A stretch of DNA of 64,000 nucleotides. Source: Patescibacteria group bacterium (lineage in GTDB: Bacteria > Patescibacteriota > Minisyncoccia > UBA6257 > UBA9933). Below are positions 1 to 64,000 of this stretch, piece by piece. The notes under the pieces are model-generated. The model was not told where the DNA came from. It did not search any database and saw nothing but the letters and a program-made list of their open reading frames with translations. Position 1 is the first letter of the stretch, and each line of letters starts with the position of its first letter. The position numbers were made by a program, and so were the translations under genes. Where the stretch lies: positions 7,626 to 71,625 of the forward strand of contig JBBTPY010000006.1 of assembly GCA_038065955.1 (NCBI GenBank), written 5' to 3'.

Positions 1-1
1 G

Positions 2-229
2 GCAAAACAAGAGTTAAAATTATCAGCGGAAATAGGAATGCCGGAAATTCAAAATTTGGAGTTTTATAACGCCGAATTCGGCGGGCAGGTTGAAAGTTCC
101 GATTTCAGCGCAGTCGCAGGATTGCTTTTATGGGGGAGCGACGAGCATTCGGGCGAAAAAAATTGGACGATTTCAAAACAAGGATTAAAAGGATTAGTTT
201 TTAAAATGCTTAAATATTTTAAGCCGTAA
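2..229 (+). CDS. C-terminal fragment of a cell-division protein, probably FtsA (5' end lies outside the window)
   Basis: Reading frame is open from the window edge to stop at 229. Tail 'SDFSAVAGLLLWGSDEH' resembles the conserved FtsA C-terminus. Sits immediately upstream of ftsZ as in the usual ftsA-ftsZ arrangement. Confidence 0.45.
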   Translation, partial: AKQELKLSAEIGMPEIQNLEFYNAEFGGQVESSDFSAVAGLLLWGSDEHSGEKNWTISKQGLKGLVFKMLKYFKP

Positions 230-248
230 ATGGTTTGGGTTAACAACT

Positions 249-1403
249 ATGGCGCAAAAAAAACGATTTAATAAATTAAAAAAACGTTCTTCGCCAAAGC
301 GTTCTTTGCCGTATTCTTTGGCTAAAATTAAAGTGGTTGGCATTGGCGGCGCCGGCGGCAACGCCGTTTCTCGGATGTTTGGAGTTTTTTCCCGGGGCGT
401 CGATTTAATCGCGATAAATACCGATATTCAAGATTTGGAATATTGCCAGGCGAAAAAGAAAATTTATATCGGCAAGAATGTTACCCGGGGTCTTGGAGCT
501 GGAATGAATCCTGATTTGGGGCGTCAGGCGGCCGAGGAAAGCCAAGCCGATATCGCGGAAGCGCTGGAGGGGGCGGATATGGTATTTCTTACCGCCGGAT
601 TCGGCGGCGGCACCGGTACCGGTGTTTTGCCGGTGGTGGCGGAAATTGCCAAAGATTTAGGGATTTTAACCGTGGCGATAGCGACCAAGCCGTTCGCTTT
701 TGAAGGTTATGAAAGGCAGAGGATTGCCGAAGAAGGCATAATAAAAACTAAAGATAAAGTTGACACTTTAATTATTGTGCCCAATGACCGGATTTTTTCC
801 GTTATTAATAAAAATACCACTTTAACAAAGGCTTTCGAAGCCGTTGATGAAGTGCTGAAAAATTCAGTGGCCGGCATTGCCGAACTGATAGCGGCGCCCG
901 GAATTATTAATATTGATTTTGCCGACGTTAAAACGATTATTCAGGATGCCGGTTCGGCGATTATCGGCATCGGTTCTTCTTTCGGCGCCGAGCGAGCGAT
1001 TAACGCCGTCAATATGGCTATTCATTCTCCGCTTCTGGAAATTTCCATAGAAGGGGCGAGAAAAGTGCTTTTTTCAGTTTCCGGCCATCGCGATTTAAAA
1101 ATGAGCGAAATTAACGATATTGCCCGAATGATTTCCGAAGCCGCGGACCATTCGGCAAAAATTATTTTTGGAGCTTATTATGATAAAAAACTTAGAAAAG
1201 GCGAATTAAAAGTGACCTTAATGGCGACCGGTTTTAACGGTTTATTAAATAAGGAAACGGCGCTTTTGCCGAATTTATTTTCCGCGGTGGCGGAAAAAAC
1301 GGTTTCTAAAACTGTTAATGATAAAAATAAAAAAGAAAAAGAAGAAAAAAACGACGATAATGCATGGGATATTCCGACATTTTTAAGAAAGAAAAGAAAA
1401 TAA
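249..1403 (+). CDS. ftsZ: Cell division GTPase FtsZ
   Basis: Tubulin signature 'GGGTGTG' in '[41 protein letters not shown]'; N-terminal '[13 protein letters not shown]'; basic C-terminal tail. Confidence 0.95.
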
Positions 1404-3692
1404 ATGGCCGAAATTAAAACATTTCAAAATAATAAATCGGTTTTGAACGATTATTTCAAAACAGTCAAAAAACGCGACGGACGGTTGGCGTTTTTTGACA
1501 AATCTTTTATTACTCGCGCCATTATGAAAGCGCTCGCGGCGACCGGCGAAGGCGGCGAAGAAGACGCTATTCGTATTTCCGACCAAACACTCATCGTTTT
1601 AAAGAAAAAATATCCTCAAGATTATATTTTAGAGATTGAAGAAATTCAGGATATTGTAGAAGAATCTTTAATTTTATTGGATTACGCCAAAACCGTTAAA
1701 GCCTATATTCTTTATCGGCAGAAAAGAGCCGAAGTTCGGACCGAGCGCAAAGAAGTTCCGGAAAAAATTAAAAAATTAGCCGAGGAAAGCAAGAAATATT
1801 TTCGGAATTCTCTGGGCGAATTCATTTATTATCGCACTTATTCCCGCTGGATTGAAGATGAAAATCGGCGTGAAACTTGGATTGAAACGGTTGCTCGATA
1901 TATTGATTTTATGAAAGAGAATCTTGATGATAAATTGACGGATGCCGAATATCAAGAAATAAAAGAAGCGATTTTGAATCAAAAAGTGATGCCCTCAATG
2001 CGTTTGTTATGGGGCGCCGGCAAGGCGGCGAGAAAAAACAATGTTTGCGCCTATAATTGTTCATATATCGCTCCGGCAAAAATCAAAGATTTCGCCGAAA
2101 TTATGTTTCTTTTAATGAACGGCGCCGGCGTCGGATTTTCCGTCGAGCACCAGACGACTCAATTATTTCCCCAGATTAAAAAACAAACAGGAAAGTTATT
2201 GCCGGTTTATGTGATTGAAGACAGTAAGGAGGGATGGGGAGACGCTTTGACCGCGGGATTAACCGTTTGGTTTGAAGGGGAAGACATCAATTTTGATTTT
2301 TCAAAAATTAGGCCGGTGGGAAGTCATTTGAAAACAATGGGCGGTAAAGCTTCCGGTCCCGAGCCGTTGAAAAATCTTTTGGAATTTTCTCGCCGGAAAA
2401 TTTTGGCGCGCCAGGGAAGGCGTCTTCGGCCGATTGACGTTCACGATATTATTTGTAAAATCGGCGAAGTGGTGGTGATGGGCGGCGTCAGGAGAAGCGC
2501 TTTGATTTCTTTGTCCGATTTGGACGACGAAGCGATGAGAGCGGCAAAAATGGGGCAGTTTTATTTGACGGAACCTCAGCGAAGTTTGGCTAATAATTCC
2601 GTCGCTTATGATGAAAAACCGACGGCCGACCAGTTTTTGGAAGAATGGCTGGCTCTCATTAAAAGCAACGCCGGCGAGCGGGGAATTTTTAATAGGGGAG
2701 GATTAAAAATTCAAGTGCCGGAACGGCGCTGGAAAATTTTAGAAAAAGACGCGGCCACGGTTGGCGCCAATCCTTGCGGCGAAATTTATTTAAAATCAAA
2801 AGAATTTTGCAATTTAACGGAAGTCGTTGCCAGGGCGGAAGATACCGAAGAAATCCTTTTGGAAAAAATTCGTCTTGCCGTTATTTTGGGCACTTATCAG
2901 TCGACATTTACCGATTTCCGCTATCTTTCCGAAGAATGGAAGAAAAATTGCGAAGAAGAACGGCTTTTAGGAGTTTCAATCACCGGACAATGGGATTGTC
3001 AGACATTGAGAAATGCGGAAGCTTTTTATAAATTAAAAGAAAAAGCCGTTGAGATTAACAGAATTTACGCTAAAAGATTTAATATTAATCCTTCGGCCGC
3101 CATTACTTGCGTGAAGCCGTCGGGAACGGTATCTCAGTTAGTGGACGCTTCTTCTGGTATGCATCCGCGGCACAGCCGTTATTATATCAGACGCGTAAGA
3201 ATCGCGGCGACAGACAATTTATTTCAAATGCTTAAAGAACAGCGGGTTTCTTATTATCCCGAAGTCGGCCAAAGCATGGATTCGGCTTCAACTTATGTTC
3301 TGGAATTTCCGGTCAAGGCTCCGGCCGGTTCAATTTTTAGAAACGATATGAGCGCTATTGAACAGCTGGAATATTGGAAGTTGGTGAAAAATAATTATAC
3401 GGAGCATAATCCTTCAGTAACGATTTCGGTCGGCAAGGACGAATGGGTTAAAGTCGGAAATTGGGTTTACGAGAATTGGGATATTGTCGGAGGGTTGTCT
3501 TTTTTGCCGCGCGAAGACGAAGACCATGTTTATAAGCTCGCTCCTTATGAGGAAATAAGTGAAGAAAAATACAATGAAATGGTAACGGCTTTTCCGGAAA
3601 TCGATTTTTCCCAAATCATCGCTTATGAATGGGAAGATGAAACTCAGGGCGCCAAAGAACTGGCTTGCGTTTCGGGAGTTTGTGAAATTTAA
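1404..3692 (+). CDS. nrdJ: Class II (adenosylcobalamin-type) ribonucleotide reductase with N-terminal ATP-cone
   Basis: N-terminal ATP-cone-like segment ('KRDGRLAFFDKSFITRAIMKA'). Active-site thiyl-radical motif 'NPCGEI' is the class II form (class I has 'NxCxE'). Length 762 aa fits monomeric NrdJ/RTPR. Confidence 0.7.
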   Translation: MAEIKTFQNNKSVLNDYFKTVKKRDGRLAFFDKSFITRAIMKALAATGEGGEEDAIRISDQTLIVLKKKYPQDYILEIEEIQDIVEESLILLDYAKTVKAYILYRQKRAEVRTERKEVPEKIKKLAEESKKYFRNSLGEFIYYRTYSRWIEDENRRETWIETVARYIDFMKENLDDKLTDAEYQEIKEAILNQKVMPSMRLLWGAGKAARKNNVCAYNCSYIAPAKIKDFAEIMFLLMNGAGVGFSVEHQTTQLFPQIKKQTGKLLPVYVIEDSKEGWGDALTAGLTVWFEGEDINFDFSKIRPVGSHLKTMGGKASGPEPLKNLLEFSRRKILARQGRRLRPIDVHDIICKIGEVVVMGGVRRSALISLSDLDDEAMRAAKMGQFYLTEPQRSLANNSVAYDEKPTADQFLEEWLALIKSNAGERGIFNRGGLKIQVPERRWKILEKDAATVGANPCGEIYLKSKEFCNLTEVVARAEDTEEILLEKIRLAVILGTYQSTFTDFRYLSEEWKKNCEEERLLGVSITGQWDCQTLRNAEAFYKLKEKAVEINRIYAKRFNINPSAAITCVKPSGTVSQLVDASSGMHPRHSRYYIRRVRIAATDNLFQMLKEQRVSYYPEVGQSMDSASTYVLEFPVKAPAGSIFRNDMSAIEQLEYWKLVKNNYTEHNPSVTISVGKDEWVKVGNWVYENWDIVGGLSFLPREDEDHVYKLAPYEEISEEKYNEMVTAFPEIDFSQIIAYEWEDETQGAKELACVSGVCEI

Positions 3693-3700
3693 AAGTTTAT

Positions 3701-5413
3701 ATGCTTCAAATTCCTTCTCAAAAATTAAAAGATCTTTTAATAAGCGAGGGGTTGGTTGTTTCTTCTGATTTTGAAGCTTTATCGGAAGAAGCTCGGCGGT
3801 TGGGGCAAAATCTTGGCGAACTTTTAATTTCGCGCGGCATTGTTACATTGGATTATTTATATGGAGTCATCGCTAAATATTTTGGAGTTGAAAGAGTCGA
3901 TTTTATCAATCGGAAAATAAATGAAGAAGTTTTCGGCCGTCTTTCGGAGAATTTAGCCAGGCAAAAAAGAGTAATTATTTTTGACAAAGATTCAACGGGC
4001 GTTGTTTGCGCGGCCATGGAAGACCCGAGCGACCTTAACACGATTGAATTTCTGCAGAAACATTTAGGGGTAAGGATTAAACCGTTTTTGGCCGCTCCCG
4101 AAGACCTAAATAAAGGTTTTTCGTTTTATGGCCGTCATTTCGCCGAAGATTTTAAAAAAATTATTGAAGAAAACATCGCGGCTTCATTGCGCCAAAAAAT
4201 ATCGCAAACCGTTGAAGAAGCGGCGGCCGCGGTTCCCATCATCGCCATTATTGACGGATTTTTTTCTTATGCCGCTTCACTGAGGGCTTCGGATATTCAT
4301 ATAGAAATTTTTGAAGACGGAATTCTCGTCAGATTCAGGATAGACGGCATTTTGCATGAAATTATGAGAATTCCCAAAGAAGTGCATCCGGCTATCATCG
4401 CTCGGTTGAAAATATTGGCCGGTTTGAAAATTGACGAACATCAAAAGCCGCAGGACGGCCGTTTTCGTTATAAAATCGGTTCCGATTTGATTGATGTTCG
4501 GGTTTCAATAATTCCGACTTTTTACGGTGAAAAAATCGAAACGCGGCTTTTGCCGTCAACGCAAAAACCATTGTCTTTAAAAGATTTAGGGATAATGGAA
4601 AATAGCGAGCTTATTATCAGGGAAAACATTAAAAAATCTTATGGAATGATTTTAATTACCGGTCCGACCGGTTCGGGTAAAACCACTACGCTTTATTCAT
4701 TGCTTAATATTTTAAACAAACCGGAAGTAAATATTGTCACCGTTGAAGATCCGATTGAATATGATATGAAATATATCAATCAGGTTCAGATTAATCCTTT
4801 AGCCGGGATTACTTTTTCCGCCGGTCTCCGTTCTATTTTGCGCCAGGACCCTAATATTATTATGGTAGGCGAAATTCGCGATAATGAGACGGCGGAAATT
4901 TCGGTGCACGCGGCTTTAACCGGCCATCTCGTGATTTCAACTCTTCATACTAATGACGCGCCCACGGCAGTGCCTCGATTAATCGATATGAAAATCGCTC
5001 CTTTTTTGGCGGCCGCGGTTTTAAATATGATAATGGCTCAGCGGTTAGTAAGAAAAATTTGTCTCAATTGTATTGAGTCTTTTTCGCCGTCTTCCGATTT
5101 AATAGAATCAATAAAAAGACAATTAAAAGATTTGCATTTAATCGCCGATTTTAAGGCGCCTAAGATTTTATATAAGGGCAGGGGTTGTTCGAGTTGTAAT
5201 CATACCGGTTATAGCGGACGAATCGGCATTTATGAAATATTAAATATTGACGATGATATAAGAAAAGAAATTATTAATTCCGAGTTTTCTCTTAATAATT
5301 TGATTAAATTAGCCAAACAAAGAGGGATGATTACGATGTTTGAGGACGGCTTAAAAAAATCCGAATTAGGGATGACGACTATAGAGGAAGTATTAAGAGT
5401 TATTAGAGAATAA
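3701..5413 (+). CDS. pilB: Type IV pilus assembly ATPase PilB/GspE family
   Basis: Walker A 'ITGPTGSGKTTTLYS'; GspE N-domain; tetracysteine motif 'CLNC...CSSCNHTGYSGRIGIYE' typical of PilB/GspE. Confidence 0.9.
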   Translation: MLQIPSQKLKDLLISEGLVVSSDFEALSEEARRLGQNLGELLISRGIVTLDYLYGVIAKYFGVERVDFINRKINEEVFGRLSENLARQKRVIIFDKDSTGVVCAAMEDPSDLNTIEFLQKHLGVRIKPFLAAPEDLNKGFSFYGRHFAEDFKKIIEENIAASLRQKISQTVEEAAAAVPIIAIIDGFFSYAASLRASDIHIEIFEDGILVRFRIDGILHEIMRIPKEVHPAIIARLKILAGLKIDEHQKPQDGRFRYKIGSDLIDVRVSIIPTFYGEKIETRLLPSTQKPLSLKDLGIMENSELIIRENIKKSYGMILITGPTGSGKTTTLYSLLNILNKPEVNIVTVEDPIEYDMKYINQVQINPLAGITFSAGLRSILRQDPNIIMVGEIRDNETAEISVHAALTGHLVISTLHTNDAPTAVPRLIDMKIAPFLAAAVLNMIMAQRLVRKICLNCIESFSPSSDLIESIKRQLKDLHLIADFKAPKILYKGRGCSSCNHTGYSGRIGIYEILNIDDDIRKEIINSEFSLNNLIKLAKQRGMITMFEDGLKKSELGMTTIEEVLRVIRE

Positions 5414-5417
5414 ATTT

Positions 5418-6629
5418 ATGCGTTTTCACTATTTAGCTTCAAAACTTGATAACGCGGCGGTTGAAGGGGAGATAGAGGGAGAGAGTTTAACTGATGTTTT
5501 AAAATATCTGGCAAGAGAAGGATTAAGACCCGTTTCGATTAAGTCGCTTAAAGAGATTAAAAAAATTGGCCGATTTAATATTTTCGGTAAAGGAATTACC
5601 GTAACCGATAAGGTTTTTTTGACGAAATATTTGTCGTTAATGATCAGGACGGGAACCGATTTATTCAAGGCCATTGATATTTTAATCGGTGATTTTGATA
5701 AAGCGGACGTCAAGGCCCTGCTTATGGAAATTCGTTATGGATTAGAAAAGGGCCAGCCGTTTTATTCTGTTTTCGCCAAATACCCGAAATTTTTTTCTCC
5801 GGTTTTCATTAATTTGATTAAGGCCGGCGAGGCCTCGGGAAACTTGGAACAAGTTCTTACGCGATTAAGCATTTCCCTGCAGAAAGAGGCCGACCTTCGT
5901 CATAAAATCAAAGCCGCCCTCACTTATCCGATTATTTTATTAATTGCTTCTTCGGCTATTCTTTTTATATTGGTCGGTTTTGCTTTGCCGAAAATCGCCG
6001 ATGTTTTTAGTTCTACCGGTTTTGAGCCGCCTCTTTTTTCAAAAATCGTTTTTTTAGTCGGTATTTTTATCGGTAATCATTTTTTAATTATTTTTGGCGG
6101 ATTGCTGATTTTAATTTTTTCTTTATGGTATTTTCTTGCCAGGACTATAATCGGCCGGCAATTTTTTTACCAATTAATCATTAAAGTTCCGGCAGTCGGA
6201 GATGTTTTAAAAAAAATCGCTCTTCAGCGTTTTGCCGGAACTTTTTCGGCTTTGCTGTCGGCCGGAATGCCTATTTTGGATTCTTTGGAAATTACGGCCG
6301 ATACGGTCGGCTTCGGAGAATTAAGAAGAAGTTTATTAAGGATTTCCAAGGAAGGAATTGCCAAAGGGTTGACAATCGGCGACGCTTTTCGCCGCGAGCC
6401 GGTTTTTCCGCGGACGGTAACCAATTTGGTGGCGGTTTCCGAGAAAGCCGGTCATTTGGAAAAAATTTTGGAAACATTGTCGGAATTTTACGAATCGGAA
6501 ATTGAATCTTCGATTAAATCGCTGTTTTCTTTTTTGGAACCGGTTATGCTTTTGATAATCGGCGCAATTATCGCGGTAATCGCTTTATCAACGATTATAC
6601 CGATTTATCAGCTGATGGGGGAGTTTTAA
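5418..6629 (+). CDS. pilC: Type IV pilus / type II secretion platform protein PilC/GspF family
   Basis: Two GspF-type repeats, polytopic membrane protein ~400 aa, directly downstream of pilB. Confidence 0.85.
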   Translation: MRFHYLASKLDNAAVEGEIEGESLTDVLKYLAREGLRPVSIKSLKEIKKIGRFNIFGKGITVTDKVFLTKYLSLMIRTGTDLFKAIDILIGDFDKADVKALLMEIRYGLEKGQPFYSVFAKYPKFFSPVFINLIKAGEASGNLEQVLTRLSISLQKEADLRHKIKAALTYPIILLIASSAILFILVGFALPKIADVFSSTGFEPPLFSKIVFLVGIFIGNHFLIIFGGLLILIFSLWYFLARTIIGRQFFYQLIIKVPAVGDVLKKIALQRFAGTFSALLSAGMPILDSLEITADTVGFGELRRSLLRISKEGIAKGLTIGDAFRREPVFPRTVTNLVAVSEKAGHLEKILETLSEFYESEIESSIKSLFSFLEPVMLLIIGAIIAVIALSTIIPIYQLMGEF

Positions 6630-6631
6630 TA

Positions 6632-7093
6632 ATGAAAGCATTTACCTTAATTGAACTTTTAATAGTAGTTGCCATTATGGCGATTTTAGCCGCCGTCGGT
6701 TCAGTTAATCTTTTTAATTTTCGCGCTCAAAATAATTTGAATTTAACGGTCAATGAAATTATTTCTCTTTTAAGAAATGCCCAAAATCGTTCAATTACTC
6801 AGGAAAACGGCAGTAATTGGGGCGTTCATCTTGAAAATCCGTCAAATCAAGACGATTTTTACGCTTTATTTCAAGGCGCCGTTTATTCTTCGGGCAATAC
6901 GGTTTTAAGAGCAAATTTGCGGCCGACGGTCCAATTTAACGACCCGTCAAGCGGCGCGAGCAAGGACATTATTTTTAATTCAATCAGCGGTTTGCCGTTC
7001 GCTTCTACGACTGTTATAATATCTTTAAAAAGCGATTCTTCTAAAATAAAAACTATCACCGTCAATGCTAATGGCAGAATACAACAATATTAA
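6632..7093 (+). CDS. Type IV (pseudo)pilin with class III prepilin leader
   Basis: N-terminus 'MKAFTLIELLIVVAIMAILAAV' is the prepilin cleavage/N-methylation motif with a hydrophobic helix. Confidence 0.75.
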   Translation: MKAFTLIELLIVVAIMAILAAVGSVNLFNFRAQNNLNLTVNEIISLLRNAQNRSITQENGSNWGVHLENPSNQDDFYALFQGAVYSSGNTVLRANLRPTVQFNDPSSGASKDIIFNSISGLPFASTTVIISLKSDSSKIKTITVNANGRIQQY

Positions 7094-7709
7094 AGGCCAA
7101 TCGCTTGTGGAAATAATAATTGCTATGGCCATCGGGACGATTTTAATCGGCGCTTCGGTTGGTTCCATTGTTTTGCTTTTAAAATATAATTTAAACACGA
7201 AAACGGTTCAAATTGCGTCTTCTTTGAATAGGCAAATGATGGACGATATCCGCTCAATATCAGAATCCGATTGGCTTAATATTTACAATAAAAATAAAGG
7301 AGTAAGTAATCAATATTACATTTCCAGTTCCACGCGGCAGATTGTTTCCGGCGCGGAATCTTTAATTATTGAAGGAAGGCAGTTCAGCCGTTATTTTTAT
7401 ATTGAAAACGTTTCCCGCGACGCCGGCAATAATATTGAAGTTATTTATAATTCGGTTAATGATGACCCTTCTACCCAAAAAATTGCGGTAATTGTTCAAT
7501 GGGGCGGCGGAGGGAATATTAAAGAAGTTCAGTATTTAACCCGTTTTCGCAATGCGGTTTTTGTCCAGACCGATTGGTCGGGCGGATTTAACCAAGAGAT
7601 ATTTGCCACTACAAGCGCCGGAACGATTATTAATGGCAAATTCGCCACTTCATCGTCCAATATTGATTTTTCTTCAACACCCGGGTCAATTAGATTAATT
7701 TTGCCGTAA
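7065..7709 (+). CDS. Minor pseudopilin-like protein
   Basis: 'KGQSLVEIIIAMAIGTILIGA' is a prepilin-like N-terminal motif. Overlaps the preceding pilin gene by 29 nt; the true start may be M7071. Confidence 0.5.
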   Translation: MLMAEYNNIKGQSLVEIIIAMAIGTILIGASVGSIVLLLKYNLNTKTVQIASSLNRQMMDDIRSISESDWLNIYNKNKGVSNQYYISSSTRQIVSGAESLIIEGRQFSRYFYIENVSRDAGNNIEVIYNSVNDDPSTQKIAVIVQWGGGGNIKEVQYLTRFRNAVFVQTDWSGGFNQEIFATTSAGTIINGKFATSSSNIDFSSTPGSIRLILP

Positions 7710-7717
7710 GAAAATAT

Positions 7718-8554
7718 ATGATTAAGCTTAAAAAATTAAAAATTTTAATCGTCACTTTTTGTTTTTTATTTTTAATTTCAAATTTTATTTATGCGGCCGT
7801 TATTGATCCGATCGATCGCTGGGCTTGGAATGACATAATCGGCTGGATTGATTTTGGTTATCCGGCCGGTAATGTTAATGTTTATAGCAATCGTTTAGAA
7901 GGATATGCAAGTTCGTCGGTTGGTTTTATCGCTTTGAATTGTAATTCCACGCCTAATGGCAATATTTGCGGCGCGAGCGATTTTAAAGTTTCAAATGACG
8001 GCGCCGGCAATCTTTCGGGCTGGGCTTATAATGACAATATCGGCTGGATAAGTTTTGCTTCCACTACGCCGGTTGTTTATTCAGTTTCCATTGATTCGGG
8101 CGGCGATTTTCACGGCTGGGCTTGGAACGATATTATCGGCTGGATCAGTTTTAATTCTGCGGAAGGAGGAGGGAGCGTTAATTATAAAGTGAAAACTCTT
8201 TGGTCGGCGCAGGCGGCGACCGGCACTTTAACTTCCAGCGTTTTTGACGCTCAAGTTGCCGGCGGCGTGGCTATTAACACGATTATGTGGCAGGGGAGCA
8301 GAAACGGCGGAGCGGTGAAATTTCAGATCGCTTCTTCAAATAATTCCGCCGGTCCCTGGACTTACTACGGTCCCAATAACACGTCGCTTGACAACGACGT
8401 TTATTCTCCAACAGATTCAAATGCGCCTATTGAAATAAATCCGATTCAGCATAATAATAAAAGATATGTTCGTTATAAAGCGATTTTAGAATCCAATTTG
8501 GCGCAGACTCAAAGTCCGACAGTTAATGATATAATAATAAATTGGAGCCCGTAA
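7718..8554 (+). CDS. Secreted protein with Trp-rich internal repeats (possible pilus-associated or adhesin protein)
   Basis: Signal peptide, then four copies of a 'WAWNDIIGWI(D/S)F' module. Embedded in the pilus gene cluster. Confidence 0.4.
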   Translation: MIKLKKLKILIVTFCFLFLISNFIYAAVIDPIDRWAWNDIIGWIDFGYPAGNVNVYSNRLEGYASSSVGFIALNCNSTPNGNICGASDFKVSNDGAGNLSGWAYNDNIGWISFASTTPVVYSVSIDSGGDFHGWAWNDIIGWISFNSAEGGGSVNYKVKTLWSAQAATGTLTSSVFDAQVAGGVAINTIMWQGSRNGGAVKFQIASSNNSAGPWTYYGPNNTSLDNDVYSPTDSNAPIEINPIQHNNKRYVRYKAILESNLAQTQSPTVNDIIINWSP

Positions 8555-8563
8555 TTATTTAAT

Positions 8564-8971
8564 ATGTCAAAATTAAACAAAATTTTATTATTTTTTGTCT
8601 TTATATTATTAATGGCCCTGGGAGTCGTTTTATATTGGCAGAAAATCGGTTTTGAAAAACCTTATTACGCGGTTTATTTAAATACCGGCGACCTTTATTT
8701 CGGCAGATTAAATTATTTTTCAAATTCGTCCTTAAGCGATGTTTATTATATCCAAAGAAATCCGGAAGACCGGCAGAATCCTTTAAGTATTTCAAAATTT
8801 GAGAATTCTTTTTGGAAACCGGAAGGGAAGATTTATATCAACGATGATATGATTGTCTGGAAAGTCAGGTTAAAAAAAGACAGCGAGCTGTTGAATTATA
8901 TTAAAAATCCGCAGGCATTTCAGCAATTTCAACCCCAGCAACAGTCTCAATCAACTTCATCTCGGCAATGA
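8564..8971 (+). CDS. Small membrane-anchored protein, unknown function
   Basis: N-terminal transmembrane helix; Q-rich C-terminus; no recognisable catalytic motif. Confidence 0.3.
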   Translation: MSKLNKILLFFVFILLMALGVVLYWQKIGFEKPYYAVYLNTGDLYFGRLNYFSNSSLSDVYYIQRNPEDRQNPLSISKFENSFWKPEGKIYINDDMIVWKVRLKKDSELLNYIKNPQAFQQFQPQQQSQSTSSRQ

Positions 8972-9402
8972 AATTATTAGATATTTTACGCAATTTATTT
9001 GATTTAAGAGGCATCGTGGCTTTGCCGACAATTCTTATAATAGGCGGGATAATAGTTGAAATCGGGTTAGCCGGCATTTTAGTCGCCTATTTGGTTTCTC
9101 AGAGCGGATTCGGCGTTAAAATGTCTGCCGAGGCCATGGCGGCGGCGCAAGCCGGAGTAAACGATGCTATAATGAAAGTGGTTAGAGATAAAAATTTTTT
9201 CACCGGCGCTTCAACGACATTGGCTGTCGGCGACCGTTCGGCTGAAGTGTCGGTCATAAGAGACAATCCTTCAATCGGCAAAAGCGCGGTTTTTTCCATA
9301 GGTACAGCTTTTAATAAAAAGAGAAAATTAAAGGCGCTCTTGAATGTTAATAGTATTACCGGAGAAGTTAAAATAGAATCCATAGAAGAAATGCCGTTAT
9401 AA
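8968..9402 (+). CDS. PilX-like minor pilin/pseudopilin
   Basis: N-terminal TM segment followed by 'MSAEAMAAAQAGVNDAIMKV', resembling the PilX N-terminal 'AEAG' region. Start overlaps the upstream stop (translational coupling). Confidence 0.4.
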   Translation: MKLLDILRNLFDLRGIVALPTILIIGGIIVEIGLAGILVAYLVSQSGFGVKMSAEAMAAAQAGVNDAIMKVVRDKNFFTGASTTLAVGDRSAEVSVIRDNPSIGKSAVFSIGTAFNKKRKLKALLNVNSITGEVKIESIEEMPL

Positions 9403-9415
9403 ATAAATAGATAAT

Positions 9416-10909
9416 ATGAATTTTAAACGAATATTAAATATTTTAAATCCGCCGCTTCAAATCGGCGGTTTAGAAATTACGGATTTTGAATTAAGGTTCG
9501 TCGGTTTTAAAGGCGGCGCGCCTTTTTCAATTTCTTTAAAACTTGAGCCCGGGATTATTAAAGAAGGAGAAATTAAAAATACTGAAGCCTTTTTGAATAT
9601 TCTTTCTAAATTGCGTTTGGAAATAACTGGCGGCCGAAAGAAAAAAGTTTTCGCGGTCGTAATTATCCCGGACAATAATGTCTATGTTCAATCGTTTTAT
9701 TTGCCCGATGTTTCGGGCGAACGCCTTGAAGAAGCGGCCGAATTAAATTTACAGATGATTTCGCCGATAGAATATGGCGGCGCTTATTCCGATTGGCAGT
9801 TGGCGAACGGCGGCGAAAACGGCCGGTTGGAAGCGTTGGGAGTTTTTGCGCATAAAAAATTTATTGATGAAATAAATAAATTTTTAAAGCAAGCAGATTT
9901 TATGCCGGCGGCGATTGAATTTTCCGGCCTTTCTTTGGTTCGGTTGGCCGAGAATTCCGGCGCGGGCATTGACGTTTCAAAGCCTTATCTTTTGCTTCAT
10001 GTCGGCGGCAATGGTTTGAGTTTTAATCTTGTTAAAAATGGCAATCTTTATTTTAACCATTTTGTTTCCTGGCAGTCGGTTTATGAAGACAAGCGGGAAG
10101 TGCCCTTTGAGTCTTTTAAAAAATTAATTATTGAGGAAGTGAGGCGGATTTTGAATTTTTACGCCGCTCATTGGGACGGCCAGCTTGAAAACGCCGTTTT
10201 GGCGGCTCCCGGTTTGGTTGACGACATCGTTAAAGTCATTTCTGAAAATTTTGCTTTTAAAATTCAACCGCTTTCGCTTAAAAATTTTACGGATGTTTCG
10301 GCGGCTTGGTTTCCGGCTTTGGGAGCGGCATTTCGCGGTTTAATTCCGCGATCGCAGGATAATTTTATCGGCCTAAGGAAAGACGAGATTGAAAAAGAAT
10401 TTTACTTTGAAAAAGTAATCAGATTTATAAAAATATGGCGCAATGTCGTTTTAATGGCGTTTGCGGCGATGATTTTAATTTTCGGCGCCGCCGATTTGTT
10501 TTTAAAAAACACACTTAATTCTTTAAGCGCCCAAGCGGACGGTTTCAAAAATCGCGATGAAGTCAAATTGGTTGAATTGGAAAAATTTCAGAACCAAACC
10601 GGAGAAATCAATAAAAAAATAGATTTGGCGGTAAAATCTTATGGTGAGCGGCTGAGATGGTCTTTATTTTTGGAAAAAATTCGAGATTTGGCCGGCGCGG
10701 ATATTGTTATAGAAAAGATATTTATTCAATCGCCGGAGATGCCGGTTATTGTGAATGGGCTGGCGCCAGCCGAAAACGCCGCTTTGGATTTTAAAAAAAG
10801 GCTTATTGAAAGCGGATATTTCAATAATGTTGACCTTCCTGTTGATAAAATTATTCAAGCCGCCGGCGGCGTTAATTTTACGATCAATTTTATTCTTAAA
10901 AGTTTATAA
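9416..10909 (+). CDS. PilM-like actin-fold protein fused to a PilN-like membrane segment (type IV pilus alignment complex)
   Basis: ~350-aa cytoplasmic domain, then a TM helix ('VVLMAFAAMILIFGAADLFL'), then a ~120-aa C-terminal domain. Location in the pilus cluster supports the call. Confidence 0.45.
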   Translation: MNFKRILNILNPPLQIGGLEITDFELRFVGFKGGAPFSISLKLEPGIIKEGEIKNTEAFLNILSKLRLEITGGRKKKVFAVVIIPDNNVYVQSFYLPDVSGERLEEAAELNLQMISPIEYGGAYSDWQLANGGENGRLEALGVFAHKKFIDEINKFLKQADFMPAAIEFSGLSLVRLAENSGAGIDVSKPYLLLHVGGNGLSFNLVKNGNLYFNHFVSWQSVYEDKREVPFESFKKLIIEEVRRILNFYAAHWDGQLENAVLAAPGLVDDIVKVISENFAFKIQPLSLKNFTDVSAAWFPALGAAFRGLIPRSQDNFIGLRKDEIEKEFYFEKVIRFIKIWRNVVLMAFAAMILIFGAADLFLKNTLNSLSAQADGFKNRDEVKLVELEKFQNQTGEINKKIDLAVKSYGERLRWSLFLEKIRDLAGADIVIEKIFIQSPEMPVIVNGLAPAENAALDFKKRLIESGYFNNVDLPVDKIIQAAGGVNFTINFILKSL

Positions 10910-13477
<2,568 letters not shown>

Positions 13478-13484
13478 ATTTTTT

Positions 13485-14408
13485 ATGAAGAATGCGAAAA
13501 TTATTATGTTGTTTATTGTTTTCGTCGGGGTGGTTATTTATCTTGCGTTTAATTGGCAGATTTTGATTAAAAAAATTCAAACCCAGCTTGAATTTCGGCC
13601 GCTTTTCAGATTGCCGGTTAAAACAGAATTTGTAAAGACAAAAGGCGAAGCCGCGCCAATGGCAACATCGGTCGCGGCAATCGCGACTTCCGCGTCGGAA
13701 ATTCCGGATTATTTAATTCCTCTCGGATTTAAACGCGAAGAACTCAGTTCTTATTTTCAAAAAATAAGAATTTCTTCGGTTTCGCCGAGTTCATGGAGCA
13801 GTTATCCGGCCAGTCTCAGGCTTTATTCATATATTCAAAAAGGGGAATCAATTAACATTACGGGCTGGAAAATTAAAAGCAATCAACGCTCATTTGAAAT
13901 TTTTAAAAGCATTGATATTTATCGGTTGGAAGGTCCGTTTGACGAAACCGATATTATTTTACCGCAAAACGGCTCTTTGACGATTTACGGCGCCAAAAAT
14001 CCGTTCAATAAAAATCTCCGGCTTAACAAATGTTCCGGTTATTTGAATAATCTTTACGATTTTAATCCGGATTTGCCGCGTAATTGTCCTTTAATTTCGC
14101 GGGAAAGTTATAAAAATCTTTCAGGAGAGTGCCAATCATATATTATGTCTTTAGGCAGTTGCGAAATTCCGTCGGCCGATAATTATAATTCTTTCCCGGG
14201 CACCGACCAAGGCAACACTTGCCGGGCTTATTTAAACACTATCAGTTATGGCAATTGCTTTAATAAATACCGCAACGACGGAGATTTTCTTTTAAATGAA
14301 TGGTGGTTGTGGATTGATAAAAACACTTTTGATATTTTTGATTTGCGGCATGATGCTGTCAGGCTTTTTGACAAAGAAGGGAAATTAGTTGACCAGTACG
14401 TTTACTAA
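13485..14408 (+). CDS. Membrane-anchored Cys-rich extracytoplasmic protein, unknown function
   Basis: N-terminal TM helix. C-terminal half has 9 Cys in spaced pairs ('CSGY', 'CPLIS', 'GECQSY', 'GSCEIP', 'NTCRAY', 'GNCFNKY'). Confidence 0.35.
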   Translation: MKNAKIIMLFIVFVGVVIYLAFNWQILIKKIQTQLEFRPLFRLPVKTEFVKTKGEAAPMATSVAAIATSASEIPDYLIPLGFKREELSSYFQKIRISSVSPSSWSSYPASLRLYSYIQKGESINITGWKIKSNQRSFEIFKSIDIYRLEGPFDETDIILPQNGSLTIYGAKNPFNKNLRLNKCSGYLNNLYDFNPDLPRNCPLISRESYKNLSGECQSYIMSLGSCEIPSADNYNSFPGTDQGNTCRAYLNTISYGNCFNKYRNDGDFLLNEWWLWIDKNTFDIFDLRHDAVRLFDKEGKLVDQYVY

Positions 14409-15083
14409 GCCTCTTTTTACGATATTTATCGGGATTGCCAAACCGATGTTTTCGGCTTCCAAAAGCGCCACGGTGTTGATGCCGATAATTTCGCCTTTTA
14501 AATTAATTAACGGCCCGCCGGAGTTTCCCGGGTTGATGGCGGCGTCGGTTTGAATTAAATGGCGAATTTTATGGGCGGAAGAATTGATTTCGGTTTCAGC
14601 GGAAATGGTTCGGCCGAGTCCCGAGATAATGCCTTCGGAAACGGTGTTTTTAAAGCCATAGGCGTTGCCGAGAGCCAAAACGGTTTCGCCGAGCCGGATT
14701 TTATCGGAATCGCCGAGTTTGAGCGTCGGAAAATTTTTGTGTTTATTGGCGATTTGAAGAACGGCGATATCGTTATTTTTTTCCCAGCCGATAATTTTAG
14801 TTTTGTATTTTTTATTGTCGTTCGTGATAATTGCGTAATCGGCGCCGGGGTCGGCGATAATGTGTTTGCTGGTTAAAATAACGCCCGATTTGTCGATAAA
14901 AAATCCCGAGCCGCCGCCGATTTCAATATCGCCGTTGCGGTCGGCGATTTTTTTAAGTTTTTTCTTGTCTTTCGGACTGGTCATTTTTTTTGGAATTTTG
15001 GAAATATTTTCTGAAACCGTGATTGAAACTACGGCCGGCATTACCTTTTTAATTATTTTCGGTATTAAATTATTGTCGTTCAT
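14385..15083 (-). CDS. Trypsin-like serine protease (S1C/HtrA-like catalytic domain, no PDZ)
   Basis: 'GNSGGPLINLKGEIIGINT' oxyanion/Ser motif; His and Asp regions ('TSKHII', 'DIAVLQI') in the expected order. Confidence 0.8.
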   Translation of the reverse strand: MNDNNLIPKIIKKVMPAVVSITVSENISKIPKKMTSPKDKKKLKKIADRNGDIEIGGGSGFFIDKSGVILTSKHIIADPGADYAIITNDNKKYKTKIIGWEKNNDIAVLQIANKHKNFPTLKLGDSDKIRLGETVLALGNAYGFKNTVSEGIISGLGRTISAETEINSSAHKIRHLIQTDAAINPGNSGGPLINLKGEIIGINTVALLEAENIGLAIPINIVKRGLVNVLVN

Positions 15084-15134
15084 TTATTAGTTATTAATGC
15101 GGTGCCTTTCGCCCAAAATCCTAATTTTGAAAAT

Positions 15135-15224
15135 TGGCGGAGGGTAGAGGATTTGAACCTCTGAGGGGATTTCTCCCCAAGCGCATTTCGAGTGCGCCGC
15201 ACTAGACCACTATGCGAACCCTCC
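15135..15224 (-). tRNA. tRNA-Ser (anticodon CGA) with long variable arm; CCA encoded
   Basis: Minus-strand reverse complement folds as cloverleaf. Acceptor GGAGGGT/ACCCTCC; anticodon stem GCGCA/TGCGC with loop CUCGAAA; long variable arm; T-arm GGTTCAAAT. Confidence 0.8.
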
Positions 15225-15232
15225 ATGCCCTA

Positions 15233-15303
15233 TGCCCTCGCGAGGAATCGAACCTCGATTTTAGGTTTAGGAAACCCACGTCCTATCCGTTGAACGACAA
15301 GGG
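15233..15303 (-). tRNA. tRNA-Arg (anticodon CCT); CCA not encoded
   Basis: Reverse complement GCCCTTG...CGAGGGCA; anticodon stem TGGGT/ACCTA with loop TTCCTAA; T-arm GGTTCGATTCC. Confidence 0.75.
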
Positions 15304-15384
15304 CGGTTTGATTTAGTTTATCTTTTTTATTTGAAAGTTGCAATTAAATTAAATTTTAAGTAATATTTTCAATATATTTTAAGC

Positions 15385-15455
15385 GGGCCTATAGTAAAAT
15401 GGTATTACATCTCCATGGCATGGAGAAGGTAGGAGTTCGATTCTCCTTAGGTCCA
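15385..15455 (+). tRNA. tRNA-Ala (anticodon GGC) with G3:U70; CCA not encoded
   Basis: Acceptor GGGCCTA/TAGGTCC with G3-U70 wobble (Ala identity element); D stem GTAA/TTAC; anticodon stem TCTCC/GGAGA with loop ATGGCAT; T-arm AGGAGTTCGATTCTCCT. Confidence 0.75.
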
Positions 15456-15650
15456 CTGTATGATACTTCGAGCCGGAGAATTGCTGATTAAGCTCGAAGA
15501 TTACTGACAATTTTGCGGTTCCAAATCCTTTATTTCGCGTGTACGGAATTCCCTCAGATTTATATTGATTTTCCATTTTCATATTTATTCTCATTTTTCG
15601 GCTACTTTTGCATACAATCGGATATAGCCGTTATATACGATTTTGGGCTG

Positions 15651-15677
15651 TTGACTTGTTCCACAATCTACTATAAT
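15651..15677 (+). promoter_or_regulatory. Candidate sigma70-type promoter (TTGACT, 15-nt spacer, TATAAT) upstream of the first island gene
   Basis: TTGACT at 15651-15656 and TATAAT at 15672-15677, ~50 nt upstream of the ATG at 15729. Confidence 0.3.
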
Positions 15678-15728
15678 CTAATATAGTTAAAGTATAAGAT
15701 AATTTACTTGTAGTGAGTTTATCGAACT

Positions 15729-16118
15729 ATGGCAAAAATCCATATCAAAAAGTTTTTACCCGACGGCGCTATTAACCCGGAGTATTTAGAGGAGTTGAAG
15801 CGTCGGACACTTATTCAAAGCACGGCTTCATCTTTGCGGCTTTCTGGCATTAAGATTACCGAGAAAGAAGTTGAACTAATTGTTAATCGCCCGGCGTCCA
15901 ATTCTGTTTTCCATAAAAACATAGAAAAGATTTTATCGCCAAAACAGCTGGCGGTTTTGAAGTATCTGCAAAGCGTGGAAGAAGCCGCTCCCGGCGAAAT
16001 TGCTAAAAAAGCAAAAGTTGCCAGACCCACAGTCAATCAAGCGTTAGACAAGCTTTTGCGCCTCAAAAAAGTCGAACGGATCGGCCTTGGAAGAAGTACG
16101 AGATATAGGAAATTATGA
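15729..16118 (+). CDS. Small winged-helix DNA-binding protein; N-terminal motif shared with ORF 27172
   Basis: C-terminal wHTH ('IAKKAKVARPTVNQALDKLLRLKKVERIG'). N-terminal 'RRTLIQSTASSLRLSGIKITEKEVELIV' is paralogous to 'RKTLIESTGASVRLSGLKITNEEVEKII' at 27172. Confidence 0.45.
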   Translation: MAKIHIKKFLPDGAINPEYLEELKRRTLIQSTASSLRLSGIKITEKEVELIVNRPASNSVFHKNIEKILSPKQLAVLKYLQSVEEAAPGEIAKKAKVARPTVNQALDKLLRLKKVERIGLGRSTRYRKL

Positions 16119-16220
16119 AAATAAAGGATTTACCAAAATCGGATAGGCCGCGGGAGAAGCTCGAGAAATATGGACCCGAGCGGCTTTCGAATTCATGGCT
16201 TTTGATGATAAATTAAAACT

Positions 16221-18113
16221 ATGAATAATAACGGCGTACATCGCAAAAAGGATTCGGCGCGGATTGTGTGGGATTCAAAGCCACATCGCGCGCCGAATCC
16301 GAAAGATATTGAATTTCAAACAGCCGAGGTGGTGATTCCGAACCCAGAAACCGCCGGGCAGTTGCCGATGTCTTTTCAGGATAGACTGCTGGGAGAGGAA
16401 GAACTAGACAAGCAAAAAATGAACCGCCTCATTTGGGGCGACAATCTGCTCGCGATGCAGGCGCTTTTGAATCAGGGGTACGAGGGCAAAATCAATCTCA
16501 TCTACATTGATCCGCCGTTTGATTCTAAAGCGGACTATTCGCATAAAATAAAGCTCGGCGAAACCGAATTTACCAAAGAGCCGAGCGTGATTGAGCGGCT
16601 TGCCTACAAAGACACTTGGGCCGGCGGCACGGATTCTTATCTTGATATGCTTTACCCACGCCTGCAACTAATGAAGCGGCTCCTGTCAGACAACGGATCG
16701 ATTTATGTGCATATTGGTGGTCATGTTAATGCTTACGTTAGACTATTGTTAGACGAAGTATTTGGCACAGACAACCTGATTAACGAGATCACGTGGTTTT
16801 ATAAAAATAAACTACAATCAAAACTATCTCAATTTTTCCCGAAAGATACCGAAAGTGTATTCGTTTTTGCAAAAAAATATGGCGATCATCAATTTCATCA
16901 TCAATATATTAAATTAGATGAGCCACGCAAACAAAATAAGATAAAATGGGATCCAGTCCACAAGAAGACTGTTACCGTAAAGGACGAAGCGGGCAATGTA
17001 GTTTATTATCAATCTGATCAAAAATTGATTGGCCAAATGTGGGAAATACCACGCGTCAATTCTATGGCAAAAGAAGACACGGGATATGATACACAAAAAC
17101 CACATGAGCTCATGGAAAGAATAATTAAAGCCGGTTCATCCGAGGGAGATTTAGTGGCAGATTTCTTTTGTGGGTCTGGTACCACACTTGCTCTTGCAGA
17201 AAAACTCAACCGCCGATGGATCGGGTGCGAATTGGGAAAAGTCGGCATACAAGTCACGCGGGGGCGGATGGTGGAGATGAAAAGCAAACCATTTCTGATT
17301 GAAAATATCGGCAATTATCAGCGCGAGATGATTTATCTGGGTGGCGCACGGATTTACGAGATGCAGAGAATTATTTTGAAACTCTACGGCGCGGAGCCGA
17401 TGGACGGGCGTAAAGATTTAGGCGTGAGAAAAACGGAGGATGGAACGCTGGAACTGGTCTATTGCGGCTATCCCGATAGGGCAGTTGCGGCGCATAAGGT
17501 GGAAGATTTGGCGAAGGAAGCGCAAATGCTTGATGGCACGGGCTACAAGAGACTCGTGATTCTGGCGTGGGATTATGAATACAATTATGACGAGCTTTTA
17601 CAAACGCGGATAAAAGCCGCGGGCAAGGATATAAAAACGGAAATTGTCAGCCGTCAGATTCCGCCGGACATTTACGAATACTTAAAACAAACAAAATCAG
17701 AAGAAGATATTGAGCGGTTTTCGGACAAAGTGAAGTTTTTAGAAAAACCGTATTTGAAGCTAAAAAAACCGAAAGTGAAAGACAATTCGGTTACTATCGG
17801 CATTGAAAAGTATGTGCTATATGATTTCCCGCTTGGAAGTGGCAAAAAAGCGGGCGAAGACCACCAACAACTGATGCGACTTGTCAAAGACAATTTCGCC
17901 ATTTTGATTGACTACTGGGCAGTGGATTGGGACTACGACGAATTGACCTTCAAAAGCCATTGGCAGGATTTGCGCGGGAATGGCCGAAAAGCAAAAGTAG
18001 TAGCAACAGAGAAAGAACATTCGTATGAAAAATCCGGGAAGCACACAATTGCCGTGCGCGTGGTGGACATTTTTGGCAACGATGCCACGGCTACGATTGA
18101 TATAAAGACATAA
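16221..18113 (+). CDS. mod: Beta-class N6-adenine/N4-cytosine DNA methyltransferase, Type III Mod-like
   Basis: Motif IV 'IYIDPPF' lies N-terminal to motif I 'DFFCGSGTTLALAEKL' (beta-class order). Middle region is variable (TRD-like). Immediately upstream of a Res-like helicase-nuclease. Confidence 0.8.
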   Translation: MNNNGVHRKKDSARIVWDSKPHRAPNPKDIEFQTAEVVIPNPETAGQLPMSFQDRLLGEEELDKQKMNRLIWGDNLLAMQALLNQGYEGKINLIYIDPPFDSKADYSHKIKLGETEFTKEPSVIERLAYKDTWAGGTDSYLDMLYPRLQLMKRLLSDNGSIYVHIGGHVNAYVRLLLDEVFGTDNLINEITWFYKNKLQSKLSQFFPKDTESVFVFAKKYGDHQFHHQYIKLDEPRKQNKIKWDPVHKKTVTVKDEAGNVVYYQSDQKLIGQMWEIPRVNSMAKEDTGYDTQKPHELMERIIKAGSSEGDLVADFFCGSGTTLALAEKLNRRWIGCELGKVGIQVTRGRMVEMKSKPFLIENIGNYQREMIYLGGARIYEMQRIILKLYGAEPMDGRKDLGVRKTEDGTLELVYCGYPDRAVAAHKVEDLAKEAQMLDGTGYKRLVILAWDYEYNYDELLQTRIKAAGKDIKTEIVSRQIPPDIYEYLKQTKSEEDIERFSDKVKFLEKPYLKLKKPKVKDNSVTIGIEKYVLYDFPLGSGKKAGEDHQQLMRLVKDNFAILIDYWAVDWDYDELTFKSHWQDLRGNGRKAKVVATEKEHSYEKSGKHTIAVRVVDIFGNDATATIDIKT

Positions 18114-18117
18114 TCCT

Positions 18118-20961
18118 ATGACAAAGAAAATCCACAATAATTTACTCAATGAATTACCGCTTGCCGCGATACTTGCACCGGAAGTAAAGGCGTGGGCGGA
18201 TCAGGGCTGGCAAGGCGTAACGCAGACGACCTACGAACTTTTGGCGTATTGGTTTAATCGTGGGGAAGAAGACGGCGATGGATTTCATAAATGTCAGCGC
18301 CGTGCGGTGGAGACGATTATTTACTGCCATGAAGTTTTGGGTATTGAAACACTCAAACAGGCATTTGAAAGATTTGCTCCCGAAGCGTTGGCGGCAAGCG
18401 CGGCTCTTTCGGAAGAAGTGCAGAATTTACCTTTTGCGAAATATTGTCTCAAAATGGCAACCGGTACCGGCAAGACATGGGTTTTGGCCGCACTTTTAGT
18501 ATGGCAATATTTCAACGCCCTGAACGGCGAGCGGCCGGGAAAATATTCCTCACATTTTTTGCTCGTTGCGCCTGGACATGAGGTATTGAATCGTTTGCTG
18601 GATATGTTTTTAGGAAAGCATAACCCGAAAACCGGCAATCGCGACAAATCAAAATCGGATTTTGAGCGACCGCTTTTTATACCAGAGGGCGAGCGGTTTC
18701 GCAATCGTTTTAATCTGCAAGTTTTGGAACCGGCGGACATCCGACCAAATCTTACGCCGCCGGACGAGCCGTTTGTGTATATCACTAACTGGCAGCAGTT
18801 TCGTTTGAACGAATCCAGCAACTTATGGGATCAACTAACTGGCGCTGATGTGGAGGAACAGCCGCGCGGCGAAATCATTGCCGATTTTCTTTCCGAGTAT
18901 TCAGATTTAATTATTTTCAATGACGAGGCGCACCATGTCCATGGCGCTAAAACCGCTAAAGGCGAGGAGTTGGTGTGGCGGAAATTCTTAACCGCTCTGT
19001 ATAACCGAATGGCGGAAAAGCGCGGCGATGAGAAAGGCGTATTTTTACAAATTGATTTTTCCGCTACGCCATTTTATGGCAGCGCGGAGAAAAAAGAGTA
19101 CTTCCCCCATATCGTCTATGATTTTGATTTAGTGGAAGCGATGCGGGCGATGCTCGTGAAGCAGATATTTTTGGAAGAACGGCAGGGAATGATGGGCGAG
19201 AAAATGGATGACCTTGATGTGCGCGCCGAACGAGCCGAAGCCGACGACGAACACCGGCGCGGGCAAGTTATCGGTGTTTCCGTGAGCCAGAAACTGCTTT
19301 TAGACATCGGCAGAAAAAAGATGGAGCAGATCGCCGTGGAATTTCGCGAAAAAGGACTGGATAAAAAACCGGTGCTTTTCGTGCTTGCGGAAAATACCGA
19401 GGTGGCTGATTTGGTTGCCGAGCATTTGGCAAATTTGACCGACGAGCGTGGCAGAAACTATCGCAATCAAGTTCTTGTAATTCACTCTGATAAAAAAGGC
19501 GAAATGAGCGACAAGGATTGGGAAAAGTATCGCCAGCAGTTGGAAACGCTAGATGAGCCAGAGGAAATAAACCAGATTCGCGTCGTGGTAAGCGTCTTGA
19601 TGTTGCGCGAGGGTTTTGACACTCAAAATGTGGCGGTGGTAGTGGTTTTGCGGAGCGCGAAAGCTGATCTCCTTTTGGAACAGATTGTCGGGCGCGGCGT
19701 ACGACTGATGTTCCCGGAATACAAATACCCAGAACTTGCGGACTTGAAGCGAGAGGCGCGGGAAGATGTGATGCGAAAGCGCGCGCCGAAAAACTCTTTG
19801 GACTTTTTGTTTGTTGTTGAACACCCAAAATTTCGAGGTTTCTATGAAGAATTACAGAAACAGGGATATGCGATTGGTATTGGCGATTCGTCGAGCACGG
19901 AAACAACCGGCGATTTGATTTTGTCGGAAGCCACACCCGAAAGAATTAAAAAATACGATCTCTCTTGGCCGATACAGGTATATGAACAGTCGCCGAAGTT
20001 TGATTTTTCCGCCATAGGCATTTCGGGGTTACCGAAGTATTCCATTCCGTTTGAGATGCTCAAAAAACAACTTTCCCAAATCTCCATCACAGAAACACAC
20101 GCCGAGACGGGTGGAAAAATAAAAACATGGAAACTGGACAATCAGTATTTTGATTACGCCCATTTCTTGCGCCAAGCAACAATCGCGGTGGCTTCCGAGC
20201 GCGGCACGAACACACTCACTAGCAAGATGGCAGATATTACCGGAATTATTGACGAGTATGTAAGTAATTATTTATTCGGCGGCGAGATTGACTTTCAGAA
20301 GGCCGAAAATTATACGGTCCTCAATTACGCACCGCTTTTTGATTTTGTTGTCGGGAGCGTCAAGCGAGTATTGTTGGATGGCTTGGGTAAAATTCAATAC
20401 GAAGTGAAAGCGGGAAAAGTTGGCAGGTTGAGCGATATAAAAAAGATTTATGTGCGGCAATCGCTATCTGTGCCGGTGGAGCGGTGTATTTATCCGCTCG
20501 CCGGATATTCGCGGCGAGGTGAAGGATTTGAGAAAAAGTTTATGGAGGAAACTTTGGATAAATCCACCGAGGTGGAAGCGTTTGGAAAAATTCAACAGAG
20601 AAAACACCTGCTCAACATTTCCTATCGGGACAAAGACGGAATCAAGCGCGACTATTTCCCCGACTTCGTTATCAAGATAAAAGACAAAATGTATATCGTG
20701 GAAACGAAAGCCGAGGACGAAATACAGAAGGCGGAAGGCAACGAAAAGAATTTGATCGTTTTGAAGGCGCGCGCGGCCGTGAGTTGGTGCAAAACAGCAA
20801 GTCAAATATCGCTCCCGAACCAGCCGCAGGAATGGGAGTATTTTATGTTATCTGAAAAGACATTCAATGAAAACCGGCAATTGGGCTTTGATGCGCTGGC
20901 CGACTTGGGTAGATTGGATTTGGAGCGGCTTTTGACGAGTGAAGCGGGGAAGCTGTTTTGA
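18118..20961 (+). CDS. res: Type III restriction enzyme Res subunit (SF2 helicase plus PD-(D/E)xK nuclease)
   Basis: Walker A 'MATGTGKTWV'; DEAH box 'IIFNDEAHHV'; downstream helicase motifs; C-terminal 'DFVIKIKDKMYIVETKAEDE' nuclease core. Confidence 0.8.
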   Translation: MTKKIHNNLLNELPLAAILAPEVKAWADQGWQGVTQTTYELLAYWFNRGEEDGDGFHKCQRRAVETIIYCHEVLGIETLKQAFERFAPEALAASAALSEEVQNLPFAKYCLKMATGTGKTWVLAALLVWQYFNALNGERPGKYSSHFLLVAPGHEVLNRLLDMFLGKHNPKTGNRDKSKSDFERPLFIPEGERFRNRFNLQVLEPADIRPNLTPPDEPFVYITNWQQFRLNESSNLWDQLTGADVEEQPRGEIIADFLSEYSDLIIFNDEAHHVHGAKTAKGEELVWRKFLTALYNRMAEKRGDEKGVFLQIDFSATPFYGSAEKKEYFPHIVYDFDLVEAMRAMLVKQIFLEERQGMMGEKMDDLDVRAERAEADDEHRRGQVIGVSVSQKLLLDIGRKKMEQIAVEFREKGLDKKPVLFVLAENTEVADLVAEHLANLTDERGRNYRNQVLVIHSDKKGEMSDKDWEKYRQQLETLDEPEEINQIRVVVSVLMLREGFDTQNVAVVVVLRSAKADLLLEQIVGRGVRLMFPEYKYPELADLKREAREDVMRKRAPKNSLDFLFVVEHPKFRGFYEELQKQGYAIGIGDSSSTETTGDLILSEATPERIKKYDLSWPIQVYEQSPKFDFSAIGISGLPKYSIPFEMLKKQLSQISITETHAETGGKIKTWKLDNQYFDYAHFLRQATIAVASERGTNTLTSKMADITGIIDEYVSNYLFGGEIDFQKAENYTVLNYAPLFDFVVGSVKRVLLDGLGKIQYEVKAGKVGRLSDIKKIYVRQSLSVPVERCIYPLAGYSRRGEGFEKKFMEETLDKSTEVEAFGKIQQRKHLLNISYRDKDGIKRDYFPDFVIKIKDKMYIVETKAEDEIQKAEGNEKNLIVLKARAAVSWCKTASQISLPNQPQEWEYFMLSEKTFNENRQLGFDALADLGRLDLERLLTSEAGKLF

Positions 20962-20965
20962 ATTT

Positions 20966-21085
20966 ATGATAGAAAAACAAACAAAAGTCCGCGACTACGA
21001 AAAACAAATTGACCAGCTCGTCTATAAACTCTACGGCCTCACCCCGGAGGAGATTAAAATTGTTGAGAATAATAATAAAAAATGA
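20966..21085 (+). CDS. 39-aa ORF ending in a 'LYGLTxEEIKIVE'-type motif (remnant of an RM-methylase C-terminal tail, or a small coupled peptide)
   Basis: ATG 5 nt after the res stop. Its stop overlaps the next ATG (ATGA). Sequence 'MIEKQTKVRDYEKQIDQLVYKLYGLTPEEIKIVENNNKK'. Confidence 0.3.
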   Translation: MIEKQTKVRDYEKQIDQLVYKLYGLTPEEIKIVENNNKK

Positions 21086-21801
21086 CCACCGAGGATTACA
21101 ATTTATATAAATTACTTATCGAAGCGATAATAGCAATCGTCTCTCTTTTAGTTGGTGGAGTAATGGGTATTTATGTAGAAAATAGGTGGAAAATAGTGAA
21201 AAAAGTTAAAAGCCGCATAAATCAGAAAGGTTATGTAAATCAAGCAGTCGAAGTTATTGATAGTCCGCATTCTTCTCCTCAAAATGCTGGTGGCGATGCA
21301 CTTAGACAAGAAGGCGCGGGGGTTCTTGCATCCATTAAAGATAGCCCAGGTGCCTCAATAAACTTTGCGAATAATGAACCCAGGGTCGGGAGCCCCGATG
21401 AAGCTCTTGGGACAAGTTCTTTGCCCACGGAAAGTGAGCGTATTTCTTTGAGTTCGAATCAGGCGCATATTTATCAGAAAGTTCAAGAAATTCTCCAAAA
21501 ACTGAATAAAAACACTACTTTTGCAGCCAGATACCAAAATGCAATCCGTCATTTGAACAGTAATAATGCACAGGTCTGTGCTTCTGAATATCACAGCGCC
21601 TTTCTCGATGTCGTTCCAATTATTTTAGAGCGTTCCACATATGGCAGTTCTGCTCCTACAAAAGATAATTTGGACGCTCTGAACAAATCTTTTGAACAAA
21701 TCCGAGTATTTATGAACACCTCTTCTCACGACGATGCAACGCTGGGAAATACTCTAAAAAGCTTTGAGGATGCCATTCTAATTTTACTTGGTTATCTATG
21801 A
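21082..21801 (+). CDS. Membrane-anchored hypothetical protein (239 aa) in the RM-linked operon
   Basis: N-terminal TM helix, Pro/Ser-rich linker, alpha-helical C-terminal domain. Start and stop codons overlap the flanking genes. Confidence 0.4.
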   Translation: MTTEDYNLYKLLIEAIIAIVSLLVGGVMGIYVENRWKIVKKVKSRINQKGYVNQAVEVIDSPHSSPQNAGGDALRQEGAGVLASIKDSPGASINFANNEPRVGSPDEALGTSSLPTESERISLSSNQAHIYQKVQEILQKLNKNTTFAARYQNAIRHLNSNNAQVCASEYHSAFLDVVPIILERSTYGSSAPTKDNLDALNKSFEQIRVFMNTSSHDDATLGNTLKSFEDAILILLGYL

Positions 21802-24800
21802 ATCAAATCGGATTACACAAAAAAATAGACGAGTTGCTGACAAGGGGGCCTGCTGAAGCAAAGCGTGAGGATATCTCTGCTTTGGCTTCAGCTAATCAGG
21901 ACGCACATCAATACTTTTTCACCAAGGCGGATGAGCGTTGGCTTGATTGGCTTTGGGAAAACGGATTTTTGAATGTCGTCAAGCAAAAAGCAGAAGATCC
22001 GACACGCTATGGCTATAGGACGCCGGAGATTAATTATCTTGTGAAAGTTTCCGAGAGAGAGCCAACCAAGGTGGTTGATATTATGCTTGAGGTGCCAATT
22101 TCTGCCGAGAATTTTAACCCCGAAGTAGTGGATAGATTCTTACGCATCTGCAGCGGCCTGCCGGCACCAGAGCTCAAGCGGGTAGTAAAGAAGATCCGTG
22201 ATGAAAGATGGGTTTCGCTTATGGGAGCTTTCAATGATTGGGGTTTTGAGTATGAAAAAATGCTTAAAACATTAACAGAGGCCAGCGACTTTAATAGCGT
22301 TCTTGCTATTGCCGAGGCAATACTTTCCGTGAGAACAAAGGAAGAGGCGGAAAAAACTTCACGCGGATTTTTATCTGATAACCCCTTCTACTTTAAAGAG
22401 CTAAGTTATACAAAAGTATTTGAGTACCTGCTTAAGATAGATGAGAAAAATATAGAGAAAGCGCTTACTCTAATGACCAACGCAATGAAGCAGGTAGTGC
22501 TCTTCGGGGAAAAAGATCATAAAGACGAGGTGTTTAAAGTTTATGATAGTTACTTTTTATTGGATGTAGATTTTTTTGAGCTTGAACTTACCGAGAAAGA
22601 CAGGCTTTCACACGGGGACGATGTTAAAAATCTCGCAGCCGTTATTAAGCATTATGCAGAACAAACCATAGGACAACAGTGCAACAACGAAGAGTTGATC
22701 ACAAAATTATATGATAAGTATTTTGAGCCATTGCCAGATAGCCGTTCTATGTGGCGTCTGCGATTGTTTGTGTTGAGCTTGTGTCCCGAAGCGTTTAAGA
22801 AAAAGCTCAAAAAAGCGTTCTTCCGATTGTTTGAGGTCGAGCGTTATTATAACGAGTTGATTTCTGGCACAGAATATCTAAAAGCATTACGCGTCGGATT
22901 TCCTGTTTTATCTGATACTGATAAGCGTGATTATGTAAAACGGGTCATAGAGTATTTTACAAAAAAAGACCGAGAAAAGGAGAACGAAAAAGAAAATTGG
23001 CACATAGGGTACGGCTCGAGGATTCTTTCAGTAATAGCCGATCAGCTTACTGAAGAAGAAAAACAAGTAGCTGAAAAAGCTAAATTTACCATCCGTTCTA
23101 ATTACGAACCAGAGCCGTCTATAAAAATGGGTGGATTTGCCGGCAGTATAAGGCCGAGAGGTCCGACTACCCAAGAAGCATTTGGGAAACTTCCGATAGA
23201 TGATATTGCACAAAAATTAAGAACTGAATGGAAACCAGAGAAGTTAAGAGAAGAAAACACAAATGAAGATTTTCACAACCCATTAAATGCCGAGGGTGCC
23301 GGCGAATTGTTGCGTATAGATATTTCTAAACGACTGCAAGATTATGTAAACAATGCCAACCTCTTCTTTGAACGGGGTGTATTGGATCAGCATTATACTT
23401 ATTCTTTTCTGCGAGGCATACAGGAGATTCTTCGCGGCAATAAAGCTGATTCTGGCAATATAAATTGGGATAACTTATTAGCTCTCTGTATCACAATAAA
23501 GGAATCTGGTGAGTCCAATCCTTTCGATAATGAAAGGCGCGAACGAGATAGTTTTGATGCGTGGCTTTCTGGCTGGACAGGCGTTCATTCTGCCATGACG
23601 GATGTTGTCCAAGAACTATTAAGTGAAGAAAGAAGTGTTAAAATCGATTTTCCTAAACATCGCGACAAATTTTTAGTGATTATGAGTTATCTACTCGCTT
23701 ATCCCGATCCGATTCCAGCTGATGAAGAGCCGAAAACGGCGACAATGACCACGACTTCTCCCGGCGCGCAAGAACAGATGGTGAGCGATCCGTATTCAAT
23801 GGCAATCAATACAGTGCGTGGCCGAGCATTTCAGGCTTTTGCGCTATTTATGTATCAAGACGGAAAGAAGTTTCCTAAGGAAGAAAAAGTAAAAATTTCT
23901 CCCGATGTAAAAGAGTTGTATGAGGCAGTTCTAAAAAAAGAGCAGACCCGTGCCCTTATGTTTATGTTCGGGCACTATCTGCCATCGTTCTATTTCCGAG
24001 ACAATGAATGGATACAAGGGCTATTCTCGCAGATTTTCCCCGTAGAGTCAGAAAAGAAAAACCTTTATACGGCATCTTGGGAGGGTTATGTCTCAGCCAA
24101 TCTTTATGAGGAGATATTCTTTAATCCAGAAATTCAAAAACTCTATGAACGAGGCCTCGCATTAACAGATGCGGATTATCCAAAGCAAAAGCATTTCAAA
24201 GAGCCGGATGAAGGTGTTGCTGTTCACATTGCGCTCGCTTTTATGCATTTCTCAAAATTTGGCTTTGAGCACGATCTATTCAAAACATTCTGGAGTACGC
24301 CAAATACAGAAAATCATAAAGAGTTCATTTCGTTTATTGGTCGTCATTCTATCTCACGAGAATCGGCTGCGGAATGGATAAAATATAACAAGGTTGATAT
24401 AGAGAAGCTTAAGAAATTCTGGGATTGGGCACTTGAAAACTGCAGCGCCGATGCGCTAATAGGTTTTGGTTTTTGGATCAATACAGAACGCAGTGCGCTG
24501 GATACAAAATGGCTCGCCCGGCATGCGCGCCAAACGCTCGAAAAGACAAAAGGATATGTCGAGTGGGAATATGGATTGATGCGCTCGCTCATGGCATTTG
24601 CTAAAGAAGCGCCGGAAGATACGCTTGCGATTTTGCGTGCTCATATTTTTGAAGAGGTGGCAAAACATGAGCCGGTTAGAACTTGGCTTCACATGGATAC
24701 CGAGGTTTATGACGCTTTCCGAGAACTCTATAAAAATGAGACGACCAAAGAAGGTGTTCGCACACTTATCAACGATCTCTTGCCATACCGCAACGGTATG

Positions 24801-24839
24801 TTTTGGGGGTTGAAGACGATATTAGACGAAACCAAATAA
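21798..24839 (+). CDS. Large (1013 aa) hypothetical alpha-helical protein, RM-associated, no recognisable catalytic motif
   Basis: Uninterrupted ORF translationally coupled to the upstream gene. No Walker, HD, DEAD or nuclease motifs found by eye. Composition and GC match the res/mod genes. Confidence 0.45.
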   Translation: MNQIGLHKKIDELLTRGPAEAKREDISALASANQDAHQYFFTKADERWLDWLWENGFLNVVKQKAEDPTRYGYRTPEINYLVKVSEREPTKVVDIMLEVPISAENFNPEVVDRFLRICSGLPAPELKRVVKKIRDERWVSLMGAFNDWGFEYEKMLKTLTEASDFNSVLAIAEAILSVRTKEEAEKTSRGFLSDNPFYFKELSYTKVFEYLLKIDEKNIEKALTLMTNAMKQVVLFGEKDHKDEVFKVYDSYFLLDVDFFELELTEKDRLSHGDDVKNLAAVIKHYAEQTIGQQCNNEELITKLYDKYFEPLPDSRSMWRLRLFVLSLCPEAFKKKLKKAFFRLFEVERYYNELISGTEYLKALRVGFPVLSDTDKRDYVKRVIEYFTKKDREKENEKENWHIGYGSRILSVIADQLTEEEKQVAEKAKFTIRSNYEPEPSIKMGGFAGSIRPRGPTTQEAFGKLPIDDIAQKLRTEWKPEKLREENTNEDFHNPLNAEGAGELLRIDISKRLQDYVNNANLFFERGVLDQHYTYSFLRGIQEILRGNKADSGNINWDNLLALCITIKESGESNPFDNERRERDSFDAWLSGWTGVHSAMTDVVQELLSEERSVKIDFPKHRDKFLVIMSYLLAYPDPIPADEEPKTATMTTTSPGAQEQMVSDPYSMAINTVRGRAFQAFALFMYQDGKKFPKEEKVKISPDVKELYEAVLKKEQTRALMFMFGHYLPSFYFRDNEWIQGLFSQIFPVESEKKNLYTASWEGYVSANLYEEIFFNPEIQKLYERGLALTDADYPKQKHFKEPDEGVAVHIALAFMHFSKFGFEHDLFKTFWSTPNTENHKEFISFIGRHSISRESAAEWIKYNKVDIEKLKKFWDWALENCSADALIGFGFWINTERSALDTKWLARHARQTLEKTKGYVEWEYGLMRSLMAFAKEAPEDTLAILRAHIFEEVAKHEPVRTWLHMDTEVYDAFRELYKNETTKEGVRTLINDLLPYRNGMFWGLKTILDETK

Positions 24840-24843
24840 TTTT

Positions 24844-25161
24844 ATGGACGAAGAAAAAGAGCGGCAAAAAGAAATAAGAGAAAAATTAGAAAGCGAGGGG
24901 CTTGACCCGGACGAATTTGACGAGGAAGAGCGCGAAGAACTCGCCACAGACGAATCACTGCAGAATGTTGTAGCGAACAATGTCCGACAAAGCTCCGAGC
25001 TTGAATTTAAAGGGGTTTTCAACGGCAAGGTTGACGATCAATTTGAAATTGACCGCAAATTGTGGGAACAGCTTACGAATAATCCCGAATTAAATAAGTA
25101 TATTGAGAAAAAAATGTTTAAGTATGTAGCCGATAAGATTTTAGCATTGCGAGAGGAGTAA
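24844..25161 (+). CDS. Small acidic hypothetical protein (105 aa), last gene of the RM-linked operon
   Basis: Starts 4 nt after the previous stop. N-terminal half is very acidic (E/D-rich). Confidence 0.35.
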   Translation: MDEEKERQKEIREKLESEGLDPDEFDEEEREELATDESLQNVVANNVRQSSELEFKGVFNGKVDDQFEIDRKLWEQLTNNPELNKYIEKKMFKYVADKILALREE

Positions 25162-25635
25162 ATTTTAAGACCCGCCTTTTAGTGACGGGCCTAAGGGTGG
25201 AATCGGGAGATGTATCACGAGCAATCTTTGACTTTACCTCTCCAGAGCCGATTAATCTGTTTTTTTGTGTGTAAGAATGCCTGATATACTGCGTATGGGG
25301 GGAGGACGCCATTCTTGAGGTGAGTTGCCCGATTGGTACCGAACCATTCTTCCGACCTTATTTGTGCTTGGTGTGGCCGTGGCCGGGCTTAGGAACGCGT
25401 TCGACAACATGGGTACGGGGATTGTTTCGCGCTTTCTGGACGGTAGTTAACCTGCCGGTATTTGCGCTGCGGCCACGAAGAGTAGTTTTATGAGCCATTT
25501 TAATTTTCCATCTTAATTTTTAATAAATCGACCTTTTATACTTCCATTTTTAAACCTATTTTACTTGTTGTCAAGGAGTTTTACTTATCCACTTGACAAG
25601 GTTTCTTTACAGGAGTAATATGGTAGTATAAATAC

Positions 25636-26418
25636 ATGGCTACAAACCTATACAAAAAAATAAAGGAGTTGCGTGAGCAAAACAAATTTTCTCAAGAGTA
25701 TCTGGCGGAACAACTCAAGGTCTCCCGTCCTACTTATATGCAGGTTGAAAAGGGCGAGCGAGACATTACCGTACCGGAGGCAAGAAAGCTTGCTCTGGTT
25801 TTTGGCGTGAGTTTAGAAGATTTTCTCGGCGAAGAAGTTTCAGCGCTTCCCGATGTGGTTTTAAAGAAAGAAAAAGCCAAAGAGAAAGAAAGCGATATCC
25901 GCATTATTATGCCTCGAGCGGATGTAAAAAAGTTCAAAGAAGTGCTTCTCTATGTTTTAAGCAAGATTGGAGCAAAACCGAACATTGGAGAGACCGCCCT
26001 CTACAAACTTTTGTATTTTATTGACTTTGATTTCTATGAGAAGTTTGAAGAACAGCTTACCGGGGCGCGATACATAAAAAATCATTACGGCCCCACGCCG
26101 GTTGAATTCAAGAAGATCGTTGAAGGGATGGAGAAAAAAGGAGAGGTTGAGCGCGTTAAATCGAGTTACTTTCAGTACGACCAAAAAAAATATCTGCCGC
26201 GCAGAGAACCCGATCTAAAGAATCTCTCGGCGCAGGAAATTAAACACATTGACGAAGTTCTCGCCCGATTATCAGATAAGAACGCCAACGAGCTGTCCGC
26301 CTATTCGCATAGCGATGTGCCATGGAGAGTACACAAAGCTGGAGAGACGATCAGCTACGAAAGCGTATTTTACCGAGACGAGGATCACTCTGTAAGAAAT
26401 TACGACGATGAACTTTAG
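25636..26418 (+). CDS. HTH-XRE plus Panacea (DUF4065/SocA-like) domain antitoxin
   Basis: N-terminal XRE helix-turn-helix ('SQEYLAEQLKVSRPTYMQVEKGER'). C-terminal 'TALYKLLYFIDFDFYEKFEEQLTGARYIKNHYGPTP' matches the Panacea core. Confidence 0.6.
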   Translation: MATNLYKKIKELREQNKFSQEYLAEQLKVSRPTYMQVEKGERDITVPEARKLALVFGVSLEDFLGEEVSALPDVVLKKEKAKEKESDIRIIMPRADVKKFKEVLLYVLSKIGAKPNIGETALYKLLYFIDFDFYEKFEEQLTGARYIKNHYGPTPVEFKKIVEGMEKKGEVERVKSSYFQYDQKKYLPRREPDLKNLSAQEIKHIDEVLARLSDKNANELSAYSHSDVPWRVHKAGETISYESVFYRDEDHSVRNYDDEL

Positions 26419-26752
26419 TGAAACCAATGAATTTTCAAAAGATTTCAAGCGACTCTCAAAAAAATATAGATCCCTGCCGGATGATTTGCTTGAATTCAAA
26501 AAGATCATATCAGAAATTCCTCTCGGTAGTGGGAAGCACTTTGTAGTGCTTCACGAAAACGAGGAGGTGAAAATTCTAAAGGCGCGCCTATTCTGTAAAT
26601 ATCTCAGGGGCGCGTCTTTGCGTATTATCTACGCATATCGTGAGACTACGGCAACGATTGATTTCATCGAGATTTATTATAAGGGTGAGCAGGCAAACGA
26701 AACTAAGGGCCTGATTAATGACTTTCTGCGCGAGTTAAATAAAAATGGATAA
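26408..26752 (+). CDS. RelE/ParE-superfamily type II toxin
   Basis: Overlaps the antitoxin stop (ATGA). '...LRIIYAYRETTATIDFIEIYYKGEQ' resembles the RelE/HigB/ParE C-terminal region. Confidence 0.55.
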   Translation: MNFSETNEFSKDFKRLSKKYRSLPDDLLEFKKIISEIPLGSGKHFVVLHENEEVKILKARLFCKYLRGASLRIIYAYRETTATIDFIEIYYKGEQANETKGLINDFLRELNKNG

Positions 26753-26978
26753 ACTTACAAAAATCAAATGTTTCGGATGCGGAATATTTATTGCCACCGC
26801 TATAGGCGTCGAATCACTGCCTATTATCTGCCCAAAATGTCATCATGTTTCTGCGCCGCATCTCCCGGAGCAAAATTACACCGTGCAATATCGCCAGATA
26901 TCCACCTTCGCAATTTCTGGAATTTCCGATACGGCGACAGCGAGCATTTTGCCGCAGTTTGACGCAGACACCTCATAA
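26745..26978 (+). CDS. Small zinc-ribbon protein (CxxC...CxxC)
   Basis: 'CFGCG...CPKCHH' pairs; 77 aa. May be non-coding. Confidence 0.25.
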   Translation: MDKLTKIKCFGCGIFIATAIGVESLPIICPKCHHVSAPHLPEQNYTVQYRQISTFAISGISDTATASILPQFDADTS

Positions 26979-27171
26979 CCGGTTTATAAATTTAGCTTAA
27001 TGGATAAACGCATATACCCGGGCCTTTTAGAAGCATTTATAAGCAATGGCAAAATAGCTTTAGAATATGCGGCTGGAAAGGCAAAATCTGGCTAAGGTTT
27101 GTTATAGGCAATTCATGGCAATGGTGGTCGCGATGCAGTGGTAATCTTATACAATCTCATATAGTTGATAT

Positions 27172-27531
27172 ATGAGATTGGCCACAAGCGGAAACAAGCG
27201 TTATACCAACAATATGGCAAAAAGGACTACAAAAAAACTCCATTCCGATGATAGGTTCAATACTGATTTTTGGAGAGAGCAGAGGAGGAAGACATTGATT
27301 GAGAGCACAGGAGCGTCCGTGCGGCTTTCTGGTTTAAAAATTACCAACGAGGAGGTGGAAAAAATTATTGATTCTGACAAGAGTAAAAAACTGTACCAAT
27401 GCTCGGAGTGCGGCTTCCACTATGCCGAGATGGAATGGGCAGAGAAATGCGAGGCGTGGTGCCGGAAACATAAGAGTTGCAATATCGAGATCACCGCTCA
27501 TGCCGAGGAAAACAAGAAGCCGGGTAAGTAA
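27172..27531 (+). CDS. Hypothetical protein with N-terminal motif paralogous to ORF 15729 and a C-terminal zinc-ribbon
   Basis: 'TLIESTGASVRLSGLKITNEEVEKII' shared with 15729; C-terminal 'CSECGFHYAEMEWAEKCEAWCRKHKSC'. Confidence 0.4.
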   Translation: MRLATSGNKRYTNNMAKRTTKKLHSDDRFNTDFWREQRRKTLIESTGASVRLSGLKITNEEVEKIIDSDKSKKLYQCSECGFHYAEMEWAEKCEAWCRKHKSCNIEITAHAEENKKPGK

Positions 27532-27588
27532 TCCCAGCTTCTCAATCAAGTTGATAGCATTCGGCTAAATTGATATTATATAAGTACC

Positions 27589-29112
27589 ATGAAAACTATA
27601 AAATCTATTTTTATTTCGATCCTATTTATTCCTGTTTTGGCTTTTGCCCATGAGCCGGCGGCATTGCCAAATGCAGGGCTTACTCCCGAAAGCGCTTTTT
27701 ACTTTGTTGATAAACTCGGCGAAGCATTGCGCGAATTCTTCACTTTTAACCCGGAGGCAAAAGCCCATCTTCAGATTGATTTTGCCGCCGAGCGAATCGC
27801 TGAGATAAAAATTATCTTAGAGACCAAGGGCGTGAATGCCAAGGGGTTAGAGGTGGCTCAATCCCGGCTTCAGGCAAACATTGCCAAGGCCGCTGGTATT
27901 ATTGAAGGCGAAAAATCCAAAGGGAAAGACGTAAGCGAGCTCGCAAAAAGCATTAGCGATGATTTTGATGCAAACAAAGAAGCCCTCAAGCAAGCTTTCA
28001 AAGATCAAGAACGCGCTCTTGAGGCAAAAGAAGACGAGCTTAAAGCAAAAATCCGCGAGGCAAGACGGGCCGGCGATACCGCTCAAGTTGAGGCGTTGGT
28101 AAAAGAACTCGGTGAAATTAAGGCTCAAAAAGAACTCTTGGAGCTCAAAGAAGAAGAGCAGGAAGATGCCTTAGAACAAGAAGAAGAAAAGATTGAAAGG
28201 GAGATGGATAAAAAGGAAGACGCGGAAAAGGCCATAAAAGAAGTTGAAGAGGAAAAGCAGGAATTGTTAGGTATAGTGGTTATGGATGGGAGTGGAGGTG
28301 ACGACATGACAGGGATAGTGGTCATGGACGGGAGCGGAAGCGATGACCTGTCGCAAATTTTTACTAAATTTGACCGACTACTTGCCCAAGCGAAAGAACT
28401 CTTTGCCAAAGAGAATTATGTCGGGGCAAAGCAATTAGCCAAGCAGGCAGAAAAAATCCTTGACGAGGTAGAAGACGCCATTGAAGATTTAGAAGAAGCG
28501 AAAGAAGAGGAAGATGAGTTGAAAGAAGAACAAGAAGAACAAACGAAGGAGGGGGCTGAAAAAGAAGCCGAGCGTTTAGAAAATGGGCAAAGACAAAAAG
28601 AAGCCGAAAAACAGCAAGAAGAAGCCGAGGAGCAAAGTAACGAAGCAGGTGGGGCACGGATTGTAAATCCTACGGAAAATCCATCAACCAGTAGTAATCC
28701 GCCAACGGCAAAAGACACCGGTGACTATACATTTACGATCACGGGCCGTGTGACGGATAATACATACGACCCTTCGGGAATGACGGACGGTGTTCTAGCG
28801 CCCGCTGGCGTTGTCATTCGCGCCATTGGTCCTAAAACAGTTACGACACAAACACGAACTGACGGTTCCTATACTCTCTCTTTCACGAACACGCCGCTCG
28901 GCACTTATGATGTGTGCATAACTCCTCCTTCTGGATATACGACGAATCCACTCTCCATTTCGAATTCAGAGTCAGGATGCGATAATGTGGTTGTACGATT
29001 ACGCAATGATACAACCCTTGATTTCTTTTATGGTGGTGGGCGCGCATCCCACGCGACCATTTATTTCGACTTACGGCGTACGGGGTCAGCCGAAAAGCCC
29101 ATCAACTGGTAG
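27589..29112 (+). CDS. Secreted E/K-rich coiled-coil protein with internal tandem repeat and C-terminal beta-rich (carboxypeptidase-regulatory/Ig-like) domain
   Basis: Signal peptide 'MKTIKSIFISILFIPVLAFA'; long charged helical region; duplicated 'GIVVMDGSG(G/S)DD' module; Thr/Gly-rich C-terminal ~150 aa. Confidence 0.45.
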   Translation: MKTIKSIFISILFIPVLAFAHEPAALPNAGLTPESAFYFVDKLGEALREFFTFNPEAKAHLQIDFAAERIAEIKIILETKGVNAKGLEVAQSRLQANIAKAAGIIEGEKSKGKDVSELAKSISDDFDANKEALKQAFKDQERALEAKEDELKAKIREARRAGDTAQVEALVKELGEIKAQKELLELKEEEQEDALEQEEEKIEREMDKKEDAEKAIKEVEEEKQELLGIVVMDGSGGDDMTGIVVMDGSGSDDLSQIFTKFDRLLAQAKELFAKENYVGAKQLAKQAEKILDEVEDAIEDLEEAKEEEDELKEEQEEQTKEGAEKEAERLENGQRQKEAEKQQEEAEEQSNEAGGARIVNPTENPSTSSNPPTAKDTGDYTFTITGRVTDNTYDPSGMTDGVLAPAGVVIRAIGPKTVTTQTRTDGSYTLSFTNTPLGTYDVCITPPSGYTTNPLSISNSESGCDNVVVRLRNDTTLDFFYGGGRASHATIYFDLRRTGSAEKPINW

Positions 29113-29488
29113 TAACTCACTATTGATGGTCATATTACTTATGATCACGGACCACGCTTATGATGTCACGGCAATGACACTGAGCGGTAGTTTTTCTTAT
29201 TGTCATTGCGAGAAAATTTGGTAAATAATATAAATTCAAAAAGAATTTGCCGCCTCAGCCGGAGGCTGATCTGCCTCGGGCGGAAAAGAAAAACTTGTCA
29301 TGCCTGAGGCAGATCCGCCTCTGGCGGAAAATCGTTCTTTCCGCTCCGGTTCAAGGGAGCAATCCCCGCCGTTTTATAACGTGGCCCATGCCCCTGACTC
29401 GTTGAAGTCGGCACTACACGAGATACAGCTCGCAGAACACATCTTCGAAAGGAGGAAACAGGTGAACGAAAGCCGCTTCAGCAGTAAG

Positions 29489-30034
29489 ATGGTCTTCGCT
29501 CTGACTGGCATGAGTGAGTGCGGAAAAAGTACTGTTGGTAAGTATCTCGACTCCAAGGGCATCGCGCGTCTCAAGATTGTGAAGCTTTTCGAAAGAGTCC
29601 GCGACAAGTGGTCTTCCGATGAAGAACTCTACGCGTTCGTGAGACGGCAGGAGGAACGCGACCCCCATGCTTTATGGGACGCGTTCGTCGACGAGCTGGC
29701 TACGGAGATGGATCGCCTCAGCACTAATGCCGCCTCAATCGAAAGTTTGTACGGCGGCGGACTGGGTCCATACCTCAAACAAAAGCTCGATCGACACTTC
29801 TGTGTCGTATTCCTGGACATGCCCTTAGAGATTCGTCTTGTTCGCCAGATGCAACGTGAAGGCCTTTCTGATATGGATAGTGCCCGAAAGCATCTTCTGC
29901 CACGAGATAAAATCAAGGAAAAGTCGGGAATCCCGGCGCTCAAGGAAATCGCGGGCGAAGTGGTTGACAATTCTGGGACGCTCAAGGAGCTCTACCAGAA
30001 AATAGATCAACTGGTTCAGAGATATTTCCCGTAA
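29489..30034 (+). CDS. P-loop nucleotide/nucleoside kinase (dephospho-CoA kinase-like)
   Basis: 'ALTGMSECGKSTVGKYL' Walker A near the N-terminus; C-terminal 'VVDNSGTLKELYQKI' resembles CoaE-type ends. Start taken at the internal Met; ORF track extends to 29300 through a hairpin-rich region. Confidence 0.5.
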   Translation: MVFALTGMSECGKSTVGKYLDSKGIARLKIVKLFERVRDKWSSDEELYAFVRRQEERDPHALWDAFVDELATEMDRLSTNAASIESLYGGGLGPYLKQKLDRHFCVVFLDMPLEIRLVRQMQREGLSDMDSARKHLLPRDKIKEKSGIPALKEIAGEVVDNSGTLKELYQKIDQLVQRYFP

Positions 30035-30103
30035 CCCAAGCGGCTCTTTCGAAAGATAGAGCCGCTTTTTCCAATCCACGCTAAAAACCGCTATAATACA
30101 ACT

Positions 30104-31495
30104 ATGAAATTTGACGAAAACGATCAAATTGAATATTTGCCAAACGGCATAAAACATGAATCTGCTGGAGGTTTTGTGTTTTTTGAAGATGACAAAACTC
30201 ACGAGTTGTTTGTAGCTTTATTACGTAAACCAGACGGACACTATCTCATCCCAAAAGGCCACGTCAGAAAAGGTGAAGAAACAAAGGATGCGGCTGTAAG
30301 AGAAGTTATGGAGGAACTTATTCTAAAAGAAAACCCTGAGATTATTTCTTTTCTCAAAATTGATAGTTACACATTTACTCTTGACGATAGCAATGTCACT
30401 CATCATAAAAATGTCCATGTCTACGTTTTTCGGCTTAATAAAAAAGCTGACATTAAGCCTCAAATTGACGAAGGATTTGAGGCTGCGGAATGGATTCCAT
30501 TTGAAAAAGCCGTTGAAAAAATTTCATTTGATAGAGAAAACCTCCTTAAAGCACGACAGTGTTTCTACTACAACAAACCAGTAAAAGCTTTTAAAGACCT
30601 AACAGATATAAAATCCCTGACTATCGCAATTTCCACCCACAACGGTGAATTTACGATATCAAAAACCCTTAAATCGTTAACTGAAAATCTACAAGAGATT
30701 GGAGATTTTTTAAAAAAGGAAGTATTAGTATGCGCAGATCATTGTACCGACAACACCATTTCGGTTGTAGATAATTTTATAAAAAGTAACAAGTTGGACG
30801 ATATACAATTTCATCTGATAAGCAACGACAATGCGAAAGGAAAATCAAACGCTCTGAATAAAATTTTTTCTGCTTCGTCCGGAGAGCTTTTTTGTGCGGT
30901 TGATGATGACGTTATTCTTAAAGAAAAAAGCTTAATTAATCTCATGAGAGCTTTGGTTGAAGAAGAAAGTTTGAGGTGTGTCTTTTCGGCGTGGAAAAGA
31001 TTACCATTTCAAAGCAAAAATCCTTGGAAACTATTTTGGCACTGGATTTTAGGAATTAAATTCGAGGTTAACGAAACAAGCGAAATAATGAGAGGAGCTA
31101 CTATGATGCTGAGAAGAGATAATTTTGTTTATTTGCCAGCAGTGCTTAACGAAGACCAATTCTTGCAATATATGTACTGGCCGCAAACAAAGGAGGTTAA
31201 AGACTCCGTGATTTACTTTAACTCTGTCAGCAGTATTTCTGATTATTATAGAAGATTTATCCGTATAATGGTCGGCTCTAAGCAACTGTCAAAATATCTT
31301 GCTAAGAATAGAATTGATGAATGTTCTAGAGCTCTTTTTCAAAAACTGGAATACCACAGAATCTTGCGCCTGCCTTGGAAGTTAAAGGGTCCTTTTCTGT
31401 TTTACAGATTTATTCGGTTTTGTATAAGTTTGTATGTTAACCTTAAGATTAAATTCATAGACGATTATGAATGGTTTCGATTCAAACAAAATTAA
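30104..31495 (+). CDS. Fusion protein: N-terminal NUDIX hydrolase plus C-terminal family-2 glycosyltransferase
   Basis: Nudix box 'GHVRKGEETKDAAVREVMEELIL'; GT2-A region 'VCADHCTDNT...CAVDDDVIL' with DxD. Confidence 0.55.
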   Translation: MKFDENDQIEYLPNGIKHESAGGFVFFEDDKTHELFVALLRKPDGHYLIPKGHVRKGEETKDAAVREVMEELILKENPEIISFLKIDSYTFTLDDSNVTHHKNVHVYVFRLNKKADIKPQIDEGFEAAEWIPFEKAVEKISFDRENLLKARQCFYYNKPVKAFKDLTDIKSLTIAISTHNGEFTISKTLKSLTENLQEIGDFLKKEVLVCADHCTDNTISVVDNFIKSNKLDDIQFHLISNDNAKGKSNALNKIFSASSGELFCAVDDDVILKEKSLINLMRALVEEESLRCVFSAWKRLPFQSKNPWKLFWHWILGIKFEVNETSEIMRGATMMLRRDNFVYLPAVLNEDQFLQYMYWPQTKEVKDSVIYFNSVSSISDYYRRFIRIMVGSKQLSKYLAKNRIDECSRALFQKLEYHRILRLPWKLKGPFLFYRFIRFCISLYVNLKIKFIDDYEWFRFKQN

Positions 31496-31862
31496 ATTGA
31501 GCATTAGTGACGCATTGCTTGATGCTCTTCAAGAAAATCTTGCGGCTATAATTCTAGCCGGTAGTTTTCCAGATTCATTCAAAGAAGGGTGGAGCGATGT
31601 TGATCTGTTGATTGTAGTCCATAAAATGGATCTTGATACAAAATTAAAATTAACCCATGTGATTGTAAAGCTGGAACATAACACAAAGACACACCACGGC
31701 ATAAATGTAATAACTGAAGAAGAATTTTTAACTCCAAAATCCCCAGAAACTTTACTTGAGGGTAAAACACTTCAGGCTCTTATTGACTTAAAAAAATATC
31801 CTGAAAGAGTTATTTACATTCACAAAACGATTAATCCCGAAAAGGTCTATTCTCCATGTTGA
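31467..31862 (+). CDS. Minimal nucleotidyltransferase (Pol-beta superfamily, MNT-like)
   Basis: 'AGSFPDSFKEGWSDVDLLIVV' fits the G[SG]...D.D nucleotidyltransferase motif. Confidence 0.55.
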   Translation: MNGFDSNKIKLSISDALLDALQENLAAIILAGSFPDSFKEGWSDVDLLIVVHKMDLDTKLKLTHVIVKLEHNTKTHHGINVITEEEFLTPKSPETLLEGKTLQALIDLKKYPERVIYIHKTINPEKVYSPC

Positions 31863-31959
31863 CCACATAAAAGCATGGGCAAATGGTGGGGAGACTATTT
31901 TAGAAAATTTACAAACGCTTTGTTCAAAGTGTAATATTGGTAAAAGCGATTTAGAATAA
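31858..31959 (+). pseudogene. Remnant of an HNH endonuclease (C-terminal half only)
   Basis: In frame +1 relative to the nucleotidyltransferase. Translates 'VDHIKAWANGGETILENLQTLCSKCNIGKSDLE*', the second half of an HNH motif (DH..., N..., CxxCN). Upstream CxxC and first His are absent. Confidence 0.5.
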
Positions 31960-31961
31960 TT

Positions 31962-32285
31962 ATGGAAACTAAAAATGTAAAATTCGTTGTTTTTGTTCCT
32001 CTCTCTCACGCTGATGCTGTGCGCCATGCTCTCGGCGAGGCCGGAGCGGGTAAAATCGGAAATTATGATTTCTGCTCGTTTTCTTCTCGTGGCACAGGTC
32101 GTTTTCGTGGAAATGAAAAAGCGAATCCTGTAATTGGTAAAGCGGGGAAATATGAAGCAGTCGAGGAAGAAAAAATTGAGGCGATTGTGCCGCGAGAAAT
32201 TTTGAAAGAGGTTATTGAAAAAGTAAAAAGCGTTCATCCATACGAGGAAGTCGCTTTTGATATTTATCCGTTGGAAACAATATGA
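31962..32285 (+). CDS. Small PII/CutA-like (ferredoxin-like fold) protein, function unknown
   Basis: 107 aa; 'GAGKIGNY', 'SRGTGRFRG' and C-terminal 'HPYEEVAFDIYPLE' resemble CutA/PII-like families. Weak assignment. Confidence 0.3.
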   Translation: METKNVKFVVFVPLSHADAVRHALGEAGAGKIGNYDFCSFSSRGTGRFRGNEKANPVIGKAGKYEAVEEEKIEAIVPREILKEVIEKVKSVHPYEEVAFDIYPLETI

Positions 32286-32911
32286 AAATTACAAAAAATA
32301 AAATTCAAGTACTATTAGTCCATGGTGGAATGACCTTCAAAAATGAGAAGGATTATTTACACTACTTAAAAACTAAAAAAGTAACGACAACGAAAAAAGT
32401 TTCTTGGACAGGAGGTTATTTAGAGAAAAGTTTAGGCAAAAGGTTTGAAATAATCTCGCCAAGAATGCCTTTGCAGGATTTTGCGAAGTACAGAGATTGG
32501 AAGATATTTTTTGAGAGATACTTATCACTTATCAAAAATAAATACATTTTGATTGGTTCGTCTTTAGGCGGAGTTTTCCTTGCAAAATATCTTTCCGAAA
32601 ATAAACTTCGCAAAAAGGCATTGTCGGTATATTTGGTTTGTCCACCTTTTGACAATACATTGCCAGGTGAAGATTTGGTCGGTGGCTTCACGCTCGGCAA
32701 TAATCTGTCGTTGATTGAGAAGAACTGCAAAAATCTCCATTTGTTATTTTCAAACGATGACGATGTTGTGCCCGCCGCTCATGCCGATAAATACAAGCGA
32801 AAATTGAAAAATGCCCATGTTGTGATTTACAAGAGCAAAGGCGGGCATTTCAACATCGCCAAATTTCCTGAAATAGTTAAGATGATTTTTGCAGATATTA
32901 AAAGAAACTAG
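32282..32911 (+). CDS. Alpha/beta-fold serine hydrolase (YdeN/RBBP9-like)
   Basis: 'VLLVHGG' N-terminal strand; nucleophile elbow 'IGSSLGG'; late 'GGHFN' His region. Confidence 0.5.
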   Translation: MKITKNKIQVLLVHGGMTFKNEKDYLHYLKTKKVTTTKKVSWTGGYLEKSLGKRFEIISPRMPLQDFAKYRDWKIFFERYLSLIKNKYILIGSSLGGVFLAKYLSENKLRKKALSVYLVCPPFDNTLPGEDLVGGFTLGNNLSLIEKNCKNLHLLFSNDDDVVPAAHADKYKRKLKNAHVVIYKSKGGHFNIAKFPEIVKMIFADIKRN

Positions 32912-33010
32912 CCGCCAATTTTTTCAAAAAAGAAAGCCGAAGCCCGTGCGGATTCCTCCCCAAACCCCTCCTCCGCGCGGGCGAGTCCGAATTCCGCACC
33001 CCGCCACCAT
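32909..33010. repeat. Partial copy (R orientation) of the GC-rich intergenic repeat family; begins at the stop codon of the upstream gene
   Basis: 'tagccgccaatttt...gcggattcctccccaaacccctcctccgcgcgggcg' aligns with 36676-36760. Confidence 0.6.
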
Positions 33011-33340
33011 TCCCCCAGAAAAATGAGGCGGGGTGCGGTCAGAGTTTCTTCTCGAAAAAAGTTCGAGCAAATGCTAAAATAACACCACATTAGACGATTT
33101 CTTTCGCCCTCGCCCCTCGCTTCGCTCGGGGCTCGGGCTTCGGCGGGCAGAAAATAAAGGTAATTCCACGGCTTTTTGAAGTCAACAAAAAGCCGTTGGT
33201 CAAAAATTCGGCGGTTCGAGCCGATTTTTTTGAGAAAATTTTTCATCTCTGAAAAATTATCCTCCAAAGCGAAATTTTTGGCTTGGTTGGCTTCAATTAT
33301 CCAGTTCCGGACGAGTTCGAGCCAATGATTGCCTTTTCGC

Positions 33341-34591
33341 TCAAAATCGCTTTTTTTCCTCAATATCTTTTTTCCCCGACATCAGATCGTTTTTCTTTGG
33401 CTGAAACTCCGGCAGTTCTAAATCGCCTTCAAGGTAAGCGTCCATCAGGCGATTTATTTTTGTCTTAATTTTTTCTAATTCTGTTTTAAGATTTTGAGCG
33501 AAAAGGTCAGATGAGTGGCGGGATTCTTTATTCTCATTTTCCAGTTTTGTCAAAAACTTTTCCCGCCACTCATCGGGCAAAGAAACTTTTTGACAAAGAT
33601 TTTTCACTTGTTCAGTTAAAACTTCTTCCCGCAAAAAGCGATTTTCAGTACACGAAATAGTTTTGCTCTTGTGGGTGCAACGATAATAAATAAATTTCAA
33701 ACCACTTTTCTTGATGTGTCGCTCGGCGGTTATGGCATATCCACATACCCCACAAGTAGCAAAACCTAAAAACTGAAAATTCTTTGGTCCTCGCTTTTTG
33801 CGGGGCTTCCCATTCTGAACAAGTGCATTTTGAATTTGGTCAAAAAGTTTCTTTGCAATCATTGGCTTATGCGAACCTTGATGCACCTCGCCACGATATT
33901 GAAAGTGTCCGTAGTAAAAAGGATTTTTCAAAATATGTTCAATACTGGCGAGGTGCAAAGGTTTACCTGTTTTGCCAACCAAGCCAAGAGAAAACATTTT
34001 GCGTTGAATAGCCGTGAGTGTGTATTGCCCCGAAGCAAAAGCCCCTAACGCTTCTTTTACTTTGCCAAAAGTTTTTCTATCCGGCTCAATCGTCCGCAAA
34101 CGAGGTTCGTTGAAATATCCTAAAGGGGCTTTTGCGGAAAGTTCACCACGGCGTATTTTTTGGCGAATACCACGCAAAATGTTTTCTCTTAAATTGTCGG
34201 TGTAATACTTTGCTTGTCCGAAGGCGACACTCAACATAAATTTTCCTTGCGGTGTCGCCTCGAACCAGAAAGTAGGGAATTTTAGCGCAACAATCTTTTG
34301 CGTATCCACCAAATAAATTACTCTGCCACCGTCTATGCTATTTCTCGCTAAACGGTCTGGATTCCACGCTAAAATTCCCTGTGCAGTGCCTTTTTCAATT
34401 TCGCCAAGCATTTCGTTGAAAACTACTCTACCCGGCTCTTTGGCGGTCTTGCTCTCGTAAAATTCTTTTTCAACGAAAAGATTATTTTGCTTGGCGAATT
34501 CCCGAAGCTCCGTCAATTGTGCCTCAATACTTAAAACTTGGCGTTCTTCGTCTTCACTTGATTTTCTACAATAGATAAAATATTTGATCAT
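33341..34591 (-). CDS. Large serine recombinase (resolvase/invertase catalytic domain, recombinase domain, zinc ribbon)
   Basis: N-terminal 'YCRKSSEDEERQVLSIEAQ' contains the catalytic Ser. C-terminal 'CGVCGYAITAERHIKKSGLKFIYYRCTHK' is the zinc ribbon of large serine recombinases. Confidence 0.85.
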   Translation of the reverse strand: MIKYFIYCRKSSEDEERQVLSIEAQLTELREFAKQNNLFVEKEFYESKTAKEPGRVVFNEMLGEIEKGTAQGILAWNPDRLARNSIDGGRVIYLVDTQKIVALKFPTFWFEATPQGKFMLSVAFGQAKYYTDNLRENILRGIRQKIRRGELSAKAPLGYFNEPRLRTIEPDRKTFGKVKEALGAFASGQYTLTAIQRKMFSLGLVGKTGKPLHLASIEHILKNPFYYGHFQYRGEVHQGSHKPMIAKKLFDQIQNALVQNGKPRKKRGPKNFQFLGFATCGVCGYAITAERHIKKSGLKFIYYRCTHKSKTISCTENRFLREEVLTEQVKNLCQKVSLPDEWREKFLTKLENENKESRHSSDLFAQNLKTELEKIKTKINRLMDAYLEGDLELPEFQPKKNDLMSGKKDIEEKKRF

Positions 34592-34799
34592 AGCTTCGGG
34601 AATTAAATTGATAAAGGCATTGCACTTACACCGACAATTTCTAAAAATCTCTCCTCATCGGCTCTTGCGCCTTTGGCGCAATCCAAACTTTGTTTGGGAA
34701 CCGCCGACTTTCGGCGGGAATTCTTTTGGCGGAATTCAAAACCCCCTGGAATTTCTTGGCGGAAACCAATGCCGAGGGGCGAAGCCCCGAGGCAACTTC

Positions 34800-35020
34800 T
34801 TCGGCAAATCAAATTTGGTGGTGTTTGTTTAAAAAAGTCAGAACCCATTTTGCAGAAAATCCCAACGAATGAAACGGAAACAATGCGGACTCGGCAGGGC
34901 AAACTATTTTTCTGGGGTTTTGGATTTGCCCTGCCTCGGCTGATTTCCCGCCCGCAGGAGGGGTCTGGGGAGGAATGCGGGCGGGTTTCGGACTGGGGGT
35001 TTTCGGAAATTCGGCGGCTA
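34800..35020. repeat. Left copy (L orientation) of a ~200-bp inverted repeat flanking the XRE-NDT-HD cassette
   Basis: Reverse complement of 34837-35020 aligns nearly base-for-base with 36676-36870. Contains a perfect 10-bp hairpin stem cccgcccgca/tgcgggcggg. Confidence 0.8.
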
Positions 35021-35101
35021 TAAAATAATTGAATAATTCTCTCATATTTGTTATTATAATACTGTCAGTTAAAACAAGCAACAGTATTATGTTATCAATA
35101 T

Positions 35102-35305
35102 ATGGAAACTAATTTATTAGGACAGAAAATAAAGAAGCTACGGACAAAACTTGGTCTTTCTCAAGACGATTTTGCTCGCAAGGCGGATGTTCCCTACACA
35201 ACGCTTACAAAGGTCGAAACAGGCGTTATAAAAAAACCTTCGGTTTTTATGGTGAGCAAAATCGCTAAAGCGCTTGATGTTAATATTGAAGAATTAATAA
35301 AATAA
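35102..35305 (+). CDS. XRE-family helix-turn-helix transcriptional regulator
   Basis: 'LGLSQDDFARKADVPYTTLTKVETG' HTH_3 pattern; 67 aa. Confidence 0.6.
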   Translation: METNLLGQKIKKLRTKLGLSQDDFARKADVPYTTLTKVETGVIKKPSVFMVSKIAKALDVNIEELIK

Positions 35306-35310
35306 ATATT

Positions 35311-35697
35311 ATGAAAACAGTAGTACTTTGCGGCAGTCGCCGTTTCAAACCGGAAATGAGAGAATTTGGCAAAAAGCTAAAAGAGCTTGGTGTCGTTGTG
35401 TTTGAACCTTATTTACATTCCGGTCAAGACGAATGGGCGAAACTGTCGGACGACTATAAAAAATTTGTTGCTCTCGGACTAACCCATGATCATTTTTACA
35501 AAATACAAATAGCTGATGTGGTTTTTATTTTTAATAAAGACGGTTACACTGGGAATAGTACGACTTTGGAAATCGGTTATGCGGTAGCGACAGGAAAACC
35601 AATTTATGCGTTAACAAGTGACGAAGAATTATGCCGCCATGTTTTATTTAGAGAGATAATTTCTTCACCCAAAGAACTTGTTAAAAAATTGAAATAA
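35311..35697 (+). CDS. Nucleoside 2-deoxyribosyltransferase-like (Rcl/DNPH1-type Rossmann) protein
   Basis: 'VVLCGSRRF' N-terminal strand and 'GYTGNSTTLEIGYAVATGKPIYAL' match the NDT-like 'G.S.GT..E.G.A.A.GKP' signature. Confidence 0.45.
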   Translation: MKTVVLCGSRRFKPEMREFGKKLKELGVVVFEPYLHSGQDEWAKLSDDYKKFVALGLTHDHFYKIQIADVVFIFNKDGYTGNSTTLEIGYAVATGKPIYALTSDEELCRHVLFREIISSPKELVKKLK

Positions 35698-35700
35698 ATT

Positions 35701-36678
35701 ATGAAATACACAGATAGAGTATATGGAAATTTTGAAATTACAGAACCAGTAATTTTGGAATTGATAAATTCCTCAACTTTTCAAAGATTAAAGGAAATAG
35801 ATCAAGCTGGATATTTCGAACCACATTTCCCAGGCACTGCACATTCGCGTTTTGAACATTCAATCGGTGACTATTTACTTTTGAAAATGTATGAGGCACC
35901 AATTGAAGAACAAATTGCTGGTCTTATTCATGATGTTTCTCACTCGGCATTTTCTCATTGTATAGATTATGTCTTAGATGCTGGCTCTGAAAAAGAACAT
36001 AATCATCAAGATAATGTTTTTGATGATTATGTTAGAAAATCAGAAATACCAGAAATTCTTAAAAAATATAATCTCGATTTGGATTATATCCTTGACGATA
36101 AAAATTTTCCTCTTAAAGAAAACGATTTGCCAGATTTATGTTCAGATAGAATAGATTATTCATTAAGAACAGCTACTGTTTTTAAGGAAATAGAAAACGG
36201 AAAATTTTTTATTTATAATCTCACAGCAAAAGACGGAAGGTGGATTTTTAAAGATTTTGAAAGTGCAAAAAAATATGCAGACTTATTTTTGAAACTCAAC
36301 ACTAACTATTATGCGGGATTACCTTCCGCTGTTATGTTCCGAACGGTTGGAGATTATTTGCGATATGCACTTTCAAAAGAATATATTTCTGAAACCGATT
36401 TATACACAACTGATAAAATTGTTCTTTCAAAAATAGAATTTCATATCACCGACGACTCAAAATTGAAATTGCTTTTTGAAAGAATGAATAATAAAATCGG
36501 TTTCAGAAATGACCCAGTTAATTATGACGGAAAAGTATTTTGTAAATCACGAGTGGTTGATCCTCTTTGTTGGCATAATGGGGAAATAAAAAGAGTTTCA
36601 GAAATAGAGCCGAGTTGGTCTGATATAATTACGCGGGAATCAAAACCAAAAGAATATTTTTTAAAATTTGATAGATAG
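35701..36678 (+). CDS. HD-superfamily metal-dependent phosphohydrolase
   Basis: 'HSRFEHSIGDYLL' (His) and 'LIHDVSHSAFSH' (HD) motifs. Confidence 0.7.
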   Translation: MKYTDRVYGNFEITEPVILELINSSTFQRLKEIDQAGYFEPHFPGTAHSRFEHSIGDYLLLKMYEAPIEEQIAGLIHDVSHSAFSHCIDYVLDAGSEKEHNHQDNVFDDYVRKSEIPEILKKYNLDLDYILDDKNFPLKENDLPDLCSDRIDYSLRTATVFKEIENGKFFIYNLTAKDGRWIFKDFESAKKYADLFLKLNTNYYAGLPSAVMFRTVGDYLRYALSKEYISETDLYTTDKIVLSKIEFHITDDSKLKLLFERMNNKIGFRNDPVNYDGKVFCKSRVVDPLCWHNGEIKRVSEIEPSWSDIITRESKPKEYFLKFDR

Positions 36679-36995
36679 CCGCCGAATTTCCGAAAACCCC
36701 CAGTCCGAAACCCGCCCGCATTCCTCCCCAGACCCCTCCTGCGGGCGGGAAATCAGCCGAGGCAGGGCGAATCCATATCCCCAGTCAAATGTTTCGCCCT
36801 GCCGAGTCCGCATTAGTTTTCAGGGTTCTCCGCAAAATGGGTTCTAACTTTTTCCAACAAACACCAAAATCAAGCCCCTTGATTTTGGGATATTCTAAAC
36901 TTTGCGCGAAATCATTTTGAGGGAAACTAGCCCGCCTCCGCTTCGCTCCGGCGGAACGCTCGGGCATTTCGGCGAAAAATTTTTGCGACTGACAA
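36676..36995. repeat. Right copy (R orientation) of the inverted repeat; starts at the HD-gene stop codon and extends ~320 bp
   Basis: 'tagccgccgaatttccgaaaacccccagtccgaaacccgcccgcattcctccccagacccctcctgcgggcggg...' is the reverse complement of 34837-35020. Its distal part (36900-36995) is mirrored at 39042-39130. Confidence 0.8.
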
Positions 36996-37069
36996 AATAG
37001 GTATTACTTCTATCTTATCATAATATCTAAACTTTGGATATTGATTTCTTGGATATATCTTGTTAATAT

Positions 37070-37291
37070 ATGGTTAAGTCAATCCAAACAAAGGAATATG
37101 CCTATTTTATTGAGCGGTTACGGAAGGCTCGACTAAGGGCTGGTCTGACACAGGCGCAGGTCGCGAAAAAGATAGGTCGCCCCCAATCGCATATATCAAA
37201 TGTTGAATCTGGACAGCAAATGGTTGATGTAGTCGAGCTTCAACGATTTGCAAAGATATACGGAAAAGATATTAACTTTTTCCTAAAATGA
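37070..37291 (+). CDS. XRE-family HTH regulator
   Basis: 'AGLTQAQVAKKIGRPQSHISNVESGQ' HTH_3 pattern; 73 aa. Confidence 0.6.
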   Translation: MVKSIQTKEYAYFIERLRKARLRAGLTQAQVAKKIGRPQSHISNVESGQQMVDVVELQRFAKIYGKDINFFLK

Positions 37292-37620
37292 AATCTGCCA
37301 AACTTATTTCAGTTTTACTTTCCTTTGTGATTATTGTTAGTGTATTCGGTGTTTTTGCTGCTCCCAACACAACAGAGGCGTTTGTCCAAAAATATGAATA
37401 TTCAGAATATGATCCGCCTGGTGTTTTCTCTGGAGTTTGGCATGGACTTCTTGCGCCATACTCGCTTGTTGCCCGTTGGTTTATGGACGACGGAGCGATG
37501 TACGCAGTACCGAATACTGGTTGGTTTTATGACGCAGGATTTTTGATTGGTATAGTCGGCTCGATTCCTATTGGTTGGGCTGCTGCTATAATTTCCACAA
37601 TTGGACATATCTTGTCTTAA
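37288..37620 (+). CDS. Small membrane protein, unknown
   Basis: N-terminal TM or signal segment plus C-terminal hydrophobic segment; start overlaps the upstream stop. Confidence 0.3.
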   Translation: MKSAKLISVLLSFVIIVSVFGVFAAPNTTEAFVQKYEYSEYDPPGVFSGVWHGLLAPYSLVARWFMDDGAMYAVPNTGWFYDAGFLIGIVGSIPIGWAAAIISTIGHILS

Positions 37621-37632
37621 TTTCTAAAACTT

Positions 37633-38115
37633 ATGAAAATTAAACTTATAATTGGAATTCTCGTCGTGCTGGTTTTAATCTTTGGTTGGATAGCTTTTTC
37701 TCCAGCTACTCAAGAATCGTCAGTCAAGAAAGCACATTTTGCTACAAAATTATCAGCATCAGGAAGTATCACCTGTACTTATCCTCAAATACTGCATGCC
37801 AGCTATCAATCCGGAGAAATAACGCATGAATTACCGAAGCCGGAGACAAACCCTATCATAATGACTTTTAGCGATATTGATTCTGAAGTTGCAAAAGTTA
37901 AGTTCATTGATGCAACGCAATCCATTTCAGAAGTTCCACTCGTGAAAGTTATTGATACAGTAGAAAAGTTGATGTTCCTCGAAGGAAACGGTGAGCCCTA
38001 TATAACTGTTCATACAATTTATAAGGAAGATGGCGTTGCAACCTATGAAAAATCAATGTCGCTATTAGGTATCCCAGTAGGTACGGTGGGAATGGGTAGT
38101 TGTGTCGATTATTGA
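37633..38115 (+). CDS. Secreted hypothetical protein
   Basis: Signal-peptide-like N-terminus 'MKIKLIIGILVVLVLIFGWIAFS'; no recognisable motif. Confidence 0.3.
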   Translation: MKIKLIIGILVVLVLIFGWIAFSPATQESSVKKAHFATKLSASGSITCTYPQILHASYQSGEITHELPKPETNPIIMTFSDIDSEVAKVKFIDATQSISEVPLVKVIDTVEKLMFLEGNGEPYITVHTIYKEDGVATYEKSMSLLGIPVGTVGMGSCVDY

Positions 38116-38180
38116 AGGATAAACCCACTACGTAGCTTTAACTTGTTCTTCATCGTCATATTTAGTATTATATAAGTGAT

Positions 38181-38672
38181 ATGTCCTTACACCGAAAAAA
38201 GTACCAAAATGCTGTTTTGTACTTATGCCGGAAGCTAAAAGGCGAGGTACGCGGCAAGAAAAAATTAGCGAAATTGCTTTATTTCGCGGATTTTGATTTG
38301 TACGAAAAAAGTCAGAAATCAATAACTGGCGATGTTTACTGTGCGCTCCCAATGGGGCCGGTTCCGGCAGCTTTGGAAGAAATCACAGCTGAAATGACAA
38401 AAAAGAAAATGCTTGGCGTTGAGCACATCGAAGAACGAGAGGGATACAATCCTACTGAAGTATATAAGTGTCTCATCGAACCCGATCTTTCTGTTTTTGA
38501 TGACGAAGAAAAGAAAATGCTCGATCGGATTGTTGTCAAATATGGTCATCTCAATGGCAAACAATTAGAAGAATTATCTCACGCCGAAGCACCATACATC
38601 GGTACGGAGTTACGAAAAGAAATTCCATACGAACTGGCTTTTTATCGTGGTACAGATTTTAGTGAAATATGA
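38181..38672 (+). CDS. Panacea (DUF4065) domain antitoxin-like protein
   Basis: 'LAKLLYFADFDLYEKSQKSITGDVYCALPMGPVPAAL' matches the Panacea core and is paralogous to the 25636 C-terminal domain. Confidence 0.55.
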   Translation: MSLHRKKYQNAVLYLCRKLKGEVRGKKKLAKLLYFADFDLYEKSQKSITGDVYCALPMGPVPAALEEITAEMTKKKMLGVEHIEEREGYNPTEVYKCLIEPDLSVFDDEEKKMLDRIVVKYGHLNGKQLEELSHAEAPYIGTELRKEIPYELAFYRGTDFSEI

Positions 38673-39040
38673 TTCAGTTTCTGTACCACGACGGCATTCA
38701 GAAAGAAATCGCCGCCCTTGATGAGCGGCGATTTCGTACTATACGCAGTGGTCTGTCTGCATTTGAGAGACTGTGTGAGGTGCAATTTAATCCGACAAAT
38801 CCGCGACAAATCATTGCGCCGGCTAAAATACACCGCATTACGCAGAATGATATTTGGACACTCTGGAAAACTGAACTCGTTGTACCTAATTCGGGTTTAC
38901 GCCCAAATCAATGGCCGCGAATGTGGTTTGTGGTGAAGGGCGCAATTATTGCTTTTTTGTGCATATCCTCTCATGTTGATAATTACAACGATGAGGATAT
39001 GAATCGTTTAGCTTTGTCGCGGGTGTCGGATTTCTTCTGA
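38669..39040 (+). CDS. Putative toxin partner of the Panacea protein (family unrecognised)
   Basis: Start overlaps the Panacea stop (ATGA coupling); 123 aa; C-terminal hydrophobic stretch. Confidence 0.3.
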   Translation: MIQFLYHDGIQKEIAALDERRFRTIRSGLSAFERLCEVQFNPTNPRQIIAPAKIHRITQNDIWTLWKTELVVPNSGLRPNQWPRMWFVVKGAIIAFLCISSHVDNYNDEDMNRLALSRVSDFF

Positions 39041-39041
39041 A

Positions 39042-39130
39042 ATGTCGCAAAAATTTTTCACCGAAATGCCCGAGCGTTCTGCTAGAGCGAAGTGGAGGCG
39101 GTTTAGTTCCTTTTTTGAATTTTTTAGGAG
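39042..39130. repeat. Partial L-orientation copy of the intergenic repeat family
   Basis: 'gtcgcaaaaatttttcaccgaaatgcccgagcgttctgctagagcgaagtggaggcgg' is ~90% identical to the reverse complement of 36921-36990. Confidence 0.7.
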
Positions 39131-39292
39131 GCGCGCAAAAGAAAATTGTAAGGGAAAATTTCTGCGAGGTTGTCGCCTGAGCGAAGCGGGAGCGTACGAT
39201 TTAGTCTCGCTTCACCACGCGCTCCGCGCGCGGCACATCAGTCGGGGTTCTACTGGAAGTAAGTCCGAATTTTTTGGTATAATGATTACCAT

Positions 39293-39997
39293 ATGAATTT
39301 GCCAAATCATGTCGTTGTAATTCCCGATGGTAATAGGCGGTGGGCGAGAAAAAAGGGGTCGCTTTATTTTTTTGGCCATCGCGAAGGCGCGAAAACGACG
39401 GAAAAAATTTTAAAAGCCGCTTTAGAGATGAAAATTTATCATCTCACTTTTTGGGGCAGCAGTTTGGATAATATTATCAAGAGACCCAAAAAAGAGGTTG
39501 AATTTTTATTTGATATTTTTGAAAAGAATTTTAAAAAATTGGTTAAAAATAAAGATATTCATAAAAATGGCGTTAAAGTGAACGCGCTTGGCAGATGGAG
39601 AGAGTTATTTCCGGAACGCGTTAAAAAAGCCATTGAAGAGGCGATTGAAAAAACAAAAAATTATAAAAATTACCATCTGACGTTTTTAATGGCTTATAGC
39701 GGTATTGATGAGATGACAAACGCAATCCAAGAGATTGCTAAAATCAGAAATCAGAAATCAGAAATCAAAATCGACGGAGATTTAATTAAAGAAAATCTTT
39801 GGACAAAAGATTTGCCGCCTGTTGATTTGGTTATTCGCACCGGCGGCGAACCGCATTGGTCGGCGGGAATGATGATGTGGGACGTGGCCGACGCCCAATT
39901 ATATTTTACCGAAACGCTTTATCCCGATTTTTCCGTGGAGGAATTCAAAAAAGCCGTTGAAAAATATCAAGAAACGGAAAGAAGATTAGGCAAATAA
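39293..39997 (+). CDS. uppS: Undecaprenyl diphosphate synthase
   Basis: 'HVVVIPDGNRRWARKKG' and 'IRTGGEPHWSAGMMMWDVADAQLYFT' cis-prenyltransferase motifs. Confidence 0.9.
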   Translation: MNLPNHVVVIPDGNRRWARKKGSLYFFGHREGAKTTEKILKAALEMKIYHLTFWGSSLDNIIKRPKKEVEFLFDIFEKNFKKLVKNKDIHKNGVKVNALGRWRELFPERVKKAIEEAIEKTKNYKNYHLTFLMAYSGIDEMTNAIQEIAKIRNQKSEIKIDGDLIKENLWTKDLPPVDLVIRTGGEPHWSAGMMMWDVADAQLYFTETLYPDFSVEEFKKAVEKYQETERRLGK

Positions 39998-40759
39998 ATT
40001 TTTAATTTTAGCGTATCGCCATCGTCCGTATTGGTCGCGTTCAAATTCGCATAATTGATATTTTTCTTTTTGAACTAATTTTTTAACGGCGTTTTTTTGA
40101 AGAGAATCAAATTCCAGCCAAATTTCGCCGTTTGATTTCAGACGATTTTTCGTTTGCTTAAGAAATTTTTTTATGTAAAATAATCCGTCTTTTTTGCCGA
40201 AAATCGCCGATAAAGGTTCATATTTTAAAACAGAAACGGAGATTATCTTTTTATTTTTAAGCGGCACATAAGGCGGATTGGCTAAAATAAAATTATATTT
40301 TTTATTAATTCCAATATTCTCAAAAATATTGGAATGAATTATTTGATAACGAGACGAGGCAATTTTGTTTAATTTCAGGTTTATTTTTATTTGTTTGATA
40401 AATTCCGGATTTTTTTCAATAAAATTAACATTGGTATTTTTGAGATTTTTCAAAATCGCAATACCGATGCATCCGGAACCGGCGAAAGCGTCAAGGATTT
40501 TCAGCCGACTGCCACGAGTTTTCGCAAAAGCGATAAATTTTTCCGTCCAATATTCGGTTTCCGGTCTGGGAATAAAAGGTTTTTGCGAAAGGTCAATTTG
40601 GCAATTCAAAAACGGTTTCCAGCCGATGATATAATCAAGCGGTTCGCCGGCTTTGAGCCGTTTCAAGTCATTTAAAAATTCAGGATGCCATTTGCCGGCG
40701 TATTTATCTTTGATTAAAAATTTGATTTTTTCGCTAATTTTTTTAATGTTATTTTTCAT
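39986..40759 (-). CDS. prmC: Release-factor glutamine N5-methyltransferase PrmC/HemK
   Basis: 'FILANPPYVP' NPPY motif; SAM-binding 'ILDAFAGSGCIGIAI'. Confidence 0.8.
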   Translation of the reverse strand: MKNNIKKISEKIKFLIKDKYAGKWHPEFLNDLKRLKAGEPLDYIIGWKPFLNCQIDLSQKPFIPRPETEYWTEKFIAFAKTRGSRLKILDAFAGSGCIGIAILKNLKNTNVNFIEKNPEFIKQIKINLKLNKIASSRYQIIHSNIFENIGINKKYNFILANPPYVPLKNKKIISVSVLKYEPLSAIFGKKDGLFYIKKFLKQTKNRLKSNGEIWLEFDSLQKNAVKKLVQKEKYQLCEFERDQYGRWRYAKIKNLFA

Positions 40760-40782
40760 AGATAATTGTTATTATATTTGAA

Positions 40783-41820
40783 ATGCGAATTTTAGCCATT
40801 GAAACATCTTGCGATGAAACGGCCTTGGCGATAGTTGAGGCGAAAGGAGGGTTAAAAAACCCGCGTTTTAAAATTTTGAAAAATTTAGTTGCCTCGCAAA
40901 TTAAAATTCATCGTCCTTTCGGCGGCGTGGTGCCGAATTTGGCTAAACGCGAGCATCTTAAAAATTTGCCGATTTTGTATAAAAAACTAGTGGCTAGTGG
41001 CAATACCCTAAACCCTGATTTAATCGCCGTCACGGTCGGTCCCGGATTAGAGCCGGCTTTGTGGACGGGCATAAATTTCGCGCGCGAAATTTATTCCGAC
41101 TTACGACAAACGACTAACAACAAACAACTTAAACTAATCGGCGTAAGTCATTTGGAAGGCCATCTTTATTCCAATATTCTTGAGAATATAAGAATGAAAA
41201 ATATTTTTCCGTCGATTCCGCTTATTGTTAGCGGCGGTCATACTATTTTGCTTTTAATGAAAGATTTAACTCATTATAAAAAACTCGGCGAAACAAGAGA
41301 CGACGCGGTTGGCGAAGCTTTTGATAAAGTGGCGCGGCTTTTAAATCTTTCTTATCCCGGCGGTCCGGAGATAGAAAAACTCGCGAAAAAAGGGAATCAT
41401 GAAGAGATTAATTTTCCCCGACCAATGATCAATCAAAAAAATTATGATTTCAGTTTTTCCGGGTTAAAAACAGCGGTTTTATATTATTTAAAGAATAGCG
41501 AAAATTTATCGGTAAAAAAAGAGGATGTGGCTGCCAGTTTCCAGCGAGCCGCTTTTGATGTTTTAATTTCAAAAACTTTGCGCGCCGTAAAAGAATTTTC
41601 CGCCAAATCAATAATGATTTCCGGCGGAGTGGCAACAAACAATTCTTTAAGGAATTGTTTAAAATCAAAAATTAAATCTCAAAAATCAAAAATTAAATTA
41701 TTTTTTCCAGAAAAAAAATTTTGCGCAGATAACGCGGTAATGATTGCCGTAGCCGGTTATATTAATTATTTACAAAAAAAGAACAGGCGATTATCGGCGC
41801 GGGGAAATCTTCGGTTGTGA
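40783..41820 (+). CDS. tsaD: tRNA N6-adenosine threonylcarbamoyltransferase TsaD (Kae1/Gcp family)
   Basis: 'MRILAIETSCDETALAIVE' N-terminus; 'GVSHLEGHLYS' His motif; 'ISGGVATN' C-terminal region. Confidence 0.9.
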   Translation: MRILAIETSCDETALAIVEAKGGLKNPRFKILKNLVASQIKIHRPFGGVVPNLAKREHLKNLPILYKKLVASGNTLNPDLIAVTVGPGLEPALWTGINFAREIYSDLRQTTNNKQLKLIGVSHLEGHLYSNILENIRMKNIFPSIPLIVSGGHTILLLMKDLTHYKKLGETRDDAVGEAFDKVARLLNLSYPGGPEIEKLAKKGNHEEINFPRPMINQKNYDFSFSGLKTAVLYYLKNSENLSVKKEDVAASFQRAAFDVLISKTLRAVKEFSAKSIMISGGVATNNSLRNCLKSKIKSQKSKIKLFFPEKKFCADNAVMIAVAGYINYLQKKNRRLSARGNLRL

Positions 41821-41864
41821 AAAAGTTTGTCAAATTCTTATTATTTTTGGTATGATTATTTTTA

Positions 41865-42938
41865 ATGAGTGTAATAAATCTTCGACGGTTTGATTGGCCG
41901 TTGAATTTCTCCGTCTTATTTTTATTGTCGGTCGGGCTTTTGAGCTTGTTGAGCGCCAATCAATCTTTATTTTATAAACAATTTCTTTTTTTGGTTATCG
42001 GATTGATTTTTATTTTTACAATAATCAGATTTGATTGGCGGCCGTTTATTAATCACAAAGGAATTATTCTGGCAATTTATTTTTCAGTCGTTTTACTTCT
42101 TGTCGCCACTTATTTTTTCGCGCCGGTCATCAGGGGAGTAAGGGGCTGGCTGCCGCTTGGTCCGTTTCAGGTTCAAACGTCGGAATTTGCGAAAATCGCT
42201 TTGATTATTATTTTGGCCGGATTTTTCAGTCGAAAACATATCGGCATTGCCAGAATTTCCAACTTACTGGCCTCTTTTATTTATTTCGCGATTCCGGGAT
42301 TTTTAATCATTCTTCAGCCGGACCTCGGTTCAGCTTTAATTCTTTTTTTCATTTGGTTCGGTTTTCTTTTAGTTTCCGGAATTTATTGGCGGCATTTGGC
42401 GGTTTTTTCGCTGATTTTTTTAATCGCGGGAGCGGTAATGTGGACAAGTTTTTTAAAAGATTATCAAAAAGAAAGAATTCTCGGTCTTTTTTCTCCAGAG
42501 CGCGATCCGTTGGGGGTTAATTACAGCGTTATTCAGGCGAAAATTGCCATCGGTTCCGCCGGTTTTTTCGGCAAGGGATTCGGACAGGGAACGCAAACGC
42601 AGCTGGGTTTTTTGCCGGAAGCCCAGACGGATTTTATTTTTTCCGCCATTATTGAAGAGTTCGGTTTGATAGCCGGATTTTTGGCGATAGCGGCTTTTAC
42701 TGTTTTGATTTTCAGAATTATTAAAATTGGTTTTGGTTCGGATAATAATTTCAGTCGGTTTTTTTGCCTCGGAACGTCTATTCTTTTTTGCGCGCAATTT
42801 GTTTTAAATGTCGGTTCAAATCTCGGTTTGACGCCGGTAATAGGCGTAACTTTTCCATTTTTAAGTTACGGCGGGTCGTCTTTATTGACCAATTTAATTC
42901 TCGTTGGTATTATTCAATCTATCGCGCTCAAACGCTGA
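41865..42938 (+). CDS. ftsW: SEDS-family peptidoglycan glycosyltransferase FtsW/RodA
   Basis: Ten-TM profile; 'LPEAQTDFIFS' and 'PFLSYGGSS' conserved SEDS motifs. Confidence 0.8.
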   Translation: MSVINLRRFDWPLNFSVLFLLSVGLLSLLSANQSLFYKQFLFLVIGLIFIFTIIRFDWRPFINHKGIILAIYFSVVLLLVATYFFAPVIRGVRGWLPLGPFQVQTSEFAKIALIIILAGFFSRKHIGIARISNLLASFIYFAIPGFLIILQPDLGSALILFFIWFGFLLVSGIYWRHLAVFSLIFLIAGAVMWTSFLKDYQKERILGLFSPERDPLGVNYSVIQAKIAIGSAGFFGKGFGQGTQTQLGFLPEAQTDFIFSAIIEEFGLIAGFLAIAAFTVLIFRIIKIGFGSDNNFSRFFCLGTSILFCAQFVLNVGSNLGLTPVIGVTFPFLSYGGSSLLTNLILVGIIQSIALKR

Positions 42939-42940
42939 AT

Positions 42941-43924
42941 ATGAAAATTATTTTATCAAAGCCGATAATTATTGGTTTATCGGCAACGGTTTTTTTAACG
43001 ATTTTTTTTCTTGGGAATTTTCGATTAAGCGCGGAAATTAACGGAACGCCGGCGTTCATCGATATTCCTTCGGGAACCGGTCTTAATGAAATAACCGAGA
43101 GGATTTATTCGACAAAACTTATTCGTTCCAAGGCGATTTTTAAAATTTACGCCATTTTAAGCGGCAAGGCGCATCTTTTAAAAAGCGGCAGTTATGAAAT
43201 TCAGCCGCCGGTTTCCATAACAGAACTTTTAAAAATTTTAACCGAAGGGCCGAAGGAAATCGCGGTTGTTATTTCTCCGGGGATGACCGTAAAAGAAATT
43301 GACACTCGGCTGACCGAGGCGAAAATCATAAAAAGCGGCGAGTTGATAAATTTTAAAAATGGTTTTTTGGAAGGATATTTAATGCCCGACACTTATTATT
43401 TTTATCGTAATTCCGATATTGATTTCGTCGTTAAAAAAATTTTGGACAATTTCAAAAATAAAATAGTCGAAATCGCCGGCGACCAAATCGGCGATTTGCG
43501 TTTTTTGGAGAAAAACGATAAACTAAAAAAAATATTGATAATCGCCTCTATGTTGGAAAAAGAAATTCCCGATGACGGAGAACGCGAAATAGCGGCCGGC
43601 ATATTAGAGAAACGGCTTAAAAATAAAATGCCCCTTCAGATTGACGCGACGATTATTTATTTGAAGTGCGGCGGCAGATTTTTAAATTGCGCTCCGCTTC
43701 AAAAAAGCGATTATAAAATTGATTCCCCGTACAATACTTATATTTATCAAGGATTGCCGCCCGCGCCAATAAGTAATCCTTCCTTAAGAGCGATTTTGGC
43801 GGCGATAAGGGGAAAAGATTCATCTTATTGGTATTATCTTTCCGACCCTAAAACAAAAAAGACGATTTTCAGTAAAACATTCGAAGAGCATAATAAAAAC
43901 AGAAAAAAATATTTAAACAGTTGA
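42941..43924 (+). CDS. mltG: Endolytic murein transglycosylase MltG (YceG-like)
   Basis: N-terminal TM; 'YNTYIYQGLPPAPISNPS' signature. ATG at 42941 chosen over the ORF-track upstream extension, which overlaps ftsW. Confidence 0.8.
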   Translation: MKIILSKPIIIGLSATVFLTIFFLGNFRLSAEINGTPAFIDIPSGTGLNEITERIYSTKLIRSKAIFKIYAILSGKAHLLKSGSYEIQPPVSITELLKILTEGPKEIAVVISPGMTVKEIDTRLTEAKIIKSGELINFKNGFLEGYLMPDTYYFYRNSDIDFVVKKILDNFKNKIVEIAGDQIGDLRFLEKNDKLKKILIIASMLEKEIPDDGEREIAAGILEKRLKNKMPLQIDATIIYLKCGGRFLNCAPLQKSDYKIDSPYNTYIYQGLPPAPISNPSLRAILAAIRGKDSSYWYYLSDPKTKKTIFSKTFEEHNKNRKKYLNS

Positions 43925-44055
43925 CAAATATAAATTAAACGGATAAAATGAAAAATTGTTAAGTAAGTATTTATTTCTGAAATAATATCTCAGGGAAAGA
44001 AAGAGGTTATTTTTTAGTGTTTTTTATTTTTTTTAAATTCTTTTTTTAAATAAAA

Positions 44056-47000
44056 TTGTCTAAATTGCCTGTTAAAATTTTTTCTTCTCATCCGGGCGCT
44101 TTTATTGAGCAGCCGTTTTTGGCGGAAATTCAAAATTTGTCTTGGGAGTGGTTTGTCAAAAAAGGATTGAAGGAAATTTTTGACGAAATTTCTCCAATAA
44201 AAGATTCAGCCGGCGAATTTGAGCTTTATTTTTCGGATCATTATTTTGACGAGCCGAAATACGATGAAGAAACCGCTTGGTCAAAGAGTTTAACCTATGA
44301 CGCGCCACTTAGAGTAAAGGCAAAATTAATCAATCTCCGCAGTAAAGAAACAAAAGAGCAGGAAATTTATCTTGGCGATTTTCCGATTATTACTTCCCGA
44401 GGCACTTTCATTATTAACGGCGTTGAGCGCGTGGTTATTTCGCAGCTTATTCGTTCGGCCGGCATTTATTTTACCTCTGAAGCGTATCGGGGGCGCAATC
44501 TTTTCGGCGCCAAAGTTATTCCCGACCGCGGTAGTTGGCTGGAATTTTCAACAGACCCCGACGGTTTTATCGGCGTTAAAATAGACCGGCACCGTAAAGC
44601 CGCGGCCACGGACCTTTTAAAAATTTTCGCGAATATTTTTAAACGCCGCGATTTAGAAACAAACGAAGCGATTTTAGATTTATTTAAAAATATTGATATC
44701 AATGCTGTTCATTTTATTGAAGCGACTTTGAAAAAAAGTGAAACCAAAAGTTCAATGGAGTCGTATATTGAAATTTATAAACGTTTGAGACCGGGCGATT
44801 TAGCCACTCCGGAAAACGCCAAAAATTTAATTGACGCGATGTTTGTAAGAAACGATCGTTACGGCCTTTCCGCCGCGGGCAGACATAAGATTAACGGCCG
44901 GTTAGAAATTTCTCGGGAGAAAAACAGTCCGCTTCTCGATTTAGACGACATTATTTTAATTATTAAAGAAATTATCAGACTTAATAACGATCCGGCAGCT
45001 ATTTCGGACGATGTTGACCATTTGGGTAATCGTCGCGTAAAGGCCGTCGGCGATTTGCTTCAGAGCCGGTTGCGAATCGGAATGGCGAGAGTTCGCCGGA
45101 CCGTTATTGACAGAATGTCCACTTTGGAAACTGCCGTTCTTACGCCCGTTCAGTTAATCAGCGCTCGGCCGTTGCAGGCGGTTGTTCGGGATTTTTTTAC
45201 CGCGTCGCAGTTGTCTCAATTTATGGACCAGGATAATCCTTTGGCAGAACTGGAACATAAACGGTGTCTTTCTTCTATGGGACCGGGCGGATTAACGCGG
45301 GAGCATGCCGGTTTTGAGGTGCGCGATGTTCATATTTCGCATTATGGCCGAGTTTGTCCGATTGAAACTCCGGAAGGGGCCAATATCGGCTTGATTAATC
45401 GTTTAGCCAATTACGCTCGGGTTAATGAATTAGGATTTTTGGAAACGCCTTACGTTAAAATTAAAAACGGGAAGGCGACTGATGAGATTATTTGGTTTGA
45501 AGCCAAAGATGAAGAAAAATATAAAATCGCCCATGGCGGAGTCAATCTTGATAAAAGCGGAAAAATTATTGATGAGAAAGTGGAAATTCGTTTTCTCGGC
45601 AAGCCGGGAACGTGTTCAAGTAAAGAAGTGGATTTAATGGATGTTTCGCCTCAGCAAATTTTAGGCGTGGCGGCTTCCATGATTCCATTTATAGAACATG
45701 ATGACGCCAATAGGGCTTTAATGGGTTCCAATATGCAGCGTCAAGCCGTGCCTTCAATTGTCGCTCAGGCGCCTTTGGTTTCCACGGGTATAGAAGAAAG
45801 AGCGGCCAAAGATTCCGGACGGTTGATAATCGCTGATTTTGACGGAACAGTGGCGGAGGCGGATGCTAAAAAAATCGTAATAGAAGATAAAAATAAAAAG
45901 AAAAAAATTTATTCTCTTAATAAATTCAAAAGATCAAACGATTATACCTGCGTTTCCCAGCGGCCATTGGTAAATAAAGGAGAAAATGTTAAAAAAGGCG
46001 ATGTTTTAGCCGATACGTCTTCAACCGAAAACGGCATTTTGGCGCTGGGGCAGAATTTATTGGTGGCTTTTATTTCTTGGGAAGGCGCGAATTTTGAAGA
46101 CGCGATTATTCTTTCGGAAAGGGCGGTAAGGGACGATTTTTTCACTTCCATCCGCATTGAAGATTTTTATTGCGATGTTCGCGAAACGAAATTGGGGCCG
46201 GAAATGACGACGCAGGATATTCCCAATATAAGCGAAGAAAAATTGAAAAATCTTGACGAAGAAGGGATTATCAGAATCGGAGCCGAAATTGCGGCAGGCG
46301 ATATTTTGGTCGGCAAAATTTCTCCAAAAGGAGAAACGGATTTTACTTCCGAAGAAAAATTGCTTCGGGCGATTTTCGGGGAAAAAGCAAAAGATATTAA
46401 AGACACTTCATTGGTTATGCCGCACGGAAAATCGGGCCGGGTGGTTGGCGTAAAAATTTTTTCGCGCGACCATGGCGACAAGTTAGAGCCCGGCATAATT
46501 AAAAGAATTCAAATTGAAATCGCCCAGTTGAGAAAAGTGATGGCCGGCGACAAATTAGCCGGCCGTCACGGCAATAAAGGCGTTATTTCTCAAATCAGGG
46601 CAGCGGAAGACATGCCTTATCTGGAAGACGGCACGCCGGTTGATATTATTTTAAATCCTTTGGGCGTTGCTTCAAGAATGAATCTTGGTCAAATTTTGGA
46701 AACTCATTTGGGTTTGGCCGCAAAGCGTCTCGGTTATCGGGCTGTTTCTCCTATTTTTTCCGGCGCCTCGGAAGAGGATATTAAAAATGAACTTAAAAAA
46801 GCGGGTTTTAACGAAAGCGGTAAACTCAAACTTTATGACGGCAGAACCGGCGAACCGTTCCCGGGGTATACTACGGTGGGTTATATTTATATGTTGAAAC
46901 TCAACCATTTGGTTGAAGATAAAATCCATATGAGGTCAATCGGTCCTTATTCGCTGATTACCCAACAGCCATTGGGTGGAAAAGCGCAATTCGGCGGACA

Positions 47001-47241
47001 GCGTTTTGGAGAAATGGAAGTCTGGGCTTTGGAAGGATATGGCGCGGCTTATACGCTTCAGGAAATGTTGACTATTAAATCGGATGATGTTTTAGGGAGA
47101 GCGGCCGCTTTTGAATCTATTATCAAACAGGAAAAAATTAAAAGTCCCAATATTCCTTCGGCGTTTAATGTTTTAGTAAGCGAAATTAAAGCGCTGGGAA
47201 TGGACATTGAAACAATACAACATGATAATTTAAAAAATTAA
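44056..47241 (+). CDS. rpoB: DNA-directed RNA polymerase beta subunit
   Basis: 'GRHGNKGV' and 'NMQRQAVP' regions; 'SRMNLGQILE'; 'GGQRFGEMEVWALE' catalytic region. Confidence 0.95.
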   Translation: MSKLPVKIFSSHPGAFIEQPFLAEIQNLSWEWFVKKGLKEIFDEISPIKDSAGEFELYFSDHYFDEPKYDEETAWSKSLTYDAPLRVKAKLINLRSKETKEQEIYLGDFPIITSRGTFIINGVERVVISQLIRSAGIYFTSEAYRGRNLFGAKVIPDRGSWLEFSTDPDGFIGVKIDRHRKAAATDLLKIFANIFKRRDLETNEAILDLFKNIDINAVHFIEATLKKSETKSSMESYIEIYKRLRPGDLATPENAKNLIDAMFVRNDRYGLSAAGRHKINGRLEISREKNSPLLDLDDIILIIKEIIRLNNDPAAISDDVDHLGNRRVKAVGDLLQSRLRIGMARVRRTVIDRMSTLETAVLTPVQLISARPLQAVVRDFFTASQLSQFMDQDNPLAELEHKRCLSSMGPGGLTREHAGFEVRDVHISHYGRVCPIETPEGANIGLINRLANYARVNELGFLETPYVKIKNGKATDEIIWFEAKDEEKYKIAHGGVNLDKSGKIIDEKVEIRFLGKPGTCSSKEVDLMDVSPQQILGVAASMIPFIEHDDANRALMGSNMQRQAVPSIVAQAPLVSTGIEERAAKDSGRLIIADFDGTVAEADAKKIVIEDKNKKKKIYSLNKFKRSNDYTCVSQRPLVNKGENVKKGDVLADTSSTENGILALGQNLLVAFISWEGANFEDAIILSERAVRDDFFTSIRIEDFYCDVRETKLGPEMTTQDIPNISEEKLKNLDEEGIIRIGAEIAAGDILVGKISPKGETDFTSEEKLLRAIFGEKAKDIKDTSLVMPHGKSGRVVGVKIFSRDHGDKLEPGIIKRIQIEIAQLRKVMAGDKLAGRHGNKGVISQIRAAEDMPYLEDGTPVDIILNPLGVASRMNLGQILETHLGLAAKRLGYRAVSPIFSGASEEDIKNELKKAGFNESGKLKLYDGRTGEPFPGYTTVGYIYMLKLNHLVEDKIHMRSIGPYSLITQQPLGGKAQFGGQRFGEMEVWALEGYGAAYTLQEMLTIKSDDVLGRAAAFESIIKQEKIKSPNIPSAFNVLVSEIKALGMDIETIQHDNLKN

Positions 47242-47245
47242 ATTT

Positions 47246-50200
47246 ATGGACTTCAACGCTATAAAAATTCAAATCGCCTCGCCGGAAAAAATTCTTTCTT
47301 GGTCGCGCGGCGAAGTTTTAAAACCGGAAACGATTAATTATCGGACGCAAAGGCCGGAAAAGGACGGTCTTTTTTCCGAGCGGATTTTCGGGCCGACCAA
47401 GGATTTTGAATGCTACTGCGGAAAATATAAAAAAATCCGTTATAAGGGCGTTGTTTGCGACCGTTGCGGTGTGGAAGTGACTCGTTCTTCGGTTCGCCGC
47501 GAGCGAATGGGGCATATTAAATTGGCTTCGCCGGTAACTCATATTTGGTTTTTAAGAAGCGTTCCTTCAAGAATCGGCGTTTTTATTGACGCGCCAATTC
47601 AAAAATTAACAAGAGTCGTTTATTATGCCGCTTACATCATTACCGCGGTCAACGAAGAAAATAGAAATAAATATCTTCAAGAAATTAAAAAGGAATTAAA
47701 ATCAAAAAAACAATCAATAGAAAAAGAGCGGTTAAAAGAACTTGACGAAGCCGCAAGCGCGGCCGAAAGCGCTCTTGAATCTTTGGCCGTCGGTCGCGTA
47801 ATCAATGAAACGGAATATCATAATTTAACTAAGCGTTTTAGCGGAGCTTTTGAGGCTCAAAACGGCGCCGAGGCGATTTATAATATTTTAAAGAGCGTTG
47901 ATTTGAAAAAAGAAACGGCAAAAATAGAAAAAGAACTGGAAGGCGTTAAAGATGCCGGCCGGCATAAAAAATTGCTTTTTAAGCTGAAAATTTGCCGTTC
48001 TTTTATTAAAAATGATTTAAGGCCAGAATGGATGGTTTTGGCGGTTTTGCCGATTTTGCCGCCGGAACTCCGGCCGATGGTAGCCTTAGAGGGCGGCCGT
48101 TACGCCACTTCCGACCTTAACGATTTATACCGGCGCGTAATCAACCGCAATAATAGGCTGAAAAAATTGATGGAAATCAAAGCTCCTGAAGTAATAATTA
48201 TTAATGAAAAAAGAATGTTGCAGGAGGCGGTGGACGCTTTAATTGATAATTCCGCCCGTTTAGGTTCTCAACAACAGCTTTCAAGCCGCCGCCGACCGTT
48301 GAAATCACTGGCAGATATTTTAAAAGGAAAACAAGGAAGATTCCGCCAAAATTTACTCGGCAAGCGGGTTGATTATTCCGGCCGTTCGGTGATTGTGGTC
48401 GGGCCTGAATTAAATCTCGACGAATGCGGTTTGCCGAAAAAGATGGCTCTGGAACTTTTTAAGCCGTTTATTATTTCAAAAATTATTGAAAGAAACATGG
48501 CTTACAATATCAGAAACGCTAATCGGCTGATTGAGGCGGCCGGAAGCGAGATTTGGGCGATTTTAGAAGAAGTCATTAAAGATAAGAAAGTTTTGCTTAA
48601 CCGCGCGCCGACGCTTCATCGCTTAGGCATTCAGGCTTTTAAACCGGTGTTGGTTGAAGGTTTGGCAATCAGAATCCCGCCAATGGTTTGTTCGGCTTTT
48701 AATGCCGATTTTGACGGCGACCAGATGGCGGTTTATTTGCCGCTTTCTTCCGAAGCTCAAAAAGAAGCGGAGGAATTAATGTTGGCTTCAAATAATATCG
48801 TAAAACCGGCGACCGGCGATCCTATCGCCCAGCCGACCCAAGACATTATTTTAGGATGTTATTCTCTTACGCGGTTGATTCGCGAAGACGATCAGGAAAA
48901 AGTTAAAGCGTTTTCAACCTATGAAGAGGCGATTATGGCCAACAACTTAGGTTATTTGAAATTTAATGAACCGATTAAAATGTTTTTAGACAAAGCATCG
49001 ATTGAAACAAGCGTTGGCCGATTGATTTTTAACAAGGTTTTCCCTGCGGATTTCGGTTTTGTCAATAAAACTATGAATAAAAAAGAATTAGGCAAATTGC
49101 TTTCCGAAATGATAGACAAATACGGTATCAAGAATATTTCTAAGACATTGGATAAAATAAAATCTCTCGGGTTTAAATATTCAACTATTTCCGGCGTAAG
49201 CTGGGGGATGGATGATTTGACGATACCCAAAGATAAAAAGAAAATTATCGCCGCGGCCGAACAGGAAGAAAATCTGATAAAACAGCAATATGAAGAAGGC
49301 CTTTTAACCGATTTTGAACGCCATGCCAGGGTGATCGGCATTTGGGATAAAACGAAAGAAGCCATTGCTAAATTAGTGCCTCAAGCCATTAACCCCATCG
49401 GCTCGGTTTATTCAATAATTGATTCCGGAAGCAGGGGTTCATGGAAACAGCCGGTGCAGATGATGGGGATGAAAGGTTTGGTCGCCAATCCTCAAGGCGA
49501 AACAATTGAATTGCCGATTAAATCGTCTTATAAAGAGGGATTAAGCGTTTTGGAATTTTTCATTAACACTCATGGCGCCAGAAAAGGATTGACGGACACC
49601 GCTTTGAAAACCGCTCAAGCCGGATATTTAACCCGCCGTTTAGTTGACGTCGCTCAAGATTTGATTATCAGAGAAGAAGATTGCGGCGCGACAGAGGGAA
49701 TTGAAATTAATCGTTTGGAAGGAGAGGAATACGGTTATTCTTTCGCTCAGCGGATATTTTCAAAAACGGCTCTTGATGACATTAAAGACGGTAATAAAAT
49801 TTTGGTTTCCGCCGGAAAAATTATCGATCGCAAGGCGGTTGAAGCGATTGAACGAGCGAAAATTGAAAAAATTTCAGCGCGTTCGCCTTTAACTTGTAAG
49901 ACTCTTTACGGTATTTGTTCAAAATGTTACGGCCTTGATTTAGGGAGATTGGAGCCGGTTAAATTGGGCGAGGCGGTCGGTGTTATCGCCGCTCAATCAA
50001 TCGGCGAGCCGGGAACGCAATTGACGCTAAGAACTTTTCATACCGGCGGCGTGGCGGGTCTTGATATCACTCACGGCCTTCAAAGGGTGCAGGAATTGCT
50101 CGAAGTCCGCATTCCTAAAGGTAAAGCTTTTATGGCGGAAGCCGACGGCGTTATTGAAGACATTGAAGAACGAAAAGGAATGAAAATCATTAAATTAAAA

Positions 50201-50794
50201 ATTGCCAAAACGGCTAAAAGCGGCAAGGGTGAAAAGTTAAAAATCGTTGAGTATGCTATTCCCCGAACCGCCGCGATTTTCGTCAAACTAAAAGACCGCG
50301 TTTCAAAAGGCGACCAGCTCTGCGAAGGCAGTCTCGACCTTCACGAACTTTTTGAATTCAAAAACAAAGAAGCGGTTGAGCATTATGTTATTAATGAAAT
50401 TCAGAAAATTTATATTTCAGAGGGCAGCGGAATAAGCGATAAGCATTTGGAAATTATTTTAAGGCAGATGTTTTCCCGGGTGATGATTAAGGATTCGGGC
50501 GATACGCATTTTGTCGCCGGCGAAACGATTGAAAAATCTAAATTTTTGGAAACTAATCGGCAGATGAAGGCGAAGAAAAAAAATCCGGCCAAAGCAAAAC
50601 AATTGTTAATGGGTATTACTAAGGCGTCTCTTTCCACGGAAAGCTTCCTTTCTTCGGCCAGTTTTCAGGAAACGGCCAGAGTTTTAGTGATGGCTGCCAG
50701 CGAAAGTAAAGTGGATAAACTTCGCGGTTTGAAAGAAAATGTGATTATTGGCCGATTAATTCCGGCCGGCACCGGATATAAAAAAGTTGACTAA
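47246..50794 (+). CDS. rpoC: DNA-directed RNA polymerase beta' subunit
   Basis: N-terminal zinc-binding Cys cluster; 'NADFDGDQMAV' catalytic Asp triad; trigger loop and bridge helix regions. Confidence 0.95.
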   Translation: MDFNAIKIQIASPEKILSWSRGEVLKPETINYRTQRPEKDGLFSERIFGPTKDFECYCGKYKKIRYKGVVCDRCGVEVTRSSVRRERMGHIKLASPVTHIWFLRSVPSRIGVFIDAPIQKLTRVVYYAAYIITAVNEENRNKYLQEIKKELKSKKQSIEKERLKELDEAASAAESALESLAVGRVINETEYHNLTKRFSGAFEAQNGAEAIYNILKSVDLKKETAKIEKELEGVKDAGRHKKLLFKLKICRSFIKNDLRPEWMVLAVLPILPPELRPMVALEGGRYATSDLNDLYRRVINRNNRLKKLMEIKAPEVIIINEKRMLQEAVDALIDNSARLGSQQQLSSRRRPLKSLADILKGKQGRFRQNLLGKRVDYSGRSVIVVGPELNLDECGLPKKMALELFKPFIISKIIERNMAYNIRNANRLIEAAGSEIWAILEEVIKDKKVLLNRAPTLHRLGIQAFKPVLVEGLAIRIPPMVCSAFNADFDGDQMAVYLPLSSEAQKEAEELMLASNNIVKPATGDPIAQPTQDIILGCYSLTRLIREDDQEKVKAFSTYEEAIMANNLGYLKFNEPIKMFLDKASIETSVGRLIFNKVFPADFGFVNKTMNKKELGKLLSEMIDKYGIKNISKTLDKIKSLGFKYSTISGVSWGMDDLTIPKDKKKIIAAAEQEENLIKQQYEEGLLTDFERHARVIGIWDKTKEAIAKLVPQAINPIGSVYSIIDSGSRGSWKQPVQMMGMKGLVANPQGETIELPIKSSYKEGLSVLEFFINTHGARKGLTDTALKTAQAGYLTRRLVDVAQDLIIREEDCGATEGIEINRLEGEEYGYSFAQRIFSKTALDDIKDGNKILVSAGKIIDRKAVEAIERAKIEKISARSPLTCKTLYGICSKCYGLDLGRLEPVKLGEAVGVIAAQSIGEPGTQLTLRTFHTGGVAGLDITHGLQRVQELLEVRIPKGKAFMAEADGVIEDIEERKGMKIIKLKIAKTAKSGKGEKLKIVEYAIPRTAAIFVKLKDRVSKGDQLCEGSLDLHELFEFKNKEAVEHYVINEIQKIYISEGSGISDKHLEIILRQMFSRVMIKDSGDTHFVAGETIEKSKFLETNRQMKAKKKNPAKAKQLLMGITKASLSTESFLSSASFQETARVLVMAASESKVDKLRGLKENVIIGRLIPAGTGYKKVD

Positions 50795-50826
50795 ATTTTA
50801 TAAAAACACTAAACTCTAAAATACTA

Positions 50827-51252
50827 ATGGATAAAGAACAAAAAAATTACGAAATCAGTTTTTTAGCGAAAGGGGATAAGGATAATGGAGAGATAATTGA
50901 AGCGTTAAAAAAACATCAAGCTTTAATTACCGGCGAAGACAATGTTTTAAGGGTTAAACTGGCTTATCCGATTAAGAAAGAAGAATCCGCTTTTTTCGGT
51001 TGTTTTCGTTTTTCCGCAGCGCCGAATATAATTAAAAAAGTCAGCGATGAATTGAATTTTAATCAAAAGATTTTAAGATTTTTAATTATTACTCCGCCGA
51101 TTGCCAAATTAGCGGCCGTTTCGGCGCCGAGAATGAGAAGACCGGCTTTATTTAAAGAAGCGGAGAAAAAAATCGAAATTAAAAAGGCGGAACCTCAGCA
51201 GATTTTAACAAATGAAGAATTGGAGAAAAAATTGGAGGAAATATTGAAATAA
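50827..51252 (+). CDS. rpsF: Ribosomal protein S6 with extended C-terminal tail
   Basis: 'YEISFL' start of the S6 fold, ~95-aa core; position at the head of the rpsF-ssb-rpsR operon. Confidence 0.65.
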   Translation: MDKEQKNYEISFLAKGDKDNGEIIEALKKHQALITGEDNVLRVKLAYPIKKEESAFFGCFRFSAAPNIIKKVSDELNFNQKILRFLIITPPIAKLAAVSAPRMRRPALFKEAEKKIEIKKAEPQQILTNEELEKKLEEILK

Positions 51253-51253
51253 T

Positions 51254-51697
51254 ATGAATTTAAATAAAGTTTTTATAATCGGTAATTTAACGAGAGATCC
51301 GGAATTGCGGATGTTGCCTTCCGGGGCGCCGGTTGTTTCTTTTGGAGTGGCGACTAATCGGATTTGGAAAAATCAGCAAGGTCAGAAACAAGAAGAGGTT
51401 CAATTTCATAATGTGGTGGTGTTTGGCAGGCAGGCGGAAATTGCCAATCAATATCTTTCCAAGGGCAGAATGGTTTTTATTGAGGGCCGGATTCAGACAA
51501 GAGATTGGGAAGGAAAAGACGGCGTAAAAAGGAGTCGGACGGAAATAATCGCCGAAAGAGTCCAATTTGGTCCGCGTCCCGGAGGTTTTAACCAAAAAGA
51601 GGAAGGGGCGCCGAAAGAACAGCCGTCTTTTAAAAATGAACTTCCGGAAATCAATATTGAAGAAGAAGAAATAAAAACGGAAGATTTACCGTTCTAA
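51254..51697 (+). CDS. ssb: Single-stranded DNA-binding protein
   Basis: OB-fold 'VFIIGNLTRDPELR'; acidic tail ending 'EDLPF'. Confidence 0.85.
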   Translation: MNLNKVFIIGNLTRDPELRMLPSGAPVVSFGVATNRIWKNQQGQKQEEVQFHNVVVFGRQAEIANQYLSKGRMVFIEGRIQTRDWEGKDGVKRSRTEIIAERVQFGPRPGGFNQKEEGAPKEQPSFKNELPEINIEEEEIKTEDLPF

Positions 51698-51703
51698 AAA
51701 ATT

Positions 51704-51901
51704 ATGCAGTGTTTCTTTTGCTCGCAAAATTTAAAAATGATTGATTATAAAGAGCCGATTTTTTTAAAGCGGTTTATTTCAGCGCAGGCAAAAATTATTG
51801 ACCCGAAACACACGGGAGTCTGCGCCAAGCATCAACGAATGCTGGCTCAGGCCGTTAAAAGAGCGAGATTTATTGGACTTTTGCCATTCGTCGGTAAATA
51901 A
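51704..51901 (+). CDS. rpsR: Ribosomal protein S18
   Basis: 'IDYKEPIFLKRFISAQAKIIDPKHTGVCAKHQRMLAQAVKRARFIGLLPF' matches the S18 core. Confidence 0.8.
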   Translation: MQCFFCSQNLKMIDYKEPIFLKRFISAQAKIIDPKHTGVCAKHQRMLAQAVKRARFIGLLPFVGK

Positions 51902-52431
51902 TGGACCTTTATTTTTTTAAACTTATTAATAGTTTAGCCGGCCGCTTATGGCCGATTGATTGGTTCGCGGTTTTTTTTGCCGATTATTTCGGATACTTTT
52001 TGATTTTAATCGTTTTAATTTTATTTTTAAGGGAAAAAAATTGGAGAAAACGGATTTATTTTTTTTCTTTAGCCTTTATTTCATTGATTTTATCGCGGGG
52101 GATTATTACGGAAATAATCAGATTTTTTTATGAACGGCAGAGACCGTTTTTGTTTTTAGGATTTCAACCGCTATTAGACTATGTTCAAAACGGCTCTTTC
52201 CCTTCGGGACACGCGGCGTTTTTTTTCGCTTTGGCTTTAACGGTTTTTTATTTTAATAAATTATGGGGATGGCGTTTTTTGGCGATGGCAACAGTTATTT
52301 CTCTGGCTAGGATTTTTGTCGGCGTTCACTGGCCGTCCGATGTTTTAGCCGGCGCTTTCATCGGATTGGGGAGCGTTTTTCTGATAAGGCAAATTTTGCC
52401 GGCGTTGGAAAAATTGCCGTCGGAAAAATAA
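51901..52431 (+). CDS. PAP2-family membrane phosphatase (undecaprenyl-diphosphatase-like)
   Basis: 'SFPSGHAAFFFALA' (PSGH) and 'GVHWPSDVLAGAFIG' (SRxxxxxHxxxD-type) motifs. Confidence 0.7.
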   Translation: MDLYFFKLINSLAGRLWPIDWFAVFFADYFGYFLILIVLILFLREKNWRKRIYFFSLAFISLILSRGIITEIIRFFYERQRPFLFLGFQPLLDYVQNGSFPSGHAAFFFALALTVFYFNKLWGWRFLAMATVISLARIFVGVHWPSDVLAGAFIGLGSVFLIRQILPALEKLPSEK

Positions 52432-52461
52432 TAGCCCCAACAACTTGGTTGGGGCATGAGT

Positions 52462-52809
52462 TTAAGAGGCATGGGCAAGTTCTTTTAATTTGTGTTTTTC
52501 AAGGTGGTCGCAAAATGTTTGGATATCATTTTCCGTTTCAGTGGCGCTGATATTGTGCGTTTTTAATTCGTTCAACAAGTTGTGTAGTCTGGATTTATAT
52601 ATTTTACATAAATCGCAATTGCTGTAAAAATCTCCACAATTTGATATTATTCGATAGAGAAGGAATGCGCAAGCTTGTTTTGGGGTCAGATTTTTTTGCT
52701 GCACCTTTACTAAAATACTTCCGATACTTAAGGAAATTTTCATATTACACCTCCTTTGTGAATATTCTATTTGAATTATAGAGTATGCGAATAAATTTGT
52801 AAAATTCAA
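52462..52809 (-). CDS. Cys-containing hypothetical protein (possible small regulator)
   Basis: Probable true start at the internal Met ('MKISLSIGSIL...', ~52743). 'CGDFYSNCDLC' cluster; no recognised family. Confidence 0.25.
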   Translation of the reverse strand: MNFTNLFAYSIIQIEYSQRRCNMKISLSIGSILVKVQQKNLTPKQACAFLLYRIISNCGDFYSNCDLCKIYKSRLHNLLNELKTHNISATETENDIQTFCDHLEKHKLKELAHAS

Positions 52810-52865
52810 TTTATTATATTATATTTAATTTAAAGGTCGGAATATTTTTAGAAGCAATATATAAG

Positions 52866-53051
52866 ATGAGTTTTAATCAAAGTCAAGGTCCTCGCCAAAT
52901 GTTTGAAGGCGATTGGAAATGCTCTAAATGCGGAGCTCAAATTAAACAGCTTCCTTTTGAGCCGGATCCGGCCCGTATCGATAAGATTTTATGCCGAGAT
53001 TGCCATAGAGAACGAGCCCAGTCTTTCCGTCGCTCTTCGTTTGACAGATAA
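52866..53051 (+). CDS. Small zinc-ribbon protein
   Basis: 'CSKCG...(17)...CRDCH'; 61 aa; basic C-terminus. Confidence 0.3.
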   Translation: MSFNQSQGPRQMFEGDWKCSKCGAQIKQLPFEPDPARIDKILCRDCHRERAQSFRRSSFDR

Positions 53052-53104
53052 GAAAAGACAAACAAAAACAACCCCTCAATATTGAGGGGTTGTTTTTGTT
53101 TGTG

Positions 53105-53185
53105 TGCCCGGGGTGGGAGTCGAACCCACATGCCTTGCGGCACACGATTTTAAGTCGTGCGTGTAAACCATTCCACCACCCGGGC
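53105..53185 (-). tRNA. tRNA-Leu (anticodon TAA), long variable arm
   Basis: Reverse complement GCCCGGG...CCCGGGCA; anticodon stem CACGA/TCGTG with loop CUUAAAA; variable arm TGCCGCAAGGCATGT; T-arm GGGTTCGACTCCC. Confidence 0.8.
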
Positions 53186-53216
53186 ATATTTATAACTAAT
53201 AATTAACTACTAACAG

Positions 53217-53288
53217 AGGCCTGGGGGAGAATTGAACTCCCGTATAAGAGTTTTGCAGACTCTTGCCTTACCACTTGGCTACCAGGCC
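53217..53288 (-). tRNA. tRNA-Cys (anticodon GCA), U73 discriminator
   Basis: Reverse complement GGCCTGG...CCAGGCCT; anticodon stem AGAGT/ACTCT with loop CUGCAAA; T-arm GGGAGTTCAATTCTCCC. Confidence 0.75.
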
Positions 53289-53333
53289 CGTTCCCGTATT
53301 ATATTTCGTGAATAGTTAAAAATCAAACAAGTA

Positions 53334-54872
53334 TTATTTCCAAATCAAGCGGTCTCCTTCGGAGATAATCGTATCGGATTCAATAAAAAGGCCACATTCT
53401 TCATTTGCCGAAATCTGGCTGATTTCGCGCTTATGCTGTCTTAAACTGACGACTTTTCCAAATCCCGCTTTTTCATTATTTTTTATAATTTCAAATCGGG
53501 AATTATTTTTGATGACGCCGGAGAGCGCGCGGCCGCCGACAAGCTGTTCTTTATTTTTCCGGCTGAAAATTTTTAAGACTTCAAATTCGCCAAGCGGCTT
53601 CGGTTTTTCCAATAACTTAACTTCATTTTCCACGGCTTCTATCAATTCGTATATGATATTTGAGATAATGATTTTAATTTCCTGAATTTTAGCCAAATTT
53701 TCGGCGATTTTATTGACTTTAGTTCCAAATCCGATAATGAGCGCTTTGCCGGCAATAGCCGTTTTAATGTCACCGTCGGTTATTTCTCCGATTGATTCGT
53801 TTAAGATGTTTATTTTTACGCCTTCATGTTTAATGTTTTTAATAATTTCCGATAAAGTTTCAAGCGAGCCGGAAGTATCGGCTTTGATAACGAGATTTAA
53901 TATTATTTTCGAATTTTCACGAACTAGTTTAACGGCAGAATTGGAAATTTGCGTGATTGGCGACAGATTCGCGTCAATTTGCGAACCAGTGAAAAATTCT
54001 TCTCCGATTTGAGGTAAAGTTTCAAATCCTAAAATTATTGCCGGGCTTGATGGCGAAAGTTCATCAATAGTTTTGCCTAAAAAATTCGTTAAATTTTTAA
54101 TTTTTCCGACGGCGCTTGCCGTGAAGATTTTTTCGCCGGTTTTCAAAATGCCGTTTTCAATAATAACGCTGGCGACAATTCCGCGATTAGGGTTGATTTT
54201 GGTTTCAATAATAATGCCGCTGGCCGGGACATTGGAATCGTAAGTTAAATTTTCTAATTCCGCGGCAAGCAAAATTAAGTCCAAAAGTTCGTTAATGCCT
54301 TGGCCGGTTTTAGCGGAAATCGCCTGCCAGGAAATATTGCCGCCAAATCCTTCAAGTAAGATGCCGTTTGCCGTTAAATCCTGTTTTGTTTTTTCAATAT
54401 CGGCGCTCGGTTTGTCTATTTTATTAATGGCGACAATAAACGGCGTTTTGGCCGCATTGAGAATTTCAATTGATTCTTTAGTTTGCGGTTTGACGCCATC
54501 GTCAGCCGCTACGACTAAAATTGCCAAATCGGACACTTTGGCGCCTCGGGCGCGCATTTTTGAAAAGGCCTCGTGGCCGGGCGTGTCTATGAAAGTGATT
54601 TTCCTGCCTCCGGCAGGCGCGGAACTACGCGGACTTAACGCAGACCCACGCGGAAATTCTGCGTTGTTCTGCGTCTGTTCTGCGTCTATCCGCGATTCAT
54701 GCGAAGCATGAATAATCTCGTAGGCGCCAATGGATTGGGTAATGCCGCCGGCTTCTTTGGCCACAACGCCGGTTTTGCGGATATAATCCAAAAGACTGGT
54801 TTTTCCGTGGTCAACATGTCCCATTATAACAACAATCGGAGGGCGCGGTAATAAAGTTTGAGTTTTTTTCAT
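53334..54872 (-). CDS. infB: Translation initiation factor IF-2 (short form) with a repeat-derived in-frame insertion in the G domain
   Basis: 'GHVDHGKTSLLDYIRKT' (G1), 'DTPGHEAF' (G3), 'NKIDK' (G4). ~30 extra residues lie between 'GAYEI' and 'KITFIDTPGH'. Confidence 0.9.
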   Translation of the reverse strand: MKKTQTLLPRPPIVVIMGHVDHGKTSLLDYIRKTGVVAKEAGGITQSIGAYEIIHASHESRIDAEQTQNNAEFPRGSALSPRSSAPAGGRKITFIDTPGHEAFSKMRARGAKVSDLAILVVAADDGVKPQTKESIEILNAAKTPFIVAINKIDKPSADIEKTKQDLTANGILLEGFGGNISWQAISAKTGQGINELLDLILLAAELENLTYDSNVPASGIIIETKINPNRGIVASVIIENGILKTGEKIFTASAVGKIKNLTNFLGKTIDELSPSSPAIILGFETLPQIGEEFFTGSQIDANLSPITQISNSAVKLVRENSKIILNLVIKADTSGSLETLSEIIKNIKHEGVKINILNESIGEITDGDIKTAIAGKALIIGFGTKVNKIAENLAKIQEIKIIISNIIYELIEAVENEVKLLEKPKPLGEFEVLKIFSRKNKEQLVGGRALSGVIKNNSRFEIIKNNEKAGFGKVVSLRQHKREISQISANEECGLFIESDTIISEGDRLIWK

Positions 54873-54958
54873 AGCCTTGTAAAATTAACATAGAAAATCA
54901 GGTAAAACAAGATTTTATCTTGATTATTAATTCATAATTCATTATTCTTATATTTTAT

Positions 54959-55048
54959 GGAGGCGTGGCTGAGCGGTTTAAAGCAGCATCCTGCTAAGAT
55001 GTTGAGGGAGCAATCCTTCCGAAGGTTCGAATCCTTCCGCCTCCGCCA
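54959..55048 (+). tRNA. tRNA-Ser (anticodon GCT), long variable arm; CCA encoded
   Basis: Acceptor GGAGGCG/CGCCTCC plus G-CCA; anticodon stem GCATC/GATGT with loop CUGCUAA; variable arm TGAGGGAGCAATCCTTCCG; T-arm AAGGTTCGAATCCTT. Confidence 0.8.
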
Positions 55049-55050
55049 AA

Positions 55051-56055
55051 TTGGAAATGTACGAACTTTATTTTAATATTCTTTTAATTGCAGTCGGGAT
55101 TTTTGCGCTTATTAAATCCGGCGCTTATGTCGTTAAGGCGTTAATTAATATCGCTCATTTTTTAAAAATATCCGAATTCACGCTTTCTTTTATTTTGATG
55201 GCGGCCGCCACTTCGCTCCCGGAATTAGGCATCGGATTGAACGCCGCTTTCAATAATACGCCACTTATTTCTTTGGGGAATATTTTAGGAGCCAACATTT
55301 TGGTTTTAAGTTTGATTTTAGGAGCGATGATTTTAATTGAAGGCAATTTGACGCTGAAAAAACATTCGCCGGCCCATTCCAGTTGGTTTAATTTTTTTCT
55401 GGCAATTTCGCCGGTTATATTATTGATTGACGGCGATCTTTCGCGGTTTGACGGCTTGATTTTAATCGCGCTTTTTGTTTTAAATTTAGGCAGACTTTTG
55501 AAATTTCGGGAGATTTTTAATCATCATCGTGTCAAGCATTTCTTGAATGGAGATGAACATCGGCTGGCTGATTTAAATACAAGTTTTTTTTTAAAAAATT
55601 TATTTATTTTTATTCTGGCAATCGGCGTTTTGCTGTTATCGTCTTATTTAATAGTTAAAGGAGTGGAAATATTTTCTTTGAAATTGGGAATACCGGAAAT
55701 ACTGATAGGAATTTTTATTGTCGCTTTGAGCACGACTTTGCCGGAATTGTCGTTCGGTATCAAGGCGATTTTAAGCCGGCGCAATGAGATGTCTTTGGGC
55801 AATCTTTTAGGGACGGTCGTTTTTAATTCAACGCTGATTCTGGGAATTGTTTCCTTAATCAGTCCGATAAGAATAGAGAATGGCGTTTCTTTTTGGGTTA
55901 GCGCCGGAGTTATGATTTTGATAATTTTTTTGGCAAATTTATTTTTGAAAACTCGCGATTCGCTCAATCGTCTGGAAGGATTATTATTGATTTTGATTTA
56001 TTTTGTTTTCGCGATTATATCTTATGTTTTGGCGTTACCCAAAATCCCAGTCTGA
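55051..56055 (+). CDS. CaCA-family Na+/Ca2+ (cation/Ca2+) exchanger, YrbG-like
   Basis: Two alpha-repeat signatures: 'MAAATSLPELGIGLNAAF' and 'ALSTTLPELSFGIKAIL'. Confidence 0.75.
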   Translation: MEMYELYFNILLIAVGIFALIKSGAYVVKALINIAHFLKISEFTLSFILMAAATSLPELGIGLNAAFNNTPLISLGNILGANILVLSLILGAMILIEGNLTLKKHSPAHSSWFNFFLAISPVILLIDGDLSRFDGLILIALFVLNLGRLLKFREIFNHHRVKHFLNGDEHRLADLNTSFFLKNLFIFILAIGVLLLSSYLIVKGVEIFSLKLGIPEILIGIFIVALSTTLPELSFGIKAILSRRNEMSLGNLLGTVVFNSTLILGIVSLISPIRIENGVSFWVSAGVMILIIFLANLFLKTRDSLNRLEGLLLILIYFVFAIISYVLALPKIPV

Positions 56056-57580
56056 ATTTTCCCGAAAGCGCAAGCCGCGTTTGCGCTTCAAGAGCCGGCA
56101 GGGCGCCGAAGATAATCATCGTCAACATAAGCAGAGGCCATTGGAAAATCATTAAAAGATATTTGTGTTTGCCGTAATTTTTAGGAAGCGGCGGCAAAAT
56201 TACCATCGTTAAATAAGCGGAAGTAACGATGCCGACCATTGAAAAAGTCATCAGCCATCTTGTGATTTGAGGGAGATTATACGCCAAAAGAGTTTGCTTG
56301 AATGCTTCTCCTCCCAGAACCAGCGGCATCCAGCCGAGAAAAAAAATAATTAAAGCGTTTGTTGACCAGGACCAGACGCCTTCAATATAGACGAAGCTGT
56401 AGCGGATTTTTTTATAAAGCGGAATCTTTTTGTTTTTTAAAAAGCCGAATAGAAAATAAGGGATATTTTCAGCGCCCCAAGCCCAGCGTCTTTGCTGTTT
56501 ATATAAATTTTTCATCGTTTGCCAAAAAGTTGGCGCCGCGTTGGCGTCCATTTTTATGGGATAATAAATGGGGATAACGCCGTAATTTCCGTTGTGCCGA
56601 AGCAGACATTGCCAGAAAATTCGCGAGTCTTCGCTGACCATATTTTTCTGCCATAAATCAACGTTGACCAGCGCCTGAAACGGCATTGAATGGGAAGAAA
56701 AAGTGGTAAGCCGTTCGGCTCTTTCTTGTTGAATTGTATGCCAAAAAGTGGCGGAAAACGCGACTACGCGAGCGAGCGCCGGCGCCTGCCAAATGTTATT
56801 AACGTAAAATGGCACCGGCTGATAACTGAAATTCTGGGGATTGGGCGTGTTTAAATAAATATAAGTCAATCGGCTGAAATAATCGGGGAAAATAACGGTG
56901 TCAATGTCAAAAGCCGAGACGATGATTTTATCATAAGGAATTTTCAATGCGTCAATGATTTTTTCTCTGGTTTCTTTTCCGGCGAACGCGATATTTGATC
57001 CTTTGCCGGGAATTTCATCGAGTAAGTCTTTTGGATGGATGGTGATTAAGAATTTGAAAAATTGAGAACCGAATTCTTTTTTAATTTTTTGAGTAATTTC
57101 TAAAATTGATTCGCCGGCGCGCTCTTCGGCCGCCAAAACGACAATTATTTTATCTTTCGGATAATTAACCGGAATTAAACTTTTTACCGATGCGCGGATA
57201 GTTTCTTCGGATTCGTTGTAAAAAGGCAAAATAATTAAATGATAAATATCTCGCCAATTTTTGTTTATAGTTTGCAGTTTGTAATTAGCAGTTAATTTTT
57301 CCAGCCAATTTATTTTTAAATTTTCTTTAATTTTTTTAAATGCCGAGCGCAGGTGCAGAGAAAGATAAATTGTTTTTAATAGCCAATAAACATCAAAGGC
57401 GATAATAAAAAAAGCCGTAAAAACCGGAGCGAAATAAGATAAAGCGAAAATCCCTAAAAGTGTTGACCAAGCCAATGTTCCTGGCAAAATTTCCAAAAAT
57501 CTGTATATTATCCGTTCTTTGGGGATAATTAAGTCTTGCGACGAGCCGATTTTGGTGTAATAATATTCTTTAGGAAGCAT
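56015..57580 (-). CDS. Membrane-embedded processive family-2 glycosyltransferase (cellulose/chitin-synthase-like)
   Basis: 'QQRRWAWG' QxxRW motif; upstream D/DxD regions ('VVLAAEERAGE', 'SAFDIDT'); multiple TM helices at both ends. Confidence 0.6.
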   Translation of the reverse strand: MLPKEYYYTKIGSSQDLIIPKERIIYRFLEILPGTLAWSTLLGIFALSYFAPVFTAFFIIAFDVYWLLKTIYLSLHLRSAFKKIKENLKINWLEKLTANYKLQTINKNWRDIYHLIILPFYNESEETIRASVKSLIPVNYPKDKIIVVLAAEERAGESILEITQKIKKEFGSQFFKFLITIHPKDLLDEIPGKGSNIAFAGKETREKIIDALKIPYDKIIVSAFDIDTVIFPDYFSRLTYIYLNTPNPQNFSYQPVPFYVNNIWQAPALARVVAFSATFWHTIQQERAERLTTFSSHSMPFQALVNVDLWQKNMVSEDSRIFWQCLLRHNGNYGVIPIYYPIKMDANAAPTFWQTMKNLYKQQRRWAWGAENIPYFLFGFLKNKKIPLYKKIRYSFVYIEGVWSWSTNALIIFFLGWMPLVLGGEAFKQTLLAYNLPQITRWLMTFSMVGIVTSAYLTMVILPPLPKNYGKHKYLLMIFQWPLLMLTMIIFGALPALEAQTRLALSGKFRLGFWVTPKHKI

Positions 57581-57621
57581 TTTTACAGTTTATCATATTA
57601 TTATAATTTTTAATTTTTAGC

Positions 57622-59907
57622 ATGAATCAAGTTTTAGAAGCTTCGAATAACGAAAGTAGCGGTTCAAAATGGCGCTGGCTGTTTATTATTTTTGCCGTCT
57701 CGCTGTTTTTGATTTTTATCAGCGGCATTTTTTGGATTTTTACTAAAAGCACGGCTTCGCCGATTGGACTCGGCTGGTTTTTATTCAGTTTTGCCGCCGG
57801 ATTATCAATGATTGTGCTTCCATGCACTTTGCCCTTGGCTTTTGTAATTGTGCCTTTATCAATGGGTAAGGGTTATGTAAAAGGATTAGCGGTGGCGTTG
57901 GCGTTCGGCTTGGGCGTTGCCATCACTCTTTCCACTTACGGCATTTTTGCCGCTTTGCTCGGCAAAGTTTTTATTGCTTATGCCGGCGGCGGAGGCGAGA
58001 TTATTAAAAATATTTTTTATGCCATTGCCGGAGTTTTTGCGATGCTGTTCGCTTTGTCCGAATTAAAATTGATTAATTTTCGCATCCCCAGTTATATGGG
58101 CGCGGCCCCGGGTTTTATTCAAAGGCGCAGCGATATTGCCAAGGCCTTAATGCTCGGACTTTTTTTGGGAAATATCGGTATTGGCTGTCCGCACCCGGCA
58201 ACGCCGATAATTTTAGGGCAGATTGGAATTATCGGAGATGTTTTTTACGGCTGGCTTTTATTTTTAACGCACGCGATCGGAAGAATCATCCCGCTGTTGT
58301 TATTGGCAATTTTGGGAATTTTGGGAATTAACGCCACTAAAGCGCTGATGGCGCGCAAAGAATCAATCGCCAGAGCCACTGCTTGGGGAATGGTTTTTGT
58401 CGGAGCTTTTTTGTTTACGCTCGGATTTTTCGGCCATGATTGGTGGGTATTTTCCGGAATGCACACGTTGCTGGAAGAAATCACGCAAGAGGAGCGCTTG
58501 CTCGGTATTTTGAAAGGCAGATTGGAAAGCGCGGTTACTCATGTTCACGGCATTCCAACTGGTACCGGATTTTTCGGCTTGCCTTTATGGCTGGGTAATT
58601 GGGTTTTTGTGCTGTTGATGGCAATACCATTGTGGGGTTCTTGGTTTCTTCAGCGCAGAAAATTAAGCGTTTTAACAGAGCCGGAACAAAGCATTTTAAA
58701 AAAAGAATTAAGATTGAAAAAATTTAAATTCGCGGTTTTAACGATTATTTTCGCCTTAACTTTTATTTATATTTTGCCGCAAAGATTTTTATCTCAGCAA
58801 TTGGCGCATCAGGCGGAAGAAGTTGGATATGACTATACGGCAGGCGCGCATCTTCCGGCGAAAACAGTTGATATTTCTGAAATTGGCAAGAGAGCTGATG
58901 ACTTGCCGGCGCCGATTGTCCGCCGGGAAAATGAAAAAGTGATAGTGGAATTGGAAACGCGGGAAATTGTCGCTGAAATCGCGCCCGGAATCACTTATGA
59001 ATATTGGACTTATAATGGCACTGTACCCGGACCCTTTATCAGAGTTAAAGAAGGGGACACGGTGGAGGTCCGGCTTACTCACGCATTGCACAGTCATGCG
59101 GCAAATGCCGAACATTCTTTTAATATCAGCGCTTTTCCGGTTAAAAGCGTAAACGCTGGCGTTGGACATAACGATGAGCATGATTCAATGGCGAATTCAG
59201 ATCACGAAAAAGCCGGTCATGCCAAGCATTCCATTGACCTTCACGCCGTGGAAGGCCCGGGAGGCGGAGCGGTTTTAACGCAGGTTGAAAGCGGGCAAAC
59301 AGCTACTTTTCAATTTAAAGCCACGCGGCCGGGAATCTATGTGTATCATTGCGCCAGCCCTCATATTCCCACTCATGTTGCCAATGGAATGTACGGGTTA
59401 ATTTTGGTTGAGCCGAAAAACGGCTTGGCAAAAGTTGCTCAAGAATTTTATGTGATGCAGGGAGAGTTTTACACGAAAGGCGAGGTTGGCGAAAAAGGCC
59501 ATCAGGAATTCAGTTTGGAAAAATTGAAAAAAGAAGCGCCGGAATATTTTGCGTTTAACGGCCGCGTCGGTTCTTTAACAGGTAGCCGCGCCTTAAAAGC
59601 CAAAGTCGGCGAAACAATCCGCCTTTATTTCGGAGTCGGGTCGCATATCGCTTCAAATTTTCATATTATCGGAGGAATTTTAGATAAACTTTATCCGGAG
59701 GGAGACATTATATCTTTGCCGCATCGCAATGTTCAGACAACAATTGTGCCGCCGGGAGGCGCGGCAATGGCGGAATTCAAATTGGAAGTTCCCGGCAAAT
59801 ATTTATTGGTTGATCACAGCTTGTCGCGCGCCATTGACAAAGGAGCGATTGGAGAGATTATCGTAAGCGGAGAAGAAAATCCGGAAATTTTTAAAAAAGT
59901 AAAATAA
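57622..59907 (+). CDS. Fusion of a CcdA/DsbD-like polytopic thiol-disulfide membrane domain to a NirK-type (copper nitrite reductase-like) cupredoxin domain
   Basis: N-terminal 'LPCTLPLAF' and 'GIGCPHPATP' Cys motifs in TM helices. C-terminal type-1 Cu site 'YVYHCASPHIPTHVANGMYGLILVEP'. His-rich loop 'HNDEHDSMANSDHEKAGHAKH'. Confidence 0.55.
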   Translation: MNQVLEASNNESSGSKWRWLFIIFAVSLFLIFISGIFWIFTKSTASPIGLGWFLFSFAAGLSMIVLPCTLPLAFVIVPLSMGKGYVKGLAVALAFGLGVAITLSTYGIFAALLGKVFIAYAGGGGEIIKNIFYAIAGVFAMLFALSELKLINFRIPSYMGAAPGFIQRRSDIAKALMLGLFLGNIGIGCPHPATPIILGQIGIIGDVFYGWLLFLTHAIGRIIPLLLLAILGILGINATKALMARKESIARATAWGMVFVGAFLFTLGFFGHDWWVFSGMHTLLEEITQEERLLGILKGRLESAVTHVHGIPTGTGFFGLPLWLGNWVFVLLMAIPLWGSWFLQRRKLSVLTEPEQSILKKELRLKKFKFAVLTIIFALTFIYILPQRFLSQQLAHQAEEVGYDYTAGAHLPAKTVDISEIGKRADDLPAPIVRRENEKVIVELETREIVAEIAPGITYEYWTYNGTVPGPFIRVKEGDTVEVRLTHALHSHAANAEHSFNISAFPVKSVNAGVGHNDEHDSMANSDHEKAGHAKHSIDLHAVEGPGGGAVLTQVESGQTATFQFKATRPGIYVYHCASPHIPTHVANGMYGLILVEPKNGLAKVAQEFYVMQGEFYTKGEVGEKGHQEFSLEKLKKEAPEYFAFNGRVGSLTGSRALKAKVGETIRLYFGVGSHIASNFHIIGGILDKLYPEGDIISLPHRNVQTTIVPPGGAAMAEFKLEVPGKYLLVDHSLSRAIDKGAIGEIIVSGEENPEIFKKVK

Positions 59908-59908
59908 A

Positions 59909-60175
59909 ATGAAAAAGATTATTTTGGAAATTTTGTCGTCGCCGGGGTGCGTTCATTGCGCTGAATTTAAAAAATATTGGGAAAGCGTTAAGGCTCAATT
60001 TCCCGACGTGGAAATGGCTGAAATTGATTTAACCAGCGATAAAGGTCAGGAAATGGTTCAGAAATATATGATTATGGCTTCTCCGGGTGTTATAATAAAT
60101 GGAGAGCTTTTTTCAACCGGCGGAGTCAATAAAGAAAAATTTGAAATGAAATTAAAGGAATTATCCGTGTCTTAA
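59909..60175 (+). CDS. Small thioredoxin-fold protein (SPGCxxC type)
   Basis: 'SSPGCVHCAEFKKYW' CxxC active site; 88 aa. Confidence 0.65.
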   Translation: MKKIILEILSSPGCVHCAEFKKYWESVKAQFPDVEMAEIDLTSDKGQEMVQKYMIMASPGVIINGELFSTGGVNKEKFEMKLKELSVS

Positions 60176-60201
60176 AAGGTCGCGATAAGTATCAAAATTA
60201 T

Positions 60202-60681
60202 ATGAAAATATTTTCAATATCGTTTTTAGCAGTTTTATTTTTATTAAGCGGTTTTGCGTCCGTGGTTTTTGCTCATGGCGGCGAAGTGGACGGCCATAGC
60301 CCTACAACGATGAAAATGGACGAGATGATGTCCGCGATGATGGGAGAGAATAAAGCGGTTAATTGCGCGGGAATGGATTCAGCTGAATTGATTGAAAAAG
60401 GCGAGGATTTAATGTCAAAAATGATGGGCAATGATGAAGAAAAACACGAACTTATGGAAGAAGAAATGGAAAAAATCGGCGGTATGGAATTTCACGATAT
60501 GATGCATACAATGATAGGGCGAATGGCCAGCGGATGCCTTACCGATGAACAACAAAAAGCAGTAATATCTAAATTAACTGCAGTCGCGCCCCAAAAAACC
60601 AACCAAGCATTGCCGCTTGTAACAGGCATTGTTATGGGATTGATTGTCGGATTGGTCGGGATGTCGTTTTTTAGAAAATAA
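60202..60681 (+). CDS. Secreted Met/His-rich protein with C-terminal membrane anchor (Cu(I)-binding, CopM/PcoE-like)
   Basis: Signal peptide; repeated 'MMSAMMG', 'MSKMMGN', 'MEFHDMMHTM' Met-rich motifs; C-terminal TM 'LVTGIVMGLIVGLVGM'. Confidence 0.5.
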   Translation: MKIFSISFLAVLFLLSGFASVVFAHGGEVDGHSPTTMKMDEMMSAMMGENKAVNCAGMDSAELIEKGEDLMSKMMGNDEEKHELMEEEMEKIGGMEFHDMMHTMIGRMASGCLTDEQQKAVISKLTAVAPQKTNQALPLVTGIVMGLIVGLVGMSFFRK

Positions 60682-60682
60682 A

Positions 60683-61081
60683 ATGAATAAATTCGTCATT
60701 ATCGCTATTTTCGCCGCTATCTTAATCGGAGCCGGCATAACATACAGCGTTTATTTTCGCGCTCCGGAAATCGCTCCCATTAAACCAACCGGCAATATTG
60801 TAGAAATCAATATAACGGCGAATAAAAATAAATGGAATCCAACACTGATTACCGTCAAAGCCGGCGATACCATTAAAATAAATTTGATTAACGAAGACCT
60901 CTATGACCACGGATTTGCCATAGAGGCCTTTGGCATTAATAAGCGAATGTTCGCCAAGCAAAACACTTCGGTGGAATTTGTCGCTTCAAAAAAAGGCAAT
61001 TTTGTTTTTTATTGCTCTGTGCCGTGCGGCGAAGGACATTTTGAACAAACCGGCCACCTTATAGTAGTAAGTAGTGAGTAG
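60683..61081 (+). CDS. Membrane-anchored cupredoxin-like copper-binding protein
   Basis: 'YDHGFAIE...FYCSVPCGEGHFEQTGHL' H...C..C..H...M-like ligand spacing (CuA/cupredoxin type). Start taken at Met 60683 ('MNKFVIIAIF'). Confidence 0.5.
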   Translation: MNKFVIIAIFAAILIGAGITYSVYFRAPEIAPIKPTGNIVEINITANKNKWNPTLITVKAGDTIKINLINEDLYDHGFAIEAFGINKRMFAKQNTSVEFVASKKGNFVFYCSVPCGEGHFEQTGHLIVVSSE

Positions 61082-61101
61082 AAAGTAGTAAGTAGTAAAA
61101 C

Positions 61102-63516
61102 ATGCAAGAACGTAAAATTTTCAAAATTAGAGGAATGCATTGCGCCGCGTGCGCCAATTTAATCAACAAATTTTTGTTGAAGCAAAAAGGCGTGCTGGAA
61201 GCGAATGCCAATTTCGGCTCTGAATCTTTGAACGCGTTTTATGACAGTTCGGTTATCACGCCGGAGCAGATGAACGCCGTTTTGAAGAAGCTCGGTTATA
61301 GCCTTATCATAGCGGAGAAAGAAAGCGAAAGCGAAGAATTGGCGGAAATGGAAAGGCAAAAAGAAATTCAAAATCTCAAAAAAAGGACAATCATCAGTTT
61401 TATTTTTGCTTCGCCGATAATTCTTTACTATATGACAGTGCATATGTTTAATTTAAAACATATTCACGCTTTTTGCGTTTCTGGCGGCGGATTGATGACA
61501 GGATTGGTAAGCGGATGCCAAGGCGGATGGCTTTTGGATTTTAATTGGATATTTTTCGCGATGACTACGCCGATACAATTGGGAGTCGGCTGGGTGTTTT
61601 ACAGAAACGCCTGGACCGCCATGCGCGTCGGTTCGGCTTCAATGGATGTTTTGGTGGTTTTGGGAACAAGCGCGGCTTATTTGATTTCGGTTATCGGTTT
61701 TCTTTTTTCCGATTTGGCTTTTTTGCGCGAATGGAGCGGCTGGAGCGGTTTGGACCATCCTTTTTGGGAATCCTCGGCGGCCTTGGTTTCTTTTATTATT
61801 CTCGGTCGTTATTTTGAAGCGCGTTCCAGGGGTCGAGTAACATCGGCAATCCGCAAGCTAATGAATTTGGCGCCAAAAACCGCGATTGTTATTCGCGATG
61901 GCAAGGAGCTGGAAATTCCATCCAGCGAGCTGAAAATTGACGATATCTTTTTGGTAAAGCCCGGAGCCAATGTGCCGACGGACGGCATTATTGTTGAAGG
62001 CAAATCGTCAATTGACGAAAAAGTCGTTACCGGCGAATCAATGCCCGTTGGCAAAGACGCGGGCGATGAAGTAATAGGCGCGACCAATAACACTTACGGC
62101 CTTTTGAAATGCCGCGCCAAGAAAGTGGGCAAAGACACTTTGCTTTTTCAGATTATTAAAATGGTTCGCGAAGCTCAATCGTCAAAGGCCTCTATTCAGG
62201 ACGTGGCCGACAGAGTGTCGGAAAAATTCGTGCCCATTGTTATCGTGTTTGCTTTGCTGGTTTTTTCAATGTGGTATTTCATTCTCGGCTATCCGGCAAT
62301 TCCTTCAATGATTTTTATGGTGGCGGTTCTGGTTATTTCTTGCCCTTGCGCTTTGGGATTGGCAACGCCTACGGCTTTGATGGTTGGCACTGCTCGCGGC
62401 GCGCAATCCGGCATTTTAATAAAAGGCGGTAAAGCGCTCGAAGGCGCTTATAAGATTAATGCTGTGGCGTTTGACAAGACCGGCACGCTTACCAAGGGCG
62501 AGCCGGCGGTAACCGATGTGGTTGCTTTGGCCGCTCTGCCCAAAGAAGAAGTTTTGAAAATTGCCGCTATTGCCGAGCGCGGTTCCGAACATCCGCTTGC
62601 TCAAGCGATTATTAAAGCTTCAGCCGATGTTCCCGAGCCGAAAGAATTTTCCGCGCTTTCAGGCCGCGGCATTAAAGCGCAATATGAAGGCAAAACAATT
62701 TTAGTGGGCAATGAGCTTTTGATGGCGGAAAATAATTTGGATATTACTCCTTACGAAAAAGATTATGAAGATTTGCAGAATCAGGCGAAAACCGTCGTTT
62801 TCACCGCTTATAACGGAAAAATTATCGGCATTATCGCCTTGGCCGACACTTTGAAAGATTATGTCAAAGAAGCGATTACGGAACTTAAAAAAATGAAGAA
62901 AGAAATTATTATGATTACCGGCGACAATGAAAAAACCGCCAAAGCCATTGCTTCAAGTATTGGCATTGACAGTTATTTTGCCAAAGTTTTGCCGGAGAAA
63001 AAAGAGGAGTTAATAGCCAATCTGCAAAAGCAAGGTAAGGTGGTGGCAATGGTTGGCGATGGCATTAATGACGCGCCGGCTTTGGCAAAAGCCGATTTGG
63101 GAATCGCGGTCGGTTCCGGCACCGATGTGGCGATTGAAACCGGCGACATTATTTTAATTAAAGACGATATTCGCGACGTGGTTACTGCCATTGATTTGTC
63201 CAAAAAAACCATCCATAAAATTTGGCAGAATTTCTTCTGGGCTTTCATTTATAATATAATCGCCATTCCCGTTGCCGCCGGCGTTCATTTGTTTATAACG
63301 CAAACCGCCGGCGTTCCGGCGCCTTGGGTGGTAGAAGCGGCGGCTTTTCTTGGAGAAGCTAGCGGTAAGATATTCCTGAATCTTTCGCAGTCGTCGCTTA
63401 GGCCGGAAATCGCCGGTTTTGCCATGGCGTTTTCTTCGGTGTCGGTGGTAATGAATTCTCTTTTACTCAACCGCTACAAAGAGCCAAAGTTTGCCAGAGA
63501 GAATAAAAAACAATAA
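61102..63516 (+). CDS. copA: Copper-translocating P1B-type ATPase
   Basis: N-terminal HMA 'GMHCAACANLI'; 'CPC' in 'ISCPCALGLATP'; 'DKTGTLT'; 'GDGINDAPAL'. Confidence 0.9.
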   Translation: MQERKIFKIRGMHCAACANLINKFLLKQKGVLEANANFGSESLNAFYDSSVITPEQMNAVLKKLGYSLIIAEKESESEELAEMERQKEIQNLKKRTIISFIFASPIILYYMTVHMFNLKHIHAFCVSGGGLMTGLVSGCQGGWLLDFNWIFFAMTTPIQLGVGWVFYRNAWTAMRVGSASMDVLVVLGTSAAYLISVIGFLFSDLAFLREWSGWSGLDHPFWESSAALVSFIILGRYFEARSRGRVTSAIRKLMNLAPKTAIVIRDGKELEIPSSELKIDDIFLVKPGANVPTDGIIVEGKSSIDEKVVTGESMPVGKDAGDEVIGATNNTYGLLKCRAKKVGKDTLLFQIIKMVREAQSSKASIQDVADRVSEKFVPIVIVFALLVFSMWYFILGYPAIPSMIFMVAVLVISCPCALGLATPTALMVGTARGAQSGILIKGGKALEGAYKINAVAFDKTGTLTKGEPAVTDVVALAALPKEEVLKIAAIAERGSEHPLAQAIIKASADVPEPKEFSALSGRGIKAQYEGKTILVGNELLMAENNLDITPYEKDYEDLQNQAKTVVFTAYNGKIIGIIALADTLKDYVKEAITELKKMKKEIIMITGDNEKTAKAIASSIGIDSYFAKVLPEKKEELIANLQKQGKVVAMVGDGINDAPALAKADLGIAVGSGTDVAIETGDIILIKDDIRDVVTAIDLSKKTIHKIWQNFFWAFIYNIIAIPVAAGVHLFITQTAGVPAPWVVEAAAFLGEASGKIFLNLSQSSLRPEIAGFAMAFSSVSVVMNSLLLNRYKEPKFARENKKQ

Positions 63517-63525
63517 AATATACAT

Positions 63526-63741
63526 ATGACAAAAAAATTTTATAACATAGAAGGCATGCATTGCGGAGCTTGTAGCACCGGCATTGAAATGTTTTTGTCC
63601 AATACCGAAGGCGTGAAATCCGCGAAGGTTTCGTTTGAAGAAAAAAAAGCCGAAGTGGAGTATGACGAAAATAAAGTAAACGACGAAAAAGTGGTTAAAG
63701 CAGTTGAAGAAGCGGGGTTTAAAGCGCAGGCAATTTCTTGA
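63526..63741 (+). CDS. copZ: Copper chaperone CopZ (HMA domain)
   Basis: 'GMHCGACSTGIEMFL' MxCxxC motif; 71 aa. Confidence 0.8.
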   Translation: MTKKFYNIEGMHCGACSTGIEMFLSNTEGVKSAKVSFEEKKAEVEYDENKVNDEKVVKAVEEAGFKAQAIS

Positions 63742-63745
63742 AATT

Positions 63746-64000
63746 TATGGACTGGTATACTTTTCTCATTATTATTCACCTTATTGGAACAGTTTTAGGA
63801 GTGGGCGGCGCGACTTTCGCCGAGATTTTTTATTTTAAAGCGAAAAAAGACGGCGTCATTGAGCCCTTGGAAGTTGACTATCTGCGAACCGCTTATTTTG
63901 TTTTAAGAATTGGTCTTTTTATTTTAATAATATCGGGCTTTGGTTTTCTTTTATTCTATCGTTTAATCGGCGCGGGTGAAGTTCTTTTAAATCAAAAACT
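63746..64000 (+). CDS. Membrane protein, 5' part only (runs off window)
   Basis: ATG at 63746 followed by two hydrophobic helices. Linkage to the copper operon is by position only. Confidence 0.3.

Follow-up and report, generated by a model that had tools for sequence, protein, structure and literature searches.

Island and gene content

The window, which is the whole 64-kb stretch of DNA analysed here, comes from a Patescibacteria genome and contains a 23.8-kb island at 15457-39289, bordered by the 3′ end of a tRNA-Ala(GGC) gene and by uppS. The tRNA gene was located with ARAGORN at 15385-15456 on the + strand and ends in ..GGTCC-AC, with the AC at 15455-15456 forming the left island junction (attL side). 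uppS was assigned with Pfam (39293-39997, +) and is the first core gene to the right of the island. The bounds were set with the related genome L213, in which the site is empty: the orthologous tRNA-Ala(GGC) abuts uppS, its end ..GGTCC-AC-CGG is followed directly by the uppS ATG, and the downstream synteny is the same (uppS-MTase-tsaD, kept in L213 and L210). The tip of the rightmost repeat copy, D, is therefore the right junction. This junction reads ..GATT-AC-CAT before the ATG in the window and ..ATATCCC-AC-CATA before the ATG in L211, and the AC lies on the same strand at tRNA-Ala and at D.

A gene for a large serine recombinase (LSR) and two cargo modules were identified in the part of the island that bears repeats, and the gene annotations given to the modules in the first-pass annotation were confirmed with Pfam. 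Cargo module 2 (35023-36675, +) begins with a promoter/operator region, followed by genes for an XRE protein (35102-35305), a nucleoside 2-deoxyribosyltransferase-like protein (35311-35697) and an HD-domain protein (35701-36678), all on the + strand. The XRE protein matches restriction-modification control proteins, and the module recurs in L023 at 91% nucleotide identity. Cargo module 3 (37070-39040, +) comprises an XRE gene (37070-37291), small ORFs at 37288-37620 and 37633-38115, a Panacea-domain antitoxin gene (38181-38672) and its partner (38669-39040), all on the + strand. The Panacea pair was also found in L058, with 89% and 84% amino acid identity, beside a different arm of the repeat element described below.

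Module order was compared among relatives, as the first-pass annotation had suggested. The tRNA-Ala/uppS locus is empty in L213 and holds other cassettes in L211; the cassette set that L211 and L212 carry at this same site is a different one, 8.6 kb long, with remnants of LSR and T arms. In L023 the LSR gene and module 2 sit directly at tRNA-Ala.

Composite repeat arms

All repeats in the window are parts of one composite element, termed E. The inner edge of an E arm starts with TAG, and this often doubles as the stop codon for the final cargo gene. The arm contains at least two GC-rich perfect palindromes, with C/G mirror repeats as their loops, and has an outer tip mimicking the 3′ end of a tRNA. 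The tip resembles a tRNA T-loop and acceptor end and terminates in ..CC-AC. The repeats noted first, from 32909 onward, occupy the right-hand third of the island, and BLAST detected no E copies elsewhere in the 64-kb window.

Copy A, a short form at 32909-33088 (+), was defined by pairwise alignment, its hairpins and the family HMM. Its start had been placed correctly in the first pass, but the copy extends to about 33088 and not to 33010. The TAG of the inner edge (32909-32911) is the stop codon of a hydrolase gene. Hairpin hp1 lies at 32943-32981 (loop 32952-32972) and hp2 at 32994-33038. The tRNA-like tip, ..GTTCGAGCAAATGCTAAAATAACACC, is a weak match to the tip HMM (E = 0.24) and is followed by the core AC at 33087-33088. 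An A-type arm also adjoins an LSR unit in L180.

Copies B (34820-35022, -) and C (36676-36866, +) are short forms identified by alignment and the family HMM, with tip HMM E values of 5e-16 and 3e-14, respectively. Copy B consists of a tip (34820-34869), hp2 (34895-34936), hp1 (34947-34985) and an inner edge CTA, or TAG on the - strand, at 35020-35022. In copy C the TAG at 36676-36678 is the stop codon of the HD gene, and hp1 (36711-36749), hp2 (36761-36803) and the tip (36819-36866) follow. Both + copies thus start at the stop codon of the upstream gene, as first reported, and this TAG is present in copy B too. Beyond the tip of copy C the core is degenerate (CC-AA) and lacks AC; this and the weak tip match of copy A count against the integration model given below.

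The interval 36676-36995, initially taken as a single copy, comprises copy C and, back to back with it, C′ (36925-36989, -), which belongs to a different family module. C′ is an inverted fragment of the long-form middle/3′ module and is the left arm of module 3. It was identified through its inverted match to 39044-39108 (65 nt, 89%, E = 5e-16) and also matches, at 95%, positions 9916-9995 of L211, just upstream of uppS in that genome.

Copy D (39044-39289, +) is a 5′-truncated long-form arm, defined by nhmmer (E = 1e-26), the tip HMM and junction comparison with L213 and L211. It consists of the paralogue of C′ (39044-39108) and the long-form 3′ half (39107-39287), which includes CACCACGCGCTCCGCGC at 39213. 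The fourth copy had been assigned the opposite orientation; the family HMM places 39107-39288 on the + strand as the long-form 3′ half (E = 1e-26), with the tip match at 39238-39283. The tip, at 39238-39287, carries TGGTATAAT, and the core AC at 39288-39289 is the right junction (attR). The ATG of uppS begins 9 nt past a -10-like TATAAT in this tip.

Copies B and C were aligned in inverted orientation at 94% over 140 nt (34882-35021 and 36675-36814; 202 nt at 87% with BLAST, E = 5e-56). Copy A has its first 74 nt in common with B and C, at 76% (BLAST, E = 1e-9). Its hp1 and hp2 are the same as those of B and C, with conserved loops and compensating stem changes. The four copies reported at first are accordingly real and related as parts of E, but they are not one uniform family. 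The order in the window is A(+), LSR, B(-), module 2, C(+), C′(-), module 3, D(+); this replaces the strict alternation of the first pass, and every module is still enclosed by inverted copies.

The recombinase gene and its inverted repeat

The LSR gene (33341-34591, -) was assigned by Pfam and translation and encodes 416 amino acids with Resolvase, Recombinase and zinc-ribbon domains and the catalytic motif YCRKSSEDE. Its relatives in the PDB are SPbeta SprA/YokA and the A118 integrase, and sub-threshold NCBIfam matches were obtained to XisF, then to CcrB/CcrA. Judged by its sequence, the protein is a canonical LSR integrase.

The gene is flanked by inverted T arms. The left T arm (33089-33230, +), the ATTAGACG.. 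allele, was located through a weak inverted match to 34698-34755, and a terminator scan marks its inner end, TCGGCGGTTCGAGCCGA at 33208-33224, as a terminator-like hairpin. The same allele begins the T arms of L174 and L181 and the 5′-side arm of L157 and L182. The right T arm (34695-34819, -), the AATTTGATTTGCC.. allele, is 99% identical in inverted orientation to the sequence after tRNA-Ala in L023. Its core is GT on the + strand (34818-34819), and the arm and the tip of copy B make up an intact inverted attP-like site, S2.

At other loci the LSR-flanking inverted repeats are 120-173 bp long and 95-100% identical, with a tRNA 3′ end at one outer edge and an E tip at the other. The recombinase had been described as a plain first module of the array. 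Instead, the gene sits in its own inverted repeat of ~125 bp between tRNA-like sites, with an E tip at one edge and either a tRNA 3′ end or a second E tip at the opposite edge, and the LSR is likely the driver of the cassette array.

Occurrence in genomes and metagenomes

The 21-mer of the hp1 loop was found in more than 118 genome loci, mostly in Patescibacteria, with 29 different 9-bp stems among 98 distinct copies; the invariance of the loop is partly an artefact, since the loop itself was the search query and arms found by way of the LSR show variant or flipped loops. In an alignment of 48 hp1 sequences 9/9 stem pairs vary on both sides, and 88% of cells are paired, compared with 60% in shuffles (0/500 shuffles reached the observed value).

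Pairs of arms, - on the left and + on the right, were found 1.4-6.9 kb apart in 18 loci and in the opposite arrangement in 1 locus only. The cargo starts with a small XRE-type HTH gene (65-73 aa) beside one arm in 11 of the 18, and continues with variable genes, apparent restriction-modification genes among them. LSR homologues were present in 29 of the loci found by the loop motif alone, almost always downstream of the arm in its sense direction. These 18 further loci, the linkage to LSR and the differing content of the tRNA-Ala/uppS locus among relatives agree with the first-pass reading of a modular array made by recombination, and not of random repeats.

A metagenome scan returned at least 498 relatives. 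Among the 46 metagenome loci with enough flank to be counted, 40 have a tRNA on the strand opposite to LSR, with its end 256-478 nt beyond the LSR stop codon (256-267 nt in 36); these tRNAs are 34 Ala, 4 Val, 1 Ser and 1 Arg. In 3 metagenome loci an E tip-AC-T junction takes the place of the tRNA, as at copy A in the window. An XRE gene is divergent from LSR at 390-790 nt in 21/42 loci. No paper was matched to the arm/integrase design, which is widespread in Patescibacteria (CPR) and apparently undescribed so far.

Proposed integration model and alternatives

The probable explanation is that small gene cassettes are stacked by a serine integrase at the end of a tRNA gene, and that the repeats are their non-coding arms. 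The LSR part of a unit would consist, in order, of a tRNA 3′ end or tRNA-like tip, AC, a T arm, the LSR gene, the inverted T arm, AC and the tip of E(-). The cargo part would follow with E(-), a promoter, XRE, the cargo genes, E(+), its tip, AC and the host flank. The LSR would recombine attP (E tip-AC-T) with attB (tRNA-AC-flank), with crossover at or near AC, a position suggested solely by the point where sequence identity changes. The tRNA end would be retained at the junction, giving attL at the tRNA and attR at the E(+) tip. With E tips that mimic the tRNA end, a cassette once integrated may serve as a further docking site, so that units would pile up side by side. Outward-pointing arms always bracket the cargo, which gives the repeats their alternating pattern. 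The -10-like box in the tip probably transcribes the outside neighbour, LSR on one side and uppS on the other. If the model is true, excision would leave junctions tRNA-AC-CATATGAAT or tip-AC-T circles. Neither excised circles nor attP junctions were seen, and direct terminal overlaps occurred in no contig.

Several observations count against this model. The island segment 15457-33088, adjoining the tRNA, has no LSR of its own, and the left arm of module 3 is only the 65-bp fragment C′. The standard integrase reaction is attP x attB only, and integration at an attR-like tip would be non-standard. Structured arms are not known to be required by serine integrases. At tRNA-Ser elements the core would be GC, which is palindromic, and this counts against crossover at AC. 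The model leaves unexplained both S2, as an inverted attP-like copy between LSR and cargo, and the near-perfect 125-bp inverted repeat.

An invertible-DNA switch or shufflon, in which the LSR acts as an invertase on inverted sites and flips segments to alter expression, is unlikely. Inverted recombinase-type sites do enclose the LSR gene and each cargo module, the LSR-flanking sites have near-identical inner and differing outer halves like hix around hin, and many contigs end at these inverted repeats, with L139 folding back on itself perfectly. Orientation is nevertheless constant in consensus assemblies: the 3′ end of LSR points toward the tRNA in 40/40 tRNA-bearing loci, and XRE is always LSR-proximal and divergent, in 7/7 paired loci plus 21 further loci. 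The protein is of the integrase type, with zinc ribbon and coiled coil, and not a small Hin/Gin-type invertase, and the empty site of L213 indicates insertion rather than inversion. The shuffling raised in the first-pass annotation fits poorly with gene orientations that are constant over dozens of loci, and the evidence favours serial site-specific integration at the tRNA 3′ end.

Selfish intergenic repeats of the REP/MITE/BIME type, which spread by themselves, accumulate between operons and have no part in module movement, are quite unlikely given the strict (-,+) pairing around XRE-led cargo (18 to 1), the tight linkage to LSR and tRNA ends, and an arm tip that is the exact island boundary set by the empty site. 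No RAYT or transposase gene is associated with the copies and the remaining 58 kb of the window has no further copy, although GC-rich perfect palindromes in an AT-rich genome, mosaic and truncated BIME-like copies in alternating orientation, and many solo copies across genomes would suit such repeats.

The arms could also be structured non-coding RNAs, as 3′ UTRs or sRNAs whose C-rich loops (CCUCC, anti-Shine-Dalgarno-like) regulate translation or RNA stability. Strong stem covariation with conserved loops, long forms that make a long-range helix around three hairpins, predicted folds more stable than shuffles (z = -2.7 to -4.7) and + copies starting right at stop codons are consistent with this. 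The stems, however, are almost all Watson-Crick (986 such pairs in hp2, with 4 G-U and 4 A-C), giving no strand bias, and other subfamilies have the hp1 loop reversed (G-rich) with respect to the remainder of the arm. Arms flank both sides of cargo whatever the direction of transcription and Rfam gave no match to them, even at E <= 5, so that an RNA role appears very improbable.

Just as doubtful is module exchange by homology or an Xer-type system (cf. pdif), with the arms as flanks for cargo swap after DNA uptake or by a host recombinase and the LSR as a passenger: the Panacea pair lies beside different arms in L058, similar arms surround different cargos, arms within a pair are 94-100% identical, suggesting gene conversion, and the inverted sites alternate as in pdif module arrays, but LSR linkage is far too consistent for a passenger, a precise core is common to junctions at tRNA ends and no Xer sites were identified.

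Comparison with known systems

The proposed serial LSR integration at a tRNA gene was compared with four known systems. Tycheposons of Prochlorococcus and other marine bacteria carry cargo and enter tRNA genes of streamlined genomes by site-specific integration. When one tRNA is targeted again and again, earlier insertions are displaced inward and islands grow, with tRNA-like remnants at the borders between modules. The integrase is terminal and inward-facing, and in a minority, 27/937, it is a large serine recombinase (Hackl et al., bioRxiv 10.1101/2020.12.28.424599). The present system shares the tRNA-targeted cargo elements, islands from repeated integration, tRNA-like border remnants and an inward-facing end integrase. 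It differs in that the recombinase is an LSR throughout the clade, the host is Patescibacteria, and the tRNA-like pieces are degenerate mimics inside a conserved structured arm. Inverted pairs of these pieces, rather than direct partial-tRNA repeats, enclose the cargo. A perfect inverted repeat of ~125 bp surrounds the LSR gene itself, a replication module is absent, and an XRE regulator leads the cargo.

In staphylococcal cassette chromosome (SCC) elements and composite islands, cassettes enter a conserved gene at its 3′ end by means of large serine recombinases. Every insertion regenerates the integration-site sequence, which leads to tandem stacking; some stacked cassettes lack a recombinase, and termini have inverted repeats. 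LSR-driven insertion at a gene 3′ end, stacked cassettes, some without recombinase, and inverted repeats are common to both, and CcrA/B are the best-scoring named relatives of the LSR after XisF. The target here is a tRNA 3′ end and not rlmH, the units are much smaller (3-8 kb) and the arms are 200-420 bp structured palindromic elements. The LSR scores 88 bits against Ccr models with a cut-off of 900 bits and is thus not a Ccr orthologue.

The pdif modules of Acinetobacter plasmids, often toxin-antitoxin or resistance modules, lie between inverted recombination sites with orientation alternating along the array, and pdif are 28-bp XerC/XerD sites for host tyrosine recombinases. Modules bracketed by inverted sites in alternating orientation are the likeness; here composite arms are linked to a tRNA target and to a serine integrase that the element itself encodes. 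Integron arrays hold promoterless, compact cassettes at one platform, with toxin-antitoxin and restriction-modification cargo common in chromosomal arrays, and their sites fold as imperfect palindromes starting at or overlapping the stop codon of the cassette gene. Stacked compact cassettes, palindromic sites beginning at a stop codon and the same types of cargo are found here, without an IntI tyrosine integrase or R″/R′ core motifs. The arms occur in inverted pairs and not as one direct attC per cassette, and have variable stems and conserved loops, the reverse of attC. The present system is best read as a variant of tRNA-targeting cassette islands not described before.

Repeat copies in the window

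The intergenic repeats reported in the first-pass annotation are real. Segments 34882-35021 and 36675-36814 were found to be inverted copies over 140 nt with 94% identity, and these two copies (B and C) gave an inverted BLAST match of 202 nt with 87% identity and E = 5e-56. Copy A was recognised from segment 32909-32981, with 74 nt common to B and C (76%, E = 1e-9). A further inverted pair of 65 nt was formed by 36925-36989 and 39044-39108 (89%, E = 5e-16); because these two segments represent another stretch of sequence, what were first described as four copies are not copies of one uniform unit. No further copy was matched by BLAST elsewhere in the 64-kb window. The alternation of orientation was retained for A, B and C and revised for the fourth copy, which is + and not L, giving the order A(+), recombinase, B(-), module 2, C(+), C'(-), module 3, D(+). 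When searched with an HMM of the long-form repeat, 39107-39288 matched the 3' half of that form on the + strand (E = 1e-26), so D is a + copy, and 36925-36989 is the back-to-back inverted fragment C'. Both copies already assigned to the + strand begin, as annotated, at the TAG stop codon of the gene before them. The gene calls were borne out by Pfam-type domain matches: the large serine recombinase (LSR, 416 aa) at 33341-34591 on the - strand, the XRE, NDT-like and HD genes of module 2 at 35102-36678, the XRE gene and Panacea pair of module 3 at 37070-39040, and uppS starting at 39293. The copies are referred to below as E arms; a complete arm runs from a TAG inner edge through two or more palindromes, hp1 and hp2 among them, to an outer tip that mimics a tRNA 3' end.

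Island limits and junctions

The window carries a tRNA-Ala(GGC) gene at 15385-15456. The related locus L213 has an empty site, ..CCCCATAGGTCC-AC-CGG|ATGAATTC, with a UppS 82% identical and the same uppS-MTase-tsaD synteny, which identifies 15457-39289 of the window as an inserted island. Relative to L213 the insertion is precise and 23.8 kb long, and its junctions share a short core. Loci L211 and L212 have the same flanks (UppS 78%) around a different 8.6-kb cassette set. Its cassettes are an XRE together with an unknown gene, a fusion of LexA/S24 and methylase, and an N6-MTase paired with a Pab1-type REase; both loci also retain the remnant of an LSR, and a tip immediately precedes uppS. Module content at the tRNA-Ala/uppS site is therefore not invariant among relatives. 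Several units stand at one tRNA in the window and in L211. In the related MAG L023 (86-91% identity to the window) tRNA-Ala(GGC) is directly followed by T arm, LSR, T arm, B, module 2 and C, T arms being the inverted repeat around the LSR gene. The D-uppS junction of L210 (99.4% identity) is the same as that of the window, and L058 has the module 3 Panacea pair again, beside a different, full arm.

The left part of the island, 17.6 kb between tRNA-Ala and A (15457-32908), contains accessory genes: a type III R-M system with Mod at 16221-18113 and Res, with a TnsA-like C-terminal end, at 18118-20961; two large proteins without a Pfam match at 21082-24839; an HTH-Panacea fusion at 25636-26418; and, within the same interval, a MarR-like regulator, a DUF5667 protein, a kinase-like protein, a NUDIX-GT2 fusion and a minimal nucleotidyltransferase. 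No recombinase or E arm was found before A in 15457-32908.

All junctions follow the pattern [tRNA end or tip ..CC]-AC-[T arm or host flank]. The left edge of the island at tRNA-Ala reads GGTCC-AC-TGTATG (AC at 15455-15456), the A tip ACACC-AC-ATTAGACG (AC at 33087-33088), the B tip, on the - strand, ACACC-AC-CAAATTTG (AC at 34818-34819) and the D tip at the right edge GATT-AC-CATATG (AC at 39288-39289). The L213 empty site reads GGTCC-AC-CGGATG and the right junction of L211, before uppS, ..CCC-AC-CATA|ATG. At the tRNA and D junctions the AC lies on the same strand, as expected of attL and attR if attP is tip-AC-T arm and attB is tRNA-AC-flank. The B|T junction (S2) is then an intact attP-like copy in inverted orientation. 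A weak dyad symmetry, CAAA..N10..TTTG, was read by eye around B, centred on AC; the crossover derived from it is a consistent AC for tRNA-Ala-type sites and does not account for S2. In L211 no LSR unit separates the tRNA from the inverted tip that it adjoins, so this unit can be absent from an otherwise similar layout. A pdif-like or homology-driven exchange between modules may contribute to the swapping of cargo, but it leaves the tRNA-core junctions unexplained.

Recombinase and tRNA linkage

The LSR scored above cut-off for PF00239 (70.9 bits), PF07508 (38.4 bits) and PF13408 (33.3 bits), with the catalytic motif YCRKSSEDE at residues 7-15, and aligned over its full length to SPbeta SprA/YokA and in its C-terminal part to A118 integrase. 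Judged by its sequence, it is a canonical serine integrase, in which a catalytic resolvase domain at the N terminus, bearing the nucleophilic serine, precedes a recombinase domain, a zinc ribbon and a coiled coil. The gene-position index held no exact record of it. Homologues with 43-86% amino acid identity were found by tblastn in 29 loci that had been retrieved with the loop motif only (one more match was weak and partial), nearly all of them downstream of the arm and in its sense direction. The LSR gene lies between T arms of 120-173 bp with 95-100% identity, ~1.4 kb apart. Many LSR contigs are only 1.8-2.0 kb long and consist of the LSR and its repeats, so these repeats break assemblies. 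No contig with a direct terminal overlap, as for a circular form, was found.

A metagenome scan with the window LSR returned at least 498 relatives. Among the best 80 of these, 46 loci have sufficient flanking sequence, and in 40 of the 46 a tRNA lies on the opposite strand, its end 256-478 nt beyond the LSR stop codon (256-267 nt in 36 of the 40); the partners are 34 Ala, 4 Val, 1 Ser and 1 Arg. On the tRNA side, the final 6 nt of the tRNA form the outer edge of the T arm (...gGTTCGAntccnnnnnggt|CCACCA), and on the other side of the unit stands a conserved mimic, ...aaaatgaGTTCTGActttttccaacaaaca|CCACCA, which is the E-arm tip. The tips resemble the T-loop and acceptor end of a tRNA, and in L145, L180 and L185 an E tip takes the place of the tRNA, as A does in the window. 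An XRE gene is divergent from the LSR, 390-790 nt away, in 21/42 loci.

This site geometry would fit an invertible switch of the Hin/Gin type, in which the recombinase flips a segment between inverted sites. In consensus assemblies, however, only one orientation was seen, of LSR relative to tRNA in 40/40 loci and relative to XRE in 28 loci, and the empty site shows insertion.

Two loci are unusual in layout. The 7017-bp contig L139 (Ga0208953_1002965) is perfectly palindromic, in the order tRNA-Ile, tRNA-Ala, LSR(-), E(-), cargo, E(+), LSR(+), tRNA-Ala(-), tRNA-Ile(-), its first and last 400 nt being 100% inverted copies; it probably arose when the assembly folded back through the E inverted repeat, and calls for caution with CPR MAG assemblies. 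In L133 (149-2023) two real tRNA-Ala genes, inverted relative to each other (149-222 + and 1950-2023 -), flank the LSR unit; the outer parts of the two T arms differ, and a full tRNA gene stands where the tRNA-mimic tip would be.

Arm structure

A, B (- strand) and C have in common the edge TAGCCGCC(G)AATTT, hp1 as a 9-bp GC stem around the loop ATTCCTCCCCARACCCCTCCT, and hp2 with the loop ..CCAnnnCCCCAGnnAAAT. Between A and C the hairpin loops are kept while the stems differ with compensating changes, so BLAST understates their relatedness. The long form in other genomes is ~420 nt and has three modules: a 5' module carrying hp1 and hp2, a middle module with a long-range helix around three hairpins, and a 3' module, ..GAGCGTACGATTTAG..CACCACGCGCTCCGCGC.., with the conserved tip at its end. 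A, B and C of the window are short forms, made up of the 5' module and the tip.

As global MAFFT alignment of whole arms was too gappy past hp1, anchored analyses and HMMs were used instead. In an alignment of 48 sequences all nine hp1 stem pairs change on both sides; 88.4% of cells were paired against 60.5% in shuffles, and the covariation score was 0.567 against 0.139, with 0/500 shuffles as high. The hp2 stem pairs comprise 986 Watson-Crick, 4 G-U and 4 A-C pairs, without strand bias. Arms found independently through the LSR carry variant hp1 loops (TTCCTTCCCCCCAACCCCCTTCC), and in some of them the loop, compared with the remainder of the arm, is flipped into its G-rich complement. Other subfamilies, at L130 4590-4660, L135 4430-4560 and L149 9560-9640, were seen with a flipped loop (AAGGGGGGTGTGGGGGGAATT) or the variant mirror repeat (TTCCTTCCCCCCAACCCCCTTCC).

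Covarying stems would also be produced by a structured RNA. This reading is disfavoured by the near absence of wobble pairs, by the lack of strand bias in the G-U and A-C counts and by the flipped loops; flippable loops and almost purely Watson-Crick stems favour a feature that acts at the DNA level. The conserved property of hp1 seems to be a C/G-tract mirror repeat within a perfect palindrome, which suggests a potential for H-DNA, i-motif or G-quadruplex formation. In a promoter and terminator scan there was no enrichment over shuffles, and hp1 and hp2 are not classical terminators.

Distribution of the arm family

A search of GTDB genomes for the hp1 loop 21-mer found it in >118 stretches, the great majority from Patescibacteria and spread over many classes; contig ends are a frequent location. 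The same loop lies within 29 different 9-bp stems (98 distinct copies), an invariance partly produced by searching with the loop itself. Rfam 15 gave no relevant match for the window region at E <= 5 or for four long-form loci at E <= 1, and the loop sequence was not found in the full-text literature searched.

Eleven loop-motif matches in viral contigs all have T at the variable position, in conserved sequence without the flanking stem or E-arm features, and appear unrelated. Matches in Alistipes/Tidjanibacter belong to a different hairpin (CCCCTCCTTTGACAAAGGAGGGG) and were excluded from the family. The exact 21-mer also occurs in Rikenellaceae MAGs of these genera (L002, L007, L042, L043, L102) in the context ..TAC ATTCCTCCCCAAACCCCTCCT TTGACAAAGGAGGGG.., and this is apparently another conserved hairpin, with no relation to the CPR arms.

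Autonomous repeats of the REP/MITE kind, dispersed on their own account, do not fit, given the tight linkage of the arms to LSR, tRNA and XRE and the coincidence of the tip with the island boundary.

Cargo between arms

Arm pairs with the - copy on the left and the + copy on the right, 1.4-6.9 kb apart, were found in 18 genome loci; the exceptions were one reversed locus and one with two - copies. The near-identity of paired arms extends from the inner edge, ~45-54 nt ahead of the hp1 loop, as far as the tip. No target-site duplication was found at the outer ends of arm pairs, and a DDE-type transposon with TIRs was dropped for this reason.

In 11/18 paired loci the cargo opens with a small XRE-type HTH gene (65-73 aa) beside one inner edge and reading inward. 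The genes that follow vary, with apparent type II methyltransferases and restriction enzymes among them. The window XREs match R-M control proteins; besides these matches, PADLOC matched modules 2 and 3 to no known defence system. Neither these modules nor the paired loci examined contain replication genes (primase, helicase). In 61/112 arm copies the end of an ORF (60 codons or more) lies no further than 110 nt from the loop, and ~13 of those 61 have a stop codon immediately adjoining GCC(C)GCC, an arrangement also seen in the window.

In L027 (213-7092), a Saccharibacteria contig, an E-arm pair brackets DGR-like cargo with two reverse-transcriptase-like genes and a four-helix-bundle, Avd-like gene, recognised by eye from N-terminal sequences.

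An inverted repeat (ATACTGT..N15..ACAGTAT, 35062-35098), lying between arm B's inner edge and the start of the XRE gene, was read by eye as a likely operator. A good sigma-70-like promoter, TTGCTT-N17-TATAAT, also read by eye, lies on the opposite strand to it and is aimed into arm B, toward the LSR. In L023 (1950-1960 against window 34918-35175) a deletion has taken out hp1 of arm B together with the XRE promoter and the initial ~23 XRE codons; the L023 NDT and HD proteins are still 93-97% identical to those of the window.

Proposed mechanism

The LSR would insert a unit at the 3' end of tRNA-Ala, leaving the tRNA intact, and the outer tip of the E(+) arm would turn into attR. Since the tips mimic the end of a tRNA, additional units could dock beside resident ones as well as at the tRNA, and the array would grow. 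On excision attB would read tRNA-Ala ..GGTCC-AC-CATATGAATTTGCC, and attP of the circle would be the D or C tip joined through AC to the T arm.

The tips carry a -10-like box, which in D is an extended -10 (TGGTATAAT) 9 nt before the uppS ATG (39276-39295). At the L213 empty site uppS starts 3 nt (CGG) past the AC at the 3' end of tRNA-Ala. These two positions suggest that the arm probably restores transcription of the displaced uppS, and that uppS may be expressed as a leaderless mRNA from the island-supplied promoter. The opposite tip probably drives the LSR. The palindromes may serve as insulators, or as factor-binding or cruciform sites.

Taken together, we consider it possible, if somewhat doubtful, that Patescibacteria carry a self-extending serine-integrase cassette platform, a functional 'integron analogue'. 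Every cargo cassette would lie between structured arms with tRNA-3'-end-mimic tips; each insertion would renew the docking site and give the displaced host gene an outward promoter; defence, TA and metabolic cassettes would stack and swap at tRNA genes; and the GC-rich palindromes would act at the DNA level, through cruciforms or factor binding, in the recombination or insulation machinery.

Significance and comparison with known systems

CPR/Patescibacteria genomes are tiny, yet horizontal transfer has been credited with up to ~13% of genome length (PMC12455944). The literature searched yielded no mobile-element system for the building of CPR/Patescibacteria islands, and full-text literature on CPR, serine recombinases and inverted repeats gave no description of such elements. 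The locus represents a concrete and widespread vehicle, with at least 498 integrase-clade relatives in metagenomes and arms in >118 genome loci across many CPR classes, in which compact LSR units bring XRE-controlled cassettes (R-M, toxin-antitoxin and others) to tRNA genes. Such units would explain the formation of defence islands in CPR episymbionts and, through their inverted repeats, many contig breaks in CPR MAGs. For genome engineering, where such enzymes are sought, they also offer a large natural collection of small serine integrases (~416 aa) whose att sites at tRNA-Ala can be read.

The combination of inverted structured arms, tRNA-mimic tips, an LSR with its own inverted repeat and an XRE-led cargo operon was not found in Rfam or the literature searched, and tRNA-mimic tips with conserved-loop palindromes matched no described element. 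Integron attC sites are in direct orientation with conserved R''/R' cores, whereas the arms described here form inverted pairs in which the stems vary and the loops are conserved; no tyrosine integrase (IntI) is present among the genes annotated at 15.7-44 kb. SCC composite islands are alike in working, but use the recombinases CcrA/CcrB/CcrC and target rlmH, where the target here is a tRNA. The window LSR scored 87.9 bits against NCBIfam CcrB, far under the cut-off of 900, which places it outside the SCC family. Tycheposons share site-specific tRNA integration, tandem accretion and tRNA-derived border repeats, all found here. The recombinase is an LSR and not a tyrosine recombinase of the tycheposon lineage, and the hallmark replication genes shared by tycheposons were not found in modules 2 and 3 or in the paired loci examined; on these grounds the cassette islands are not of the tycheposon family, though similar in working. 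We class the system with the tRNA-targeting integrative cassette islands.

What the first reader, a model, noticed from the sequence alone, without database searches (positions are those of the whole stretch)
34800..36995. ~200-bp inverted repeats bracket an XRE / deoxyribosyltransferase-like / HD-hydrolase cassette next to a serine recombinase
Sequence 34837-35020 is the near-exact reverse complement of 36676-36870, and similarity continues with divergence for tens of bp further. The 1.66-kb segment between the arms holds three co-directional genes. A large serine recombinase (33341-34591, minus strand) ends about 200 bp from the left arm. This geometry of long inverted repeats plus an adjacent serine recombinase is what invertible segments or inverted-repeat-bounded mobile cassettes look like. 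Each arm also contains a perfect 10-bp GC hairpin (cccgcccgca...tgcgggcggg), so the arms may also act as bidirectional terminators.
Basis: seen in the sequence. Interest (0 to 1): 0.75.

Follow-up and report, generated by a model that had tools for sequence, protein, structure and literature searches.

The report
Relic serine-recombinase element with inverted att arms
The two ~200-bp inverted repeats are real, and they are the attachment-site arms of a decayed copy of an apparently undescribed, widespread family of small tRNA-targeting mobile elements in CPR (Patescibacteria) bacteria that carry an inverted spare copy of their own attachment site and mostly ferry defence genes.

Summary
Window 34819-35021 and 36675-36866 are inverted copies (203 nt, 87%; core 140 nt, 94%), each with two GC-rich palindromes.

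The repeats are neither terminator/REP repeats nor a simple invertible cassette. The hairpin-1 loop 20-mer occurs in more than 118 genome stretches and more than 120 metagenome stretches, almost all CPR bacteria. It sits in one architecture: tRNA 3' end | P' | large serine recombinase | inverted P'-O-P | XRE/C-protein + variable cargo (mostly restriction-modification) | P. This makes two abutting inverted-repeat pairs around a short shared core. That is an integrated element holding a second, inverted copy of its attP.

The recombinase ORF crosses the crossover point. A conserved ~16-aa tail is encoded on the P arm, and integration replaces it with tRNA-antisense sequence.

The window copy is a relic. 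Its recombinase is frameshifted and its arms have diverged. It has no tRNA junction. It is fused to remnants of neighbouring elements.

Inversion is not seen in this population and is rare in the family. The role of the duplicated site is inferred, not shown.

The parts
34819..35021 (-). Left arm = P arm of the internal, inverted attP copy. Read on the + strand from outside inwards it holds: core TGGTG (34819-23); a 17-codon recombinase tail mini-exon WCLFKKVRTHFAENPNE* (34819-34872); hairpin 2 (34894-34935); hairpin 1 (34947-34985); inner end at 35021.
36675..36866 (+). Right arm = P arm of attR. It holds hairpin 1 (36711-36749) and hairpin 2 (36761-36803). The tail mini-exon is on the - strand (WCLLEKVRTHFAENPEN*, about 36815-36866). 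The core CACCA is at 36862-36866. The arm starts at the HD gene's stop codon.
35102..35305 (+). First cargo gene: XRE/HTH_3 regulator resembling restriction-modification control (C) proteins. Its own promoter/operator palindrome is at 35048-35098.
35311..35697 (+). Cargo gene: nucleoside 2-deoxyribosyltransferase-fold protein (128 aa).
35701..36678 (+). Cargo gene: HD protein whose N-terminal half matches SAMHD1-type dNTP triphosphohydrolases.
34698..34818 (-). Inner P' arm ('U'): the 5' leader of the recombinase gene and an inverted copy of the gene's last ~40 codons. It is 99% identical to the outer arm next to tRNA-Ala in relative L031. It carries three TTGGCGSAAWYCAA direct repeats.
33341..34591 (-). 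Large serine recombinase, main ORF (416 aa). Catalytic, recombinase and zinc-ribbon domains are intact.
32908..33363 (-). Out-of-frame continuation of the recombinase. A 2-nt deletion near 33350 separates it from the main ORF. Residues 3-79 match the C-terminal domain of intact homologs. It then reads through the diverged P' arm, a degenerate tail (WCYFSICSNFF) and the third repeat.
33093..33215 (+). Diverged outer P' arm (about 60-65% identical to 34698-34818, in inverted orientation).
32905..33092 (+). Third copy of the P arm (two-hairpin core 32905-33050). It begins at the stop codon of the hydrolase gene 32282-32911 and keeps all 21 stem pairs despite different stem sequences. Together with 33093-33215 it forms a full P-O-P' junction in place of a tRNA attL.
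39190..39291 (+). 'V': outer end of a fourth P arm of another subfamily (L100/L071-like). It has a tail remnant SLYQKIRTYFQ* on the - strand and directly abuts the uppS start codon, so it is probably the right edge of the whole island.
36925..36989 (+). 'B' repeat, inverted partner at 39044-39108 (65 nt, 89%). The pair brackets a second cassette (XRE2, two membrane proteins, SocA/Panacea + 123-aa partner). This is probably the remnant of an older, recombinase-less element.
39044..39108 (-). Partner of the B repeat.

Best explanation
The inverted repeats are the two 'P arms' of the attachment region of a small integrative element run by a large serine recombinase (LSR). The family is widespread in CPR/Patescibacteria.

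Shown by comparison with intact relatives. The integrated element reads: tRNA 3' end (B) - core O - P' arm - recombinase - [inverted P' - O - P] - XRE + cargo - P arm - O - flank (B'). The middle block is a complete inverted copy of what joining the two ends would give, that is attP. As a result the recombinase is bracketed by one inverted-repeat pair (IR2 = P', 98-199 nt) and the cargo by another (IR1 = P, 190-405 nt where both arms are fully visible). From the crossover inwards, each P arm contains about 16 codons that complete the recombinase ORF with a conserved tail, a stop codon, and then two Watson-Crick-only palindromes with conserved C-rich (CCCCAG) loops.

Inferred:
- The recombinase integrates a circular form (two unique segments separated by two inverted attP copies) into the 3' end of a tRNA gene.
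- Integration swaps the enzyme's conserved tail for tRNA-antisense sequence, probably changing its activity.
- The palindromes lie between the convergent recombinase and cargo operons in the excised form. They probably act as a two-way terminator or insulator and/or as accessory protein-binding sites.
- The internal attP copy may serve as an operator between the divergent recombinase and XRE genes, and as a spare source of the native tail.

The window copy is an immobilised, rearranged relic. Its recombinase is frameshifted, its arms are only 87% alike, it has no tRNA junction, and it is fused to remnants of at least two other elements in an island that ends at uppS.
For: 1. Family and linkage. 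The hairpin-1 loop 20-mer hits more than 118 genome stretches and more than 120 metagenome stretches. A covariance model finds 134 full two-hairpin copies in 111 genome loci but only 3 in the 64-kb window. The layout recombinase<-repeat(-) XRE-> cargo repeat(+) recurs.

2. Double inverted-repeat architecture. IR1 pairs occur in at least 19 loci (median about 99% identity). IR2 pairs flank the recombinase in 13 loci. The inner arms overlap by 5-24 nt.

3. Junction sequences. In L056 and L096 the three junctions read B-CCGCC-P', P-CCGCC-P' (inverted, central) and P-CCGCC-B'.

4. tRNA targets. A tRNA gene (Ser, Ala, Leu, Val, Gln) abuts the recombinase-side end in 13 of 14 genome loci. It does so again in 7 metagenome loci, adding Glu and Asp.

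5. Genuine LSR. The protein has the Resolvase + Recombinase + Zn-ribbon domains. Its best PDB matches are the SPbeta and A118 integrases. Y-x-R-K-S, PDRLARN and four Cys are invariant.

6. Tail. In the integrated form the ORF ends in unconserved tails of about 0-39 aa. Simulating the P-O-P' junction gives an in-frame conserved tail [CYS][LF]L.K[VI]R[TN][YF]F..NP..* in 10 of 11 loci. The motif plus a stop codon is present in 65 of 117 arms and at exactly 3 places in the window, all of them arm ends.

7. Stems. 96.8% of cells are paired and 20 of 21 pairs show double changes. There is no G.T excess (13 G.T vs 23 A.C vs 26 other mismatches).

8. Mobility and modularity. L056 and L096 share 92.6% identical backbones with IR2 arms identical between the two genomes, unrelated cargo and different tRNA-Ser genes. 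A Magasanikbacteria contig is 97.9% identical to the window's left arm.

9. Relic status of the window copy. There is a 2-nt deletion in the recombinase. A diverged P-O-P' junction replaces attL. The same layout is present in all strains.
Against: - No excised circle or empty attB site was found: no circular contigs, no empty site via uppS, and nothing in viral, phage or plasmid collections. Mobility as one unit rests on junction anatomy and cross-genome comparison only.
- The purpose of the inverted attP copy is unexplained by canonical LSR biology, since LSRs do not normally recombine attP with attP or attL.
- Tail conservation could partly reflect a DNA half-site next to the crossover. Codon-position entropy is not decisive (0.72 / 0.53 / 0.76).
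- The hairpins lack a clear U-tract, and their strongly conserved loops are more than a terminator needs.
- Arm identities of 100% and the rare isomers come from short-read assemblies, which can collapse or mis-orient repeats.
- L105 shows no tRNA at its end.
- The accretion history proposed for the window is a reconstruction.
Confidence: 0.75

Rival explanations
1. Invertible segment: the adjacent serine recombinase flips the 1.65-kb XRE/NDT/HD segment between the two arms as a phase-variation switch.
For: The geometry fits: inverted arms with the recombinase next door. The arms are kept 99-100% identical in intact relatives, which would fit ongoing recombination. One family member (L136) has the XRE-led operon in the opposite orientation between identical arms. 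The recombinase segment is inverted in L248 relative to L152 and in L184 relative to L213, with breakpoints inside the IR2 arm.
Against: All long contigs from at least four independent assemblies of this population have one orientation. XRE is recombinase-proximal in about 21 of 22 family cases, and the recombinase orientation is canonical in about 44 of 46. The cassette carries its own promoter, and the arm/cargo junctions would not change on flipping, so inversion has no obvious read-out. The window recombinase is frameshifted. The enzyme is a ~500-aa integrase-type LSR and not a Hin/Gin-type invertase. The crossover core lies at the OUTER ends of the arms and is shared with a tRNA junction. 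The rare isomers may be short-read mis-orientations.
Confidence: 0.1
2. Independent inverted-repeat-bounded mobile cassette (MITE-like or non-autonomous transposon): the arms are terminal inverted repeats, and the cassette hops separately from the recombinase gene.
For: Recombinase-less arm-cargo-arm units exist (L124, next to tRNA genes). Nearly identical backbones carry unrelated cargo. Furuta et al. 2010 (PMC2853133) described restriction-modification genes flanked by inverted repeats in transposon-like units.
Against: There is no target-site duplication at the arm ends (sequence). The outer arm ends coincide with the att core and continue into the P' arm or the tRNA junction. There is no transposase. 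Only three copies exist in 64 kb, all in one island. L124 is explained more simply by deletion of the recombinase segment between its own inverted arms, which would leave the tRNA joined directly to a P arm, the layout seen in L124.
Confidence: 0.08
3. Plain structured intergenic repeat (bidirectional terminator or REP-like element) that happens to flank this cassette.
For: There are two strong GC hairpins per arm (fold -56 kcal/mol, z about -2.2 to -2.7). The right arm and the third copy each start at a stop codon. Stems that are Watson-Crick-only fit a hairpin needed on both strands.
Against: The repeat is not dispersed: 3 copies in 64 kb, all around the recombinase. Across more than 200 loci it is tied to the recombinase, XRE and tRNA architecture. 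The arm extends beyond the hairpins into a conserved coding tail and the att core. The loops are conserved across CPR classes. There is no Rfam family and no clear U-tract. Terminator function may still be one role of the hairpins within the element.
Confidence: 0.05
4. Assembly artefact (inverted-repeat chimera).
For: Short contigs of the cassette end inside the arms (L006-L009), and one is chimeric (L005). Several family contigs have k-mer-length inverted ends.
Against: The same structure, with diverged (87%) and therefore unambiguous arms, occurs in a 695-kb contig and in three other independent long contigs, and in hundreds of unrelated assemblies.
Confidence: 0.01

Closest known systems
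Integrative elements and prophages using large serine recombinases (phiC31, Bxb1, A118, SPbeta SprA; SCCmec CcrAB; XisF fdxN element)
   Same: The enzyme has the same class and domain set. The recombinase gene sits next to the attachment site. attL and attR are hybrid sites that share only a short core with attP and attB. The element carries accessory cargo.
   Different: It targets the 3' ends of tRNA genes, which from my own knowledge is typical of tyrosine integrases and unusual for LSRs. It carries a second, complete, inverted attP inside the element, so that both unique segments are bracketed by long near-identical inverted repeats. The attP arms are 0.3-0.6 kb rather than about 50 bp. 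The crossover lies inside the recombinase ORF, so integration replaces a conserved C-terminal tail. The protein scores far below the NCBIfam cutoffs for XisF and CcrA/B/C.
Yeast 2-micron plasmid (FLP/FRT)
   Same: The inferred circular form has the same geometry: two unique segments separated by a pair of long inverted repeats that contain the recombinase's own site, with the recombinase encoded in one segment.
   Different: FLP is a tyrosine recombinase and the two isomers are equally abundant. Here one arrangement dominates, the element integrates into a chromosome, and no replication genes are present.
Serine invertase systems (Hin/hix, Gin/gix, Cin, Pin)
   Same: A serine recombinase gene lies next to a segment bounded by inverted repeats.
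   Different: Invertases are ~190-aa enzymes acting on 26-34-bp sites with an enhancer. Both orientations coexist in a population, and inversion changes what is expressed. None of this holds here.
Tn3/gamma-delta res-resolvase arrangement
   Same: A multi-palindrome recombinase site lies between divergently transcribed genes, directly upstream of the serine recombinase gene. This suggests autoregulation by site binding (inference).
   Different: Those are small resolvases whose sites are in direct repeat for resolution and are not attachment sites. Here binding of the recombinase to the hairpins is untested.
Mobile restriction-modification units (Furuta, Abe & Kobayashi 2010, PMC2853133)
   Same: Defence (R-M) genes with a C-protein-like regulator are flanked by inverted repeats. 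That paper also reports an R-M + integrase unit inserted in a tRNA gene. The cargo of this family is mostly R-M.
   Different: Their inverted-repeat units have 26-65-bp repeats with 8-bp target duplications and no linked recombinase. Their tRNA-inserted unit has direct repeats. Neither shows the double inverted-repeat / internal attP layout.
SSV-type archaeal integrases (attP inside the int gene)
   Same: Integration alters the integrase gene because the crossover lies within its ORF (from my own knowledge of the family).
   Different: Those are tyrosine recombinases whose gene is split in two. Here only a ~16-aa tail is exchanged, and a spare copy is kept inside the element.

Membership tests
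Large-serine-recombinase integrative element | Recombinase with an N-terminal resolvase catalytic domain (Ser nucleophile), a recombinase domain and a zinc-ribbon domain | tested here: met
   Pfam PF00239 + PF07508 + PF13408. PDB matches to the SPbeta and A118 integrases. Invariant Y7, R9, K10, S11, PDRLARN and four Cys across 11 family members. The window copy lacks the last ~90 aa because of a frameshift.
Large-serine-recombinase integrative element | Element ends are hybrid sites (attL = B-O-P', attR = P-O-B') that share a short core with attP | tested here: met
   Shown for relatives L056, L096 and L105. In the window the right end (CACCA, 36862-36866) and the central junction fit, but the recombinase-side end is a P-O-P' junction and not an attL.
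Large-serine-recombinase integrative element | Site-specific insertion into a defined host target | tested here: met
   A tRNA 3' end abuts the recombinase-side arm in 13 of 14 genome loci and in 7 metagenome loci. This is not met in the window itself (no tRNA within 17 kb).
Large-serine-recombinase integrative element | Excision to a circular attP form and restoration of attB | tested here: inconclusive
   No circular contig and no empty site. Contigs with a recombinase->tail->arm junction exist (L141, L160, L190, L202), but they could be tandem copies or repeat mis-joins.
Large-serine-recombinase integrative element | Recombination directionality factor | not tested
   No candidate was examined. 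Only an XRE/C-protein is constant in the cargo.
Serine invertase / invertible-segment system (Hin, Gin, Cin, Pin) | Small (~190 aa) invertase with a C-terminal HTH | tested here: not met
   The enzyme is a ~500-aa LSR with a zinc ribbon.
Serine invertase / invertible-segment system (Hin, Gin, Cin, Pin) | Both orientations coexist in a population | tested here: not met
   Only one orientation is seen in all long contigs of this population. The metagenome junction scan was uninformative. In the family, about 1 of 22 cargo segments and about 2 of 46 recombinase segments are in the other orientation.
Serine invertase / invertible-segment system (Hin, Gin, Cin, Pin) | Inversion changes a promoter-gene or coding junction | tested here: not met
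   The cassette has its own promoter and operator inside (35029-35098). The arm/cargo junctions would be unchanged by recombination within the arms (sequence).
TIR transposon / MITE | Target-site duplication flanking the terminal inverted repeats, and a dispersed multi-copy distribution | tested here: not met
   No direct repeat flanks 34819 and 36866. There are 3 copies in 64 kb, all in one island. The arm ends are att cores.
REP/BIME-like repeat or intrinsic terminator | Hairpin repeats scattered at many gene ends; for terminators, a stem followed by a U-tract | tested here: not met
   Not scattered. No U-tract directly after either stem, and the consensus scan does not call them. A terminator role inside the element remains possible because of where they lie.
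Structured RNA family | Helices tolerate G.U on the transcribed strand; match to a curated model | tested here: not met
   G.T 13 vs A.C 23 vs other 26 among 1544 cells, despite 368 double changes. No Rfam match at the gathering threshold or at E<=1 in the arms.
Integron cassette / attC | Tyrosine IntI integrase; attC sites all in one orientation after each cassette | tested here: not met
   The recombinase is a serine enzyme and the repeats are inverted.

The most novel reading that the evidence does not exclude
The family is a self-regulating 'flip-flop' integrative element. Insertion into a tRNA gene strips the recombinase of a conserved C-terminal tail and thereby locks the element in place. 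The internal inverted attP copy keeps a spare tail exon plus terminator, so that inversion of the recombinase segment (or tandem or excised configurations) restores the native enzyme and re-arms mobility. This would be a DNA-geometry switch for integrase activity with no known equivalent among serine integrases, operating in CPR bacteria as a main vehicle for restriction-modification and other defence genes.
Probability: 0.2. Interest if true: 0.85.

Novelty: new variant of a known kind. Interest (0 to 1): 0.62.

Why it matters
CPR/Patescibacteria have tiny genomes and few recognised mobile elements. This work points to a widespread, compact (about 3.5-9 kb) element family that appears to move restriction-modification and other defence modules between distant CPR lineages.

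Its design is unusual for serine integrases in three ways:
- it targets tRNA genes;
- it has very long attachment arms with conserved palindromes;
- it has an inverted spare attP, and the crossover lies inside the integrase ORF, so integration exchanges a conserved tail.

If the tail swap controls activity, it would be a new way of making a serine integrase directional. That is relevant to the use of these enzymes as genome-engineering tools.

Practically, these repeats break CPR assemblies (many contigs end in them), and they mark defence islands. The window copy itself is a fossil and of limited interest on its own.

Tried and rejected
1. The arm's antisense strand encodes a long recombinase extension ending at the inner boundary. 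Rejected: only 14 of 137 copies have a TAGCCGCC-type inner end, and no frame is preferentially open. Only the first ~16 codons next to the crossover are conserved.

2. Structured RNA. No Rfam hit, and the stems show no G.U tolerance.

3. Phage or plasmid origin. No hit in IMG/VR or phages, and only a weak HD-gene hit in plasmids.

4. Broken recombinase in strains L002/L003. These are homopolymer indel errors of those assemblies. The real lesion is the 2-nt deletion shared by all strains.

5. Programmed -1 frameshift at the A-run. The frame needed is +1/-2, and homologs simply have two more bases.

6. L005 as evidence for a second genomic location. Its tail is high-GC foreign sequence, so it is a chimera.

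7. Metagenome scan for either orientation of the window cassette junction. Zero hits, uninformative.

8. Empty site or variant island via the uppS protein. All strains are identical in layout.

9. Circular contigs. None found.

10. L088/L111 as non-tRNA junctions. They are canonical (tRNA-Gln), with a hairpin-1-like sequence in the P' arm.

11. Non-CPR hosts. Hits in Alistipes/Tidjanibacter contigs (L015, L050, L051, L106) have no full element and are chance 20-mers. Other non-CPR labels are on short or binned contigs and were not verified.

12. PADLOC and NCBIfam gave no named system for the NDT-like and HD proteins.
Full report
**1. The observation**

The inverted repeat is real. The repeat finder reports arms 34882-35021 / 36675-36814 (140 nt, 94% complementary) and 34819-34862 / 36823-36866 (44 nt, 86%). 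blastn joins them into one 203-nt match at 86.7%.

Each arm holds two strong palindromes:
- hairpin 1: CCCGCCCGCA - 19 nt - TGCGGGCGGG;
- hairpin 2: GGCAGGGCRAA - about 20 nt - TTYGCCCTGCC.

Both loops contain CCCCAG. The hairpin-1 loop is a perfect homopyrimidine mirror repeat (TCCTCCCC-AGA-CCCCTCCT).

Between the arms lie three genes:
- an HTH_3/XRE gene;
- a Nuc_deoxyrib_tr-fold gene;
- an HD gene, whose N-terminal half matches SAMHD1-type dNTPases.

The neighbour at 33341-34591(-) is a large serine recombinase. Its start codon, not its end, faces the left arm.

**2. The repeat is a family, but not a dispersed one**

A third copy lies at 32905-33050(+), right after the stop codon of a hydrolase gene. 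Its stems differ in sequence yet keep 21 of 21 pairs.

A covariance model built from the three copies finds nothing else in the 64-kb window. Rfam has no match.

Almost all are from many classes of CPR/Patescibacteria. The model recovers 134 full copies in 111 of those loci. A second scan of metagenome contigs gave 120 more stretches. Viral, phage and plasmid collections gave nothing relevant.

On 90 aligned copies, 96.8% of stem cells pair and 20 of 21 pairs show changes on both sides. G.T mismatches (13) are no more frequent than A.C (23) or other mismatches (26). The stems are therefore Watson-Crick palindromes. They act at the DNA level, or as hairpins needed on both strands. They are not a one-strand RNA structure.

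**3. The architecture in intact relatives**

Maps of all loci show one recurring order: recombinase <- repeat(-) | XRE -> cargo | repeat(+).

Intact loci have two abutting inverted-repeat pairs:
- IR1 (190-405 nt where both arms are fully visible, median about 99% identity, at least 19 loci) contains the two hairpins and brackets XRE + cargo.
- IR2 (98-199 nt, 13 loci, spacer about 1.4 kb in all but one) brackets the recombinase.

The inner arms of the two pairs overlap by 5-24 nt.

In L056 and L096 the same core CCGCC is at the left end, inverted at the centre, and at the right end. The three junctions read B-O-P', P-O-P' (inverted) and P-O-B'.

The recombinase-side end abuts or overlaps the 3' end of a tRNA gene:
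- in 13 of 14 genome loci (Ser, Ala, Leu, Val, Gln);
- in 7 metagenome loci (also Glu and Asp).

So the whole unit is an integrated element, and its centre is a complete inverted copy of attP. Equivalently, the free form would be a circle in which two inverted attP copies separate a recombinase segment from a cargo segment.

The enzyme is a genuine large serine recombinase. It is not a member of the named XisF or Ccr subfamilies.

**4. A tail exon on the arm**

In every intact locus the recombinase ORF runs through the outer P' arm and across the core.
- In the integrated state it ends in unconserved tails of about 0-39 aa, read off the tRNA antisense strand.
- When the P-O-P' junction is simulated, the ORF continues in frame into a conserved 15-17-aa tail and a stop codon. 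Examples are CLLDKVRNYFEQNPND*, CFLDEVRTFFEENPEN* and SLYQKVRTYFQQNPD*. This holds in 10 of 11 loci.

The tail motif plus stop is found at the outer end of 65 of 117 arms. In the window it occurs exactly three times, each at an arm end: 34834(+), 36834(-) and 39256(-).

The window's two arms differ there mostly by synonymous changes: WCLFKKVRTHFAENPNE* versus WCLLEKVRTHFAENPEN*. Codon-position entropy is not decisive, so a contribution from DNA half-site conservation cannot be excluded.

After the stop codon come hairpin 2 and hairpin 1, and then the last cargo gene arriving from the other side. In the excised form the palindromes therefore sit between two convergent transcription units. That is the position of a two-way terminator, and it would also explain Watson-Crick-only stems. 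Their conserved loops suggest an additional protein-binding role. Neither role is tested.

**5. Cargo**

In 23 cassettes (78 ORFs), 14 begin with an XRE/HTH_3 protein that matches restriction-modification control proteins. The rest is mostly type II, IIG and I methyltransferases and nucleases. There are occasional DGR parts, HNH nucleases and transporters.

The window's XRE also matches control proteins. Its NDT-like and SAMHD1-like proteins match no named defence system. A nucleotide-targeting defence role is a guess.

L056 and L096 have backbones that are 92.6% identical, with IR2 arms identical between the two genomes. Their cargo is unrelated and they sit in different tRNA-Ser genes. A Magasanikbacteria contig is 97.9% identical to the window's left arm. 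Both facts point to recent mobility and modular cargo exchange.

**6. The window copy is a relic**

- The recombinase has a 2-nt deletion relative to L031 and L100. This splits it into a 416-aa ORF and an out-of-frame C-terminal part. All strains share this.
- The arms are among the most diverged in the family: 87%, against a median of about 99%.
- The inner P' arm (34698-34818) is intact and 99% identical to the outer arm next to tRNA-Ala(GGC) in the closest relative, L031. On the recombinase's 3' side, however, the window has no tRNA. It has a diverged P' arm (33093-33215) joined to the third repeat, which makes a second full P-O-P' junction.
- That third repeat closes another gene set. The P-II-like gene at 31962-32285 in that set is cassette cargo in L052 and L101.
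- To the right of the right arm lies a second cassette (XRE2, membrane proteins, SocA/Panacea + partner). It is bracketed by its own 65-nt inverted repeats. After it comes the outer end of a fourth P arm with a tail remnant, directly before uppS.

The simplest reading is serial accretion of several elements at one tRNA site followed by decay. A similar remnant junction is seen in L066. A recombinase-less derivative with the tRNA joined directly to a P arm is seen in L124. tRNA-Ala(GGC) at 15385-15456(+) points into this region, and the genes between it and the cassettes are defence-type, including a type III restriction-modification pair and an XRE-Panacea fusion. That this tRNA is the original target is conjecture.

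**7. Does it invert?**

In this population all long contigs from at least four assemblies have the same orientation. The short contigs simply end inside the arms. A metagenome scan designed to catch either orientation found nothing and is uninformative.

Across the family:
- XRE is at the recombinase-proximal end in 13 of 13 genome loci and in 8 of 9 metagenome loci. The exception is L136.
- The recombinase segment is canonical in 27 of 27 genome loci and in 17 of 19 metagenome loci.
- There are two inverted cases, L248 versus L152 and L184 versus L213. Their breakpoints lie in the IR2 arm.
- Four contigs show a recombinase -> native tail -> arm junction: L141, L160, L190 and L202.

These contigs show that alternative configurations exist. 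They come from short-read assemblies, however, in which repeats of this length can be mis-joined. Several contigs have k-mer-length inverted ends. Inversion is thus at most occasional. It would not change any junction, and it cannot be catalysed by the window's broken enzyme.

**8. Comparison with known systems and novelty**

The element works like a serine-integrase integrative element, and its recombinase passes the membership tests for that class. It differs in four respects:
- it targets tRNA genes;
- its attachment arms are 0.3-0.6 kb long and carry conserved palindromes;
- it has an internal inverted attP, which gives a 2-micron-plasmid-like geometry;
- its crossover lies inside the integrase ORF and exchanges a conserved tail.

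Full-text searches found no description of this layout. The nearest reports are:
- restriction-modification units with short inverted repeats, and an R-M + integrase unit in a tRNA gene (PMC2853133);
- the association of small serine recombinases with defence genes (PMC13552941).

I rate the family a new variant of a known kind, and the window locus a decayed member of it.

**9. Shown versus inferred**

Shown:
- the repeats, the hairpins and their covariation;
- the family distribution;
- the double inverted-repeat layout;
- the tRNA junctions and shared cores;
- the in-frame conserved tail;
- the cargo content;
- the lesions in the window copy.

Inferred:
- the circular intermediate;
- the functional effect of the tail swap;
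- a terminator or binding role for the hairpins;
- the purpose of the internal attP;
- the accretion history.

Noticed in passing
window 16221-20961: A type III restriction-modification pair (N6_N4 methylase of 630 aa; Res helicase of 947 aa with a TnsA-like endonuclease domain at its C-terminus). It is followed by three ORFs with no Pfam match (239, 1013 and 105 aa). All lie just downstream of a tRNA cluster, so the region looks like a defence island.
   Followed up: partly
window 25636-26752 and 38181-39040: Two SocA/Panacea antitoxin-type modules. One is an XRE-Panacea fusion (260 aa) with a 114-aa partner. The other is a 163-aa Panacea protein with an overlapping 123-aa partner that has no family. 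The second pair recurs at 89%/83% identity in L067, where it is followed by a two-hairpin arm.
   Followed up: partly
window 34673-34769: Three direct repeats TTGGCGSAAWYCAA spaced 53 and 30 nt apart, in the recombinase leader (inner P' arm). They could be protein-binding sites. The only permissive Rfam hit (anti-hemB, E=0.03, well below threshold) also falls here and looks like chance.
   Followed up: no
window 34947-34985 and 36711-36749: The 19-nt loop of hairpin 1 is a perfect homopyrimidine mirror repeat (TCCTCCCC-AGA-CCCCTCCT). It could form an intramolecular triplex or i-motif, or a G-quadruplex on the other strand. It also contains two CCUCC anti-Shine-Dalgarno-like motifs.
   Followed up: no
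window 36864-36888: A perfect 11-bp hairpin (CCAAAATCAAG-CCC-CTTGATTTTGG) starts within the att core at the right arm's outer end. It may be the terminator that originally followed the target tRNA gene.
   Followed up: no
window 36751-36754 and 34802-34815, compared with L001-L004: Strain-level variants sit inside and next to the arms (for example AATC vs CGGG in the right arm, where the window and L003 match the left arm's version). This hints at occasional gene conversion between the arms.
   Followed up: no
L005 1607-2069: A Logan contig joins the cassette, 10 nt into the right arm, to unrelated high-GC sequence. This is most likely an assembly chimera.
   Followed up: partly
L018 1-193: A contig binned as Magasanikbacteria starts with 193 nt that are 97.9% identical to the window's left arm. 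This is either very recent transfer between CPR classes or mis-binning.
   Followed up: no
L141 187-1254: An ORF with an IS110-like C-terminus sits directly upstream of an N-terminally truncated family recombinase, which suggests an insertion sequence disrupted that element.
   Followed up: no
L188 1-8289: A contig whose two ends are exact inverted copies of at least 400 nt, with the two-hairpin repeats pointing inwards (+ at 713, - at 7558) and no recombinase detected. It is either a head-to-head arrangement or a palindromic misassembly.
   Followed up: no
cargo of the 23 surveyed cassettes (alignment A5; loci not individually identified): Two cargo ORFs match reverse transcriptase (RVT_1) and two match bAvd, so diversity-generating retroelement parts appear to travel as cargo of this element family.
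   Followed up: no
window 29001-30000: A local GC peak (0.51, against about 0.40 for the window) covers a 244-aa AAA_18/kinase-like ORF (29300-30034) at the left edge of the gene set that ends in the third repeat.
   Followed up: no

Follow-up and report, generated by a model that had tools for sequence, protein, structure and literature searches.

A mobile, repressor-headed cassette of Patescibacteria carrying SAMHD1-type and DNPH1/NDT-like proteins: a possible deoxynucleotide-pool editing module

SAMHD1 and the bacterial dGTPases are established antiviral enzymes that act by depleting dNTPs. In retron Ec86, the toxic effector is NDT-like (PMC13276650), and in Z-genome phages a dNTP hydrolase (DutZ, DatZ or MazZ) forms a gene pair with DmtZ, a dNMP glycosidase or transferase of the NDT family, which works by hydrolysis or phosphodeoxyribosyl transfer (PMC12884076). 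The catalytic triad of this family includes a Tyr, which is Y7 in NDT, Y24 in DNPH1 and Y6 in DmtZ (PMC12884076). For CPR bacteria no pathway of nucleotide biosynthesis is known, and their nucleotides have to come from elsewhere (PMC12455944). Little has been learned so far about the ways in which CPR/Patescibacteria keep a scavenged nucleotide pool balanced and clean, or withstand phages. In the literature we found no account of modules composed of NDT and HD or of NDT and Nudix genes, whether from CPR or among defence systems. In this report, we describe a small cassette in which HD and NDT-like genes stand behind a regulator gene, and weigh the roles that it may have.

The locus lies in a 64,000-nucleotide stretch of DNA from a Patescibacteria group bacterium (contig JBBTPY010000006.1), the whole of which is hereafter called the window. 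Three forward-strand open reading frames occupy positions 35102-36678, exactly where a sequence-only reading of the same DNA had placed them: an XRE gene (35102..35305; 67 aa, an HTH domain only; Pfam HTH_3, E=3.6e-16), an NDT-like gene (35311..35697; 128 aa), whose product matches PF05014 above the cut-off and is a predicted N-glycosidase or (phospho)deoxyribosyltransferase, and an HD gene (35701..36678; 325 aa), which encodes a short form of the SAMHD1/EF1143-type (d)NTP triphosphohydrolase homologues. Since the intergenic gaps measure only 5 and 3 nt, the three genes make up an operon, and the arrangement proposed in that reading, with both enzyme genes behind the 67-aa XRE regulator, stands. 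The cassette was recovered independently in ENA, JGI, NCBI and Logan data and is therefore no assembly artefact. Its cargo ORFs are these three alone, with no transposase among them, and the HD gene has a GC content of 30.7% against 40.9% for the window, a difference of about 10 points. Ahead of the XRE gene, on the same strand, lies a promoter-like site (TTGAAT-17-TATTAT with a TG, 35029-35057), and an 18-nt inverted repeat (35048-35065 / 35081-35098, within 35029..35098) overlaps it. This palindrome is probably the XRE operator. The 67-aa protein would repress, through the overlapping palindrome, the putative promoter that drives both the NDT and the HD enzyme. Upstream of near-identical NDT genes, the identity of the XRE proteins falls to 34–61%, and the regulator is therefore an exchangeable module.

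The cassette is bounded by long terminal inverted repeats. The left one, IR-L (34816..35021, forward strand), is GC-rich (52%), contains two long hairpins and has the outer terminus 5'-TGGTGGTGT, while the right one, IR-R (36675..36866, reverse strand), begins at the HD stop codon and has the outer terminus ...AACAAACACCA. Positions 34819-35021 and 36675-36866 align over 203 nt; identity is 86.7% overall and rises to 94% in a core of 140 nt. The repeats fold modestly better than shuffled sequences (z -2.7 and -1.1), and an Rfam search of them returned no known RNA at gathering or E-value thresholds. Their outer ends coincide with the ends of homology between genomes: the IR-L terminus, at which similarity to other genomes stops, is kept at loci L021, L110 and L085, and the IR-R end is the end of homology at L005, L020/L071 and L024, whose flanks all differ. 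The same terminus is abutted by five different flanks from different genomic contexts, and the neighbouring genes differ among L005, L020, L021, L022 and L028. The terminal TGGTGGTGT also occurs on the L085 repeats, which are identical to each other over 353/353 nt and otherwise divergent from those of the cassette. As candidate target-site duplications, L085 shows TTTCGTT / TTCCGTT (6/7 bases), and the window shows only partial matches of the TCAA/AAATCAA type. No empty insertion site was found among the contigs carrying the flanking hydrolase, all of which carry the recombinase and break off in assembly at the repeat.

Repeat to repeat, the cassette is 90% identical in nucleotides to a Kaiserbacteria contig, and its proteins are 82–93% identical to those in Uhr-, Magasanik-, Zambryski-, Ryan-, Portnoy-, Roizman- and Blackburnbacteria. 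Identities across candidate phyla thus span 82–94%, whereas a control housekeeping gene of the same genome, UppS, has closest relatives at only 62–82%. Relative to the Kaiser-, Uhr-, Zambryski- and Ryanbacteria copies, dS is only 0.4–0.6. The cassette moves horizontally and circulates among the candidate phyla of the CPR/Patescibacteria; the proposal of a repeat-bounded mobile context thus agrees with repeats of about 200 nt and with the presence of the same cassette across candidate phyla. Immediately beyond IR-L lies the gene of a 416-aa large serine recombinase (33341..34591, reverse strand; Resolvase, Recombinase and Zn_ribbon_recom domains), whose transcription runs away from the repeat and which is associated with the cassette without belonging to its cargo. 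The same layout is found at L021, L073, L085 and L110, with recombinases that are 47–86% identical. The serine recombinases published as defence markers are small ones, not large ones. Immediately behind a serine-hydrolase stop codon, ~70 nt from the inner part of the repeat occur once more on their own (32909..32980, forward strand). This GC hairpin element also stands behind unrelated genes at L013, L057, L085, L088 and L101. An adjacent cassette carries a SocA/Panacea antitoxin-type module.

The HD protein matches the Pfam HD model weakly and below the cut-off (E=0.003), and a phmmer search of PDB sequences places it with 2hek (7e-14) and SAMHD1 (1e-12). Its AF2 model (pLDDT 83.7, pTM 0.83) retrieves 3irh in Foldseek at E=1.4e-11 and TM 0.73–0.75, as well as 2hek, 2q14 and SAMHD1. 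The original assignment as an HD phosphohydrolase is thereby upheld and narrowed to the SAMHD1/EF1143 type. Across 41 homologues, R50, H53, H77, D78, H81, H86, D149, R150, D152 and Y153 are invariant and H102 is nearly so. The metal ligands H53, H77, D78 and D152, which align with the family motifs, are among the invariant residues, and the family-specific catalytic residues R50 (in RFEHS), H81 and H86 are kept; H102 is the counterpart of H233 in SAMHD1, and the segment 'ekehnHqd' aligns with 'ekkwkHeq'. The roles given to these residues are those of their counterparts in SAMHD1. The HD protein is thus a SAMHD1-type homologue with all metal-binding and catalytic residues, and is predicted from fold and residues to be active. 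The dN/dS of its gene is 0.08–0.10.

The NDT-like protein contains GYTGNSTTLEIGYAVATGKPIYAL, the segment on which attention had first been drawn to it, and matches PF05014 over residues 6-106 (E=3.7e-8; 33.9 bits, cut-off 28.8), which confirms its placement with NDT/Rcl-like domains. Neither sequence search nor profile search against PDB sequences gave a significant match to a solved structure, and in a Foldseek search with the AF2 model (pLDDT 69.5), DNPH1 entries came near the top without significance (E=0.012, TM 0.4). As the structure search is weak, the family assignment rests on Pfam and motif alignment.

In an alignment of 40 NDT homologues, C7, G8, S9, R10, D60 and E87 are invariant. 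E87, in its own context 'LEIG', pairs with the Glu in the 'WELG' motif of NDT 6evs, and hhalign sets CGSRRF opposite CGSIRG, E87 opposite E104 and V5 opposite Y24 of human DNPH1, with about 29% identity over 93 columns at a probability of only 20%. The triad Tyr is absent: its position is held by V5, which is nearly invariant in the family (Val/Ile), and the chemistry may therefore differ from that of DNPH1 and NDT. In the segment of the triad Asp/Asn, D60 is invariant and H61 nearly so, and hhalign, with a gap, places D60 at E78 and H61 at D80. Among the catalytic residues, then, the set is fully intact in the HD protein, and in the NDT-like protein the Glu nucleophile is kept but the triad Tyr is lost. 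Six positions ahead of the catalytic Glu stands an uncharged residue, a trait of the phosphate-accepting hydrolases, and because of the DNPH1-like CGS-R-R pattern and this lack of an acidic residue at Glu -6, the substrates would most likely be 5'-phosphorylated deoxynucleotides. The protein is predicted from its sequence to be an active enzyme of the DNPH1/NDT superfamily. The dN/dS of the gene is 0.02–0.04. A domain-fusion search of 1.84 billion representatives yielded 4671 NDT-like clusters; among ten long NDT-like proteins that were checked, there was one NeuB fusion, and the others gave DUF4406, PF05014 or no Pfam match. Many double profile matches of 200–300 aa look like tandem NDT-NDT proteins, such as that at L143. 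Domain fusions gave no clue to function.

The combination of the two enzymes is only one of several. Of 68 loci, 23 have a Nudix gene downstream of NDT, 4 have HD there, 18 have some other gene and 22 have no gene. NDT adjoins HD in 4–7 loci, against 23/68 for Nudix, and in 40/68 loci it has no same-strand neighbour or an unrelated one; most NDT loci also lack an XRE gene. HD is mostly found without NDT, and stands alone amid housekeeping genes. NDT remnants precede an intact HD gene at L011, L030 and L052, and an HD remnant follows an intact NDT gene at L080, from which it follows that breakpoints fall at gene borders and that each gene can be lost independently. The notion of the enzyme pair as a system is not supported, since NDT and HD are mostly apart, Nudix is the commonest NDT partner and either gene can decay singly. 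The cassette exists in the variants XRE-NDT-HD, XRE-NDT-Nudix-NDT2, XRE-Mrr-HD and ASCH-HD-NDT. Alternative partners include Nudix proteins of two subfamilies, ASCH, an MGMT-like protein and Mrr, all of which fit a theme of handling modified nucleotides; for the subfamily of the partner Nudix proteins, all NCBIfam matches were far below the cut-off.

We tentatively favour the explanation, which we regard as plausible if short of likely, that this mobile repressor-controlled cassette is a module for editing or sanitation of the deoxynucleotide pool, in which SAMHD1/EF1143-type HD and DNPH1/NDT enzymes are exchangeable parts. The HD enzyme would cut (d)NTPs to nucleoside and triphosphate, as its fold and residues suggest, and the NDT-like enzyme would break or exchange the base-sugar bond, most likely of deoxynucleotides with a 5'-phosphate. 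Each would act side by side with the other on nucleotides of a different phosphorylation state, and they would form no obligate couple, being swappable modules of a combinatorial cassette family. Their most likely role would be the removal of surplus or non-canonical nucleotides from the scavenged deoxynucleotide pool, and restriction of phage replication may be a side-effect or a secondary use. Strong purifying selection, the distant relatives beside rpsL-rpsG and the housekeeping neighbours count for such a sanitation role, to which the associations of the genes point, as do the precedent of the DutZ/DatZ/MazZ-DmtZ pairs and the dependence of CPR on foreign nucleotides. Against it, a metabolic function would be unusual on a 2-kb repressor-controlled mobile cassette beside a toxin-antitoxin cassette and a recombinase, and the Mrr gene in the NDT slot at L057 points to conflict functions.

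A different reading is a dedicated anti-phage or anti-plasmid system, which we consider possible but rather unlikely. The XRE protein would keep the operon low until infection or de-repression, upon which the enzymes would together break down dNTPs and dNMPs, or specifically modified nucleotides of the phage type, and thereby deprive phage DNA synthesis of its substrates. The mobile, inter-phylum and patchy distribution would suit such a system, as would the SocA/Panacea antitoxin-type cassette and the recombinase next door, and dNTP depleters (SAMHD1, dGTPases) and the NDT-like Ec86 effector provide precedents. The XRE protein matches generic HTH/control-protein models in PADLOC-DB v2 and resembles the control proteins of R-M systems and capH. 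At L057 (XRE-Mrr-HD), HD shares its operon with Mrr, a type IV restriction nuclease, and at L013 the island also includes an EcoRI-type methylase, GmrSD and Fic; L057 likewise lies in an island. On the other side, PADLOC-DB v2 (E<=0.01) gave no defence-model match for NDT or HD, and a known defence system was thus rejected as a candidate; 144 representative neighbour proteins are mostly housekeeping by raw tally, and the handful that match defence models are mostly generic methylases or UvrD-type helicases. NDT and HD are usually apart, a sensor or regulatory domain is lacking, their dN/dS is very low (0.02–0.1), and distant relatives (52–65% identity) adjoin rpsL-rpsG in the S12/S7 operon in several lineages. 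Close relatives are absent from viral contigs, which leaves no sign of phage-host exchange: IMG/VR gave no close HD relatives and a single NDT match, 37% identical, and the PHROGs matches were negligible. A viral origin was rejected on the same searches. With no PADLOC match, mostly housekeeping neighbours and no close relatives in viral contigs, defence is only one possible role. The defence function put forward in the sequence-only reading is unproven, as was said there, and has no more in its favour than sanitation or salvage of the nucleotide pool in an organism unable to make its own nucleotides. More speculative, and unlikely, is the broader proposition that XRE-NDT-HD, XRE-NDT-Nudix-NDT2 and XRE-Mrr-HD belong to one undescribed anti-phage family, in which a minimal SAMHD1-like enzyme would destroy dNTP and a Tyr-less DNPH1-like glycosidase dNMP, exchanged on a CPR-specific, integron/shufflon-like platform of long inverted repeats linked to a serine recombinase.

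It is distinctly improbable, in our judgement, that NDT and HD are two unrelated passengers which share a cassette by recombination and have no joint function. HD is missing from most NDT loci, as NDT is from most HD loci, the remnants at L011, L030, L052 and L080 show single losses, and XRE has been swapped independently, all as passengers would have it. Against this, NDT and HD have been juxtaposed at least three times independently, in different subfamilies (HD identity 58–62%); ASCH-HD-NDT at L055 and ASCH..NDT-HD at L132 are independent juxtapositions in both orders and with deep divergence. The proteins of two Nudix subfamilies that partner NDT elsewhere are, like HD, nucleotide phosphohydrolases, and this speaks for a biochemical theme in common and against passengers. 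A toxin-antitoxin or addiction module, with one enzyme as the toxin and XRE or the other enzyme to neutralise it, is very improbable: the small mobile operon with an HTH head, the weak NCBIfam similarity of XRE to HipB/MqsA-type antitoxins and the known toxins among NDT-like and NAD- or nucleotide-cleaving enzymes recall such modules, but NDT is alone or with unrelated neighbours in over half of its loci and mostly lacks XRE, HD stands alone amid housekeeping genes, both single losses are tolerated and XRE is only a 67-aa DNA-binding domain, so that this candidate was rejected on co-occurrence, each of the three genes occurring without the others. We give equally little credence to ordinary, vertically inherited salvage genes at a core locus, which the salvage dependence of CPR, the purifying selection and the partly housekeeping position of the distant relatives by rpsL-rpsG might suggest, but which is refuted for this cassette lineage because its close orthologues lie at different loci in each lineage, between conserved repeat termini, and combine high inter-phylum identity relative to UppS with low dS and anomalous GC.

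The cassette shows minimal SAMHD1-type and DNPH1-type enzymes passing from one candidate phylum to another in small modules headed by a repressor and under very strong purifying selection. If they sanitise scavenged modified nucleotides, the cassette would be to bacteria what the SAMHD1/DCTPP1/DNPH1 sanitation network is to mammals; if dNTPs are depleted upon infection, it would be a new, compact defence system.

Among known systems, the element as a whole resembles mobile insertion cassettes, non-autonomous transposons with passenger genes and integron cassettes in its conserved-tip terminal inverted repeats, lack of an internal transposase, variable cargo, many genomic contexts and a divergently transcribed site-specific recombinase alongside. 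It differs in that its repeats are very long (200–425 nt) and hairpin-rich, its recombinase is of the large serine type rather than a DDE transposase or the IntI tyrosine recombinase, and its repeats are inverted whereas integron attC sites are direct. We know of no described CPR mobile element that combines 200–425-nt, hairpin-rich, conserved-tip inverted repeats with a large serine recombinase, and found no report of such a long-inverted-repeat element of CPR in the literature. The HD protein is similar in fold over its whole 325 aa to the SAMHD1/EF1143/TT1383-type proteins of COG1078 (EF1143, TM 0.73–0.75), and has in common with them the motifs RFEHS, HDxxHxxFSH and DRxDY and the N-terminal 'QRL..I.Q.G' segment. 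It falls, however, 100–130 residues short of EF1143 (about 130) or the SAMHD1 catalytic core, with an identity of only 17–21%, and, unlike those enzymes, is carried by a mobile cassette; at the counterparts of the SAMHD1 allosteric residues, it has N23/Q28/K31 and not D/Q/R. With DNPH1/Rcl and the NDTs, the NDT-like protein shares PF05014, the Glu nucleophile and a CGS-R-R pattern resembling the 'CGSIRGG' of DNPH1. Defence by dNTP depletion (by dGTPase or dCTP deaminase) and the retron Ec86 effector draw on the same HD and NDT superfamilies, and the would-be shared target is the deoxynucleotide or NAD pool; unlike in Ec86, a retron RT or ncRNA is absent nearby, and the cassette proteins are much smaller and single-domain. 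Finally, DutZ/DatZ/MazZ and DmtZ are phage genes for 2-aminoadenine DNA synthesis, whereas the cassette genes are cellular and absent from IMG/VR, with no PurZ or DpoZ among the annotated neighbours; DmtZ has the full Tyr/Asn/Glu triad whereas the NDT-like protein is without the Tyr, and the cassette HD is of the SAMHD1 type, not the small DatZ type. The logic of NDT-Nudix and NDT-HD is nevertheless the same as that of the phage pairs, a dNTP (pyro/tri)phosphohydrolase beside an NDT-family enzyme.

The three open reading frames form an operon on the forward strand, and ORF positions, domain matches and repeat alignment confirm its place between inverted repeats. A 67-aa XRE regulator (35102-35305, +; HTH_3, E = 3.6e-16) is followed after 5 nt by the 128-aa NDT-like gene (35311-35697, +), which includes GYTGNSTTLEIGYAVATGKPIYAL and matches PF05014 at 33.9 bits against a cut-off of 28.8 bits, and after a further 3 nt by the 325-aa HD gene (35701-36678, +), whose Pfam HD match is weak (E = 0.003). 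An 18-nt palindrome (35048-35065 / 35081-35098), a plausible candidate for the XRE operator, overlaps a promoter-like site at 35029-35057. The flanking repeats (34819-35021 and 36675-36866) align over 203 nt at 86.7% identity, with a 140-nt core at 94%, and the right arm starts at the stop codon of HD.

Despite the weak Pfam match, the HD protein clearly belongs to the SAMHD1/EF1143 (COG1078) branch. Comparison with PDB sequences by phmmer and by profile returned Aquifex 2hek (7e-14 and 2e-14), SAMHD1 (1e-12) and EF1143, and the AF2 model (pLDDT 83.7, pTM 0.83) matched EF1143 with bound dGTP/dATP in a structure search (E = 1.4e-11, TM 0.73-0.75), as well as 2hek, BT4208 and SAMHD1. Across 41 homologues, R50 and H53 (RFEHS), H77, D78, H81 and H86 (HDVSHSAFSH) and D149, R150, D152 and Y153 (DRIDY) are kept, and H102 is nearly invariant. 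The protein is nevertheless a short form of its branch (325 aa against about 450), and at the positions of the SAMHD1 allosteric residues it carries other ones. In the NDT-like protein, the invariant E87 lines up with the nucleophilic Glu both in an NDT structure and in DNPH1, the invariant C7-G8-S9-R10 motif resembles the "CGSIRGG" of DNPH1, and the position six residues ahead of E87 is non-acidic, while the triad Tyr of the superfamily is replaced by Val; its AF2 model was too poor for comparing folds. Within this superfamily, a CGS-type motif and the absence of an acidic residue at Glu-6 go with 5'-phosphorylated substrates (PMC12884076). Strong purifying selection acts on both genes (dN/dS 0.08-0.10 for HD, 0.02-0.04 for NDT). 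Both are new and divergent members of known superfamilies, and their family membership and active-site conservation are established.

The cassette is mobile and recombines in modules. Copies identical to that of the window, which derives from a groundwater CPR genome, are present in a 695-kb contig and in contigs from the Hainich aquifer, and repeat-to-repeat DNA identity is 98% with a second Hainich context and 90% with a Kaiserbacteria contig. HD has 1748 matches in all, with over 100 protein clusters in the 76-94% identity range, and NDT has 827, with a similar number of clusters at 76-100%; named sources include Kaiser-, Uhr-, Magasanik-, Zambryski-, Ryan-, Portnoy-, Roizman- and Blackburnbacteria and Saccharibacteria, separate candidate phyla within the Parcubacteria and Microgenomates groups, whereas the closest relatives of UppS, the housekeeping control from the same genome, stand at 82%, 78% and then 62-75%. 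Among viral contigs, close relatives of HD and NDT were absent. Homology ends at one outer base (...AACAAACACCA), beyond which the five flanks are unrelated, and GC content lies 11-15 points above the window average in the repeats and 10 points below it in HD. Sibling XRE-NDT-Nudix-NDT2 cassettes, at loci from other genomes or metagenomes (L-numbers), carry longer repeats. Those of L085 (5356-5708 / 8486-8838) span 353 nt with 100% identity; this locus has the tip TGGTGGTGT in common with the window and a possible 7-bp target duplication (6/7 bases). Those of L089 (5290-5714 / 7891-8315) span 425 nt with 94% identity; the subterminal CCAACAAATGCCGA of this locus is a diverged copy of CCAACAAACACCA in the window, and its repeat extends about 25 nt further out. 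The perfect identity in L085 suggests that the repeat pair formed recently or is still being homogenised, e.g. through inversion or gene conversion. The cassette of L089 adjoins an apparent 3' end of a tRNA gene.

A large serine recombinase (33341-34591, -) lies just outside the left repeat, with 34592-34818 between them, and reads away from it. The same layout recurs in L021, L073, L085 and L110 with recombinases only 47-86% identical. In the four cases with a mapped repeat (window, L021, L085, L110), the gene lies 130-230 nt beyond the repeat tip; the enzyme might act on the cassette by inversion, excision or integration. Cross-phylum identity set against UppS, common termini, GC content and this layout together identify the cargo as accessory and horizontally mobile. 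In L021, the recombinase gene is flanked on either side by inverted copies of a 124-nt stretch equal to window 34698-34821. The sister-strain assemblies L002 and L003 carry a disrupted recombinase ORF of which only fragments match, at 64-73% aa identity, and identity is 100% across the neighbouring cassette and the genes downstream. Mixed-strain assembly, decay or replacement of the allele could account for the broken ORF.

Several further elements surround the cassette. A GC-rich hairpin of about 70 nt (32909-32980; CCCGCCCGCA-N19-TGCGGGCGGG), whose sequence equals the inner portion of the cassette repeat and matches no family in Rfam, may mark the 3' end of a cassette or serve in recombination; it also occurs in L013 (6976-7038), L057, L085, L088 and L101, and lies 3' of stop codons in unrelated genes, including the window's serine-hydrolase gene. 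Just left of the island, a 107-aa gene (31962-32285) has 85% nt-identical copies within NDT-Nudix cassettes from other genomes (L085 7653-7937, L101 2062-2349), followed there by NTP_transf_6 (in the window, the serine hydrolase) and the same hairpin, so that the mobile region may reach further left than the recombinase. A second inverted-repeat cassette (36925-39108; repeats 36925-36989 / 39044-39108, 65 nt, 89%) starts 58 nt after the first and holds XRE2 (37070-37291) and two small proteins, at 37288-37620 (matching phrog_30702) and at 37633-38115. It also holds a gene of SocA/Panacea antitoxin type (38181-38672; PF13274, 1.6e-22), overlapped by a 123-aa ORF (38669-39040) that matches no family and is a putative toxin. 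Another SocA/Panacea paralogue, at 25927-26391, is 32% identical to the SocA/Panacea gene of this second cassette; in the sister strains L152 and L153, its counterpart encodes 260 aa that fuse HTH_3 to SocA, and a 114-aa ORF comes next. GC-rich direct repeats of type GCGCGGAACnnCGCGGA (11615-11656, 11796-11837, 54617-54658) in the otherwise AT-rich window may be another dispersed family.

The sequence-only reading, which had considered a nucleotide-pool defence plausible but unproven, holds for the XRE-headed operon, the enzyme families and the mobile context; its pairing of NDT with HD as a system does not, since the genes mostly occur apart. Among the NDT-anchored metagenome loci, 68 extended far enough downstream to be scored. 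The gene following on the same strand was a Nudix hydrolase in 23 (two subfamilies, usually then a second NDT-like paralogue), HD in 4 (7 by tblastn) and some other gene in 18, and 22 had none. An intact NDT preceded HD in only 4 of the 50 genome loci anchored on HD. Further HD cassettes have the arrangements XRE-Mrr-HD (L057), XRE-219aa-HD (L029), ASCH-134aa-HD (L013) and LAGLIDADG...HD-MGMT-like (L025). The XRE is swapped independently, as it is 34-61% identical ahead of NDT genes 84-97% identical.

We tentatively favour a pool-editing or sanitation module, because CPR lack known pathways for nucleotide biosynthesis (PMC12455944) and the alternative partners of the cassette genes (Nudix, ASCH, MGMT-like, Mrr) all handle modified bases or nucleotides. 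A dedicated anti-phage depletion system is less probable and keeps real support in the mobile context, the likeness of XRE to control proteins, the adjacent SocA/Panacea cassette, the Mrr variant of L057 and the precedents of SAMHD1, dGTPases and the NDT-like effector of retron Ec86; PADLOC and NCBIfam gave no match for HD or the NDT-like protein, the few neighbour representatives that match defence models match generic ones, and neighbours across 130 loci are mostly housekeeping (H+-PPase, NrdD, enolase, Hsp70, tRNA synthetases, DnaB, Mur ligases). That the two enzymes are unrelated passengers is improbable: their juxtaposition is not pure chance, as both orders occur at deep divergence (ASCH-HD-NDT in L055, HD 62%; ASCH..NDT-HD in L132, HD 58%) and the usual partners of NDT are also nucleotide phosphohydrolases. 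A toxin-antitoxin module is very improbable, since NDT remnants upstream of intact HD (L011, L030, L052) and an HD remnant downstream of intact NDT (L080) mean that either gene can be lost, and losses in both directions rule out such a relation between them. Plain housekeeping is scarcely credible for cargo that is accessory, mobile and away from a core locus. On the core-locus question the family divides: the cassette subfamily moves among varied flanks, whereas distant members (52-65% identity) adjoin the rpsL-rpsG operon in several lineages, so that core-locus versions exist besides the mobilised subfamily. Across L143-L146, L149, L047 and L062, distant NDT-like genes (one a 286-aa NDT-NDT2 fusion) and distant HD genes (52-64%) directly adjoin this S12/S7 operon, and a DUF4258/DUF2283-like small gene pair comes next in some of these loci.

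In the proposed mechanism, XRE would repress the operon at the palindrome, HD would cut (d)NTPs to nucleoside and triphosphate, and the NDT-like enzyme would cleave or exchange the base of dNMPs, the two probably draining the deoxynucleotide pool at distinct levels of phosphorylation. The main points of interest are the substrate range of both enzymes and the cassette platform of long inverted repeats with an associated serine recombinase. The mammalian SAMHD1/DCTPP1/DNPH1 sanitation network is close to this proposed logic. The closest described logic is that of the DutZ/DatZ/MazZ and DmtZ pairs of Z-genome phages (PMC12884076).
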